From: Octopus sinensis
Taxonomy: Eukaryota
DNA: 64,000 bases
Assembly (NCBI RefSeq): GCF_006345805.1
Contig: NW_021832123.1
Coordinates: forward strand, 1 to 64,000
Direction: 5' to 3'
How positions within the stretch are numbered: position 1 is the first letter of the stretch; each line of letters begins with the position of its first letter. Shown one piece after another: positions 1 to 64,000 of this stretch. The translations under genes and the position numbers were made by a program. The notes beneath the pieces were generated by a model that was not told the origin of the DNA, ran no database searches, and saw only the letters and a program-made list of their open reading frames with translations.

Positions 1-1042
1 TACCCCTTCTAAGCTTGCGTTTTAAAATTTTCAACAAGAGTTGCATAATTATTAGGATCCATACTCAGTTCTCCACGTGTGTGATATCAATCGAGCTCGT
101 TTTTTCAGGGAAACAGTTCTAAACCTTTGTCGACAATATTCACTTTTTAAAGCTCGTTTAAAACCTTCTTACCCCTTCTAAGCTTGCGTTTTAAAATTTT
201 CAACAAGAGTTGCATAATTATTAGGATCCATACTCAGTTCTCCAAGTGTGCCATATAAATCGAGCTCGTTTTTTCAGGGATCAGTTCTAAACCTTTTTCG
301 ACAATATTCACTTTTTAAAGCTCGTCTAAAACCTTCTTACCCTTCTTAAGCATGCGTTTTAACATTTTCAACAAGAGTTGCATAATTATAAGGATCTATA
401 CTCAGTTCTCCACGTGTGTCATATAAATCGAGCTCGTTTTTTCAGGGATCAGTTCTAAACCTTTTTCGACAAAATTTACTTTTTAAAGCTCGTCTAAAAC
501 CTTCTTACCCTCTTTAAGCATGCGTTTTAAAATTTTCAACAAGATTTGCGTAATTATAAAGATCTATACTCAGTTCTCCACGTGTGTCATATAAATCGAG
601 CTCGTTTTTTCAGGGATCAGTTCTAAACCTTTTTCGACAATATTCACTTTTTAAAGCTCGTCTAAAACCTTCTTACCCCTTCTAAGCATGCGTTTTAAAA
701 TTTTCAACAAGATTTGCGTAATTATAAAGATCTATACTCAGTTCTCCACGTGTGTCATATAAATCGAGCTCGTTTTTTCAGGGATCAGTTCTAAACCTTT
801 TTCGACAATATTCACTTTTTAAAGCTCGTCTAAAACCTTCTTACCCTTCTTAAGCATGCGTTTTAAAATTTTCAACAAGAGTTGCATAATTATAAGGATC
901 CATACTCAGTTCTCCACGTGTGTGATATCAATCGAGCTCGTTTTTTCAGGGGATCAGTTCTAAACCTTTTTCGACAAAATTTACTTTTTAAAGCTCGTCT
1001 AAAACCTTCTTACCCCTTCTAAGCTTGCGTTTTAAAATTTTC
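1..1042. repeat. Tandem satellite, 168-169 bp unit, about 6.2 copies visible (may extend left of the window)
   Basis: Unit starts (tacccYtYt) at 1, 170, 338, 506, 674, 842 and 1011; copies differ by scattered substitutions; the last copy is cut after aaaattttc. Confidence 0.97.
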
Positions 1043-1391
1043 CCTAACCCCTAACCCTAACCGCTAACCCTAACCGCTAACTCTTACCCCTAACCCTAAC
1101 CCCTAATCCCTAACCCCTAATCCCTAACCGCTAACCCTAACCTATAACCCTAACCTATGACCCTAACCCTAACCTAACCCTAACCCTACCCCAACCTAAC
1201 CCTAACCCCTAATCCCTAACCCCTAATCCCTAACCGCTAACCCTAACCTATAACCCCTACTATGACCCTAACCCTAACCCTAACCCTACCTTACCCTAAC
1301 CCTAACCCCTAATCCCTAACCCCTAATCCCTAACCGCTAACCCTAACCTATGACCCTAACCCTAACCCCTAACCCTAACCTATAACCCTAA
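1042..1391 (+). repeat. Telomere-type (CCCTAA)n tract with variant repeats (CCCCTAA, CCGCTAA, CCCTAAT, CCTATAA, CCTATGA)
   Basis: First CCCTAA at 1042-1047, last at 1386-1391. The C-rich strand is +, so telomere polarity points left. Confidence 0.95.
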
Positions 1392-1429
1392 CATAAAGAA
1401 AATTTATTTAAATTTAGAAAGAAAAAATA

Positions 1430-4400
1430 TTAGTTCCATATTTTTACGGTCTTATCGTAGGAGGATGTTAGAAGGAAACTAGTTGTGTTACTTATGAGTA
1501 GTTTAATGTCCGTGATAATACTACGGTGTCCCGATAGGTCTCTATCTCGGTTTCTTGATCGTGCAGTAGTTTCGTCGACTATATTTTTCTCATATATTTC
1601 TGAAAATTCTGGATAGTTCTTTTCGGAATATGAAATGTTGGAATATGACGAGTCAACCCAGCCCATTGATAGAACTTTGCTCTGAGAAATATTGGATAGA
1701 TTCCAATTGCGGATTCTCATGTCTGAGCCAACAGTGAGCAGCATGGACTGCTGTCTGTGCTCGTAGTTTACCATGCGAGATATGAAATTCTTTTTCCACG
1801 AACACCTGACATTGTCAATGTCCCCAATCGTAGTTATTCCCGTCGATACATGCGAGTATGGGACATTCCACAACATTATTGAGTTGTCACTATTATAGGA
1901 AGCTATCACTCCATGTTTATCCAGAGGGTTTACTATAACTGAACGAACTGCTCGACGCACATGGTCTGCAGGTGTTAAAATGGAAAATGGAGATCTGAAT
2001 CGAATATCCCAACACACACAGTTTCCGTGACCTGTTCCAACCACCAGCCACGACTTGGAATAGTCCACGTCAAAGCAGCTGCATCTGCCGTACTTCAGAG
2101 GAATAAAGTCGAGCGAAATCGGTTTGGGGACTCGGAGATCAATCATTGAGAGAGCCCCGTGACTAGTCAGTGCTATTACATAACCATTGGCACAAGAATC
2201 CCCACACACCGAAATCCCGACAGCCTTGCCCGAATCGGGGACTACGCTGGTTGTGACGTTGGTCTTTGTACTTTTCTCCACGTCATAAATGTGAAGCATC
2301 CCTGACTGACTGAGGACAACAAAGTTCCGGTCGTGTTGGAAGTGCTCCACAAAGAGAGGCTCCTTCACACGAGGGTGGGCACAAACATCAGCAATGGGCG
2401 TGTAAGATCCTCCCAGAATATCAGCAATTGACCAAATGCAATATTTCGAGTCCGAGGATGCAGACACAAAGTAGTTCCCGTTGTAATCTGCACTCAGACA
2501 GTGAACTGGAGCATCGTGGTAGAGAAGAGTGGTCAATTGAGTCCCCTGAAAGGTACCTTCCGATGCCCGAAAGCAGGTGGATGTACAACTCCTCCTCAAC
2601 TCATTAAACATGTTTTCTTCCCGTTTATTGCAGAGGAATTGGTGGAGATGTGCCGAATAATCATTTGGGAAGTACTTTCCTTGACTACCACTCGTCTCCA
2701 CCCGATTGCTCGACAATTGCACCAATTGGTCTGCCAGACTAATCGTCTTGTACAAATCCGTTTCAGAATCAGAAATGGGGCTTCGGTGGAGGACGTCCAG
2801 GAAATATGTTTTTAGTTTCAAAATTAATGAAACGTCGGAAAATGTCATTTGTTGAAATGTTCTCTTGAGAGTAGAGGACAAATCGTGAAATGCATCAATC
2901 GAATTCCAATCTTCATTTGCTCCACCAACTCTGGTTTCCAAAACAGAAAACAACACTCCCGGGTCGTTCGAAGACTTGGTAACACAATCAATCAAATCCC
3001 GTGCAATGGGAGGGGCAATTGCACGTGCAAATGTGACTGCATCCTCAATCAGATAAAACCGTTGGGCGACAATTCCGTCGAGATGAGGAAGGATGACACA
3101 CTGACTGAAGGCAAACCCAACACGTCTGGAGAGTGTGTGGACAAAGTGGATGGCTGATGTGCGGATCATTGTGTTGGGGTGTATCAAGAAGGGGATGATT
3201 CTCTTGAGCAATGACAGTAGCAGGCCAGTGTCGAGCATATCTTTATCCAATATCGCTTCAATGCAATCAATTGTTTCGTGGATAACAAATTCCTCACAAT
3301 CGGACAACCCTGCCTCGAAAAGTGGCAATAACATGCAAGATGTGTCATACAGCTGATTGAATATTCCTGGGAGGACTCGGAAAAACTCAGCCCTCACCTC
3401 CCAGCAGTCCTTTGTGTGTGCCAGATTGATAATATGCGGCATTATTGTCACACAAAAACGCTCCTCTCCAAAGAAATCAAAAATCTTGGCCATCGAACTT
3501 CTGAGGAGCTCCACGATAACGTCATAACTTTCGGTTATTTGGTGACTGTCGGTTTCTGATATTTTCTTGTAGATGGACGAGTCACGAGTGGTTAGCAGAG
3601 CTATCACCATGTCTCCAAAATACTCAGAGGACATTTCAAACTGTGAATCAACTGTCGCGAAATCAGTTTTGCTTAATTGCCGCGAAATCATTTCGAATAA
3701 ATCACCAATTCTTGCTGCCAAAGCCAGGCGGATCAAAGGCTTGTCGGTGTGGCACAAATTGTGGTAAGTGGGGATGATATAATCCAGCAATATGTCCTGC
3801 GACAGGCAGCTCGGCAGGGCAATCAAATAGTCCGTCACGAGGTTGATGGCTTCCGACGAGACATTCGAGTCCGCGTCCTCAAAAAACATAAAAATGTGCG
3901 GAATTGTCCGTTCAAAAAACACGGAGGCGTTCAAACGAGGCTCAAACAATTTGAAGAGATCAAAGGCGGTGTATTTGGCCTCAGTGGACGCGAGGTGTGG
4001 GAGGAAGGCCGTATACAAGGACAATAGTATCACATACGAGTTTCCACTCCACTCGGCAGCCCCCCCTCCCAGATGGCTCGTGATGTCCGCCCATCGTCTG
4101 TGCATGTCCGTGATTATATAATCGGCCGTGGCGTTGACAGTGGAATTTATTTGTTCCATGAGTTGCATGAGATAGGCGTAGTGTGGCTCGGGGAAGTATT
4201 TGTTTATGTAATATTCCGGCGTGTGTCGGTGAGTTGGGTTCTCCGCAATCATCGAACTGACCATTTCCCGGACATGAGGATCCCCAATCTCGTTGATGGT
4301 GGCCTGTGCGGCCTGATTGTCAGGTTTGCCAATGGCAGTGTTGCCCGACAGAACATAGAGCGGCTTCCCGTCCAAGCACAGTTCGAGGACAACACATCCA

Positions 4401-5116
4401 AGGGAGAACACGTCCATGCACCACTCCCCCTCGTCACTCAGGTCGATGAATTGAATGTCCTGTGACTTGTAGAACCGTTCGGTGGCAGTGTAACACACTC
4501 TTCGGTGGGACGTGTCGAACAGGAATGTGTACTCAGTCGGGTTCGACTCGGACAGGTAGACGGGCTTGTAACTCGCAAAGTCGGTGACGAACACAAAGTT
4601 CCAGCTCGTGAGCATTATGTTGTCGGGTTTGAGGTCGCCGTGGTAGACCTACGACTTAGTCACCCACATACTCGATTCCGTTTGCACAGGTTGAGGGCGC
4701 ACAGGAGTTGAAATATTATCCACTTTTTCTCGACCCACAAAAGCGGGGGGTTTAAATGCATTCTGTCGAGGAGAGTAGTCTGGAGGTATGGCCTCATCAA
4801 ACACGCCACTTTGTCTTTGATCACCGCCTTCGAATGTTTTTATTTACTCAACTTTGTAAGGCAGACAGTTTACGGACGCACACAGCGCTCGTTCAATGAA
4901 ACTTGTCTTGTCTTTTATCTTTTTAATCGAATTTAACATTTCGGGGGTGAAGGACGTGAATTTGACCACATAGGGCTGTCCTTCGAACATTACTTTTCCC
5001 GTCTTGAAAAATAGTGTTCTTCCAAGTGTTTTCGTGAGACTAAAGTTGAAGGTTTGGCAGTATTCCTCCAGACTTTCCGACTTTTGATCAGCCGGGACTA
5101 TTAGTTTGTTTCCCAT
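1430..5116 (-). CDS. PIK3R4: Vps15 / PI3K regulatory subunit 4 (kinase-like, HEAT and WD40 domains)
   Basis: N-terminal MGNKL myristoylation-type start at 5116. Introns 4828-4852 (25 nt) and 4649-4671 (23 nt) restore CLPYKAVIKDKVACLMRPY and VYHGDLKPDNIMLTSWN..TDFASYKP. HEAT and WD40 regions lie in the 1061-aa ORF. Confidence 0.95.
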
Positions 5117-5212
5117 TGGATTGTACACAAAAATATGACTCAATAAATTCAAATATATTTAAGAGCAATTACAAAAATGTACCTAAATTCCATAATTAAT
5201 TAAACAAAAAAG

Positions 5213-6675
5213 CTATAAAGAGGATTGAGCGTATTCGAGGAGGGCAGGAGTGGCAACGGGAATGAGCGAAGTGACAATCAACTGTCTGTCAATGGAGAGT
5301 GCCACACTTTGGAAATACTTTGTGCTCATTTTATGCAAGTACGACAAGAACCCAGCCTCCACCAAATGCTCGAACACCTTCGACTGACCAACCAGGCGTA
5401 CCTTGAAGAGCACTTCTCGTCCACACCTCGGAAAGGAGGGTCTGTGGCGACACACACTATCGAATTCTACAATGACAAAACAGCAAACCCTTATAAATCA
5501 TATCAAATGTAATATTCTCACTGTACTTGCCCGACAGATTACACACCACCAGCAGCAGAATTATTTCCACTGTCGGGAGACCTCAAATAAGAGCAAATAT
5601 AAGACCAGTCAGGTCTATGATCTTGTAGTCCGCCGAAATGATATCCCAGGCGGAGATAACATCCTCCACTCGCAGGTAGTCGTCGTCCCTAGCATGGGCG
5701 CACACCAAACACTAAACAACTAATTCAAATATTGAACCAATAATTTATTTATTTGTTCAAGAGATTTAGAATAATTAAATTGCATTTTCAATATATTCAA
5801 TATTTGACAGTCAGTAAATAACGACTTAAATTAGTTTTTTACTTACCTTTATATAGGAATTCCATTTTTTCGACGTTATCGATAGGTTTTGTGGAATCTA
5901 TATAAATTTAATTAATAAGCTGTTATACCACTGATTTAGCAGACAGCAGAGACACAGTGAAATCAACGAATTCGTGGAATGAAAAAGTATTAATCAGCTG
6001 GAGAACCCTCCCCGAAAATCGAGACCTCACTCGTTTCTCCAATAATTCGACAATATCCTAATAACTGTGGCACTGGCTAGATTACAAGTCGCCGGGTAGT
6101 ACCAATAACCAAGGTGGGCACCTCCCCGACGTGAGTGGCCGAAAAGAGGGAGTAGAGCATATTCTGGCGCTGTCGATTGGCCAGCAAGTCAATCCCCTCA
6201 ATCAGAAACACAATCATTTTGTCTGGAAGAATAAACACGTCCACAACCTTGTCGAGCAAAGTTGACTACTGTTTGCATGTTGCTCATAAAATTGGTCTTG
6301 AATAGGAAAGGACAGTACTTGGTTGCACTCCTCGCCGAATATTGCCGACAACTGGTGGGCTGCGTCTGCAAAGGCGGCCTTGTCGTCGTTGTATAAATTG
6401 CCTTGCATCAGTGCGGAATACATTACAGTGCAGTCGTACTACATTCACTTGATTGTCTGTGCATAGAATATCGCTTTCCAGTCGATTTAGTAACTGCTGT
6501 GCAAAGTGGTGGAATACTGTTGTTTTGCCGCTGCCTTCCGACCCGACGATTATTATTGAGTCACTGACGTTGCAGTCGATTAGATTCTTCAAACTATTTT
6601 TTAATGAACTTGATTTATATTTTAAGTATACTTGTATGTCGAATCCTGCCACTTTATTGATGTACCACGAGACAT
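5213..6675 (-). CDS. ORC4: Origin recognition complex subunit 4 (AAA+)
   Basis: Walker A IIIVGSEGSGKT; RQNMLYSLF; DIVELLEKRVRSRFS; C-terminal KVFEHL..ALLEYAQSSL. Several 21-34 nt GT-AG introns. Confidence 0.88.
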
Positions 6676-7059
6676 TTTATACAATTGTTTGTTTCTAAAT
6701 TGATTTTTAAATTTAATGTGTTTAATTGGAGTTAATATCTTACTAGTATTTGTAAATTGCCTTATCTTTTGTGGATATATAGTAAAACCTCTTTTTACGC
6801 CATCTTTGATAAGAAATTATGGCTGTAATTCTTTGTTAAAGTGAGGAGAACAAAAATCCTCAACAAATTGAGTTAAAAAAGCTACGAATATATTATCTCT
6901 TACCAAAAGAATTGGAGATGATACACCTTGCAAGTATCAAGGTTGTTTGAACCGTTCTTACATGTAATTTCCTTGTGACAATCTCCTCTAATCCCCATCT
7001 CACTTGCTAAAATATATCTAGTCAGTCAACACAAGTGGAAAAACTCATTTAATCATTGC

Positions 7060-8345
7060 CACTAAGCCAGTCCTTCCCGATTCGTTTTGAGTTCGCATCC
7101 CTAAAATTTTGAAAGTCAACCTGGCACCCCCATTTTTAAATCTAGCAGAAAATTTTATTACAAAAATCATTTAAAAAATTATTTAGGTTCCTTGAGATTT
7201 TTCTTGCCTTTTAGTCTTAATTCTTCGAAACGCGGTTTTTTGTTTGCTAGTGCAATTCTGAGATCTTTTTCAGTGCTAAGAGAGTTTCTGTTCTTATTTT
7301 TTATATATAGTAGAGATGAAAATCCAGATTCACATAGCCAAGTTGTTGCAAATAGTATCAGAACTTCCAGTGCTTTCTTTTGAAGTTTCGGGAATCCTGC
7401 TTGCAAACCGCATCAAAAAACCTTCAAAGAGTTTGAGTCGTACAACATTTTCAGTGATGTAGATCCTTGCAATTCAATCAAATTGTCTTAACTTCGTTTT
7501 TATCATGCATCTTTTACATTTTGAAAACAAATGGATTAACAATTCAGGTATCAGAATCTTCGATATTTTCGAGTAGAAAATATCCATCAAATGAATTTTT
7601 TAAACATTCAAGATGATTGTTGATTTCTTTTTTAATAGTTTTATCAAAAGTCAAGTCGGAATCAATAGCAACTTTATCCAACCTTGAAAAATAGGCAAAA
7701 TTATTGTCTTGAATACGGCGAGTCCATAACAAAAGTTTATTCCTGAAGGCATTTTGATTGTCAGAAACATTAATAATGCTTATCCCTTTCCCTTGAATTG
7801 AAAGATTCAACTCGTAAAGGTGATTGAAAATGTCATCCAAATATGCTTGGATTGAAATTTTGATCGAAGAATTCTTTATGTCCGAAACAACTTGATTAAG
7901 AATATCATCACTGATACAAATAATTCTATCGCGGATAGAATTATTTGACAAAGGAATCTGCTGCAATTTTCGTGAGGCGTCTGGACCCAGAATTGTTTTC
8001 ACAATTTCCAATGCATATGGTTTAATAAGAATCTCGCCAATTATTATTATTATTATTGAACCAGAAAACCACCGTCATAGCCAAAAGAAAGAAGAATTCA
8101 GGTGATCCCAGCCTCCCTCAGCAGTTCGCGCAGCCTCTCCCGATGTTCCGCCGTTGTCCCGACGCATTTTCGGTACGGACGGCTTCTTCGATTTTGCCAC
8201 TTCATATGCTACTTGGAATGATGATAAAAGTAACTTAAATTTTCTTGCTATATATTTTATTTGTAAATCATTATAATATATGTAAAAGTAATCATGATTT
8301 TTAAAATCGTTCCAGGTACCCCCTAAAAAATTTCAAGTACCGCAG
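7060..8345 (-). mobile_element. Decayed hAT (Buster/Charlie, ZBED5/8-like) transposase remnant
   Basis: IPLSNNSIRDRI, LNLSIQG and FATTWLCESGFSSLLYIKNKNRNSL..DLRIAL are Buster-type motifs; the frame is broken by stops and frameshifts. Boundaries approximate. Confidence 0.82.
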
Positions 8346-8479
8346 GAAGCACTGCACTAAAGAAAACTTGTGGAAATAACGCCTCATCAACCAGAACAGT
8401 TTGAATTGCGAACGACTACAACCGCTGTACATGCAGGTTGCAAATTTTTTAATTCTATCCACGCTTCTCTCTTGTGGCT

Positions 8480-8735
8480 GTCAAGCGCGATTTCACGAAC
8501 AGTTAATTCACACTACGTTTTCATTCTCCTGAAAAGCAGACTACATACGGTGCTTGCACTACTAGCTCAGACCTGATCCTTGGGCGTAAATGCAATCAGC
8601 TTCGTTCAGGAGATCGGGTCTCGCATGTCCGCTCTCACAGGCGACTCCCGCGAATCAAGATGGTTTTTTGAGCGGATATTCCTCACGATAGTACGCTCTA
8701 ATTCTTTCTCGATCGCGTTAGCTTCCCGCCCGTTT
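8480..8735. ncRNA. Candidate structured non-coding RNA, family unassigned
   Basis: CpG-rich island without a credible ORF. Nested complementary pairs 8484-8491/8712-8719, 8525-8533/8605-8613 and 8628-8634/8670-8676. Confidence 0.3.
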
Positions 8736-8808
8736 AATTAATCAACATTAATTTTGACGAATACTAGATGATGAATTGGAAAAATAATCTAATAAAATAA
8801 ACTAAGAT

Positions 8809-8889
8809 CGCTGCGAGCAGGATTCAAACCTGCGCGGGTTACCCCAACGGATTTCGAATCCGTCGCCTTAACCACTCGGCCATCGCAGC
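8809..8889 (-). tRNA. tRNA-Ser, anticodon CGA
   Basis: GCTGCGA/TCGCAGC acceptor stem, D-loop TGGCCGAGTGGTTAAGGC, ACGGA-TTCGAAA-TCCGT anticodon arm, long variable arm, GCAGG-TTTGAAT-CCTGC T arm, G discriminator, downstream T runs. Confidence 0.93.
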
Positions 8890-9231
8890 GTTTCTTATGT
8901 TCTTGTTTAAAAAAGGAGGAATGAATACCTTTAAATGGTTATTATTGCCAAATTAGAATGAGTAGATTGTTAGTTTCATTAATCAAAATTATTTGCAAAT
9001 AATTTCTTCTGGTAGGAAGAATAAACTTCCAAATGACCCATCTTCGAATTCATATCGCTTAAAAAAATATGTTTTTCTTTACCATTTCTAGTTCTGTTTC
9101 AAACCGTCGATAAATTATTTTAAACTTCTTGGGTTCAAAATTAGGGTCGATTGTAGTTAGAGATGTAATGAGTTCGCCTTCACTCAGTTCTGACGTTCCC
9201 TTATTTTTTAAATTAAACATATAATTTAATA

Positions 9232-10500
9232 TTAAAATTGATTTACCGTAAACTTAACCATCGAAATCTCTTCCTCATGCTGACTGTTGATATCCACGAC
9301 CACACGTTTGGTAAAAAGGACAGTAAAGTGGTCGATTGAATATTTCCCATCAAAATGTTGTATTTTGAGTGTCTGGGGCTGAGAGGTTATCATTTCCTCA
9401 ATAATGGGGATAAATTCTGTTGATGACATTTACATACTCATTTTTTGGAATATCAAAGAATAATTTTCATTTCTGTGGGATATCCAATGACCGACAATGT
9501 TCATGATTAATACGTTTATTCAGGATTGTATTTATTCTAATAAACTCAATCAATACTCGACAAATAACCTTAATTATACAAAATTGTGTTACTCCTGTAT
9601 TCTGTTCTCACACGAATAGCCTGGAATGTCAAACCTATCTCTAAAATGACATCCCAAATTAAGAATTGGCACAACATATTTTTTAATCAGTCTCCTAAAC
9701 TGCTGACCCAAATAGTCTTGATTTCCCGACATTAATCATTCAGAGACATCGCGAAACAGCACTAATAATCTCCTCGAACCAGTCAAACTCTATCCCTGGT
9801 TGGCAAACGGACACAATCTCTTAGCCTGTGATTCTACTGAGATTAAATATGTCAGACTCATACGGCAAAACTAATATGGTTTCCATCCTCTCTCATGAAA
9901 GCGTAATGGGGGAAAATTTTTCTTAAATGCATTGACATGTTAAGACAGCACTCGATTCTATCTGATTTCCTTTCCTACACAAACATGTTGGGCTCAACCA
10001 TGAGAGGTGGGAAACGCCCTGATGGGATGACCATGTTGAACTGTAGAATTTGCCTGTATAGGACACGATCTGCAAAAACACCAACGCGTCTACTTTCCTA
10101 AACCTCTCGATGGCGACTCCAAGACACGTCTTCTTGCGCTTTTTGCAAAATTTCTTTGACCTTTGTCAGCTGGTGATTAAAAAAACTTTCTTTGTCATTC
10201 TCTGGCAATTGTAAGCCAATTTATTTTCAGAGTAGTTAATGGAATTTAACATGTCATTGTCGTGGACTGTATTTTCAAATTATTACTAATAGTCCATTTT
10301 GTCTACTGTTCTCATTCAGACATCTCATTATTGTTCAAGTCGGATTGGAATTTAAAGATGCCACAAAAATATAAAATGCTGCCAGGAAAACAAAAAGGAT
10401 GGACTAATTCATGCCAATTGACTAATTAAGTTATTAATGCATTATCCCCGAGTGAATAAATTACTTCCTCTATCATTCACATATTTGGTTTGGCAGTAAG
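9232..10500 (-). CDS. Spliced protein-coding gene of unknown function (possibly type II membrane protein)
   Basis: Open exon-like stretches (ENDKESFFNHQLTKVKEILQK; LMSGNQDYLGQQFRRLIKKYVVP) separated by GT..AG micro-introns; hydrophobic segment near 10340-10400. Ends uncertain. Confidence 0.4.
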
Positions 10501-10686
10501 CAAATTCGATCCACTGTCTTCTTTTCAAACAGATATCCCTCTTACGGAAAAGAAAACAAAACTTGATCAAGAAAAAAATATTTAGGTATTGATTGACTAT
10601 TTATCAATATAATAAAATTATTTATTAAAATAAAATTGTATTGGTTTAATAAATTGTGTAAAAACCAATAAATTAGTTTGTGGGAA

Positions 10687-11775
10687 ATGGAGTCAACTAA
10701 TCAGGCCATTCTGACAACTGGTACGAGAATTCTATCAGAAATCCTCGAATCCCGACACAAGGCAGTCTCCAAAGGGTGCCCAAACTATTCATTTCTCTAG
10801 ATTAAAGCCAGATATGATACACGGCAAAATCCACGGTAATTTACTTTAGAAAACATTTTAGACTTTTTTGAAATTACGTACAAAATCAGCAATCCGAAGG
10901 ATAGTCGACAGAACGTGCGAGTTAGTGCTCCCCCCGACCCCCTCAGATCGAAATGCAGTTCCCCCTGATGAACAAACTGGACAAAATAATCCAAGGCCCC
11001 CTCAAAGACTTTTACGGGGACTGCATTTCCTTCCCTTCCGGTTGGTGTGGTCAAAGCAGTGCAGGCAGCACGGCCGTGCTGGACTACAATTTGACTGAGG
11101 ACGGGCTCGACAAGCTCAAGAAGGCGGAACATCTCAAACGCACGTGCATTCGTGGACTTGTCTCGAACTACATCGAGGGGGCCTCGAAAGGAGAGAAGCG
11201 AGACAATCTGACACTGAGTGTGGGGAGGAGTGACAAACTGTTGTGGGTGTGACTGACTGTAGTTACCTGCAAACCACGGGGAGTATGTTTTGTGCCATCT
11301 TTGCCATTGCCAACGATGACCCCGCCTACTTCCTCTTCCTCAGACAGTTCGCCCAGGAGTTCAAAAACCTGCAAAAATACAACAACACGGCCCCCGCTGT
11401 GAGTTACTCAGAACGAGACCCCCCGAAGGAACTCGACGTGTTCAATGTGGGGGCTCAGCCGAATATTTTCTACATCACTCTGAGTGACTGCCCACTCAAT
11501 AGTGTAGTGGTGGACGAACGACACTTCACGGAGAAGGGACGGCAGGTGGTGGCCGACATGGTGACAATCATGCCCATGCAGATATATTACACTGTGTCCA
11601 ACTATAATGTACTCCTCTTGAGGGATGGTAGATGTTCTTCATCTCCCGCCTTCGAGACCAGAGTGTCATGTTGATGAAGAGGATCAACAGATGCAAGTAT
11701 GCCAGGCCCGCTGAGAAGAAGACTGCTGGGTGCCTGTTGCCCATTTATCGTAGGGGTAAGACTATTCCGGCATAG
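10687..11775 (+). CDS. ARPC2: Arp2/3 complex subunit 2 (p34-Arc), divergent
   Basis: DFFEITYKISNP, AEHLKRTC, FAQEFK..TAPAVSYSERDPPKEL and terminal ARPAEKKTAGGKT (after a 24-nt intron) follow ARPC2 motif order. Confidence 0.8.
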
Positions 11776-11879
11776 TCCTCCGAAACACTATTTGACTAAT
11801 ATGGATATTCCTTAAATTAAAAGGATTGAACATTCTTGTAGTTAATAGTCCAATTTTCAAAGAGACACACAATTAATAA

Positions 11880-12360
11880 ACAAACTGTGTCAAACTATTT
11901 CTACGATTCACCGGGAATTCCACAGGGTGACTTGCTGTCCCCTGTTTTGTTAATCGTCTACCTAGAGGCAGCACTAAGAGATTTTAGGCTTTTTGTGGAC
12001 AATAGCAAAAACAAGGAGATAATACATGCCAATGATTTCGACTTGGTTTTTGACGACGCTGAAACCCTTCGGCATATTATTGAAAGACTGCCAAATATAT
12101 TTTCTAAATGTTTTCTAATCATAACAAAACTGAATACACGAAAATTGATCAAGCTTGATGAATCGTGGAGAATTAAAAAAGTCGGATCACTGCTTGGCTA
12201 CTCTGAAGATGTCGCCCAGATAGAGATACTATCAATCGCTGCGTATTATAAACTTTTAAACATTTGACGTCCAAGAAAACTAAATATATATAGGTTAGCA
12301 GGGTGATCCGCTGGGTCCTGTGCTTTTTGTTATGAGCGTCAACAGTATCACCCAATCGTC
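11880..12360 (+). mobile_element. Decayed non-LTR retrotransposon RT fragment (copy 1)
   Basis: GIPQGDLLSPVLLIVYLEAALR and IIHAND (YADD-equivalent), followed by stops. Confidence 0.8.
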
Positions 12361-13699
12361 AATAATATTTTTCGCCGTCCGAATTACACCCAAATCTATT
12401 CTCGCTGCTTCTATGAGTCCTTTTGTTCTTGAAGGCTCACTGTCTTGAAAAATCTCAAAGATATCGAGCCTCATGTGGTTTTTTTTCTTTTTCTGAAACT
12501 ACCTTTTCGCCCCCCAAGATCTTCTACACGTTGGCCTTGCATGAGATTTTATTCAGACATTATTCTCAGAAACCTTTCCGAACGAAAATTGTATGAAGAT
12601 TATTCAGTTGCTTGTGGTCGGTGGGAAGCCCAGTTTGGTTCGAGGCTGCCCAGTTCTCCATCTATTCAGCGGCAGTGTGACGAGATGCCAGGCGACTTTC
12701 GAAGTTCTGGTCTCTGTCTCCGATCAACACCGACTCGCTGGCTTACGTGCAGGTCGCTGTCGAAGCTGCAATGTTTGGTTAAAGGCTCTCCCTTCCATCG
12801 GGAATGTGATGGAAATGATTGCTTAAGAATTGCAATCTCCCTCCGTGTCAGACTGCAGATCTGTCAGGCCCACAAATGCCGCTGTTGACGTGTACAGTTT
12901 TTACCCTCTGGCTTCGGACTGCCGCTCGTGCCTCTCGCCACAGTGAACTTAATCATTCAGAGAGCTCTCTCTTCTGCAGGTGTCCCGTCAATCCTCGAGC
13001 AAGTTGGACTGGAGAGAGGAGACGGCAAACGCCCAGATGACCACCTTCCCTTATAAGCAGGGAAATTCCTTATTTGAGACTCCACCTGCTCAGACACGCT
13101 CTTGCGCGGAAATCTGTCCGCTGTCAATCCTCGGCACGCTTCGAGACTGGCCGTGTCTCCTAGGCCATTAACTAATTAAAATCTCTCGCTTTGCTTTCAA
13201 TATTGATCAATATAAGTCTTACTTTTACGGGTAGCGAACGAGATCAATTAATCACAATATTATATCTTGGATAAATATGGATTTGCACAAATATCGTGTC
13301 TCAGTAGGACATTACGGCCTAATCTTCATCAAATTTGCATTTCAGCCTTCCTCTCATTTTTCCTTCGTCGAGAACATGCTTTTATATACACTCTGTTGAT
13401 TCCTCGTTTTCAGTGGATTCACTTATTTCAGCCACTGAGATCTTGCAAAGAAAAGGAAGGACTCACCAATGACTCACCCGCCCCTGCAGAAAATGTGCGG
13501 GAACAAAAGAAGAACGTTAGGGAAAATGATGACAGTCCTTAGAGAAGCTGGGATCACCTGATTAGTTATTTTGGGTTTTTAGTGGTCTTGTTTGAATAAT
13601 AATATAAATCAAGTTGGACGGGTATTAAGAAATTATCAAACCGTGAGATATGAAATACGTGAATATGAATTAAAATCGATTATGTAAAAAATATAAATT

Positions 13700-15065
13700 A
13701 ATAATAAATTGCGCTCGTAAGTAGATATGTGTTCTATGTGCGCTGGATGGGAGTCTGTAAGAACATTAGTAGAATGGCTTAAAGGTTGAATTAATAATCA
13801 AATATAAGCAGGCGGTCTCAAAGCAATTCAATTCCTACAACAGGAATTACAAAACGAAGACGAGAAGAAAAACGAGATTATGCTTCTGACCGAAAACGCG
13901 AGGTAAACCCACCAAGCACACGCAATAGGGCCGAACTGGCAATCCAGCAGTCTGAGATCGAACAATTACGTCAGGAAAACGAAAGACTAGTAAGCAATGA
14001 GGCAACTTAGACTAAGCAAATGGATAGTCCCACGAAAAGACCACCAACCTTCGAATCCTATAAAAACGAATCGGTCGCCACCCCACCGAAGCGACAGAAA
14101 GTCTCATTTGTACGCAATCTGGCCAATTAACCAAACAGAAAATCCCCGTGGACGAATCGGTGGTGTCTTCTCCGGCCAAGACCAAAATGTGGAAGAAAAG
14201 TCCATTGCGAGGACTGTCGAATGTGCTGAGAAGGAAGCCCTCCTTGTTTGTGAGCACAATCTCAGTATTCCTCATTTGTATGTGCAGATGGACTCGGTCA
14301 ACATGCAACTGTCGGGGCCCCCCTTCGTCCCCCCTGCCATTGTACTCTTTCTCTTTACTTCAGACTGCCTGCTTCGATCAACTCGAACGGAGGGGGAGGG
14401 GGAATAAACGACTCCACTTGAATTCAGGGTTGTCCCCCCTATTCATTCCAGATTGACCCGGCAAGTAATGAAACTGCAGAATAAAGTAGTGTCGGTGGGG
14501 AACATGAATGAGTTGGTTGGTGAGTGAGTGGTCTATGCCTAGTTGGAGTCCCGCAGTTTGGACGTCATTTCCTCGTGTCTCAAACTACTTCTCAAGTGCG
14601 TGTCCGAACCATTGGTGTGCCACTTCCACTACCGAGCCTTCATGGACCTGACGAGTGGTGACTGAGTGAGAGTGTGTAGGGTACAAGAAGGGGGGACAGG
14701 CAGGCAAGATAAGTGCGTTGATGAGGGAGATTCCCCCCAAGAATAGAGACACCATCGCAGCCCTCATCATTCATCTCAAAAAGTGTGGTTGGTTGTGTCA
14801 TGTCGAGGGTGTCGACTATCAGTGGAGTGAGTGGGGATGACTTGTGTGACGAGTTTGCCCCCATTGTGTTGGCTGAGTCCTCCGAAAACATTCCTCGCAG
14901 GAGATTTGATGAAAAAATGGTTTTACTGTCCTCATGATGTTGCAGGTTATGAGGATACTGTATTCCCAGCCCACTTCCTTGTGGACGGCAGTATTGAATA
15001 CTGGGGGGAATTCCATCAGTAAATGTGTGGCTAACCTTGTAGAAGTGGAGGAAGAAGTGTTTTAA
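13700..15065 (+). CDS. RhoGAP with N-terminal coiled coil, RACGAP1/Cyk-4-like (5' end uncertain)
   Basis: Coiled coil [20 protein letters not shown]; GAP motifs [38 protein letters not shown] and EFAPIVLA; many 21-38 nt introns. Confidence 0.7.
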
Positions 15066-15829
15066 TTATTAAATTTGTTGTATTTGAGGAGGATGGCATT
15101 GACTATTAGTTTCTCGATAGGCTCGTCGTGTGTCTCCACTGATTCCCCCTCCATTGACCTGTCGAACAGAACGACGCTGAATGCCCTACTCCCCAACAAA
15201 TTAGCCACGACGAGTGACTGCTGGTTGTCCTCGAATGACTTGCCCACCTTCTCTCTAAGCTTGCTCGAGTCAGTCTCCAATTTGAAGGTCACAACAAAGG
15301 CCTGAGGACTCCACAATGAGGTGACCAGATGAAGTGTTTTGGGCACTCTTTTCAAATGAAGCACCAACTCGTCCGTGTGGGACTCCATTTTATGTTCAGG
15401 CATTCTTTCCAGTGGTAGATAAAAGTCGGAGACAGCCGCAGCCAAGTACAGGAGTGCTCGCGACCCCAGCACAGCCACAGCCTTCGAACAAATCCTGAGG
15501 TACCTCAAATATTCCCAGACTGTGACGAACTCGACCTTCAGGAGATTGTCGTGTTTGCGTGGTTGAAGGGAGTCTTTGCGGTGAAGGAAGATGACGGCCA
15601 TGTCATTTGCCATGAAGTGGTCGGCCGAGGACGAGCCCCGTCGGCCAGTGCTGAAGTTGTCGATGAATCGGACGGGGTGTCGTTCGAGGGGCACGCGGGT
15701 GCCACCAGATGTGACCACCACTACTCCCCTCTTCTCTTTGTGGTTGTTTATGAACTCTTCTATTTCTCCTCCATCTACTCTCTCTTCTCCTACATCTTGT
15801 GACAGAAATTGCATTAATTCCTCTTCCAT
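15062..15829 (-). CDS. PPCS: Phosphopantothenate-cysteine ligase
   Basis: Intronless 255-aa ORF with [39 protein letters not shown] and FKLETD. Confidence 0.95.
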
Positions 15830-15898
15830 TACAAGTTAGTTCGTGTTTAAATTTTTATTATTTAATTAACTTATGATCTAAACAAATAATTAATTCAC
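15830..15898. promoter_or_regulatory. 69-bp AT-rich spacer between divergent start codons (putative bidirectional promoter)
   Basis: PPCS ATG at 15829 (-) and PELP1-like ATG at 15899 (+). Confidence 0.55.
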
Positions 15899-18169
15899 AT
15901 GTTGGATCTCGTGTGTCAGTCCTCATTTGATGATAAATTAAGACTCTTCTTGTTAAAAAAATTCAACATTGACAGTTTATTTATCTCCAACATAAATGTG
16001 GTTGGGTGGTCATATAATAATACTCCAGGATAATAAATTCTTTATTATTGTGAACCAACTAATAAAATCTAGTATAAAGTCTGACAAGTATTTTTGTTTT
16101 ATTATTATAACAGATACATCGGCCTCACTTTGATCATTCACTACTCAGAAAAGTCCCCGGAAAAAGATTTTACTGCGAACTTGAATTCTTTGTGGAGTGT
16201 AATATCGGGGATAGTCATGGTTGTCCCACAATCACCCATTCAAGGCCAACGAGGACTTTGACAGTGTCTGTGCGGCATACGCAGCCCTCTCTGTTCTTGT
16301 CAATCGAAATTGTGCAGTTCAGACAGAATTAGCCGACCGGACTATTCCACCCAACCTGAGGACTCTCATCCAACTCCAATCGACCTCGTGCTACGTAATA
16401 TATTCGGGGTCATTTCCAGCAATTTCGATACAAATTATTACTTCTGAGGACGTGTCTCATTTCCAACCCCAAATTGGGACAGAATTGGGTCCTCAAATGG
16501 CTGTACTCCTCGTTTGGCCTGACAGACCATCAAAACATCCACGTTTAGATTGTTTTATATTTCCAATAGTTGTACTTGGATTGTCTCCGGTTCACCAATG
16601 GGTGGTGTGTTGGGGGGGAGGTCACTCCCAAATGTCTCGCATCGTGTCTCCAGTTCGGGGGACGAGTGTTATCCCTCATTGAAGCACTGCTAAAGTCCAT
16701 TGAGGATGGTTTGTCGAGTTTTATATTTGGGGGACTTTGACTTGGATGAGTCGTTTTTGGTGGTCGAACTGCCTCGGAATAACTATTTGGGGTGCATGGT
16801 CAAGACTGCTCATACTCTGACACTGCTTGCCGCCCTATTTGTTGAACAACTCAGGCTATTCGAGTCGTTCCCCTCCTCCTCTGCCATTATGCGGCGTGTT
16901 CTGTCCATTCTAGCCACTTTTGGATCCTCCTCTGCCTCCATTCTAGTCTTTTTCCTGTTTTTGATTGGTTTTCCAGAATAGGGAGGTTTTGGAGACGGAC
17001 TGGAAGGTGGCACTCACTCTCGACCTGTTCCGCGCCACTTTCTCTCTTTTTGACGGAATTGTGAACAAGTTTTATTTATCCTTTAAACTGAGGTGTCCGT
17101 ATTCCCTATTTCCACATTCCATGGAAATCAACCGTCTTCTACTAACATTCCACAGTCTGGTCATATTCGACCTACAAAAATAGTAGTTTCCACTTGTATA
17201 CGCCTAGTCAGACCCACTTGACCATCGTTCTCCAAAGTTGTGTGAACTGGGTCGACAGGGGCGGTGTCCTCTCCTGCTTTGATGGTATATTCTCCTCTAT
17301 TTTGTATTCCGTCATCAAAAATGAGGTTTTGGTTTGTTGTATTGTAGACGGTGGAGTCAATGAGGCCACACGTGTCCGTCCCCATCCACCAACGGCGTGG
17401 AAAACGGAAATATGTCACGTTGGGGGGGACCACCTCGAGTTGTGCCCACCAATCACCGTCGGTAACTCGTGGGATGCTGAATTGTGAGTATAATGTGCAT
17501 TCCTGACTGGCAGTGGTCTCTTCCGTGTTCTCCGTGTTTGGCCGCACGTTGGATTGTTCATTGGTGAGGGATGTTTATGATTTCTGTCTCCCTCGAGCTG
17601 TGCAGAGTGGAGTGGGGAGTAGTCCTGATTGTCGTCTTGCTTTGTATAAGGCTGCAATGTCATTTGTGCACACATGCCACTCCGTCGAGTGTCGCCCTAT
17701 CCTTCTTCACATATTCCGCACTGCACAATTCACCGAACAGTGTCATTCTGTCTATGTACGGCAATGTGTGTGGGAACTTGAAACTGTCCATTCGCGGGTT
17801 ATCCCCTCATCCAAGCCCCACGACTTGTCAGTGCCGACAGTTGCCTCATCCAAAATGGATAGTATTCGGGAGTCACATAATTTGGAAAGTGAGGGGGGTT
17901 CATTGGATAGTCCTGTGGGGGAGGTGTCTGGTGACATTCCCGTTGTGTGTACTGAGACGAGATCTTCCAAGGTCGCTAAACTAGAGGAGGAATGTGTGTT
18001 TGATATTCCTTTGGATGTGATGTTGGAAGTGGAAAGGAACGAACAGGAAGAGGTAGATAAATCGGACGAAAATGATTTTGACTTGTTGGAAGATCAGAAC
18101 GTGGCTGATCTGCCCGAGGACATAAAACTCATGCTCAGTACGTTTGTACCCGATGGTCCTGACGTTTAA
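15899..18169 (+). CDS. PELP1/Rix1-like protein (ARM-like N-terminus, acidic tail)
   Basis: YIGLTLI near the N-terminus and DCRLALYK..ILLHIFR..VRQCVWELETVHSRVIP resemble PELP1 RFEGLCLL and HCRRELY..THPRVP; acidic C-terminus; micro-introns. Confidence 0.55.
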
Positions 18170-18395
18170 ATTTTTAATGATTTTTATTTTTTGATTAAGA
18201 TATATTGAGAAGGTTTTTGGACTTGCACGATTTACATTTCGAGGGTAAAACCAAGAATACATTTTTGTCTGCCTTTTTAAGACGACCTAAAAGCAGATAT
18301 AATAGGCGATGTATAATGGGGGGAATGAATGAATTGATGACTTTATTTTAAACAAAGAAACCAATGACTCCAAATTATTATCATTTGGTCCAACC

Positions 18396-18995
18396 TCACT
18401 TTCGGGATTTTCTCAGCTTTTTAATGTAAGAAAGCGAATCTCCTGAACAAATCCCCAACCAAAACAGGGTGAGAAGAACAAATACTACTGTTCGAGGGTG
18501 CAGTCATCGTCAGTTAATTTAGTTTTCTTGAATACAAGCCAATAGGCCTTCCAAATATACTTCCTGTAACAAGAATACTTAATATAACCAGCTTATATTA
18601 TCATAAATCCCCCTTTTTGTCAAATACCGGTCGGTCGCCCTCCGCACTGCCTGTTTTAGTTGTCTCACAGTAGCACAGGGGGGAACGAACACGTCTGAGC
18701 ATCGGTGGGGTGGTGTACCAAATTGTTTGTTGTCTGCTCGTTGGATGTGAAGTAGAATGGACTGGCCTGTTTCCGCTGAAATGTAATTTCTCAGGTCATT
18801 TATAGTCACATTTTGCGGTAAGTCTGAGAGTAGTGGGGTGTTCTGCTTTTTAGATTCTCTACTCACTTTTATTATTGACCGGATTCTTTTCTTTATTGAT
18901 TTTACAAATGTCATATCATCTTCCACTGCCAGTGTACTTTCTTTTATAATTAAATGTATAAAACCATCAGTCATTGGACACACGATGTCACTCAC
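18396..18995 (-). CDS. SNRNP25: U11/U12 snRNP 25 kDa protein (ubiquitin-like)
   Basis: PLLSDLPQNVT..ISAETGQSI..ATVRQLKQAV..NISW, then (intron 25 nt) KYIWKAYWL..KLTDDDCTLEQ, then LGICSGDSLSYIKKLRK. The last junction needs a GT-TG intron (see findings). Confidence 0.88.
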
Positions 18996-19037
18996 TTATA
19001 TTAATAACAAAAAATAACAAATAATGTATTTCTAATG

Positions 19038-19753
19038 TCAATTTTTAAAAATATTCCTGAAAAATTCTATAATTTTCCTTAAAAATCTCCCAAAAAATGA
19101 GATTGGTTTAGTCTCCTCAGTGCCTAAAAGAGAATCGCCGGAATTTTTTGAGGTGGTGTCAAAATGGTCGCGAGAAACTCCATCTACTTCATTTCCTACT
19201 AAAGCTCTAATTTCCGGTAAAATATTATCCGCTTCCGCACTTAATCTTTCATTTCGTTTTCTTTTTTTTGAATTTCCTGATTCTTCTTCATTCTGGACAT
19301 ATTTTGTAGGGTCCTCTTCCAACGCCGAGTCCAATTTTGTGGCGAGTTCTTCTCCACCCATGGACATGTTCATCAAATTGAACGATCGTTCTGTTTATTT
19401 TTACATTTGTTTTCACCTATTTCGCAGTCGCTCTTTTTGAATTCCTCCCAAAAGTCAGTCCCGGGGAGCTTCCTTTGACCCATTTGATTCTGAATTGTAT
19501 TTTTAAATTACTATAAAAATGCTGGTTCTAATGTTTTTTGCTGGTTTTTCATGATTTTCAAATATTCGTGAACTTTCCTGCAATTTAACAAACAGAAATG
19601 AACATTATTAACTGGCACAGATCTCTTTTTTATTTCTGAGTTTAGTAAATACAAAGTATCAAAACCTCTCACAGATTTTGCTAAATCGAGAGCAAGTTTA
19701 TTGGAGAGTTCTCGGACGTTCGAAAATTTGACTTCCTTGTCAATTCCTGACAT
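19038..19753 (-). CDS. Hypothetical protein(s)
   Basis: ORFs 19511-19753 and 19038-19376 on one strand; basic KKRKR patch; no family recognised. Confidence 0.4.
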
Positions 19754-20595
19754 AAAAATTCGAGTATAATATTATATTCATTTTATTGCAAAAAATGGTT
19801 AGAATTAAAATTTAGTTAATCTTATATTTTTTAAAAAATAACCAAAAAAATCCGTTTTAAATACAAAGTTAATTATTATAATTTGTATTTACCAGAATAC
19901 AAGATACTCATTCGACTGGCGAACAAACAGAGATTATACCTCCCCGTAACAATTTTGGATGAGGATTAAACGTAATTTCTCTTCTAAGTGAACACATGGG
20001 ATAATCTACCAGATGGAGAAAAAATCAGTACATTTGGGGCCTAAGAAAGCTTAGTACAAAAACAAGATCTATATTACGTTTGTTGTTCTACTCCTGACGT
20101 ATACCAAAGCTGAAATGAACATTTTGAATCAATTTCATCGAAACCAAATGAAAAGAATTAAAAACATACAAATCCCTAAAAAATATCAAACTCAACCTTA
20201 TGCAAAAGATGTAATTCGAGACCGAGTACCGTTGACATTCTAGATTCCAGATGGTGATCTTTAAGCAGAGGCTGGGCAGTCTCACTTTGCCGAATATTGC
20301 GATAGAAAATTATTTTGTCCGATCTGATGGCGACTTTTGTAGGATCAATCTGTGAAGAAAGTTGAAAATAGTTCCAACGTTTAAAATAAGATAAGTAACC
20401 AAATTCGACATGTAACTCTTTATAACTACACTATATTTGGACAGTAACTGTCTTTGATTTTTTTCCGATGTAAAACAGTTCTTTTTAAAAACTTATCTTT
20501 GTAAATTCCGAGTGGTTGATTTATTTTCGATAGGCCAGGGAGTAAAAACTCATTATTAATACAAAATATAACACATAAAAAATTATGAATATGTT

Positions 20596-23386
20596 TTAAA
20601 TATCCTTATTATCCGCAATACAAAATTTATGGCAGAGTCCCCCGTCACGCCCCACAGCAAAAACGAGGTCCCCAATCTCCTCACCACACACAACACAAAC
20701 CCTACGACATGACCCCCCCACTCACGTGTCATTAGTAATCAAAATGGGCTGGCTGATGAGGGTAGCCAATTCCTCGCACATTCGGGCATATTTGAACATC
20801 AACAATTCTTTATGCATCAATTTGCTTCTATAACTCGACAAGTCGTGTCGAAAACATCGAATGATCACAGGAAACACGTCTTTGTAAGCCACGTTGTCCT
20901 GAAGTGAGGACATGACCGACTGGAAAGACAAGTTGGATCCCCAATTCTTCAAAAAAGCCAAGAGCGGCCCCCAAAACTTGTCCATGTTTGTCCTACTCAT
21001 CACACAGCAAGCAGTACTGGCAAACATGCACGTACAACTCGAAGAGTGTTTGATACAAATTACATTCGGGGGTGGAGAACTGGGCACAGTAGTCCTCCGC
21101 CCCTCTGTAGTCCCCCAGGTCCTTCACGATTATATCCAACGCCTTTTTGTGGTCCCCCACCTACACGTCACACTCCCCCAAACCTTCCCGTAGAACAGGC
21201 AGAGCTCGTACTTCAGGAAATCGACCGACCTCAACGTGCTCAGAATCTCCGAAACTCTCATTTTGTCGGCAAAGAGCAGAAAATGTCTGAATTTACTCCT
21301 CGCAGTGTCAAAGTCTTGTTCGTTGTAGTGGGGGAGGGTGGACCAATGTGCGCGGATGGTCTTGGCCAAGTACAGTCGACACAACTCGGTGTTGACATCC
21401 TCACTCTGAAGGTCAGTCCTCAACACCCTTCCTTATTCCCCACTCTATACACCACGTGCTCGTAGAACATCTCCAGACAGTCCGGGTAATCCTCCAAAAT
21501 GTCCACAAAGAACTGTTCCTCGCCATCCGCCAGTGAGAGGGGAGGCACGTGGGACGTATAAATCTGGGAATACTCGGAATTGTCACTTTGACTGTCGCTT
21601 CCGGACTGTGCGGGAGAACTGCCTTTATGAACGACATGACCTCCACCGAGTCCTTCATTCTACCACTAAACTGAGGGAGACATCACCGGTTGATGTACTC
21701 TCCCACCGTCTCCAGTCCCGGGTAGGTCTTGTCCCTCAAAACACGTGTCTCTAAACTGGAATGAGGGAGAAATGTGTACTCAATCCAAATGTGCAATGCT
21801 TCCTTGACGTGTTGTTTGTGGTAGTTCAGCAGTGCAAGGAAATGGTGTTTTCCCTTCACCACAAACTCATCCCTGCAGTCCTCCACATCACAGGCGAGGC
21901 CTCTCTCAATCAAATCCTCCACTTTATAGTCCAAGTCTAGTCTGAGGGCGAGTGTGAGCAATGCACAGTCCACACACTACTGACTATGTGACAATACTCG
22001 TTTGTGTTCAGTCGACTTGTTCTCCAAGATATACTGCAGTAGGAAGTGATTGTACACATATGTGTTCTCCACTGACACCACACTCGAGAGGGGAGGACAT
22101 TCGAATCCCACCGAAGGGAGGTCTCCGGGGATCAAATGGGCAGGGACCAGTCCATCATACATTTCTATTATCTACAAATGGAATATACAATCCAACTCGG
22201 ATAACTTCAAACCCAGAATCTCTAAAAAGTCGATCCGCCTCCTTAAAATTGCCTTCCATGAATCTGATGACAGCAGCATTGGCCTGAGTGTTACGGTAGT
22301 ACTAAAAGTAAGCACAAAGGGCCAACATTTTCAAACTCCAAACAAGACATGGTACCCTTGACCACATGCTGTGCAAAGCTGAGTCCTTCCTCAACCAAGC
22401 CGGCAGATATCAAGTTCCGAACTTGCTGAGAATGGGAGAAGGGAGTGAGGGAGAAGACATGGGTGGATGTGTACAATATCACTTGATCCTGTCTGGCAGT
22501 CATGACGGCTCCACCACTGAAGGGAAATGTCTGCTTTAACTGCTGGTCAATCGAGCTGTATATTTGGACTCCGGCCGACCCCAGGGAGATGACGTATGGA
22601 AAGAGGAAGGCCAGAGAGGTGACATCTCCCAGGAACTGTATTGGAGGACGGTCGGACACTCCATCTCTATTCGCAAATATTCCCAGAGAATTAGGCCCCG
22701 TCACCAAAAATAGCCCCTTTTTAATCGACAAACAATTCTCACTGTTCCCACCCGAACGGCATGATTTGCCACGCCTGACTGATTTTCAAATAAACGAATG
22801 AATGCTCCATTCACAGTGTTGAGAATAGAATAGTGATTTGTACAGCCCAGACACACATAGGACTGGTCTACTGCCTACTTGTTATCACTATTCATGACCA
22901 CAGCCGAGACGACTCCATCACAGCTCACTGTCCTCAGTGACTCAAATCGGGTTGAACTGACTTTTATCAACTGCACTTTTCCACGCTGGACAGTCCAGAG
23001 AAAGTCCCCCTCTGATTCCCCGACGTGGACAGACATCACTCCCCGCACTGTTTTCGTCCCGGGTACTACAGTGAAGGACACTTTGTCCACTAAATGAAGC
23101 AGGGAGTTTTGCAGGACGACTATTCTCTCCAGTTCCTCAAACACAAATAATTGTTTTATTCTGCTATTCTATTCATAATTAATGGACTGTGGTACATTCT
23201 CCAATTGAGTTGATTTGGATGGAATTGGCGGAGTTTTGTCCTTATCCTTATTGAGTGACAGTTTGATGAGGTTTCTAAGTATGACTGTGGAGGGCACCTA
23301 CCCATTGGTCGTCCCGATGTATATATTTGTACTGGAAATGTCCACGGCCGAGATCTATGGGTGATTAGAAAGGACTGACTGGACAT
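20596..23386 (-). CDS. TGFBRAP1: TGFBRAP1/Vps3-type CORVET subunit (CNH domain, clathrin-like repeat, C-terminal Zn module)
   Basis: FLVTGPNSLGIFANRDGVSDRPPIQF..FPYVISL..DQQLKQTFPF is TGFBRAP1-like; terminal CVVCGEEIG..HKFC; many micro-introns. Confidence 0.8.
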
Positions 23387-23699
23387 TTCCGCAGTGAATC
23401 GTTAAGAATATCTAATAGACAGCTCAGTTCAAAGACATTTGAACACATTTCACTAAAAACTAATTATTACAAATACATTGTTTTAATATTCCATTTATAA
23501 TAAATAATAATTTAACTATTTTTAATATTGAGTTTCAAAGTGGTATACACAATCTGGCCTATTGATTCGCGATTGCCCATAAGTGGATGTCTTCGAACTG
23601 CCTTCAGTCCCCTTCATTCATTCTTCAAATATCCCTGCCAGAAAAGCATGCGGAAATGAAACACATTAACTGTCACCACATCACGTTGACCGCATTTTA

Positions 23700-24560
23700 A
23701 CAGGATTATTATTAAGAGCACTTCCGATAAAATTTAAGTCTCCCTTGTGCCGTGTCATTCTTTCCGTTAGTCTCGACTATAATTTTCTGTTGCGTGCAAT
23801 ATCTTTGTCCAGGTCGTCCGCCAACTTGGACCAACCGTATCCTCATTTATGATGGTCGGAAGCGTCGTTCTTGGTCTTCCACGAAATCCAGACCCTGTTT
23901 GCGCCAAGAAATAATTCTGGTCGTTTAAACGTAGGCCACAAAGGCTCCATCTGAAGATATCATCTGACAAGACACTGGATTTGCAAATGTTTTCATTAGC
24001 TGTGATTTTATTTGTGTTCTGTGAAAAAATCAGGACGGTCGTGTTTAGAGATTCCCCACGTGCCAGAGTTATAAGTAATAACCGGGATGATAAAAGCCTT
24101 ATATATTCTGAGCCTGATGTTTAATCCTATTTTTTGTGACTCCATATTTCCGATATTTTTTTAATGCTCCCGTAGCAAGAATCCTCATGCGAGTAACATC
24201 TTTGGGGTCTCCAGGATGCGAGTCCGGCTTCTTTTGCCTACTCCATGATTCGTCGGATTTTCAATCAGTACGTGTATGCATTGTAGATTCCGTTTTATCC
24301 AAATTTACGGATAAAAATAATTTCGAAAATACGTAATGTGCTGGAGTGTTTGAATATCCTGAGGCACAAAGTCCAGATCGTCTGCATAAATCATCTCCTC
24401 ATAATTGTTGCCAACGAGAGCTCTTAACTTTCTTAGTGCTGCTTCAAAGTATACAACAAAGAGGACTGGAAATAGCGAATCCCCCTCGGATCTTTGTAAT
24501 GGGATTAGCCATCCTTTTCCAATATCCAACGATTGTCATCCTGAAGAGACCGATTGAAAA
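23700..24560 (-). mobile_element. Decayed non-LTR retrotransposon RT plus 3' fragment (copy 2)
   Basis: EGDSLFPVLFVVYFEAALRKLR..MIYADDLDF and downstream GRPRTTLPTIINED. Confidence 0.8.
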
Positions 24561-24662
24561 CATGGGTGATTATTGTAGCTAGCTCCTATAATGCGTGTTT
24601 TAAAAGTTCTGCCGGGATATTGTCTGGCCATGCCGGTGAAATATATAAAAGAGGAAAAGCAT

Positions 24663-26226
24663 TCAAATAATAATTTTACGGAGAACTTTATCTAATCTAC
24701 CAACAAACTGAGTGACGTCTTGGTGAGTAATGCCGATGGCGGCAGCACAGGTGAGATAGTCAGTGCCGTAGTCATCACAGTGGGCACCATATGACACAAA
24801 CTTGAACTGTCCGATTGTCTTTTCCACTCCTTCCCGAACTACCCTTCTGGTGACCACCCTCCATTACCGACATCCAGAAACTCGTCGATGAAAGAGCATA
24901 GACCCGATCTGAGTGGAGTCCTCGCCCTTCACTCTCTGTCTGTCCACCCTCACAGCTACAGTCACCCCACTCAACTACCAATCGAAATGCGGTTGTGAGG
25001 AGTGTTCAGCACTCGCAGGCCGTGAGTTGTACTCACAGCAGTCAGACTCTCCTTTAGGTGATTAAACACGCTTTTCCGACAATTCAAAAGTTCCCGGTAC
25101 CCCACAGCCCCCACGGAGAGAAGACTGATCACAAAATCGAGATGGGCGTTGAGGGAGGCCCGACCGGGGTACATCTCCGAAATGTGTGACCCCATTCGGC
25201 AGTCGTACCCGCAGATGATCGACCCCCCCACGGGAACCATAAAGTTTTTGTCAGTGCTTTGGACGACGGCATCCACTCTCTCCACGTGATTGCCCTGCTT
25301 TGAGGAAGGGGGACAACCTCGCGGATGAGGCCAACACAGCGCGGACATGCCAGTCCGTACGCGTTATTCACAACGAGGGGGACGGAATATTCCCGACACA
25401 GCTTGGCCAGTTCGGGTATTCTATCAGGAACTCGTGGAGCAAAGCAGGAGGTGGTGGCGAGCACACAGTTTATCGACTGGGGGTCCATTTCACTGAGCAA
25501 TTGGCTGAATTGGTGGAGATTTGTTGTCAGTTCGTCCCCCCTTTTGGTGAGTTCGACGACGACGGGAGTGAGTCCTCCAAGTAACTCGAATGTGACCAAC
25601 CGGCAGAGAGAATACACTTTAAACACGTCTTCTGGTCAATTCTACTCCACAGGACATACTTCCCTGCTGGTCTATCCTGTCGGATTGCGGACAACACCAA
25701 ATTGAGTGCCATCCCCGTGGCCAGGGGAACCACGAAAGCAAATTTGGTCTGCTTCATTCCTTCCCGGTCGAAATTGGGGGACAAACCAATATTTCGGATA
25801 ATGTCGAGAGCAAAGGAATTGGCCAGTTTCATCAAGAGTGAGGACCCGATTGCCTTGGGTTGCACAGCCGTGATATCCCCCGAACGGCCTATCCCGTGTG
25901 CCAGTCTACGGTAGGTCACCGAACTGACCCGTAGTATCTGTTGCGGACCATGTTTGACAGGAATCGGCCTTCTCTCTCGCCTATTCCGCAGTGGTCCTCG
26001 AGGTTGTTTGAATCCATCAGTGAGATTTCCCTCAAAAGAAGTTCGATCTCCAAGTCCGACCACCTTTCATTGGGGACTTTCTTCTTGTCAATTTTTATGT
26101 TTCAAATATTACAGTTGTGAATAAAAGTGCAAATTTATTTTTTATTGAATTTCGATTATCTTTGCTTTGATTGACATAATTCTCGGGAAGAAGTTTGTAG
26201 AAATGATTTATTAGTTCCTCATCCAT
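24663..26226 (-). CDS. SEPSECS: O-phosphoseryl-tRNA(Sec) selenium transferase
   Basis: MDSNN..GIGEREGR, HGIGRSGDI..QPKAIGSS, SRIDQKTC and the PLP-lysine motif QSTDKNFMVPVGG. Introns of 29, 23, 26, 22, 23 and 24 nt restore the frame. Confidence 0.95.
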
Positions 26227-26523
26227 CCCGATTCTTTATGGTAAAATCCACGTGAATCAAAATACTATATAAATATGTGTAAGTACATAACATTTTTGAG
26301 AATAATTTATAAAGAAAAAATACATTTTTTGAATTCTGCAAAGCCTATCAGAGATATGGATAAAATTGTGGCAAAGAAATTCTGGTGTATGAAAAAAAGT
26401 TGAATAACAGTTGAATTAAACAAAACAATAAAAGATATTTTTAAGAGTTATATTATTTTTAATAATCTTTAATAATAAACAACCAAAATCAATATAAAAT
26501 ATTAACAACGTGCATATCAGGTT

Positions 26524-28021
26524 ATGGGTCGTGTCGTTAAAAAAAATAACGGAAAGGTATATAATTCAACCGAGTATATAATAGAACAAGCAACTCAAGA
26601 CTGTAAAGCAAAGCAATGTTAAATTTGGTGGCAAAAAGAATGTTAGAAATAGTTTGTCAATTCTTAGAAGATGCAAAAGAAGCAGTTCAATAAGAACAAC
26701 TCCAAAAACTCTTCGTTCGTCAGCAACCAAAGTGGCTCCAATAAAGGAAAGAAGGGGAAAGTGCAATTCGCCCCAAACACAAGCATTGACAGCAAAAAAA
26801 CCGTATGGCCCTTCTAAACTAAGTTAGCCTCAAAAATCTTTTCAAAAGCAACAAAAAACCCCCCAAACGTCAAAGGTAGGCCAACAGTCTAACATTCAGT
26901 CTTCCGTGTCTCAAAGGAAGGCTACTCCTTTCCCAAAGGGTGGGAAAGCTAAAATTGTGGAAGAGGTGGAGTCGGACGATTTGAGTCAATCGGACGTGTC
27001 ATTCCCAGAAAGTGAAGAACAGAGTGAGGTGTTCGAGGAGTCAGGGGAGGATAGCATGGATGTGTCCGAGGAAGAAGAGGCCCCTCCCGTTCAACCACCC
27101 AAGAAGCAAAAGTCCCAGCCACAAAAAGTCGAAAAGATGAAAGTGGCGAGTCCAGTGTCTAAGCAAGCCAGCCAACCCGTTAAGAAGCCAGAAATGGGTG
27201 AGAAGGGTACAAAGCGGAAGAGGGATGAGGAGACTGTCCCCATGTCGGCAGAGGAGTTTACAGTCCAGAACGACCAGAAACGTCTCTTTGTCACAAATTT
27301 GCCGGGCAATGTGACTGAGGACGAGATCAAATCACTCGATAAAAATATAGTCGATTTTGTGATATTGGCGGCATATCGTAAGAGGAAGTGGTATGTGGTG
27401 TCCATTATTCGTAGTTCGGTCATTCTGGTATTTCCCTCGGAGGCTGTGGTGGAGCGTGTTTTTCCGTTGTTGCAGGGGAAGGATGTCCGCGGGAATAAAT
27501 TGGTGGTGGACTATGTGGGGCACAAGAACAGCAAGCGAAACCCGCAAGACAGTATTCCTTGGTTGTGTAGTTCAGTGGGTCCAATTGTGGATAATCGTCT
27601 GTATGTGGGTAATCTGGGAGAGCACTGCAACGAGGCCAGTCTGAAGGCCATTTTCACGACTGCCACCAAGATTTCAGTTCCCGTTAAACGGAGACATAAG
27701 TTGATTGTGTTAATCACGGAATTTAGTTTTGGGTTCGTGGAGTTTGCTGATTTTCCGGCGGCCCTGGAAGCCTTAAAGAAGCACAATTATTCGGTGTTTA
27801 AGGGGGAGAAGATGATTGTCCAGTTTGCACGGGCCAAGACAGAGGAGAGCAAGTCGAAGGAGGATTCCTCTTCTAAAAGAGTGAAGGTGGAGGAATCGGA
27901 GAGTGAGGGAATTGATGAGGAGAGTGGAGAGGATATCGGGGACAGTGAGGATGATGATGAAGAATTGGATGATGAGAGTGGAGATGATTTGGAATCATTT
28001 GATGAAGAAGAGGAGGATTAA
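26524..28021 (+). CDS. Nucleolin-like protein (basic and acidic tracts, two RRMs)
   Basis: RNP2 motifs LFVTNL and LYVGNL, RNP1 FGFVEF, acidic N- and C-terminal tracts; upstream exons joined by 24-28 nt introns. Confidence 0.8.
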
Positions 28022-28289
28022 TTCAACCTATTACTTGTTTCTTTTTTCACTGTACTTTACTTTTTGTGGTTGTTTGGGTGCTCCTTAATTAAAACTAGTT
28101 TGTAGGGCTGTAATTCTGCTCCCTATTTACTATATATGTAATTCGTATGTGCAGAAATAGGAAAATAACTCATAACAAATACGCACTTGATGATTGGTTT
28201 TAATCTCTGTTATATATTTAATCTTACAAAAAAATATTACAAAACTTTTGTTTTCCTACTGGAATTGCAAGTTCATATCGAAACTTCTT

Positions 28290-28760
28290 ACAAAGTGGAA
28301 GATAAGCTGACTTTTTAAAACGGAAAAGTCAAATTATAACAAAAAATATTGTAGAGGAACTCCCTTTCGCATCATCTCTATGGAAATTTTCATAAGTGGC
28401 AATCAAGTCTCTGTAACCAGTTTTGTGCATTGAGTGCTGGAGACAGCACTCAGAGATTTCAGGCCTTTTTTAGACAATAGCAAATACAGCGAGATAATAG
28501 ACGCTAAAATCCTTCAGGATATTTTTGAAACATAATCAAATATATTTCTCAAATGGTTTCTAACAGTCAATTATAAAAAAAACGGAATACGCGAAAATTG
28601 TTCGAGCTAAATCAACCTATGACGAACCCTGGAGAAAGCATAAAAAAGTCGGACCATTACCGGGTGACTCCCATGGAAAGATAGTATCAATCGCTGCCTA
28701 TAATGAATTCTTAAGCATTTGGCGTTTAAGAAAGCTAAATACAAAGACAAAATTAATGAT
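28290..28760 (+). mobile_element. Decayed non-LTR retrotransposon RT fragment (copy 3)
   Basis: Nucleotide similarity to copy 1, e.g. gacagcactcagagatttcaggccttttttagacaatagcaaa versus ggcagcactaagagattttaggctttttgtggacaatagcaaa; shared aaaaaagtcgga and tatcaatcgctgc. Confidence 0.75.
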
Positions 28761-29606
28761 TCAGTTGCCTATAATTAAAATATGAGTATTCATTCAGTAA
28801 CAAAAAAGCAACCATTTAGCTTATTTAACCGTAATAAAGGGTATAATTCATTATCCAAATGAAAGTGAATTTAAATTTTATAATTTTTAGTTATTGATGA
28901 GAATGAAGATGAAATGTTTATTCTAGATGTTGAAATTTACAATGAACAGTATTATCAGAAAAAAAACAAAATATAAATAATGGAACAATATAAATTGGAA
29001 ATTCGGTATTGGCAGCGACATTTGTTATACAAACATAATGATTCCACTCACTAAATATATTAGTGATTGGTAATGCCAAGAACTCAACATTTTTCACAAA
29101 TCAAAACGAATTTTTTTGTTAGAATCTAAATGACGGAGAATTCATATCGATATATCATATTTAAATAACGCAGATCTGCTTTTCGAATAAGTCTATTTTC
29201 TACATTAAAAGATCTGGACTCTATGAAAACTCCACCTCAGATATCTCTTGTTCACCATCAAAGTTCACTTGATCGGAAATAAAAAATGGAACGTAAATAG
29301 TGAAAGAATAAAAAGAACTAAAAAACGTATAAAATAAAAAAACTGCAAAATGTTAGGGTGCAAAGTAACGAGGCCTTGTCTACTGACCGATTCAACCAGA
29401 CCGCTTTCTTTTCCGTTGAGATTATAATCTAAATAATTTTTATATCTTTATTTTATTATAAATGAAAGTTCGAAAACAAAAATAGAGGCAAGATGTAAGT
29501 ACCTAAGAGAATGGGGAAAACTTTACTAATTAATGATGACTTTGATTATATGATCATTTTTAAAATATATATTGCTAACAAATTATAGGAACTCGATTGT
29601 TTAAAA

Positions 29607-32107
29607 TCAAATTATTACAGACTCTCCTTTGAGCAGCTTCCTGACCGCCTTTGTTGTATACTCAGCTGATTCCCCATTTTTAATATTCTTTCTATTCACG
29701 ACTAAGTTATTTCCAAATGTTTCTTCTGTTTTTTTGAGTTTGCAAGGTAATTTATCATATTTTTTCATCAGGAAATAAACTACCGAAACAAGTGCAATTC
29801 CAACAGCACTCCATATCATAATTTGGGTGACTGTCTCATTGTAGTAGTTATTCGAAGAGTTGTAAAATGAATTGAGTGTATAAAAAACCAATTCGAGAGA
29901 GTCTTTGTATGTGTAACTTGTTTCAGATTGAGCTCGAATATTTACTTTCTGAAATGTATTCTCATTTCTTCCTGTTTTCCTTAAATATATGTCCCCGGTT
30001 TGGTGGTCAATAGAAACCAAATTTCCACCTCCGTCGAGACAATATTCCAAATTGATGTTAAATTTGTTTATTCTGTTGTTTTTTATGACCAAAGCAGATC
30101 CATTTCGAGGAATTTGGACATATTTTGATTTGAGATTATACGCAAAGAAATATTTTTGGTATTTTCTGACCAGATGTACAACACAGAGCATGCTGTTGGA
30201 CTGCGAAGGATTTCCTCCGTCCTTTACATGTACTTTGAACTCGAGAGATTGAGCTCGACTTGAATTGTGATTTCCAAGATACAAATCTCCGTTTTTTCTG
30301 TCAATTGTTACGTTTACTGAGTCTGTTTTAATCTTGGTGATTGAGTATTCTATTTCCCCATTCACCCCGGAATCAGAGTCGAATGCTCTGACTGACCCCA
30401 CCAACGAAATTGTTCTTATTTCTAAGGGGACCAATATTGAACAAGTGGGAGTTAGGAATTCTGGGCGATTGTCGTTGATGTCTATTATGTCGATTGTAAA
30501 CTGCTTTGTGACTTGACTGTTGGATGGTTTGGAATCGGTCAGATTGATTTGAATAACGATTTTTTTAATCATTTCAAAATCAAAGACCACTTTTGAGCGG
30601 AGCTCACATGTCTCCTGCTCGAGACTCACGTAAGAATTATCCTCCATTTTGCAAATCCACGTTTTTTTATAATCAAGGTCACTAACTTTAATCTTACCGA
30701 TTAACGAGCCAATTTGCTGATTTTCGAAAATTTCCAGTTTATCTTGGGTTGATTCAAAAAAGGGGGGATTGTCATTTATGTCTTGAATTAAGATCTAAAA
30801 AGTTATAAATTAGCCAGAACTTTTATAGTTTTTGAAGTTTTTTGTGAAGGAAATCCTTCGTCCGAACAAATAATCGGAATTTGCACTGAGTCCGTTTTTT
30901 CCCTGTCAAAACTCGTTTTTGTAATAACCGAATATAAATTTTCGTTTATCACTACATTGACCAATGACGACGGAGAAAAACAAACGGCACGTTTGGGCCC
31001 TTTACTGTGTTCATAATACACGCGAAATGTCTTTATATTCTCGTGGTTCTTTTTTTCGAAAATTGAGGCCACGTTTCCTGTCTCCATAAAATCGATCACA
31101 GGTTTCAGTCGAAAGTGTTTTTTCACGTATAACAAAAAGGTGAATTTAAAATTCTGATTTTTTTGAGTTGTTTTTACGAAATATATCAGTGGCTGATTTT
31201 GTGCAGACATTCTTTTAAGGAGTTTGATTTTCCCATTCTGGATGTCAATTTCGAGATTTTTTGACGGATTTTCTAACAAATATTCGCACTTTCCAGTTAT
31301 TGGTGGCTCATTAGTCCATAAAATGCTTCCAAAGTCCATTTGATCGTTAATTATTGCGACGTTGACAAATTCTCCCCAAAAAACTAATTTTTCCGTAATT
31401 TTTATGACAAGCAGTAATTCGCTGTAGAAGGAGGGGTTGTTTTGATCCCAAACCATCAAAATCAACTCAAAAACTTGCCTGCTTTTGATTTGTTGAGTTA
31501 TTTTTAAAGTAGGAATGTCTTTTTCGACGGAAAAGAACTCATTTTTAACAGAGAGCGAGTATTTATTGTTTGAATGATTCGAAGAATCTTTATCAGTGGC
31601 ATTTACCAGTCTAATTTCAAATCCGACATTCACTGTAAATGGTATTTCAAGTTCTAGAAACGCAATGGACAGTTCAGGAGGGTTGTCATTCACGTCCAGT
31701 ATCTGCAAAAAGTTATTTAGATTCCATTTTACTGTAAACTCTATCTGGAAAGACCTTGAGGACCAGTTCTCATACTGTAAAATATCCACGTGTGCTACAA
31801 AGGAACACAGTGGACTATTGTCGCAGAGTTCTTCTCTGTCGATTCGTTGTTTGATCTGGAAATGCATAGAATGCATACATACTTTGATATTTCCGAATGA
31901 GGTGAATTGCAGGTATGCCGCAAGTACATTTTTGGTCGAAAATTGGAGGGAAGAGATGTCCCACGTGTCGAATATGTGAGGATCCGCATCGAGCAAGTCG
32001 TTTTTAAGATTTGCAATTTCAGTCCCAATTGGTAGTTCCTCCTTCAGCGAATATTTGAAAACAAGTGAGGAGAATGGGACACAGAAAAGTAGCAGTTGGA
32101 CAAGCAT
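29607..32107 (-). CDS. Protocadherin-like type I membrane protein
   Basis: Signal peptide, EC1 YSLKEEL..IDREELC, DVNDNPP, DINDNRPEF and AFDSDSGVNG Ca-binding motifs, TM IMIWSAVGIALVSVVYFLM; two ORFs joined by introns near 30650-30830. Confidence 0.9.
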
Positions 32108-33234
32108 AATCAGTTACTAAACGATTTTGAGTTAAATAAATGTATATCAGTCTCGGTCTGATAAGACTGATTGATTATGAGAACATTGAGCAGTTTTATT
32201 ACTTTACGTGTGACTTAATAGACTCTTATCGGCATCTTAGATTGTTTGACATTCACCATAAAGACTATATAATGATGCATTTTATAGCCCGTCATATGTT
32301 GTATTATTCACAAATGCATGTCTATACCTTAAAGTGAGAATTGTGGGTACAAGCGGCAATGTGATTTATATATTTTATGAATGCGTTTTACTTATCTCTT
32401 GTGTAAACATTTTAAAGTGCACTAATCTAATGGGTAGATAATTGACTTTTTCACAATAATATTGTTTGTATTACTATTATTTTATTATGCCGACACAATG
32501 TACTGTCGCCAACATTATTACAGAACTGGTCATTTTTGGTTAGTGAGTAGTACATATGTATGAATATTTTAAAATCACAAGTTAACTGATAACTGCGATA
32601 AATATTTATTTGTGATCAAAAACTGGATGTTATGATGAAATATGGGACTGATTGATATAAATTTAAGCAAATACAAAAGTATTATCAAAAATAATATCGG
32701 TAAATGAGATATCGATTAAATAAAGAATAAAACATTTTGTTTCATCAATGAGTTTGAATTATCCATTAAAACAGTCTTTAAAGAAAATATAATTTTTGTG
32801 AAGTTTTTTTATATCTTCTAAAAATAAATATTATACATCATTAAATTGATTATTTGTTACTATTTTACTACATATGATTAAAAAAATCTATAAAAAGTTT
32901 CAAACCATCGACTCAAATCAGTTTTTGAGAACTCGACCATATGCATAGGGATAACACTCAAGTCTACGTACCTTGTGATGTTAGGTGGGATCCCTCACCA
33001 AATATTTTATGGTAGGCAGTTAACTGTGCTTATAAACGAAATCCCGAGACTATTAAGTTTGAGGAACACATTTTTCTTGTATTTTCTCCAGGAAAACTGA
33101 ACCACATTTTGGAGGTCAAGAAGAGTATGATACTTGTTGTAAATATATATTTAATAGTCAAAGAAAGCAGTGTAATGCAATTTAAAGTAAAATCATAACC
33201 ATTTTAGAAAAAATAATTATTAAAGAGTGTACTA

Positions 33235-35008
33235 TATTACGATGCTCTTGCGCCCATCCTGCCTTCCCCGAACAGGAACACTACTGACTGAGACAACGTC
33301 GTTCTTGTCTGCAAATCTGGAAGATTTAGCATGAGAAATAACAGTATGCTGACTGTCCCGTTATTTTCTTTGTTCAGATGCTCGTACTTTGCCACATCTA
33401 AGCACGTATTTGCACCATAACTTACTGTACTTTTTCCGACGTCTTCTTCGATACATCAAAGTCATTAGTGCCACCAAAAGTATTATAATAACCATCAAGC
33501 CGACTCCCCAAACCACCCTGTTTTTGTGCTTGATAAAAAATGTGTCAAAAGACACCACTGTGTTTAATTCTGTACTTTTGGGCAGGAAATTTACTTTTTT
33601 GAATAGTAAATCTCCGATTGATGTAGAAAGTCCCGTAGTCGTTGATTAGTACACAACTCAATGTCCGAGGACCGTTGACTTTAGTGAATGATACCCTCAC
33701 TGCCGTCACGTTAATTTTCTCCACTGCTCGACCTGATCCCTTCAAAAGAAATTCCCAACTCATGTTAAAGACTTGTTTCATTTCGTCGCCGTAATACCAC
33801 ACAATTCGAGGGAAGGGGAATCCCCCAGTTAAAACCACGTTGAATGTCGTCACATCTCCGTCCACCATTGCCGTCGACGAAGGATAGACTTGTCCGGAGG
33901 GAGACTCTGAGGCGTATTTAAGAATTGTCCACCCGAGTACTGGACGGTAAAATATCTCCGCCGACTAACTCCAACTTTATTTTGTCCCACACAAAAGTAT
34001 CGACAGTTGTGACACATTTCAGACTGCCTCACAGTCCTGTTAGAGAGACTGTGGTATGTGACTTTGGGGGTTGGACTGGAACTCACTATCAAATTCGATA
34101 CAGTCCAGAGAAAGCACATGCGACTGATTCAGACTTGTTAATGAGGAAGATGTGATTCTCGTGGGGAGGAAAGACTGCTGTGGGGGCAGACGGGTGTATT
34201 GGCAGAACTATCAGTCAAACAGACAGAATACTTGGTTTCTTGACAAACACTCCAATACTCTCTGTCTCGAATGTCAGTCGTCCATTATCAATCACTGCCA
34301 AACAAAAATAGAACGAAGCATCCCATTTTGACAAATAATTGAAAAATAGTCCTCCTTCTCCAACAGAGGAGGCTGAGATGTTTCGGATTGGGGTTTCACC
34401 GGGCTGTTCATATTTGATTACTTTGAATCGGACATGGACGGGAATTGGGTCGAGGATATTTCGATCACATTGCACCATCAGACTTTCTCCTTCATATTTC
34501 TCAACAATCTTGTACTCGAGTGAACCAGTCGGTATGTCTATTTCCTTGGAAAATCAGTGCTTACTGGGATAATAAACAGCGATTGGAGGAATCGAAACAG
34601 AATAATGGCTGTTGACAGCATAACATCGATATTCTCCAACAAGAGCTATATCGATTCTTAGAAACTTCAAGGACCCATTTTGAATCAAAGTTGAGGAGTG
34701 TCCAGGTTGAACAACTATTCCATCGTGCTTCCAGATTATTCTACAGTGCACTCTAATGATCCAACTTGGCTGATATATTTCTACAGTTAGAACAGAGACA
34801 GTCCAAAGTGGCCGACTTCTGCAGCAGGACAGGGCCGTGTGTGAATTCCTCGATAATTGGATATGCTTGCTGAGGTAATTGATTGGATTCTCTAAATTCT
34901 TTAATTTGATTAAGGACAACTGAACCAACCACTGCACTGAGCCAGTATAACCAGGAATAGGGACAGACGAATCAGTGCAACACATGTTGATAGTGATTTT
35001 GCAATCAT
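33235..35008 (-). CDS. Immunoglobulin-superfamily cell-surface protein (about 4 Ig domains, TM, short tail)
   Basis: Signal-like MIAKSLSTCVALIRLSLFLVILAQCSG; Ig motifs IIWKHDG..GEYRCYAVN, DASFYFCLA, YFCVGQNKVG and LSCVLINDYG; TM VVWGVGLMVIIILLVALM followed by RRRRRKK. 3' end approximate. Confidence 0.8.
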
Positions 35009-35449
35009 GAGAGCACACCTGTTATGCAGTCAAATATTTATCAAATAGCGGAATGGAATATTAATAGTAGCCAAATGTCGGCATAATTTTGAAGCGCTTT
35101 ACTCGCGTACATACGTTGGAAACTACGATACAGCACGTCCGTTCGTGGGGAATTGGGACGTCTTGCTGTGAATTGGTATCATCTGGTTACTTTATTCGAG
35201 TATGACTAGAAAATAAGTCCGTCGTGACAAATAAGCTTAATTAACTCCGTCACTGTCAATGTTGCCAGTAAGACATCAAATTTATAAGTTTTGAATTAAT
35301 TTTTATCCAAAAATGTTTCAATGTTTTCTATATTTTCAAATTCGCTATCGTCTACTTTGAACAGACTCTTGAAGTTGTTCAGTAAGCTTTTTAAAGGTTG
35401 AATTAGAATTTAAGTTTGTATGCTTGATGCTAAGTTATTCGTAATATTT

Positions 35450-36720
35450 GATATCAATATTTTTAGATACATTTTTCGCAGTTATAACTTTGCATTTAAA
35501 TGACGTAAATTTGAAACTTCAGGGAAGTAATCAATTTATACACACCAAATTTATGTCTAAATTGCTGTTTTTGAAAATACAGTTTTCCCGCTATTGCTCA
35601 TCATTTGTAGGATCTAGCCAAAATTGGCGGCTAAAAGAATTTGACGAGTAAGAAAAATAATTTTTTGTTGAAATTTTTTTTACAACTTTAACGATTCATT
35701 TAAGTCAGTAATTGTGTTGTCTAAATTGTCACTTTCATTATTTTTGTTTTGAAGAAATTCATGAAGTTTGTCATTTTCAGATGACTTAATGTCTATAAAC
35801 TTCTCTTCTTTTATGGAATCTGATGTCATTAATTTATCTATTATCTGTTTAAAATTCTTTATTTTATAGTCTCTCTTAGTAGGTTTTTCAATGTTTTTTT
35901 TTCCATTTCCGTGCTAAAATATATTGACATTTCTATCCAGGCAAGATAAGAAATTAAAATTTTATCTTTTAACATTAATTTTTTAAAGCATTTAATATTT
36001 GCTTCGCCGTAAAATACGCCGGTTTTGCCAACATTATAAGTATATTCATTTATTTTTGAAGAGATAACTTCTGTAAAGTCTGCAATTTTTTTGAAATCAT
36101 CCGCAGAATATCCCAACTCACCATAAAAAAATTGTAATTTCAAATTGTGCCTTTTTTGAACTTTTCCAGCCAGCCTTTCATGGATTTAAATTCAGAAAGA
36201 ACGTTCAACGCAACAAATTCAGTTGCTTTCGATAAAATTATCTTATTATTGAAAAGCTGAGTGTTCAAGAACCTGTTGGTAATTCTTGGTGTCCTGGTTT
36301 CGAATCCCATCGGCTGCCTGTGCTGGAAACTCCGACTGGGTTTGAAGAGTAGCGTCACATGGACATCTTATCACATACGGACTCCGCATGGAAATGAATT
36401 CTCCGGATGGGATGTCGAGCTTCCTAGAATTTATTCGGGTGCACTAAAATAAAATGAAACTATAAAAAAAAGAGTAACTAAGATATCTAAAGTATTAGTT
36501 CGACATGATTCTTTAATTTCTACTCCATCATAAGTTATTTTGTCTCTTTCGTAACTTGACATCACTTCAAGTCTATGAAACGTAATTAAAATTCCAATTT
36601 CGAATTCTAAAACTATATGCTTGAATATTCAAGAATATCGGTATGATTCGTAGAAGGAAAATTCAAAAAAGCGTCATATTTTCTTCTTGTAATTGCAATT
36701 ACATTTTTTGATTTGGAAGT
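35450..36720 (-). mobile_element. Decayed pogo/Tigger-like (CENP-B HTH plus DDE) transposase
   Basis: FKSMKGWLEKFKK (cf. FKASxGWLxxFKxR) and YNVGKTGVFY (cf. YNxDETGLFY); multiple stops. Confidence 0.7.
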
Positions 36721-37917
36721 GTTTGTTGAAAACAACTCCTTTCCAGGGTCTCTGCATTTGATTAGCTGGTTATGACTATTTTTTGTGCCTGGGTTGCCAT
36801 TATGATGTGCAACTTGGGGGTTGTGTAAAAAAATTTTTTATCACCTTGTTGCCTTTCACGGCTCTGACAAGTCCCCAGTGGGAGGAAGCATAGACAGCCA
36901 TTTCATTAGGAATTTAGAATACAGAAATTAGAGACATATTAAATAAAACAGAAATTTCGAAAATGAAAAAATCTTGTTTAATTTAATGCTAAAAAAATCG
37001 TATATCTAGTTTTAATTTAGTGCTAAATGACTTCTTTATTTTCACGGAAATTTTTATTTAGCACTTATTTTTGAAAATGAAAAAATTAAAAAATTCCATT
37101 TACTTTAAAATAACGAATGAGATCGTGTTTTAGGAGTTTAGGCCACAGTAAACACTTTAACAGACTGAGGTGAAAGAGCCACACATGTATGACCTGTCAT
37201 CGAGTGAATGGAAAATGTTGTACAATTCTTGGTTAAAATTGGCACAATTATTTTGACATGATGGAATTGTAACAAAATGCAAACTATGTGATGCCTTATC
37301 GATTGATGTGCGAATTGTTGCATATATTCGTTAGTAATAAAGAAAACTATTAAAAGTATTATTGTCGAGCATTAACATGGGATCACAGCTCCAATTAAGG
37401 ATATGTTCATTGGAAGAGTCCACAACGTAATGTGTTCATGAAACGGGGGTGAAAATCGGGTGAATTTATGACTGTTTGGCTTAATTAAAATAAATTTACA
37501 GTATAGCGAACGAAACCTTTCGATTGATGATTAATGTGGCAAGCCATCCGAGTTGCCCATTCTATCGTGTTGCACTTGACTTATATTGTGATTTTGATGC
37601 TGTGAAATTAAATCGCTGATTACAATTCAGTGCGTGGAAAATTAAATTCCACTAAGCAAAATGGGTTTTTAGCATTTCTTGCTTTTGTTCTGAATTTTTA
37701 ATTCTAATTTTGTTTTCTGATATTATTTCGTCTACCGTAAAAGACTCTATGTCACCAAATTAAAAAAAACTTTCATTAAATGAATTCAATTTCATTTTTT
37801 TAGTATTTTTGATCTTTATTAAAGTCATTTTCTATATAACGCGACATTCAATTTTATTAAAATTATGTCGAATTCTATACGAATTATAAAATTAGGCCGA
37901 TTTCAAGATAAATCAAG

Positions 37918-39203
37918 AGTTTACGCTTTATTCTAATCAATGACATTAAATTTGAAATTGCTTTTATTAAACGTTCTTTGGAGTATTCTGGCGGTGAAAA
38001 TGTTAACATGTATTAAAAAAACTGTAGAGACATGAAAGATAAAAAATTAATAAGTGTCCCGAATTTTAAAAATGCCAATCAAATCGTCCAATTGTCAAAC
38101 ATTCCATTCAATTTTAGATATTTAGAATCCAACAAAATTACAACTTTGAGCCCTAATTCTTTTCCTGAAATGACTTTGCTTGAGAGATTGTAGACTCTGG
38201 GATTCATTTTAACAGAGACCTCGGATTCAACGAAATCACTACAATCAGTCTGGGGACTTTTGATATTGTGACAAAACTCGAATATTTGTTAATTATTGTG
38301 TTCTAATTAGATATTTGAATAATAACAAACTATCGGATTTTGAAAATGGAATATTCGATTTTCTTACTAATTTGAGATTAATGTAACTGATATATTTACA
38401 AAATATAGAAATTTCAACCACAATGAAATAAAAATTTTGCCCAATGTATTCGGAAAGACACGGAAACTCTTAGATATGTAATTCTTTTGTATAAGCTTGA
38501 GATATGGCCGCTACAACCCAATAGAAACCCTGAATTTTGGAATTCTCTTCACGTGTCCTCGTGAAACTTTCATGTAGGAAATACAATAATTTCATTTTAG
38601 AAATCTCTTCTTTACTCAGCCCGACGTTGTGTGTGCGTACAACTACTCTAAGTACTATTTTTCGCTGTATTCCTTTTTGATCACCATCAGATACTTATAC
38701 CCACCCCAAAAAGAGAAGGTGATAATAAAACAGAAAGTCTACATATTTACAGAACAAGATTCTGTTTATCAGAGGTTAGTTTACATTTTACATATCAGCG
38801 AAAAATATGAAATTGTAAATTGTTCCCAAAATGATTCTGAAGAATGTAGAACTGTTGTGCAAAGTTGTTCTAATTTATAATTTTTTGAGAATGCAATTCA
38901 CCGAAATTCTCGGAAAAGACTTTGAAGCCAACAAATGTCAAGATACAAGTAATACTGATAACAAAATTTCTCACATTGATATAATTCAACACAAAACAAC
39001 ATTTAATACTACTAAAACCTCGATGAATACTAAAACTTCGATGAATACTAAAACCCCGATGAATACTAAAAAAATGTCAAATGTCGGCTCAAATAGTAAA
39101 TGTAATTTATTCATTCAGACAAGACAATCATCTACTCGATTACCGTCCCCTTGTTTTTTGTGATTGTTATAATTTTGTTAATTTTGTATATTTTCATTCA
39201 TAG
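37918..39203 (+). CDS. Extracellular LRR protein with Thr-rich stalk and C-terminal TM helix (5' end uncertain)
   Basis: Phase-2 introns give LRR exons: YLESNKITTLSPNSFPEMTLLERL, DLGFNEITTISLGTFDIVTKLEYL, YLNNNKLSDFENGIFDFLTNLRL. NTKTSM x3 stalk; TM IIYSITVPLFFVIVIILLILYIF. Confidence 0.85.
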
Positions 39204-39747
39204 AGCCGTGGTTCTCAAAAAATTCGACCTGCTTAAAAAAGTGATAATAAAGGTATATATAATTGTTACATCAAGACAAATTTGACCACTTACCAACCAC
39301 CTTCGAGTATGTCAAATCCTGAAACGTATTATTCCTCGCCCAAAGAACTTTACGAAACAGTTAAATAAATTACTTTGTTGAAAATTGTTTTACTAAATAC
39401 AAATTTGTACAAATTATAATAATTAATATAACTTTAAATAATATTATTAAAGTAACATAACATGATAAAAGTACATTTGGCCTCTTCTCTTATTATTGCT
39501 ATTCATCACAGCGGCAGACATTACAGCTCTCCTCTTCGCACGTCTCCCAAGGTCATTGATGAGTGTGGGTGGAGTTTTCAAGATTTGAAAATTTCAATAT
39601 TTTCGGGGTTTCAATAAATTTCATTAATTACATTGGAAGTCTCCAAGTTGTGTTCCCACGAGGTGACTATTTACATGGAAGACAGGCATACTTTCCAATG
39701 TTTTTCAATGATTGAATGTAAGTATAGATGTTTTCAGTTGTGTTTAA

Positions 39748-40060
39748 CTAGCTCGGCAGCTCGCTTTGCTCAACGCGACCTAGCTCCTACGGAGGGCCTG
39801 TTTCATCAAACAACTATAATTTTAAGTAAATATATTAAACGACCTGGTTTGATGTAACCCTATTTTACGCCTGTTGATAAACGATGTTTGTTGTCCGTCT
39901 TTCCTTTGATATATGAATAAATTTTGTATTTTGGCTACCCTTGAACATCTCACATATAGCTGTCCCTGGAAAAAAACACTCGCTCTCTAAAAATTTTCAA
40001 AATTCGTGGCATATAAACATCTTCATCTTTATACTTACCTGTTATATGGACGGGGAAACC
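39748..40060 (-). mobile_element. Helitron 3' end remnant
   Basis: Minus strand FQGQLYVRCSRV..NIVY matches the Helitron helicase C-terminus (FSHGQLYVAxSRV..NIVY); imperfect GC hairpin at 39762-39777, then terminal CTAG (39748-39751) followed by T. Confidence 0.75.
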
Positions 40061-40148
40061 CGAAAGGACAAAATAATTAACTTTTTTACATTTTGAACTC
40101 TTTTAAGATTATTTATTATTAAATATATTTTAGTTTCTGGTGGTTTGT

Positions 40149-40355
40149 TTAATGGTTTCTCCTTTTCGATACGGGAAATTGGAGTATGCTTTACTTGTAT
40201 TAAGGAAAACTGGGCTCTTTGTGGTTCCTGTAACAATCGGAGTTCCCTACATCCTCTATAAATTACAGCAGATGTACGCTGCCGAAGCAGAATTTGAACG
40301 CTTTCGAAACAGGACTCAATTATATGGGTGTCGGAAAGGAATTAATCTTAACTAA
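40149..40355 (+). CDS. Small putative single-TM protein, unassigned
   Basis: MVSPFRYGKLE..GLFVVPVTIGVPYILYKL..EAEFER; possible in-frame 21-nt intron; no firm family call. Confidence 0.35.
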   Translation, partial: LMVSPFRYGKLEYALLVLRKTGLFVVPVTIGVPYILYKLQQMYAAEAEFERFRNRTQLYGCRKGINLN

Positions 40356-40679
40356 ACATGTTGAGCATATCTAATTGTCTTGTTTTAAATGTGGCCACGT
40401 TCTTTGAGTTCTCTATAAAGAGTATTGCTCAAGGGAGGCCTATCCGTACTAGCCTTGACAGCATACCTACTTGTTCTCTCCCACTCGTCGAGTTCATCGT
40501 TGACTTGAGGCAAAAAATCAGAAAGAATAGGAGCCATATTATTAAAAACTTTCAATTCTCGACTGACTTGTCTTTGGATTTTTTGAGTTATGAGAAAATA
40601 GAGTAGATTGATATATTTTTGATATTTAATTTTATATTATAAATATTAAAATAGATATATTTAAAATCTATTTTTTGTT

Positions 40680-41791
40680 ATGTTTCGTTCAAGGCGACAA
40701 TTTCTACCGTCAGCTCCACCAAGCAGTTATAAATAAACCGTCAATAATATAGAAATAATCAAAAAAATTTCACAAAAATCGATTGACTCTCCGAAGCCAG
40801 TTTCTGAAGAACCAAATGTTTTACCAACGAAAGAAGCTGAATCTCCATCGTTGGAGGAACCTCCCACATCAGAGGAGCCTGTCATCCCAACACCCCCACA
40901 GCCCACAATAAGTCAAACAACACAGCAACCATCACAGAAGACCGTCAAATTGGTGGAAGGTGGGGACTGGTGATATAAATGAGGGAAACTAATATTGGTG
41001 GATTCGGGAGAATGTGCTCCCCCAGAGAAGGAGACGACCGCGGAGGATGGGGACGAATCCAGCAACTCGGAGGAACAGCAGTCGGTGGTGGAGAAATACC
41101 TGAATCCGAAGGTAGTGGGACATCCCGATGGTTAGAGGAGAGCAGTGACGAAGAGGAGGAAGAACATAAAAGTGGTGATGGACGAGTTCTTTGAATTGGA
41201 CGAGTGCATGAAAATGGCCGATCTCCTCCAAATCACCAGGAAAAGGCGGAAATCGTCCCCCAAGAAGGCCGTGGAAGCCGAGAAGAGTGGAGTGACCCCG
41301 GTGGTGAATGCCCCTCGGATATACATCAACGACTACGGCCAAGTCGTCGTGGATCAGGAAAGGTGTAATTCGAGGTCATTTCAGTCTGCGGATCGACCCA
41401 TTGGCAGTGGCAGAAATGCACATGAAGAAGGCCGTGTTGGAGAAGGACAATCCTCGATCGTACATGAACTTCCGGAGGATTGTGAGTTGTAAGCGAAGGT
41501 GGAGCAGTGAGGGTGGGAGTTGTGGTAATGCCAGACAGCACTCGTTTTCTCATTGCATTGGCCATGTTCGGGACTGATTTCAGTGCCATTGCCGGCGTGT
41601 TCCCCGGGCGACATCACCGAGACATACTTGTACTCCTTCCCCTCATTGTAGAACAAGTACAAGTCGGGATTGAGGACTAACCCACTCATCATTAACGAAA
41701 TGCTTAGTTTAGTCTACTCTCTTTATTTGTAGAGAAAAGGATAAAGGTCGACTATGACTATTTCAAGGACACTCCCGAGGAAGAAAAGTAG
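40680..41791 (+). CDS. BDP1: TFIIIB B'' subunit (SANT domain), much shortened
   Basis: APRIYINDYGQVVVDQESL, SYMNFRR..RRWSSEDSTRFLIALAMFGTDFSAIAGVFPGR..ILNKYK; introns of 27, 24, 24, 22, 22, 21 and 26 nt. Confidence 0.88.
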
Positions 41792-41799
41792 TGATTTAT

Positions 41800-44020
41800 T
41801 TATTTGATAATTGAGAGTATGCTTGTTCTTTTATCACTGGCGCAGAAAATAGCACAAATCAATCTCCTAATCTCAGGGGCAGAAAACGAGTCCCGCAAAG
41901 TATCGCCCTCCTCCCACCTCCTCCCAATCTCGACCAGTTTTGCATTGAGAATCCAATGAAGACTACGGAATCTCCTCCAGTCGGCCACATAACGAACACA
42001 ATTGGAGTCATCCTCCTCCGTCGAGTCAAAAATAGGCATGACCATTCTGTCCACCAGCGAATAAACAGTGGACAGGGCAACCGAGTCATTCTCGATAATA
42101 TCCTGCAAGGACAGAATGAAGTGGAGAATGTGCTGGACGAGGGCGGCCACGAGTGACCCCATTATTCGGTAGTGTGTGTCCCGCGTCAATACCCGACTCC
42201 ACTGCTTGGAGTATTGCACGACACGATTGCATGCCACTCTCGTTTGTCTTTGCAGTTCCCGACTGGACACACCGTGCTTAAAATCTGCAATGAGACATCC
42301 CCACAACCGGAGGTCTGCGGAATGTCCACCACCGTCGAGATTTGGTCGCGGATTTGAGCGGAAAGGAGTTCGGAGGCCAATCGACGACAATTTCCTGCAG
42401 ATTCGAAAGATTCCGAGTCCTCAAACGACCTTGCAATCCACACAAGACTGTTGTGAGCTATTCCTAAGCACTCCGCGTAAAAACAGGACCGGTTGAAAAA
42501 ACGGAGGCACTTTCCCGGTAATGGTCGAGGACGACGGAAACAAGGACAGCCTCTCGGGCTTGTGGACTCATAAAAGGGTGATAATCTGGCGAACAAGTGA
42601 CATTGCGGAGAAAGGCAAGGAAGGGACGACAGGCACAGCTGGAATGTGGAGGGTAAGCACAACCTGACGAGGACTCCCTCCAAATCCTCCACTTCCTCGT
42701 CATTGAGGATATCCCTTTGGGTTACACTGTACTCACACCTTCCGACAGAACTAACAATTTCTTTGAAGGCCTTGGAATTAAAGTCCTCGATTTCGATCAA
42801 AGACGTTTGCACGCGACCAATTCGACGCGATTTCTATGGAATGGACAGTCCACGCAAACATTCAACTCGGCTGAAAAGTCCGACAGAAAAGAGGAAAATG
42901 AACTCAAATGCTCCATTTCCTCCAATTTAGAGAGCTGTGTGGTTGACGTGTAAATCGAGGACAGACTCTCCATGAGAAATGCCCAGCCATCACTCAAAAC
43001 TCCACACAACTCGCCTCCCTGGCCATTGACTGGTGGAATCAGAATGTCCATCATTCGTCCGCAATTCATCAACACGTCGCGGATTCCCCCCAGTTTTGCA
43101 GCAATCGACAATTTGGCATCCCCAGTGAGTATTTTGTGTGAATAAAGCACGCCAAACTGACTTTCTGTCTAACAAACCAAACAAGGAACCCAACCAGAGA
43201 GAACTCGGCAGCCGAGCAAGACAGGGCTGGAATGAGTAAGAATTTGTTTATTTTGAGGAACACATCCAAAATGGCCTCATCCCGACGGGTCTGTGCGGCA
43301 AATAGATTGAGGAAATCACAAAACGTGTTGTTTCCCTGTTTGGAGTAAGTGAGTGAGTAGTTCTGAGACAATCAGCACAAACCCGACCTGGTCATCCCAA
43401 AAGACGACTTTGGAGGACAGAAAGTGTGCCAGTCCACAATCAAGCACACTCTCCGCCTGGGACAGTCTTTCCCGGAGGATCTACCGAATAGTGTGGAGAG
43501 TAACCTTCCCGGGGAGTATTCTGTGGTCTGAACACACAATTGTCCCCTCCACATATTTCCTGGTCTGTGTCCGACACTCGGAGGCCTCGAACCAGTCTTG
43601 TGCTTGTATGTGGGCGGATAGTTCGGAGAGGAGGCGAGAACACACCTCGATTTCCTCCACACACCGCAGTTTGTCCATGGCCAGTCGTCTGTCCTGCACT
43701 GTTTGCTGGATATTCTTTATTTTCTGTGGGAGTTGTGTGTCGAACTAATTCAATCACACACGTCTACTTTGTCGACTTTGAGGTACAGTATTTTTGTGGC
43801 GTTGAACAAGTCGTTGAAGCTTTTAATCAGACTTTCGTATTGGAGTGTCAATTCAACTAATTCGTGCTCAGTTTTTGAGTTTTCTGTGATTTTTTGTTCG
43901 AGTTGTCTTGATGACTCCAACAAACGGCAAATCGTGGAGTCGATGTTATCATTTGTTATACTTTCTACAATACATCATCAAATAATCACCTTCCAAATTT
44001 ATCTTTCCTTCTAACAACAT
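41800..44020 (-). CDS. ZW10: Centromere/kinetochore protein ZW10
   Basis: C-terminal WRRFRSLHWILNAKLVEIGRRWEEG..SFSAPEIRRLICAIF..KRTSILSIIK matches the ZW10 end; N-terminal coiled coil; micro-introns. Confidence 0.8.
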
Positions 44021-44099
44021 TCCCCACAAGTGACGGGTTAATTTATATTTTTAATTTTACAAATCAATATTTCTAAGCAAAACTAATTTTAGTAATATT

Positions 44100-45030
44100 T
44101 ATGATCCTACTCCAAGCGAGTTCACCCCAGAAGACAGTTTGTCCTTTGCCTATAACAGCGGACTAGAGTCCTCACTGTCTAATTCGAACAAACTCATGGG
44201 CCGGGAACAACGTCTGGGTTATGTCGACCTCACACAAAACTGGCTAACTGAATATCAAGTAGTGATAAACAGCCAATCGTGTTTCCACTGACATAATGGT
44301 TTGTGGTAAAAGAACAAAGAATAGTAAGACCACAAAATGAGAAATTATTGGTTAGTATGTATACCAGACTGGAGATAACTAGACTGGTATTTTCTCTGCA
44401 AAACTAGCCTGTGCCAGTTCCTAAAGTAATTGAATCAGACGACCTTCTCTTTCGTGATATCGTGGGAATCCTGCGAATAGTTCACGTCGCTCAATAAGTC
44501 GTAGTTTGGTCTGCAAAGAAAGACCAGGAGTGCTGAAAATGCGAGAAGGAGCGAAAGGGTTGTAGTCGCAATCAGAATCGTCCTCTGGTGTGTGTAGAGC
44601 TATCACTAAGAATAAGCACTGACATATTTCAAGAATTTGTTTTCGTGCTGAGGCTTATCATCATAATCGATTACTACTATTGCGTCTGAATTGAACAAAT
44701 ACACGTGACCTGACTGATTTTGGTCGTCGGCGACTGTGTTGTCCGTGTTCTCCAGATTGTCCCCGATTGCTGTGCGTCACTCACAAGCAATACAACGAAT
44801 GTTCCCATCGAACACATTGTTCATCAGATCTGCAATGTCGAGGTCGGTTGGGAATTCTGGATTGAGGGGTTCTGCTGTTGTTTGGACTTGTTTTTCTTTG
44901 TCGTCGGCGATGTTTTGAAAATTACTTTTAATTGCTGGAGAAGTTGGTTGAAATAAAACCACCGTCAATGTTGCCTCGGAAAATGTTGTCCACGTAATCG
45001 AACATGGATTCATCATCCTGAAAATAGGTT
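44100..45030 (-). CDS. Hypothetical spliced protein
   Basis: Exon-like stretches (AIGDNLENTDN..ENKFLKY; IALHTPEDDSDCDYNPF..) joined by GT..AG micro-introns including a possible 18-nt one. Ends uncertain. Confidence 0.35.
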
Positions 45031-45885
45031 GGAATATTTCTTGTCAAAGCAGCAAACAATAAAAATGTCTAATTCGTACAGTTAAATTAGAAAAACATTA
45101 AGCATCGTTCAAAAACGTAAAATAAACCAACATTTATTTATTTATAAATTGGGTTATCCATGTTGGTTAATGACGAAATAGTTAATGATAAAATATAAAT
45201 AATTTAGATAAGTTTATCTTCTTATTTTTGATAAGTCAATAATCACTTCTTTGATGTCGTCGTCACCCTATTCATTACTTGCTGCAATAAAGTCCATTTG
45301 CTATTCTGATATATAAATTCCAGGTTAAATCGCCATACTTTCTATTAATTTGAAATACTTGGAAGCAACTCTCATGACTAATAGTCACTTTTGAGTCATT
45401 AGAAATGTCGTGTTTATTGCACTGTATTCTCAATCGTCGGAATTGACCTGACCACATTTTTAGGTTAGTACTATCGACAGAACTAAGTGTCCATTTCTTA
45501 ATTTCTCAGTCTTTTCTCTGCAATTGCTACATTTCCAGACAAATTTTCATATTGTGAATCAATAATTCGCGGGGAAATTACGAGTGGTTGGCATCCATTT
45601 GGATCAATAAAATTGTGGAGAGTGACTAAACACCGAAGGGTCGACATTCCTGAGTAAATCAAATATCCCCAAAGATTGAATTCTCAAGGGAAATATAACT
45701 GGGAATTAAAGTTGACTTTTCATTCCAAAACGATGACCTCAAATGCCCATTTGTCCTCCAACTGTTACTATTTAATATTCCAAGTAATTGATTTTGAATA
45801 TTGATGTTTTTACTGTGTATATAAAGCTTATTATAAATCTATTTCTACAAACAAAAATATGATAAATATACTAAACATTTTAAAG

Positions 45886-46693
45886 ATGTCTCGTGGTTGC
45901 ACCTACAGAGATGAGCTCAGAATCAGAGCCAAGCTGTACGAACACGCCGACCGTTACCCCGAAATGGCCTGCGAAATGAAAAGACTGTTCGATTTGGATC
46001 CGACTCGCCAATTCTCCCCCGAGGAGAGAAATCTCTTTTCCGCGGCCTATAAAAATGTGGTGGGATCCCGTCGATTTGCCCACCGAGTGCTGTCCTCCCT
46101 CCAAAAGACAGAAGAAGGGGACGAGATGACATTATCCATTCTCCTTTCCATGAAGAAGAAGGAGGAGGAGGAAATAACCCGCCTGTGTGACCAAGTCCTG
46201 GTCTGCCCGCTGTGTGAGTGCCTAGGCCATCATTTCCCAATTCCTGACCGACACAACCCTGTCCGACGAACACAAAGTCTTTTACAACAAAATGTTCGGA
46301 GACTACAATCGCTACAAAGCAGAGATCGACCCTCCTGACAAAGCAAGTTGACCCCTTTGTGAGTGGCAGGCGTGACGGCTATGGCGGAGGAGGCCTACAA
46401 GAAGGCCTATTCGATTTCCCTCCCCAACGGACATCCCATCAAAATGGGGTTCCTCCTGAACTACAGTGTCTTTCTGTTCGAGATCTGTGTCCGGCCCAGC
46501 GAGGCCATTTCCCTGGCCACTCAGGTGTTGGGGCACCTCCATGTCCTAGGCGTTGCAGGAGATAAATTCGGGCATCTGCGAGGAGACGGAGGAACTTAAT
46601 TTGATAACTCAGTTGTTCAGAGACAACTTGTTGGTTGGGTTGTGGGGTTACTCGTAGTTGTGGAAGAACAGTGTTTCGGGGAGTGCTTTATAG
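45886..46693 (+). CDS. 14-3-3 family protein, divergent
   Basis: EERNLFSAAYKNVVGSRR, GDYNRY, HPIKMGFLLNYSVF and LITQLFRDNLL-LW after 23-25 nt introns; phosphopeptide-binding K, R, R, Y positions retained. Confidence 0.92.
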
Positions 46694-47341
46694 TTCTGGT
46701 TTGATTAAAGTTACTTTGTTGTTCGGTTTTATATTTTTAGTCAATCAATAAATATAATCACTTTTAGACATTGAAAATAGTTCGGATCGTTTTAAAGTTT
46801 AATAAAGCTAAATGTTGGGTTTCCCACAAGATTGTAGTGGCTTTCAGGTGGTAGGACAAACTTGAGTATTTTAGGCATCAATCATTTGTTTAGGTCATTC
46901 ATACTGATATAATATAGAAAGTAGGTTGCATAAAAGCGGGCATGTGTTGAGCACCTTTGAACAATGATGATGAAACTCAGAGAAAACTGCTATTGAATCT
47001 TTCCAGCGAAATGTCAGATAAAAACCAATAAAGCCACTTTTAGAATGCTGTAGCGTAGTTGATGCTTCTTAATTAAAATCACTGTTGCGGGTATTGGGGG
47101 AATATCTTTACCAATGTTTGAAAAGACAAAATAATCAGACAACAGTGGCGTTTTCTTATCAATAAGTCTTTCTGTGCCACATATAAATATAGGCTAATCG
47201 AACCTTACGACTAAACGCTCATTGACGCTCAGTGGTGTGACGGATATCCAATTCTTAGTATGTTATTATCGTAAATAAATTGATAATAATTTGGCTTTGC
47301 CGTCTTATTACGTCGGAAATGAATAATAAGGGTATATTTAT

Positions 47342-48520
47342 ATGTTACATTTCCAAGCTACCCGCTCGTTTTCCAGTCATGAAGACAAGTTGTTCCGAAA
47401 TTTTAATAAATATCAATGTTTTGAAGATAAATATCAATGGATTTATGATCAGGATTTGGAATTATGTCAGGTTGAAAGATATTCAAAAAATCGACATATT
47501 TCTGAAAAGAATGATAAAGTGAAAATCAGATCAAAAAATATAAAAACCAATTTACTTCAAGCAGATAAACTCGATTGGATTGACAATAAAATTGATTATA
47601 TCCCGAATATACAAAACAAATATTATAAAAATAGAACAAACGCCGCTTCTAACAAACATTTATTGAAAAACCGTCCTATGAGTGACACGTATATAAACAC
47701 CTCATTTATATCGACCAGAAAGGTTAGATTCGTTTCTGAAGATTCGTTAAAAACTGATTTTCCAACAACCAAACATTTTTTAATGGGGTGTAAAATGGCA
47801 ACTAATAAGCGTATATACTCGGAAGAAAATATTGACAAAATAATAAAGAAAATTGATATAAGTCTTGAAAAAATTAATAATTCCTGCGTCTTGAAAGAGT
47901 CAACGAAACGTAGAGAACCTAACAGTCAAATAAAATTAAACTACGAGAAACTTCCTTTGAATAATGTGACTAGCAAAAAAATATACAAAATGAAACAAGA
48001 TGAGAGCAAAAATTTTCTAAATTTGGGAATAATAAACTATAAATTTGGCGAATCAGTCGGCATTGATCCATCTAAAAACGACTTGGTCATGTTCAAACTA
48101 GTAATGGACAATATTAATGATTATTGCACAAAACATACTCTGAGTCAGGAAGCGGAAATTGATGCAATCTTGGAAGCATATGAATATTTGATTAAATCAA
48201 GAAAATGCAGCGTTGTAAAGCAGCCTGAGATGAGAAAGTACAACGAGCACTTTTCATCGGAATCTGGAACACAAAGTTTATGTGACTTAACAGATGAAAA
48301 CCAAAAATGCCCAAATTTATTTATTCCAAAAATACCCAAATTTGAATATGTGAAAATAAATAGACCAAAGAGAGAAGTTTTGGATAAATTTGAAAAGACC
48401 CAAATAATGTCTTTTAAATGGAATGATGCTACAATATTCAGGAAAAATCGAAATCATATTTTTGTCCGTTCTCAAAGATTTAACAATTTTTCGAATGGAC
48501 AAATAAGTTTTTTTTGTTGA
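47342..48520 (+). CDS. AT-rich 392-aa orphan ORF
   Basis: Long uninterrupted ORF in very AT-rich DNA; contains RKVRF; no domain recognised. Confidence 0.55.
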   Translation: MLHFQATRSFSSHEDKLFRNFNKYQCFEDKYQWIYDQDLELCQVERYSKNRHISEKNDKVKIRSKNIKTNLLQADKLDWIDNKIDYIPNIQNKYYKNRTNAASNKHLLKNRPMSDTYINTSFISTRKVRFVSEDSLKTDFPTTKHFLMGCKMATNKRIYSEENIDKIIKKIDISLEKINNSCVLKESTKRREPNSQIKLNYEKLPLNNVTSKKIYKMKQDESKNFLNLGIINYKFGESVGIDPSKNDLVMFKLVMDNINDYCTKHTLSQEAEIDAILEAYEYLIKSRKCSVVKQPEMRKYNEHFSSESGTQSLCDLTDENQKCPNLFIPKIPKFEYVKINRPKREVLDKFEKTQIMSFKWNDATIFRKNRNHIFVRSQRFNNFSNGQISFFC

Positions 48521-49089
48521 TTTAGAATGGATTAGTATTTGCCAGAGCAAATAAATATAAACAAGATTTAAAAGCTGAGAAAATAGGAGGACTTGAAAAA
48601 GACTGCCCGACATATATTGACGAATGTTCTTATTCTTTGTCTGAATTTTCCGGTTAAAACATTTCCGCTAACTTAATTTAGAAGAGTACGAATATAGCAG
48701 AAAGTGCATAAGCGATAGGACAAAAAACCTTACAGCAGAGAAAGTAACTTATAAATAATAGTTCCCAGGAGTTGTTCTTTCGCTGTTGCTATCATTCGAA
48801 ATAACTTGTTTATTTAAAAAAACAAACCAGTAAATTTTTTTCGATCAAACAATTAAATCACTGCTTTTTAAGGATTATCAAAAATTGATTAAAAAATATA
48901 AAAATAGCAAAAAATCAAAAATCGAGACGACTGTTAACAAAAACAGCTTTTAAGAAATGAATACGCTGATGAAAATAATATTTATTGAGACCATATTTGA
49001 AGGAGTAAGTCGTTAAAGTATGGTGATGAGTAAGCATGACGACCGCAAAATAATGTGCGATGTATAGCGTAATTTTTCTGAATAACGAA

Positions 49090-49240
49090 ATGCAGAGCAG
49101 CGAATCTCTGGAAGCTGTCTGCCACGAATCACGTCTGAGACTTCGAGAAACCAGCTGGCTGTATCAGAGGGTATCTATAGCAATCTTGTTTGCTATCCGC
49201 GGCGCAGCCACCGGCGATGCTTAATTTCCATCTAATTAAA
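49090..49240 (+). mobile_element. Short remnant of an RLE-type (CRE/R2-like) non-LTR element 3' end
   Basis: LRETSWLYQRVSIAI, similar to ESSWLKQRIS at about 59000 and to the QRxSxAI end of restriction-like endonuclease domains. Confidence 0.5.
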
Positions 49241-50599
49241 ATAATAAATTTTTTATTGAAAAAAATAATTTGACAGATAAATTTGTTTTTAAAGACTGAT
49301 TGTTAATAGGCTAGATTTAAACACAAACTTTTATTCATAAATAAATTATGGAATTATTCAGGAATTGATTAGTAGTATAAATGTTAGATTCCGTGGACGA
49401 CAGTTGAATTAAAACATTTTATTCGAGGTTTGATTTTCCCATTTGCTTTAAATGATTACGACTTCTACTTTATTAAAAAGTATCTTTAATCATCTTTTTG
49501 TATATATAGAACCTGTGAACACTGCTCCGACAATAAGTAAAGGCTCATTTGAATGATTTAGGTACACATTTGATGTTATATATCATTCTCTTTTCGATTT
49601 CGGTTTTATTTGTAGTTACAAATTTAATTTTGTTATGGTTTGATAATGATTGTACATCTTTTCAGTTTATTCGCAAGAAAAAAATCAGACCTGATAACTG
49701 TATAATCAGTTAATCAACCATAGGTACAACTCTCCCACTACGAACCCCCCTCTGCAATTGAAGAACAAACATACTACTCTTCCCCAACAGATTTTCTTTG
49801 AAATACCTCAGATTTAATTTTTAGTTAATTGGAAATCATTAGTTGTTATAGTATGTTAGGCTTTTTGCTTTTTAAATATTTATCAAATCTAGAAATGCCT
49901 ATCACAAATCTCTTACCAAAACACAGCCACAGAAATTGAAATTTATTTAGCTTTCTGAAATTTGGATTTTTGCTTTCTTGAACAATATTTACAACCACAT
50001 CAATCAAAGATCAATTTATTTTAAAATGGACATAGTAAACGAGAAATCTCAAATTAGAGTGTTGGACATTTCCGCCGTCTCGTTGGCAAGTCGTATTTCT
50101 TGGGGAAAACATTCCATTTTTGATTGAGTCAGGATCAAATAGACAACACCTAAATAAACATTTTAATTTATACTTCCTAAAATGATAATTGTAAAAGTGA
50201 TTGTCAGTGATTTTAAAACCCCTTCTTGATGTTAGCCATTTCCTTAAAATTATTTTTTCCCATTATAAATACTTGAATAAATTATGATGATTACTTATTG
50301 ATTAATTTCAGTCTTATTTCATGGCTGGCAATCCTCCTGATTATTTTATTTCATTAAAATGCTTGATATATAAATATTCAAATTTCGATTCCCTAATTTT
50401 ATGCTGAAAAAGCCATTTAATAAAAAGACGAATCTAAAAGAAATAAATCCTTAGGAAGCGACTTCCAGGCACACCTTCTGTTAATACACTCGACCCTCGC
50501 AAATTGGCCATTTTTAGTTTCTTCGAATTTTGTGGCCAATTTAAAAAAATAAACAAAAAAATGTATTTAAGAAAATAACATTTGGCAATTAATTTTATA

Positions 50600-51200
50600 A
50601 AATCTTCTTATAGCGGTGAGATTTTTGAAATCCAGGACGACGTGCGTTAATTTGTGTTTTCCGTCATGGCAGATTGGACAGGACGGATCGACATCCTTAT
50701 TCATTTTGTTTTGATAGTCGAGGAGTAAAGGGTGATGCCCACAGCCAAATCATGCGAGTTCGACCCGATCTTTTGTTTATTCTCAACATTGGTCAAAAGT
50801 TCCTTTTCTATTGCAGTTAATCTAGCTGTAATATCCATTTTGTCCGCATGCCTTGTTTTTTCAGATTCTCGTTCATTATTTTCTGAATCTTAATAGTTTT
50901 AATTTTCAATCAATGTTTCATTTTTCGTGTATTCAATACTTAAAAAATTTTCGAGAATCCATTCGAATTTTTGAAATTACTGAGTTGCAACACACTCGAA
51001 CAAAAATTGCTACAGTAGAAAAACTCAGATCGCGTCTACCTGATCCCAGGTTGTTAGTTTTGGTTATATTGTGACGTTGCCGAGCATTCTCCTCTTTTAT
51101 CCATTTGCAACGACAGTCTGCGAGAAGCTCCTGAACAAATAGAATTCTTTAAATAAGACGTTTAATCCGAGACACTTTACATAGAAAGATGTTCCTGGAG
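50600..51200 (-). mobile_element. Decayed LINE 3' region with C-terminal Zn-knuckle
   Basis: RSGRT..DVDPSCPICHDGKHKLTHVVL resembles the RSGH..CPxC..ExxxHxL motif of LINE ORF2. Confidence 0.6.
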
Positions 51201-51712
51201 GCTATCAGGCCACCAACAATTTAAAAAAAGGAAGGTTGTTATAAACCGTTTGTTAAAGCGCGTGTCGTACGACTAAATCACTCTGAGAAAAGCCAATCTG
51301 GTATTTTTTTAAAACAGTTCAGTTCTGAAACTCCTTTGTGGTTCGTGGAAACCACAGACATAAACACAGATAAGTACAAGTTCAGGCACGTAGGAATTCG
51401 TGATTTTAATTTTCTCTGTGAAATATTTTTGAAATATTAGTCATTCTAACGAGCGGCGTGATCTGACCAAATGGAACAACTAATTGGTATTACTAAACAC
51501 CCCACTAATTAATATTAGTCGGTTAAATAGAATTTCCTAATTAATTCGAATTGATTCAAGAAATAGATCAGACTGGATTTGTAGGAAAATTACCCGGAAT
51601 AAGTTTGGTTAAAAATAAATAAATGTCAAATGGGGAGTGTTAAAATTTGTCACTTTTGGATGAAAACATTTTGCAAATGTCATTCAGAACAGGCGGAGTG
51701 GCGGGAGTGTTG

Positions 51713-51951
51713 TTATGAATTCCTTCCTTGTAAAGAGAGATAGGAGAGTTGTTCAGGAAGTTGTCTGTGTAGTCTTTGCTCACTAAGAAAGCAGAAATTG
51801 CTCGCTAAAAGTCATTTTTAAGACAAACTTCCTGGTTCCAATTCGATTGCTCCAAGAGATTTCGGCAAATAGTGTCCTCTATTCCGATAGAATTCTTAAG
51901 ATGTTCAACCATAATGGACTCTCTTAATTGCTTTTCTTCTTCTGGTGTCAT
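51713..51951 (-). CDS. 71-aa UBA-like/TAP-C-like mini-protein (not in the ORF track)
   Basis: MTPEEEKQLRESIMVEHLKNSIGIEDTICRNLLEQSNWNQE, 24-nt intron 51805-51828, then RAISAFLVSKDYTDNFLNNSPISLYKEGNS*. Confidence 0.6.
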
Positions 51952-52176
51952 TTTATTATAATAAGTAGTACACAACGTTTAATGGTTTTTATTCGAAATA
52001 GGGTATCCCGAATATGAAGTTTATCAAAAAATGTTATAAATTAAGCATCTATTTAATAAATAATAGTTAAATATTATAGTCGAGTTCTACTCATTCTTTA
52101 AATTTTCACCCAGAGAATGAATCTGTGAATCATGAGTTGTGACATTATTCGTAAATGTATAGTTGTGTCATACAAA

Positions 52177-55100
52177 ATGCATACAATTTCAAATTCCGAG
52201 TTTTTTACGCCCACAAAGTTAATTTATTATCCGAGGGAACACTTGTTTGTTGGAAGTGACTCAATGAGAGCAGTCAAGTATATAAGAAATGTCTCCTAAT
52301 TAAAATTTTGTTTTGATGGTTCGTTTATTTATAATTATTAAATTACAATATTGAATGTCGAGATTCGCAGTCACGGCATGTTTGGTGAACAATGACGATA
52401 TTTTTGCCTGTACTGCCCTCCCACATTTAAGGCGAATGCTCGAGTGTGTACTGGAAGTGCAAATCCGATCAGTCCGACCAGTGGCAGTTAATATGTCCCA
52501 ATGTCCTCGGCAAAACCAGCATTAGTGGAATATCCCTCGAAGGTTGTTTTGTTTGCCTCACCTCAGATCACGGGGAACAGTCCATTCTTATGATTTATGG
52601 GGTCAACATGTTTTGTGCAGCCACTTTCCACCGAGGTCGCCTTGTCCAACCATTAATAGACCAATCCTCGAATAAATTAACAATCATGGACGACCTCCCC
52701 TTATATTTGGACGATTGGATACTCGACTGCAAACTCACCACTGATTTGTCCTTCGTCTTCCTCCTGGCTCACGGACAAATTGTCACATTAAAGTTGGCCC
52801 CCCGTGCCCTCATCCCCGTCTCGTCCCCTCCCGACATCCCCGTCCTGTTCGGCCTCGTTTTCTTACAGCCAGGTACTCGGGCCGACTCCTCAGTGCGAGT
52901 GGAGTGGCTGTGGGGGGGAGCGTCTTCGGGAAAATATATTTGTTCTCCTCCTTGGACAACAACTCGTTTTCGTGCCACAAAGTAATGTCGGGTGTCAGCC
53001 GAAGGGACCCATTCTCTCTATCGACAGTGTGGGGACACTCCTCGCCACCGCTGCCGACGACCGAAGAGTGTGTTTGATGGACGTCACTCACTCTCAGCCA
53101 ACACTCATCTTCACTGCTTTCGGACACGCCGGCAGAATTTGGAGGGTCAAAATTGTGCCAAAACACTCCTGTTTGATTAGTCTGGGGGATGTGAGTGTTG
53201 AGAACTTCACCGTAGGATTCCCGTGTTTTTGTTTGGCGGTATTTCCCCGGAGGAGGCACTCTTTTGTACAGCACGGAAGGTCTCCGAGTCTTTCCTTTGT
53301 ATTCCATAAGTCTGGACAACTCCGAGGACTCGTTCGTGACTGGAAGGAGTGACGGCGCTCTCCTCTTCCACGACTTGGCTTCCTACATCGGTCCTGGCAT
53401 CCATTTTGTGGCACTCGGAGAGGTTTGGCTGACTGGGTGATCGTAGAGAGAAGAGGCGATGGATTTTCACTTTCTCAGTCCCGATTCAGTGTTATGCACA
53501 ATCAAGGACGACGTGTTGTGGTAACTCCCGATATGTCCACATGACAGGCATATGGTCGTGCTTGCTTGTGACGGGGGACGTCGTTGTTTGCACACGTTTC
53601 GTCGACGGGTCCTCCTCCAGACAGTTTTTGGCGGAGATTTAATTTTTGTGGCCGACGGGGAATATCTTCTGGCTGGGAACTCTTCTTCCTGGGAAGAGAC
53701 GGGCAACCCATTGGCCGGGGGGACAGTCAGCTGTCTCCAGTTGTTTGACTCCCGGATCTTTTTCCTCTTCTATCTCGGCTTCTCCTCCAAGTGGTTGGTC
53801 ATGTGTTCCACCTCGCGTGGAGAACACGTCGTCTGTGAGTATTTGCCCGAGGAAGGACTGTCGGTCTGTGCACGTTTATCCATTTCTGTCGAGGGGAAGT
53901 ACAACTGGCCGACTGTGGCAGCACTCAAGGATAATCTTCTCGTGATTGGGGACAAGGCCGGATCTGTCCATTTTGTTCGGTTTCCGCCCACAAACGAGGA
54001 GTCCGACCAGCCTTTCAAGACATTCCTCAGAATACACGGCCGAATTGACGTGACTTGCATCAACATTGGGGAGAGGGTTGTTTCGACTGGTGGAAGGGAC
54101 GGCTACATCAACGTTTTCCGTGATTCGGGCAACACCTGCCTCCAACACCTTCTCCGTTTCCAGCCAGTATCCCACATCACCTGGATTGTCTACTATGGAG
54201 GGTTTTCAGCCCGACAGACCTTTGCTGGCTTCCACGGGGTTGTCCATCTGTTTAGTCATGTCAGGGCAACTTGGTGGGCTGTGATTTAGGCCAGAACCGT
54301 ATTTGGGCGAATATTGCCATTGGGGGGTGTAAACGAGCATTTGGATTCCACATTGGCACGGACATGTTCCATGCTGTGTGTGCTCAGCCTGGAAAAGTGT
54401 TATTCCAGTCTAATTTCCTGGACAAGCCCGAACGGTCTCTCAAAGTACTCCAAACTGTCATTATTGAAGGAAGGGATTATCAGCGACAGGATAAATTCGT
54501 TAGTTCTGCTACAAAATTTCCCCTCGGCTGGAAAATGTGTGTTTGCCGTGGCTGGGGAGAGCAGATGTGTCGTCCTCGTCGAAATCAGTTGGCAGTGTTG
54601 TTCACGTCAAGTCAAGCAAAGCGACGGGCAGTTGGAAGCACGGAGATTGGAGTCGATTGCAGTTCACAACGGGAGTGTGTTCGCCCTGTCAGCACTGTTG
54701 GGGACTGTATTGGCAGTGGGGGGAGCACGGGGGCAGATCAGTGGGTGGAGGGTCGGTCTGGAGGCGCCCCATGCCAGATTATATGACGGATACATTGCCG
54801 AGGGGGCCAATTCTCTCTTTGGACTTCCCCGACGACAAAAAAGAGGTCTCGATTCCGGGGACTACAAAATCACAGCTCTCTGCCTTGCCGAGGCTGCCAA
54901 ACCCACGGACCACATCCTCGCGGCTGTCGGAACTGACTCTTCCACGAGGTTTGGGTCACACAGCAGCTTTCAGACTGTTCTACTATTCTGCTGAAAATAA
55001 ACGATTGGTGGCCGTGGCCAAGTTCCAGGATGACGCTGTCTGTTGTCCGTTCTGCTTTGGCCATTTGAGGGAGGGTTCTCTCTCATGGTGGGAAACACTC

Positions 55101-55600
55101 GTGGAATGGTCAGAATGAGGACACTTTCGAAGGATTTGGAGGTCACCGAGGAGACATCGATCCAGCCTTTGTCGATGGGTGTCAACGTTATGGCCCGTCT
55201 GGAGTCGTTGGATGACCAGCTTTTCGCGGTCGCCGGAGATGAGGGGGCGATTTCGGTGATCCGCTCGACTGATCGTCACGTCCGATTTTCGCGAGCACAT
55301 CACGCCTCAATCACGGGTGGAATGTCATGTGTATTGTAGGACTTGTGTTTGTATGCAGAAATAAGTTGGTTAGTGGAGGAGCAGATCAGAGAGTGTGTTT
55401 ATGGGCACTGGACGATAACTGCGTATTAGTAGTCTGATTATGTTTAGCAACTCACTTTGTTGAGAGAATGGGAGACTGCCGTCATGGATTTGTCTGCCAT
55501 GAGGCTTCTGAGGTGGAATGAGTATTTTACTGTTAGATGTGATGGCAAAGTGTCGGTCCTTCTTTCAGGGAAGGGATTTGAGCTTTTGGAACTCTTTTAG
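52177..55600 (+). CDS. WDR6: WD repeat protein 6 (Trm734-like)
   Basis: GPILSI..LLATAADDRRV, FGHAGRIWRV, IHGRIDVT, STGGRDG, IGGCKRAF, AHHASITG..SGGADQR and terminal GKGFELL follow the WDR6 pattern. Confidence 0.82.
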
Positions 55601-55869
55601 GTTTATTGTTTTCCCTGCATTGCTTACTGTGCTTTTTTAACAAATATTTTGTTCATTACTGAGGGAATAGACAAGGGAATTTGATTAAGAATACAGAATG
55701 TACAAATAATGTTACCGATTGGGTACTTGTAGATTTCCTGCACGAAATAAGACTCTAACTTAATTTTGGAAAATTTTTTGATTAAAAATCGATAAAAGAA
55801 ATACAATGCCGATTTATAAATATTATTATAAATTTTTTAAATAAATTTTGAATTGTAGTGCGTTGCGGG

Positions 55870-56330
55870 TGTTTGGGGAATCTGTCGAGGAAGTAATGAG
55901 TGTTTCCTGGAGATGGTTCCAGATCCTACAAAGAACTTGACAGCCGCGATACAGCGAAATATCGCACCGGGTTCAGTATATACTCTGACAAATGGAAGGG
56001 TGATTGTAATTACTTTATTCTGAATAGGTTATCAACGCCAGATCTAATGCTCTTGCATATGTGCACCTTACAGTCATCAGGGGATTTTGTAGACCCGAGG
56101 ACCGTTGCCATCAACTGTGGAGAGAATGTGGGGGAGCGCAAATGGCGCATAAAAGACGAGGAACCGCACGACACTAACCTGGTGAATACTTTGCACTCCG
56201 ATTTAATGTGTAGAATTTTTGGAGAAGGCAAGTGAGCCATTTGGACAACGCTTTCGACGAATTATTAGACGCAATCGTTGGAACGCCCACCGAACGTCAC
56301 ACTACGTCGAAACAACTGAACTTTTTTGAC
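55870..56330 (+). mobile_element. Merlin (IS1595/ISXO2-like) DDE transposase remnant
   Basis: TGFSIYSDKWK and DFVDPRT..ENV.ERKW resemble the PGTxIxSDxWxxY and FVDPxTGxxTNxIExxW motifs; frameshifted. Confidence 0.65.
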
Positions 56331-56406
56331 TTTAATAACTTTTTTACTTGTCGGTATAGTCTTAACACCATTAAGACGTTAACAATTCAAATTTGATTTA
56401 AAAAAT

Positions 56407-57460
56407 TTATAATAATATTCGTGCAGCATGAAATCTACAAGTACCGAGGAGGTATTGTTCTTCGGGGGATACCTCGTCGAAGGAGGGGAGTGTATCCAGT
56501 AGCCACTTGTAGTTGCAGTGCTCCTCAAAACTGATCCGTGCTCTGTCATTCGGATTGAGACTTCCCATTATGTAGGTCGAGGCGGAATGACTGATGTGAT
56601 CCTTCATTCCAAGTCCCTCGGACATTATTTCAGAAATCAGATCGTGAGAATATTTTTGGTTATTTGTAAATAAAATATGACTCCGAGACTCCACGAAATT
56701 AAGGATTCGTAACACACCCAACCACTGTCCAACCACTCTGGTGGAGAGTAGGCCTGATCTCCTATACAATTCCCCAAATAAACACCACCAAAATAGATGT
56801 TCTCGTCCTCCGTGGCAAACCTGACATTGGTCAAGTCGATAATCTTGATGGTTCCCGTGTGCAAGTCCAACACAAAGTCGTCGAGACTGAGTCCCCTGTG
56901 GTGGAGACCCTTCCCGTGGAGGTGTGCGATAATATTGATAATCTGCGGCATCAGCCAACATGACAACCATGACTTGGAAATAGCATATCTTTGTCTCCAT
57001 AAGGCACTCGATTAATTTGCCGAACGCTTTCAGACCGATTGTGTGGCGAGGATGGTCGAGGACACAAATGTAGTAGTTACTAAACACTTGAAACTCCAAA
57101 AGTTCTGCTTTCAGGAAACATGTGCCCTGGCATCTGTGAATGGCGACTTCCATTGGCAAGATTTCTCGGTTCGACTAAAAACTTTATTTTTTAGACCACG
57201 TTAGTGTAAGTAGCCGTCTGCTGTGATAGTTTTATCACGACCTCAGGATGATAGATTTACTGAATGTTTTGTCATTTTGCTTGCAAACGTTGATGGCCTG
57301 TAAGTGTGCGACTCTCCGATCTGATCGTGAACGCAGGAAGTCTAGTCTTTCCCGAAGGGTAGTTTAGAGTTATACTCTGTATTCCAGAAAGAAAACAGTT
57401 TTGTAGATTGTCAAGAAACCAGTATGTTCTCAAATTATTATAGCTCTGGAATCGGCCGAC
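56407..57460 (-). pseudogene. PIM-like kinase with degenerate catalytic motifs and an apparent 1-nt frameshift (pseudokinase or pseudogene)
   Basis: LPMEVA, YSPPEW and WSLGV are PIM-like; HRD is HRG and DFG is DLT; frame break at the T5 run 56653-56657. 5' end approximate. Confidence 0.65.
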
Positions 57461-58063
57461 ATTTTTAATGATAATGTCAAAAATGATTTTTAATCACATT
57501 AGAAACCAGAAAATGATTCTCATACCAATTATCAACAAACCCACTCACTTTTACTCTCGCTATGCCTATATTCGACAATACGGAATTTTGAAATATCGAA
57601 ATTAACATTAACCTCGATTAATATGATAGTTTTCGACTTCTACTCGTCTTAATTTACTTTTTATGTTAAGATAAATTTTAGACCACAGCACAAATTGAGC
57701 CCCTTTTCCGGCTAAATGAGATTCTTGTGTGGACCGAGGTTTATGTACCGAGGCCAACATATTGCAAACGGAGGAATTTCTCGAATTTGATGCGAATGGC
57801 GCTGTATCTCTTCTAAAAGTACCAAAACTTATGATCTTATCGAGTTTTAGTAGAATTGACGATATGCAGAAATGTTTTTTACCTGGTACGACACTGGAGA
57901 GACAGTAAAACATTTTTTCTAAATCCAAGTGACTCCATAGGCCAAGTTAATTCAATTTCCATTATTAAAGGGGTTAATTAGTTCATACAGAAACCGTTAT
58001 TAAAAATGATAATTAAATAAACAACAGATTTTTGTTAATAAAATTGTTTCGTAGCGACACCGA

Positions 58064-58555
58064 ATGACGTTCGACCCCTTCGCTGTGTTGGGTGTTAGTC
58101 CAGACGCTACTGACCAAGAAATAAAAAAGGCTTATCACAAATTGGCCATCAAATTCCATCCCGATCATAATAAGGCGGCCAATGCTACTGAAAAAACTAA
58201 AGAGATCAACAAAGCCTATGAGACCATAAAAGACCAGGAATCGAGGAATAAATACAAATTAGAAAAGGGCACCACAAAGTCGTACAAGGACGCCAATTAC
58301 TACGATCAAGAAGAGTTCGAATTCTCCAATTTCTTCCCTCTCAGTCGCAAGGATCGCACAAATTTGAAAAATGCAAAGAATCGGATGAACGAATTCAGTC
58401 GGAACATCCACAAATTAAATTTGTCTCGATTTATGATGTTTGAGGACGACAATCTCCCGCAATTCACGTCGTTTTACCGCAGAGATGCTTCCAACTCTGT
58501 CGACAGAGTTTTCGACCATTTCTTTAACCCCCAAACTAAACCGATCCGATCTTAA
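58064..58555 (+). CDS. DnaJ (J-domain) protein
   Basis: DPFAVLGVS..IKKAYHKLAIKFHPDHNK..EINKAYETI; intronless, 163 aa. Confidence 0.92.
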   Translation: MTFDPFAVLGVSPDATDQEIKKAYHKLAIKFHPDHNKAANATEKTKEINKAYETIKDQESRNKYKLEKGTTKSYKDANYYDQEEFEFSNFFPLSRKDRTNLKNAKNRMNEFSRNIHKLNLSRFMMFEDDNLPQFTSFYRRDASNSVDRVFDHFFNPQTKPIRS

Positions 58556-58944
58556 CTTACTAACACTTTCGATATAAACACTAATTTTCAATTATTTCCG
58601 TGTATTCAGATTTTTCCCACATTGGGCCACTCAGCTGATTTCTTCTGATCTACTATACTAACCCGAACTGACTCACGTCCTGACACTCAACTATTGCTGG
58701 ATCACTCAACGAACTAAAATGGCGAAATTATAAAAGCAATTGTCTTTTGATGTAAATTTATCTGAAGCATTTGTCTTCCAAGAATTGTAACATTGCACTT
58801 TGATTATTGACTTTTTAATTTTTGCGTGTAAATGCGTAGGCTATTTACCGAAAATATAGTTTCTGTGTCTTACTAATTCGGTTGTTTATCAATAATTATT
58901 TAATTGAATGTCAACTAATCGAGTAATAGTTTTTAGGTTTCTTT

Positions 58945-59290
58945 CTACAATTTTTTTAATAAGTAATGTTTTATCAGCAAAAGCAAGTTAACTCCCGGCC
59001 AGGCGGATAGCTTGCGCTTTGTCGGGCACAATCCAAACGAGATCCTCTGTTTCAGCCAAGAGGATTCCTGAGCATTCATCATCTTCCAAGCGATAAGGAA
59101 GCTGACGTCTTTTAGGAATTTCAATGTTTGGAAACCAAAGCCTCCGTAAGTCTCGAATATCAGAGGAACGCAAGGGACCTCGGCCTCCTTATCGCTCGGA
59201 GCAAGATGGATGTTGGGCGGCGAGTTTTGTGCTTTTCGGTCCTGTAGGCTTCCGACAAGGAGAAGATGCGGATGAGAGTATCGCAAATAA
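58945..59290 (-). mobile_element. CRE/R2-like restriction-like endonuclease remnant
   Basis: VPLIFETYGGFGFQTLKFLK..SWLKQRIS is typical of RLE-domain C-termini. Confidence 0.7.
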
Positions 59291-59546
59291 GGACCAAGTG
59301 TCTGTGCACGTTGAGTCGAAAATGACGCATTTTTACAAATTAATTTAAAATTGTCCCGAAATGTTGCATTCTAATTTTACCGCAAAAGTCTAGAATTGTG
59401 AAAATAATTAAATTGTCGACAAACACAAATTGATTAATTCGCATTATCCCTTGTAAATAAGACAGAGATAAAAGGATTAAAAAAAGCCTACAAAGACTTT
59501 GCTATGAGGAATTTAAAGGAAAGGACAATTAAAAAGTAAATTTCAA

Positions 59547-60025
59547 CTAAGCACACTCGACGGCCTCCTTAGGCTGAGATACCTCCTTTTCGAATCTTCG
59601 ATAGACACGAATGGAAGAGTGGTTGATGACCAAATCAATGACTCCTACGACAATCAAGGAAGGGAACCCTTCGAATGAAGATCCTTGAGAGCTGCATTGG
59701 CGAGGGAGCACGTTATCTTAAACTTCTCTGCGAGCAGACTGGCTGTGATCACTCGCATGGTAGGCACTTCCTTCAAAAACTTTTTATACTGAGCATCTTC
59801 GAAGAGAATGCGACTGTTCAGTTTCTCCTTTTCTTGCCCTTTGTTCCATTTCTTGCACATTACACTCACAGTCCAACCTTCTTCTTCACTTTGCTCGAGC
59901 CGGCCTTGTTTATCGGGGCTTTGGCCTTTCCTACAGGCTTTGCAGTCTTTCCGGGCTTCGCTTTTGCATTCTTGTCGGGTTGTTTTTTCTAAAAAGAAAT
60001 ATTATATCACGTCAACTGGAGCCAT
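59547..60025 (-). CDS. RPS25: 40S ribosomal protein S25
   Basis: KKKWNKG.EKEKLN..LKEVPTMRVITASLLAEKFKITCSLANAAL..KGVIDLV..VY; three micro-introns. Confidence 0.93.
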
Positions 60026-60899
60026 GTGCACGCTTTATAATAATCTATCGATTACTAAATAGTAAAAGTTTTCTTATTAAAGAAAACAATTAAAGCAAGA
60101 TAATTAATTAACCTTTTTTCCATAGTTGGTCTCACTTGGGAGTTATTTCGTTCATAATTATTGAATCTCGGTAGGCATATTTTTCCATTTCTTAAACTTT
60201 TTGATTCCAAGTCTCCGACAGAATGAATACCTCACCGTTTCATTATGCTTTCTGGGGTGATTTAACATTCTATTGGATGACCGTCCGCTGTTTTAGTCCA
60301 AGATTCACAATACGGACATTTTCTATTATAGTCTTTGAAAAAGATGTTCGAGAAAAGAGAACACGGCCTCAGATATAAGAAATATATTTTCTTTCTTTGA
60401 GAGATATGAAGATGTCAGAATATCAAAAGTATTCTGACTGCTTAAATAGTTCAATCTTTTCTGTTTAATGAAAAACAACAATGACTGTCGGATGGCAATC
60501 TCGTGTGTTTGTTCTGACAGAGCATGCTCATTCATTGCTTTTAATAGATTGACTACATTAGTCTCCGATAGTCTTTCTTTTGTATTTCAGCTTTATTTTT
60601 GGAATTTTTTTGTCCATTCCAAATCACTTTTATTATTCCTTTTCTTTCAAACATCACCCTAAAATTCGAAATACTGAGAATAACAATTATGTATAAACAG
60701 CAAATTTTTTAATTCTCTACCCTCAAAAGGTTATCGAAGTTTATCATCTAGCTAGTATAGATACATCGGGGAATCCATGCTCTTTTGGAACTGTAATGCG
60801 AAACTAAACATCGATATTCATATTTTTCGGCATTATTTATTCTCTTTTGTTAAGAATTGAAAAAAATAGTGGCAAATTTCCTTAGAAAATTTCTTAACA

Positions 60900-63180
60900 A
60901 ATTGGAAAGTCTGGGGATTAGTAAATTAAGCAAGTTTACTGTATTAATAACAGAATAACTGAAAGAATAAAGTGATTAGTTATATGCGAGACCAGAAAAG
61001 ACTGAAGTCGGCCAGCTGGAATAATGAATAAGATTACCGTTTGAAACAGCTTGGAGTCGAGTTGATGTGCTTGTGCGAGGATTGCTTTAAAGTCGTCCTC
61101 AAAGAGAGGAAGAATCTCCACAGAGTAGGCCGAGACGAAGATGAGTGACTCCTGGCGAATGGTGAGCATCCACACCCAAAGGAATACTCTAAAATACTGG
61201 AGAATGAGGAATAGTCAGACTCGAGCCAGTCTATTGCCCTCCTCACTGCCCCCGCAGGCTGACAGGGAGTCGTTGGTTGTCTTGCACAGGCGGAGTAAGT
61301 CCGAAATGCCGCTGAGGGAAGAACGATGCATCTGTGAGTCGAGGGACAGGATTTGGTTGGCACAGGCCATGAGCGGGTCATTCAAGTTGTGGAGGGGGAA
61401 TATTCCAGAAATGCTGGCCAGCCTCTTCTGACTGACGGCAGTGACATAAGAAAGGAGTCCCACAATGGAACGACGGTAGTTTATGTCGTCTGCTAGTCAA
61501 TAGCAAGTACCCGGACTGGCATAGGCGAGTTGGTCGAGATGATGCAACACATTCTGCAATTCAGCACCCGTCTGCTTGTCCATCGAGTTGGCTGTGATGC
61601 ACTCAATGAGGACTGAATCGACGTAGCACAGGAATATGAGGGACTTGAAATCATGGACGGAGGAGTAGGCCGCCTGTCTCAAGTGGTGAGGGTCAATCTG
61701 CCCCGCCAGTCTGGCCAAGAGGACGTCCTCCTCGGAATGAGCAGAGGAGACAGCCCGATGAATGAGTCTGTTCTGAGAATGACAGGAATGAGTACAGGAA
61801 TGAATTGAAATAGACTGGGAATGAGCGAACGGAGGGCAATGGCGACCAGCGAACAGGACTGGACAAGGAGGGACACATCCCCGCTCAGTGTGGACGAGAA
61901 AATAGAGTTGAGAAGAGTGCGAATCTCATCAGGAGTGCGGCCTCCCCTTTTGAGAATGAGGAGTCCCTGCAGAACATACACCTGGGACAACTGACTGGCG
62001 TGCCCAACAAACACAACCTCATATACTCGGCCAATTTGCTGTAGTCGTGGGATGACAGGGCCAAGGATCGGTAGAATCGACGGAGGAAGGCATGTCCGAA
62101 AAAGAAGACAAGCACGGAATAAAACGAGTTGAGAACACACCGGAAATAGCAAATGGGTGAGGGGGAGGAGGAGATTCCCAGATACCCCAATGCGTGGGAT
62201 ATATTCTTCTCACACTCCCCCACCTCCCCCTCTCCCAGCACATAGTACGCCCTCTTCAAGTGCCACTTGGAGTTGAGAGTGGCCTCCGACTCCACCGACA
62301 GGAGAGTGAAGGTGAGGATATTCAGCATCAGCACCATTAAGAGAAACAGATTGAGGAGAAGGGCCAGTGCCCACAAACCAACACTCCTCGCCAGGAAATA
62401 CACCTCCTCCCCCCACACCCATCTCCCATGGCCGTGAGCAAGCAGAGCACGAGTACTCACCCCCTTCCCACCCCCCAGGAAGGCGGAGAAGGCAAAGGCC
62501 ACATCCGACCCGGACTGCACAAAATACGAAAAGGGGTTGATCAGGAACACGACGAACACGAAGAAGCAGAGGGCAAACCGTCCCAAATCGAGGAATTCCG
62601 TGCCAGAAGAGACGAATTCGCCGACCTCGTCTGAGGGGGGAGTGGAGGAGTGTCCGGGGGAGTTCTCCAGTTGGCGAATGCGGTGAGTCAGCAGCCCCAC
62701 TTTATTCCGCAGATTGTTGATGGTGGCCACCGCCTCGTCCAGAATTGCCCCTTTGCTCATCTTCGAGGCCGACCCCATCACCACCTCTTTGAGGGCTGAA
62801 ATTTTGTCGTTCAGATTCTGGCGGTATCTCCGCTCGATTAGGTGGTGGCCGGTTGGCTTTTTGGGGGGTTTGCTGCTTTTGTCTTCTTCCACTCTCTCCT
62901 TTATGGGCTCCTGGTAGTCGTACGTGGACACGGGGTGAGACGGTCGTGACTGGGAAATGACCTTGAATTGTCACGGGGAATAAACCTGTTGGAGATCCTC
63001 GATGGAGAGTTGGACCACTGTTCTGGATCCGTCGTTTATAAGTTGGACTCCTTCGGGTGAGATGTACTCTCCGTAATAGTCTTGACCCATTTCGTGGTGC
63101 AGGGGGGGTGAGGGGTAGTTCAGATGATTGCCACTTCGGAAGTAGGAATCATAATTGTCGTTGAAATAATTGTCGTTCAT
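60900..63180 (-). CDS. SREBF: Sterol regulatory element-binding protein (bHLH-Zip, two TM helices)
   Basis: bHLH HHLIERRYRQNLNDKI with the SREBP-diagnostic Tyr; TM1 with NP (LINPF); luminal RALL site-1-type motif; TM2; spliced C-terminal region. 3' end approximate. Confidence 0.85.
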
Positions 63181-63455
63181 TTATGGATAACAACAATTGT
63201 GAAGAATGTTCAACACAACAAGAAACTATTTAGCAAATAAATAACTTGGAATTTAATTCAAATCTAGTTTCAATATAATTTAACCATATTTAAATTAAAA
63301 CCACAAATAAATGCATCCTGTCCAAAGAACGACACCCTGGCGACTCTGAGAATATATACCATCACCTCCTAAAGCCTCTGAATGAGACCTTCGTCACAGT
63401 GACCCCCAATAGAAGGAGGTCTCAAAGTGACGAATATAATATATAAGCAGTTTCC

Positions 63456-64000
63456 ATGACACCTAAGTACTACAATCTGATGGCACGACAAATTGTACAC
63501 AACTCGGTGGGGGAGTCCGACGAGGGGGGTCAGAGAATCTATTCGGAAAGACACTCAGAAGACATTGAGGAAGAAATCACATCCCTCCTCAATGACTCGG
63601 TGGAGGATAACCTCGACTTTGTGTGCAAATCCCTGCGGAAATTGTCAGTCGACCCGAATTGGACGAATCGACAGAAATTCCTGTCGTTGACCAAAACGTG
63701 CATAACCCAGCTGGGTCAGCAAGGAGACTCGTTCATCACCAGAATGATGCCCCACGTGATCAACCGCATTTGCGACAGTAAACTCTCAAATGCTCGCAAA
63801 GCCATGCGAGTGCTCCACCTAATGTTCAGGAAGTGTCGACAGGGGGCACAGAATCTGCTCAGATTGCTGGTGAAGCACGGACTCGAGTCGAGAAGTACGA
63901 CAATGCAGACCACCTGCGTCTCCAGACTGTCCATTCTGCTGACACACAAACTTGTTCATCTTGACTTTTCAGAACTCATCGAAAGTCTCGTGGCCAAAAC
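63456..64000 (+). CDS. TOGARAM1/Crescerin-like TOG-domain protein, partial (runs off the window)
   Basis: Open frame to the window end: VDPNW..LGQQGDSFI..ICDSKL..LLVKHGL..ILLTH..LDF resembles Crescerin TOG1 (SDPNF..LGEQVQQFL..LADNKL..SLLTY). Upstream exons possible from about 63310. Confidence 0.6.
   Translation, partial: MTPKYYNLMARQIVHNSVGESDEGGQRIYSERHSEDIEEEITSLLNDSVEDNLDFVCKSLRKLSVDPNWTNRQKFLSLTKTCITQLGQQGDSFITRMMPHVINRICDSKLSNARKAMRVLHLMFRKCRQGAQNLLRLLVKHGLESRSTTMQTTCVSRLSILLTHKLVHLDFSELIESLVAK

What the first reader, a model, noticed from the sequence alone, without database searches (positions are those of the whole stretch)
1..1432. Internalised telomere: satellite array lies distal to a (CCCTAA)n tract that directly abuts a gene
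Seen: the order is 168-bp satellite, then 350 bp of degenerate CCCTAA, then VPS15. With the C-strand on +, the telomere points left, so the satellite sits outside the telomere and there is no subtelomere between tract and gene. The satellite breaks mid-unit (aaaattttc|cctaa, 1 nt shared). Inference, three alternatives: (a) chromosome ends capped by satellite through recombination (ALT-like); (b) a pre-positioned telomere seed at a programmed breakage site, where satellite is eliminated in somatic cells and the tract becomes the new end; (c) an old end-to-end fusion. Developmental DNA rearrangement/elimination has been reported for Dicyema, which makes (b) attractive if the taxon guess is right. 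This is the best candidate for an undescribed system here.
Basis: partly seen in the sequence, partly recalled or inferred. Interest (0 to 1): 0.82.

Follow-up and report, generated by a model that had tools for sequence, protein, structure and literature searches.

The report
Fossil telomere tract beside satellite
A decayed, internally duplicated stretch of telomere repeats lies between a 168-bp satellite and the end of the VPS15 gene, at the very end of a parasite (dicyemid-like) contig inside an octopus genome assembly; it looks like an ordinary relic of a former chromosome end, not evidence of a new system.

Summary
A 168-bp satellite occupies 1-1042. A degenerate CCCTAA tract occupies 1042-1392. 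VPS15/PIK3R4 lies on the minus strand, with its stop codon 37 nt from the tract and its AATAAA signal 11 nt from it.

- Window base 1 is base 1 of contig VCDQ01000770.1 of the Octopus sinensis assembly, so the satellite sits at a contig end.
- The contig is not octopus. Six introns of 22-28 nt and very divergent proteins point to a dicyemid, a known O. sinensis parasite.
- The tract is not a live telomere. Its longest perfect run is 3 units, purity shows no gradient, and an exact 45-mer recurs three times at 100-106 bp spacing.

Best reading (0.6): an interstitial telomeric relic of a chromosome end once healed just past VPS15, later joined to satellite DNA. This is a known kind of structure, as in the yeast X-ITS-Y' arrangement and human subtelomeric islands. 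An assembly artefact (0.15) cannot be excluded without reads.

The programmed-elimination "seed" idea (about 0.07) and satellite capping (0.05) have no support here. They remain testable with public reads.

The parts
1..1042 (.). 168-bp satellite array: 6 full monomers (168-169 bp) plus a 31-nt partial monomer. AT-rich (34% GC). It runs off the start of the contig.
   Evidence: TRF. Monomers in register. Monomers differ by 0-11 substitutions and 0-3 gap columns, so this is consensus-quality sequence. No copy elsewhere in the window. Window 1-14615 equals contig VCDQ01000770.1 1-14615.
1042..1042 (.). Satellite/tract junction, ...AAAATTTTC|CCTAA..., 31 nt into a monomer. One base (C) could belong to either side.
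   Evidence: Direct reading.
1042..1392 (+). Degenerate telomere-like tract with the C-rich strand on +. 27 perfect CCCTAA units among about 58. Variants are CCCCTAA(T), CCGCTAA, CCTATAA and CCTATGA. The G-strand points 5'->3' towards the satellite.
   Evidence: The longest perfect run is 3 units. Perfect-hexamer coverage is 0.62 / 0.55 / 0.68 in the distal, middle and proximal thirds.
1100..1392 (+). Higher-order repeat inside the tract: three blocks (1100-1205, 1206-1305, 1306-1392), each opening with the same exact 45-mer CCCCTAATCCCTAACCCCTAATCCCTAACCGCTAACCCTAACCTAT.
   Evidence: anchors at 1100, 1206 and 1306; autocorrelation peaks at 100 and 106. TRF period 100.
1393..1429 (-). 37-nt 3' trailer of VPS15 with AATAAA at 1408-1403. 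The tract begins 11 nt after the signal.
   Evidence: The poly(A) site itself is inferred, not shown.
1430..5116 (-). VPS15/PIK3R4 gene: ATG at 5116, introns at 4852-4828 (25 nt) and 4671-4649 (23 nt), stop at 1432-1430, 1212 aa after splicing.
   Evidence: Pfam. Splicing. Colinear alignment with Littorina PIK3R4 (39% identity over the N-terminal 314 aa). The best database relative reaches only 28% identity.
5900..6652 (-). Context: 5' part of an ORC4-like gene with introns at 6426-6402 (25 nt), 6318-6297 (22 nt), 6247-6223 (25 nt) and 6085-6058 (28 nt). The gene continues below about 5900. The DNA next to the tract is ordinary housekeeping-gene DNA, not a subtelomeric gene family.
   Evidence: The spliced product aligns colinearly with human ORC4 residues 38-229 (E = 7e-25).

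Best explanation
The tract is an interstitial telomeric sequence: the relic of a former chromosome end.

Inferred history:
1. A chromosome was truncated, or eroded, to just beyond the poly(A) signal of VPS15.
2. The end was healed with TTAGGG repeats, so the G-strand points away from the gene.
3. Satellite-bearing DNA was later joined to that end. Possible routes are break-induced replication, recombination with another chromosome end, or end-joining with about 1 nt of microhomology. The tract thereby became internal.
4. Without telomerase upkeep the tract decayed by point changes. It then re-expanded by tandem duplication of a block of about 100 bp.

The most likely present arrangement is a subtelomere: true telomere, then satellite array, then fossil tract, then the first unique gene. 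The assembler stopped inside the satellite.

Shown here: the order, the orientation, the degeneracy, the higher-order duplication, the abutment to the gene, and the contig end. Inferred: the healing event, the joining mechanism, and whatever lies beyond base 1.
For: - Single-orientation CCCTAA tract flanked by non-telomeric DNA on both sides.
- Degenerate: 27 of about 58 units are perfect and the longest perfect run is 18 bp. There is no purity gradient towards the distal side.
- An exact 45-mer recurs at 1100, 1206 and 1306, which indicates a tandem duplication that telomerase cannot produce.
- Satellite monomers differ mostly by substitutions, with a single 1-nt length difference between them, so the sequence is polished consensus and not one raw chimeric long read.
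- The satellite is not an inverted copy of anything in the window, so it is not a fold-back artefact.
- The satellite reaches base 1 of the contig, as expected where an assembler halts in an array.
- Degenerate interstitial telomeric clusters in subtelomeric regions, interspersed with other repeats, are a documented class. An internal telomere array in an assembly is read as an interstitial tract or a misassembly (PMC9498494).
Against: - This is one locus, with no reads and no second assembly, so the junction at 1042 is unverified.
- Only 1 kb of satellite follows the tract. That is little for a long-read contig if the array is long.
- What lies distal to the satellite is unknown. A true telomere, another chromosome arm, or nothing are all possible.
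- The gene's poly(A) signal lies 11 nt from the tract. That is closer than a random break in a genome averaging about 13 kb per gene would usually give (67.5 Mb and 5,012 genes, PMC6736024). It hints at repeated erosion and healing, or at a directed break.
Confidence: 0.6

Rival explanations
1. Assembly artefact. The gene-plus-tract side and the satellite come from different molecules: a ligation chimera, or a wrong graph join at a contig end. The satellite might belong to another dicyemid locus or even to the host.
For: The junction lies 1 kb from the end of a PacBio contig of a low-abundance contaminant organism. Only 1,042 bp of satellite are attached. No other dataset in reach holds the locus, so nothing confirms it. 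The review PMC9498494 lists misassembly as the standard alternative for an internal telomere array.
Against: The tract is degenerate and duplicated, which is not how a real terminal telomere caught in a chimera should look. The satellite sequence is consensus-quality with almost no indels. It is not an inverted copy of local sequence.
Confidence: 0.15
2. Programmed-elimination site. The satellite is germline-restricted. The DNA breaks at or near the junction in somatic cells, and the built-in tract serves as the primer or cap of the new somatic end.
For: Chromatin elimination and extrachromosomal circles are reported for dicyemid somatic cells (Noto 2003 and Awata 2006, as summarised in PMC6543705). 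The tract has the right polarity to cap the gene side. It starts 11 nt after the poly(A) signal of an essential gene, which resembles the tight ends of developmentally fragmented genomes. In Oscheius tipulae the break motif carries a 3-nt telomere-priming site (PMC13060919), so a built-in primer has a small-scale precedent.
Against: There is no stage, depth or read-end data. This is a single locus with no recurring motif to test. The known metazoan systems add telomeres de novo to sites that carry no telomere array in the germline (PMC9292451; PMC13060919). The decay of the tract, and its duplication pattern, look neutral rather than maintained. The D. japonicum genome paper assembled 67.5 Mb from mixed stages without mentioning elimination.
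Confidence: 0.07
3. Satellite-capped chromosome ends. The ends are maintained by recombination of the 168-bp array, as in Chironomus or ALT survivors. The old telomerase tract is left behind.
For: The satellite lies distal to a decayed telomere tract, and the contig ends in it. Chironomus-type ends made of repeats of about 350 bp, and ALT back-up pathways, are established (PMC9498494).
Against: The canonical motif is still recognisable. Nothing shows that the satellite is terminal. No telomere motifs are interspersed within the visible satellite. Loss of telomerase is rare in animals outside Diptera (established knowledge).
Confidence: 0.05
4. Interior fusion point. An eroded, satellite-bearing end of another chromosome fused to this telomere. 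The tract now lies deep inside a chromosome, or beside a centromeric satellite.
For: It has the same anatomy as the best explanation. A period of 168 bp is typical of centromeric satellites (established knowledge).
Against: There is no head-to-head telomere pair: 0 TTAGGGTTAGGG in the window. This reading cannot be told apart from the subtelomeric version without sequence beyond base 1.
Confidence: 0.1

Closest known systems
Subtelomeric interstitial telomeric sequences: the yeast X-(TG1-3)-Y' arrangement and human subtelomeric (TTAGGG)n islands at duplicon boundaries
   Same: A short, degenerate telomere-motif tract pointing towards the chromosome end. It lies between chromosome-specific DNA on the proximal side and a repeated element on the distal side. 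It is read as a former end that was extended by recombination or end-joining.
   Different: Here the distal element is a simple 168-bp satellite, not a Y'-type element or a segmental duplicon. The proximal side is the 3' end of a housekeeping gene only 37 nt away. Whether a true telomere lies beyond the satellite is unknown.
Chironomus telomere-associated complex repeats that evolved from simple telomeric repeats (Nielsen & Edstrom 1993, cited in PMC9498494)
   Same: Telomere-type short repeats reorganise into a longer repeat unit. Here a 100-106-bp higher-order block forms inside the tract.
   Different: There are only three blocks. The 168-bp satellite itself shows no telomere-motif ancestry. 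Nothing shows that these repeats cap the chromosome.
Nematode programmed DNA elimination with neotelomere healing (Ascaris break regions; the Oscheius tipulae SFE motif)
   Same: A telomere capping retained, gene-bearing DNA, with repeat-rich DNA distal to it. The O. tipulae motif carries a 3-nt telomere-priming site.
   Different: In those systems the germline DNA carries no telomere array at the break. The array is made de novo and is pure. Here a 350-bp decayed array is part of the assembled sequence, and no germline-versus-soma difference has been shown.
Head-to-head fusion relics such as human 2q13
   Same: An internal telomere tract as the scar of a former end.
   Different: Those relics are inverted pairs of arrays. 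This one has a single orientation.

Membership tests
Interstitial telomeric sequence (ITS) | Tandem telomere-motif repeats with non-telomeric DNA on both sides | tested here: met
   Satellite on the left, VPS15 3' end on the right. This holds for the assembly as deposited.
Interstitial telomeric sequence (ITS) | Degenerate variant repeats and repeat-type evolution (duplication), rather than telomerase-made homogeneity | tested here: met
   27 of about 58 units are perfect, the longest perfect run is 3 units, and an exact 45-mer occurs three times at 100-106 bp spacing.
Interstitial telomeric sequence (ITS) | Resistant to BAL31 and not at a physical DNA end | not testable with these tools
   Needs DNA or raw reads.
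Functional terminal telomere | Array at the end of the molecule, with the G-strand 3' outward and nothing distal to it | tested here: not met
   The polarity is correct, but 1,042 bp of satellite lie distal to the tract.
Functional terminal telomere | Distal repeats homogeneous, with variants confined to the proximal base | tested here: not met
   Purity is 0.62 distal, 0.55 middle and 0.68 proximal.
Head-to-head fusion ITS | Inverted (TTAGGG)n-(CCCTAA)n pair | tested here: not met
   TTAGGGTTAGGG occurs 0 times in the window.
Subtelomeric X-ITS-Y'-type organisation | The distal repeated element is shared among several chromosome ends and is capped by a true telomere | not testable with these tools
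   The contig stops at base 1. The rest of the assembly cannot be searched here, and two metagenome scans for the satellite found nothing.
Programmed DNA elimination break site with telomere healing | Germline-versus-soma difference in depth, and reads carrying new telomeres at the site | not testable with these tools
Programmed DNA elimination break site with telomere healing | A recurrent sequence motif at several break sites | not testable with these tools
   Only one junction is available. No second copy of the satellite or tract exists in the 64-kb window.
Satellite-capped (Chironomus/ALT-type) ends | The satellite forms the physical termini and canonical terminal repeats are absent | not testable with these tools
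   Unknown beyond base 1.
Dicyemida (source organism) | Ultra-short spliceosomal introns (below about 30 nt) in an animal genome associated with a cephalopod host | tested here: met
   Six introns of 22-28 nt are supported by colinear protein alignments. The contig belongs to the O. sinensis assembly. D. japonicum was collected from O. sinensis (PMC6736024). Short introns are restricted to dicyemids and myxobolids (PMC13644364). No dicyemid reference sequence was available for direct comparison.

The most novel reading that the evidence does not exclude
In this dicyemid, the 168-bp satellite is germline-restricted DNA that is removed during somatic development. The built-in, gene-abutting telomere tract is what becomes, or primes, the new somatic chromosome end. 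That would be a pre-installed telomere at a programmed breakage site, which is not described in any animal.
Probability: 0.07. Interest if true: 0.85.

Novelty: new member of a known kind. Interest (0 to 1): 0.35.

Why it matters
Nothing on dicyemid telomeres turned up in the literature search, and somatic chromatin elimination has been reported in these animals. This locus is therefore a concrete place to test that old claim with data that are already public.

If the ordinary reading holds, three modest points follow:
- Dicyemids use TTAGGG-type repeats.
- A chromosome was once truncated right up to an essential gene.
- The reference Octopus sinensis assembly carries at least one 246-kb contig from a parasite, which users of that assembly should know.

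Tried and rejected
- Other datasets holding the locus. Exact-protein look-ups for VPS15 and PPCS returned only the same contig. A third ORF was not on record.
- Close relatives of VPS15, to compare the neighbourhood in another dicyemid. The best hit outside the window was 28% identical, so no orthologous locus was reachable.
- Two exact-pattern scans of JGI metagenome contigs for conserved satellite segments found nothing.
- Other copies of the satellite or tract in the 64-kb window: none.
- An RNA family in 1-1500: only one sub-threshold chance hit.
- A coding origin for the satellite: stop codons in all six frames of every monomer.
- Fold-back (missed-adapter) artefact: rejected, because the satellite is not an inverted copy of local sequence.
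- Telomerase insertion at an internal break: rejected, because the two flanks are unrelated (satellite versus a gene's 3' trailer) and the tract is long and decayed.
- Walking to the other end of the 246-kb contig, or sampling other contig ends, was judged infeasible within the look-up limits.
Full report
**What is in the sequence**

A 168-bp repeat fills 1-1042 (6.2 copies, 95% matches, 1% indels). A CCCTAA-type array fills 1042-1392.

The tract is far beyond chance. It holds 36 of the 42 CCCTAA hexamers on the + strand of the whole 64-kb window. No other 351-bp stretch holds more than one. The inverse dimer TTAGGGTTAGGG is absent, so there is one orientation only.

The satellite ends 31 nt into a monomer, at ...TTTTAAAATTTTC|CCTAA. 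A single C could belong to either side.

The ORF at 1430-4615 on the minus strand matches the VPS15-like helical domain (PF22956, 1.7e-18) and WD40 repeats. The gene starts at 5116 and has two tiny introns, at 4852-4828 and 4671-4649. It encodes 1,212 aa. The N-terminal part of the spliced product (residues 1-330) aligns colinearly with the first 312 residues of a snail PIK3R4 (39% identity). The stop codon is at 1432-1430. The AATAAA signal is at 1408-1403, and the first TTAGGG of the tract follows 11 nt later. So the gene does abut the tract directly.

**Where the window comes from**

An exact-protein look-up places the gene on contig VCDQ01000770.1 (246,139 bp) of GCA_006345805.1. A later octopus genome paper names that accession as the Octopus sinensis assembly. 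The reverse complement of the fetched locus equals window 1-14615. Window base 1 is therefore contig base 1, and the satellite lies at the very end of a contig.

The contig is not octopus:
- The best VPS15 relative in 5.8 billion proteins is 28% identical.
- Six introns measure 22-28 nt: two in VPS15 and four in a neighbouring ORC4-like gene. Each is supported by a colinear protein alignment.

Among animals, introns this short are known only from dicyemids and myxobolid myxozoans (PMC13644364). Dicyema japonicum was itself collected from O. sinensis (PMC6736024). Cadherin, bHLH and RRM genes further along confirm an animal source.

**What the tract is**

It is not a living telomere:
- Only 27 of about 58 units are perfect, and the longest perfect run is three units.
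- The share of bases in perfect hexamers is 0.62, 0.55 and 0.68 in the distal, middle and proximal thirds. The gradient towards purity expected at a telomerase-maintained end is missing.
- An exact 45-mer (CCCCTAATCCCTAACCCCTAATCCCTAACCGCTAACCCTAACCTAT) recurs at 1100, 1206 and 1306. TRF sees a period of about 100.

That pattern is a tandem duplication of an already decayed block, which telomerase cannot make. The exact recurrence of the variants also shows they are real and not sequencing errors.

**Is the junction real?**

It cannot be verified without reads. Several points favour it:
- The satellite monomers differ almost only by substitutions, with one 1-nt length difference. The sequence is polished consensus, not a single raw long read.
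- The satellite is not an inverted copy of local DNA, so a fold-back artefact is excluded.
- The attached tract does not look like a real chromosome end caught in a chimera.

Other points count against it:
- The junction lies 1 kb from a contig end, in a low-abundance contaminant of a PacBio assembly.
- Only 1 kb of satellite is present.
- Nothing else in reach holds the locus.

I put an artefact at about 0.15.

**Most likely explanation (0.6)**

The tract is an interstitial telomeric sequence, the scar of a former chromosome end. The polarity shows that it once capped the gene-bearing side. Satellite DNA was later joined to it, and the tract then decayed and partly re-expanded.

Degenerate interstitial clusters in subtelomeric regions, interspersed with other repeats, are a documented class. 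A review states that an internal telomere array in an assembly is either such a tract or a misassembly (PMC9498494). The closest named parallels are the yeast X-(TG1-3)-Y' arrangement and the (TTAGGG)n islands at human subtelomeric duplicon boundaries (my own knowledge).

The simplest present-day layout is: true telomere, satellite, fossil tract, first unique gene. The assembler halted inside the satellite. The alternative, that the satellite leads into another chromosome arm (a strict fusion, 0.1), cannot be separated from this layout here. The head-to-head form of fusion is excluded.

**The more exciting readings**

Dicyemid somatic cells are reported to undergo chromatin elimination and to form extrachromosomal circles (Noto 2003 and Awata 2006, as summarised in PMC6543705). 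The tract begins 11 nt after the poly(A) signal of an essential gene. That is tighter than a random break would usually give in a genome averaging about 13 kb per gene (PMC6736024). This keeps the 'built-in telomere at a programmed break' idea alive.

Nothing here supports it, however:
- Known animal systems add pure telomeres de novo at sites that carry no array in the germline. The nearest precedent is a 3-nt priming site in the Oscheius tipulae break motif (PMC13060919; PMC9292451).
- This tract looks neutrally decayed.

I give the idea 0.07. Satellite capping of the Chironomus or ALT kind gets 0.05, because nothing shows that the satellite is terminal.

**Verdict**

This is a new example of a known kind of structure, found in an unusual and poorly known animal that is hidden inside an octopus assembly. 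Its main value is as a defined locus where public reads can quickly separate four outcomes: relic, artefact, live end and programmed break.

Noticed in passing
window 1-64000 (contig VCDQ01000770.1, 246 kb, of GCA_006345805.1): The contig in the Octopus sinensis reference assembly is not octopus DNA. It comes from a highly divergent animal with 22-28-nt introns, most likely a dicyemid kidney parasite, so the deposited assembly contains parasite contigs.
   Followed up: partly
window 4649-4671, 4828-4852, 6058-6085, 6223-6247, 6297-6318, 6402-6426 (minus strand): Six GT-AG introns of 23, 25, 28, 25, 22 and 25 nt in VPS15 and an ORC4-like gene. Each restores a reading frame that aligns colinearly with animal homologues.
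   Followed up: yes
window 7179-7406 (-), and perhaps 7544-8011 (-): A fragment matching the hAT transposase C-terminal dimerisation domain (PF05699, E = 7e-05). It is probably a decayed or domesticated hAT element about 2 kb from VPS15. The adjacent 155-aa ORF has no family match.
   Followed up: partly
window 1-1042: The satellite shows a hint of higher-order structure. Monomers 1, 2 and the partial monomer 7 share the AAGCTTGCG variant. Monomers 1 and 6 share GATATCAATCGAG. Monomers 4 and 5 are nearly identical. Too few copies are visible to fix a period.
   Followed up: partly
window 39010-39071: An 18-bp tandem repeat (TACTAAAACCTCGATGAA, 3.4 copies, 93% matches) lies in an AT-rich, ORF-poor stretch (28-40 kb, 30-36% GC).
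   Followed up: no
window 15062-15829 (-), 26906-28021 (+), 29607-32107 (-), 61885-62931 (-): Other genes seen by Pfam: a phosphopantothenoylcysteine synthetase-like protein (DFP domain), an RRM protein, two adjacent cadherin-domain ORFs (probably one gene) and a bHLH protein.
   Followed up: partly
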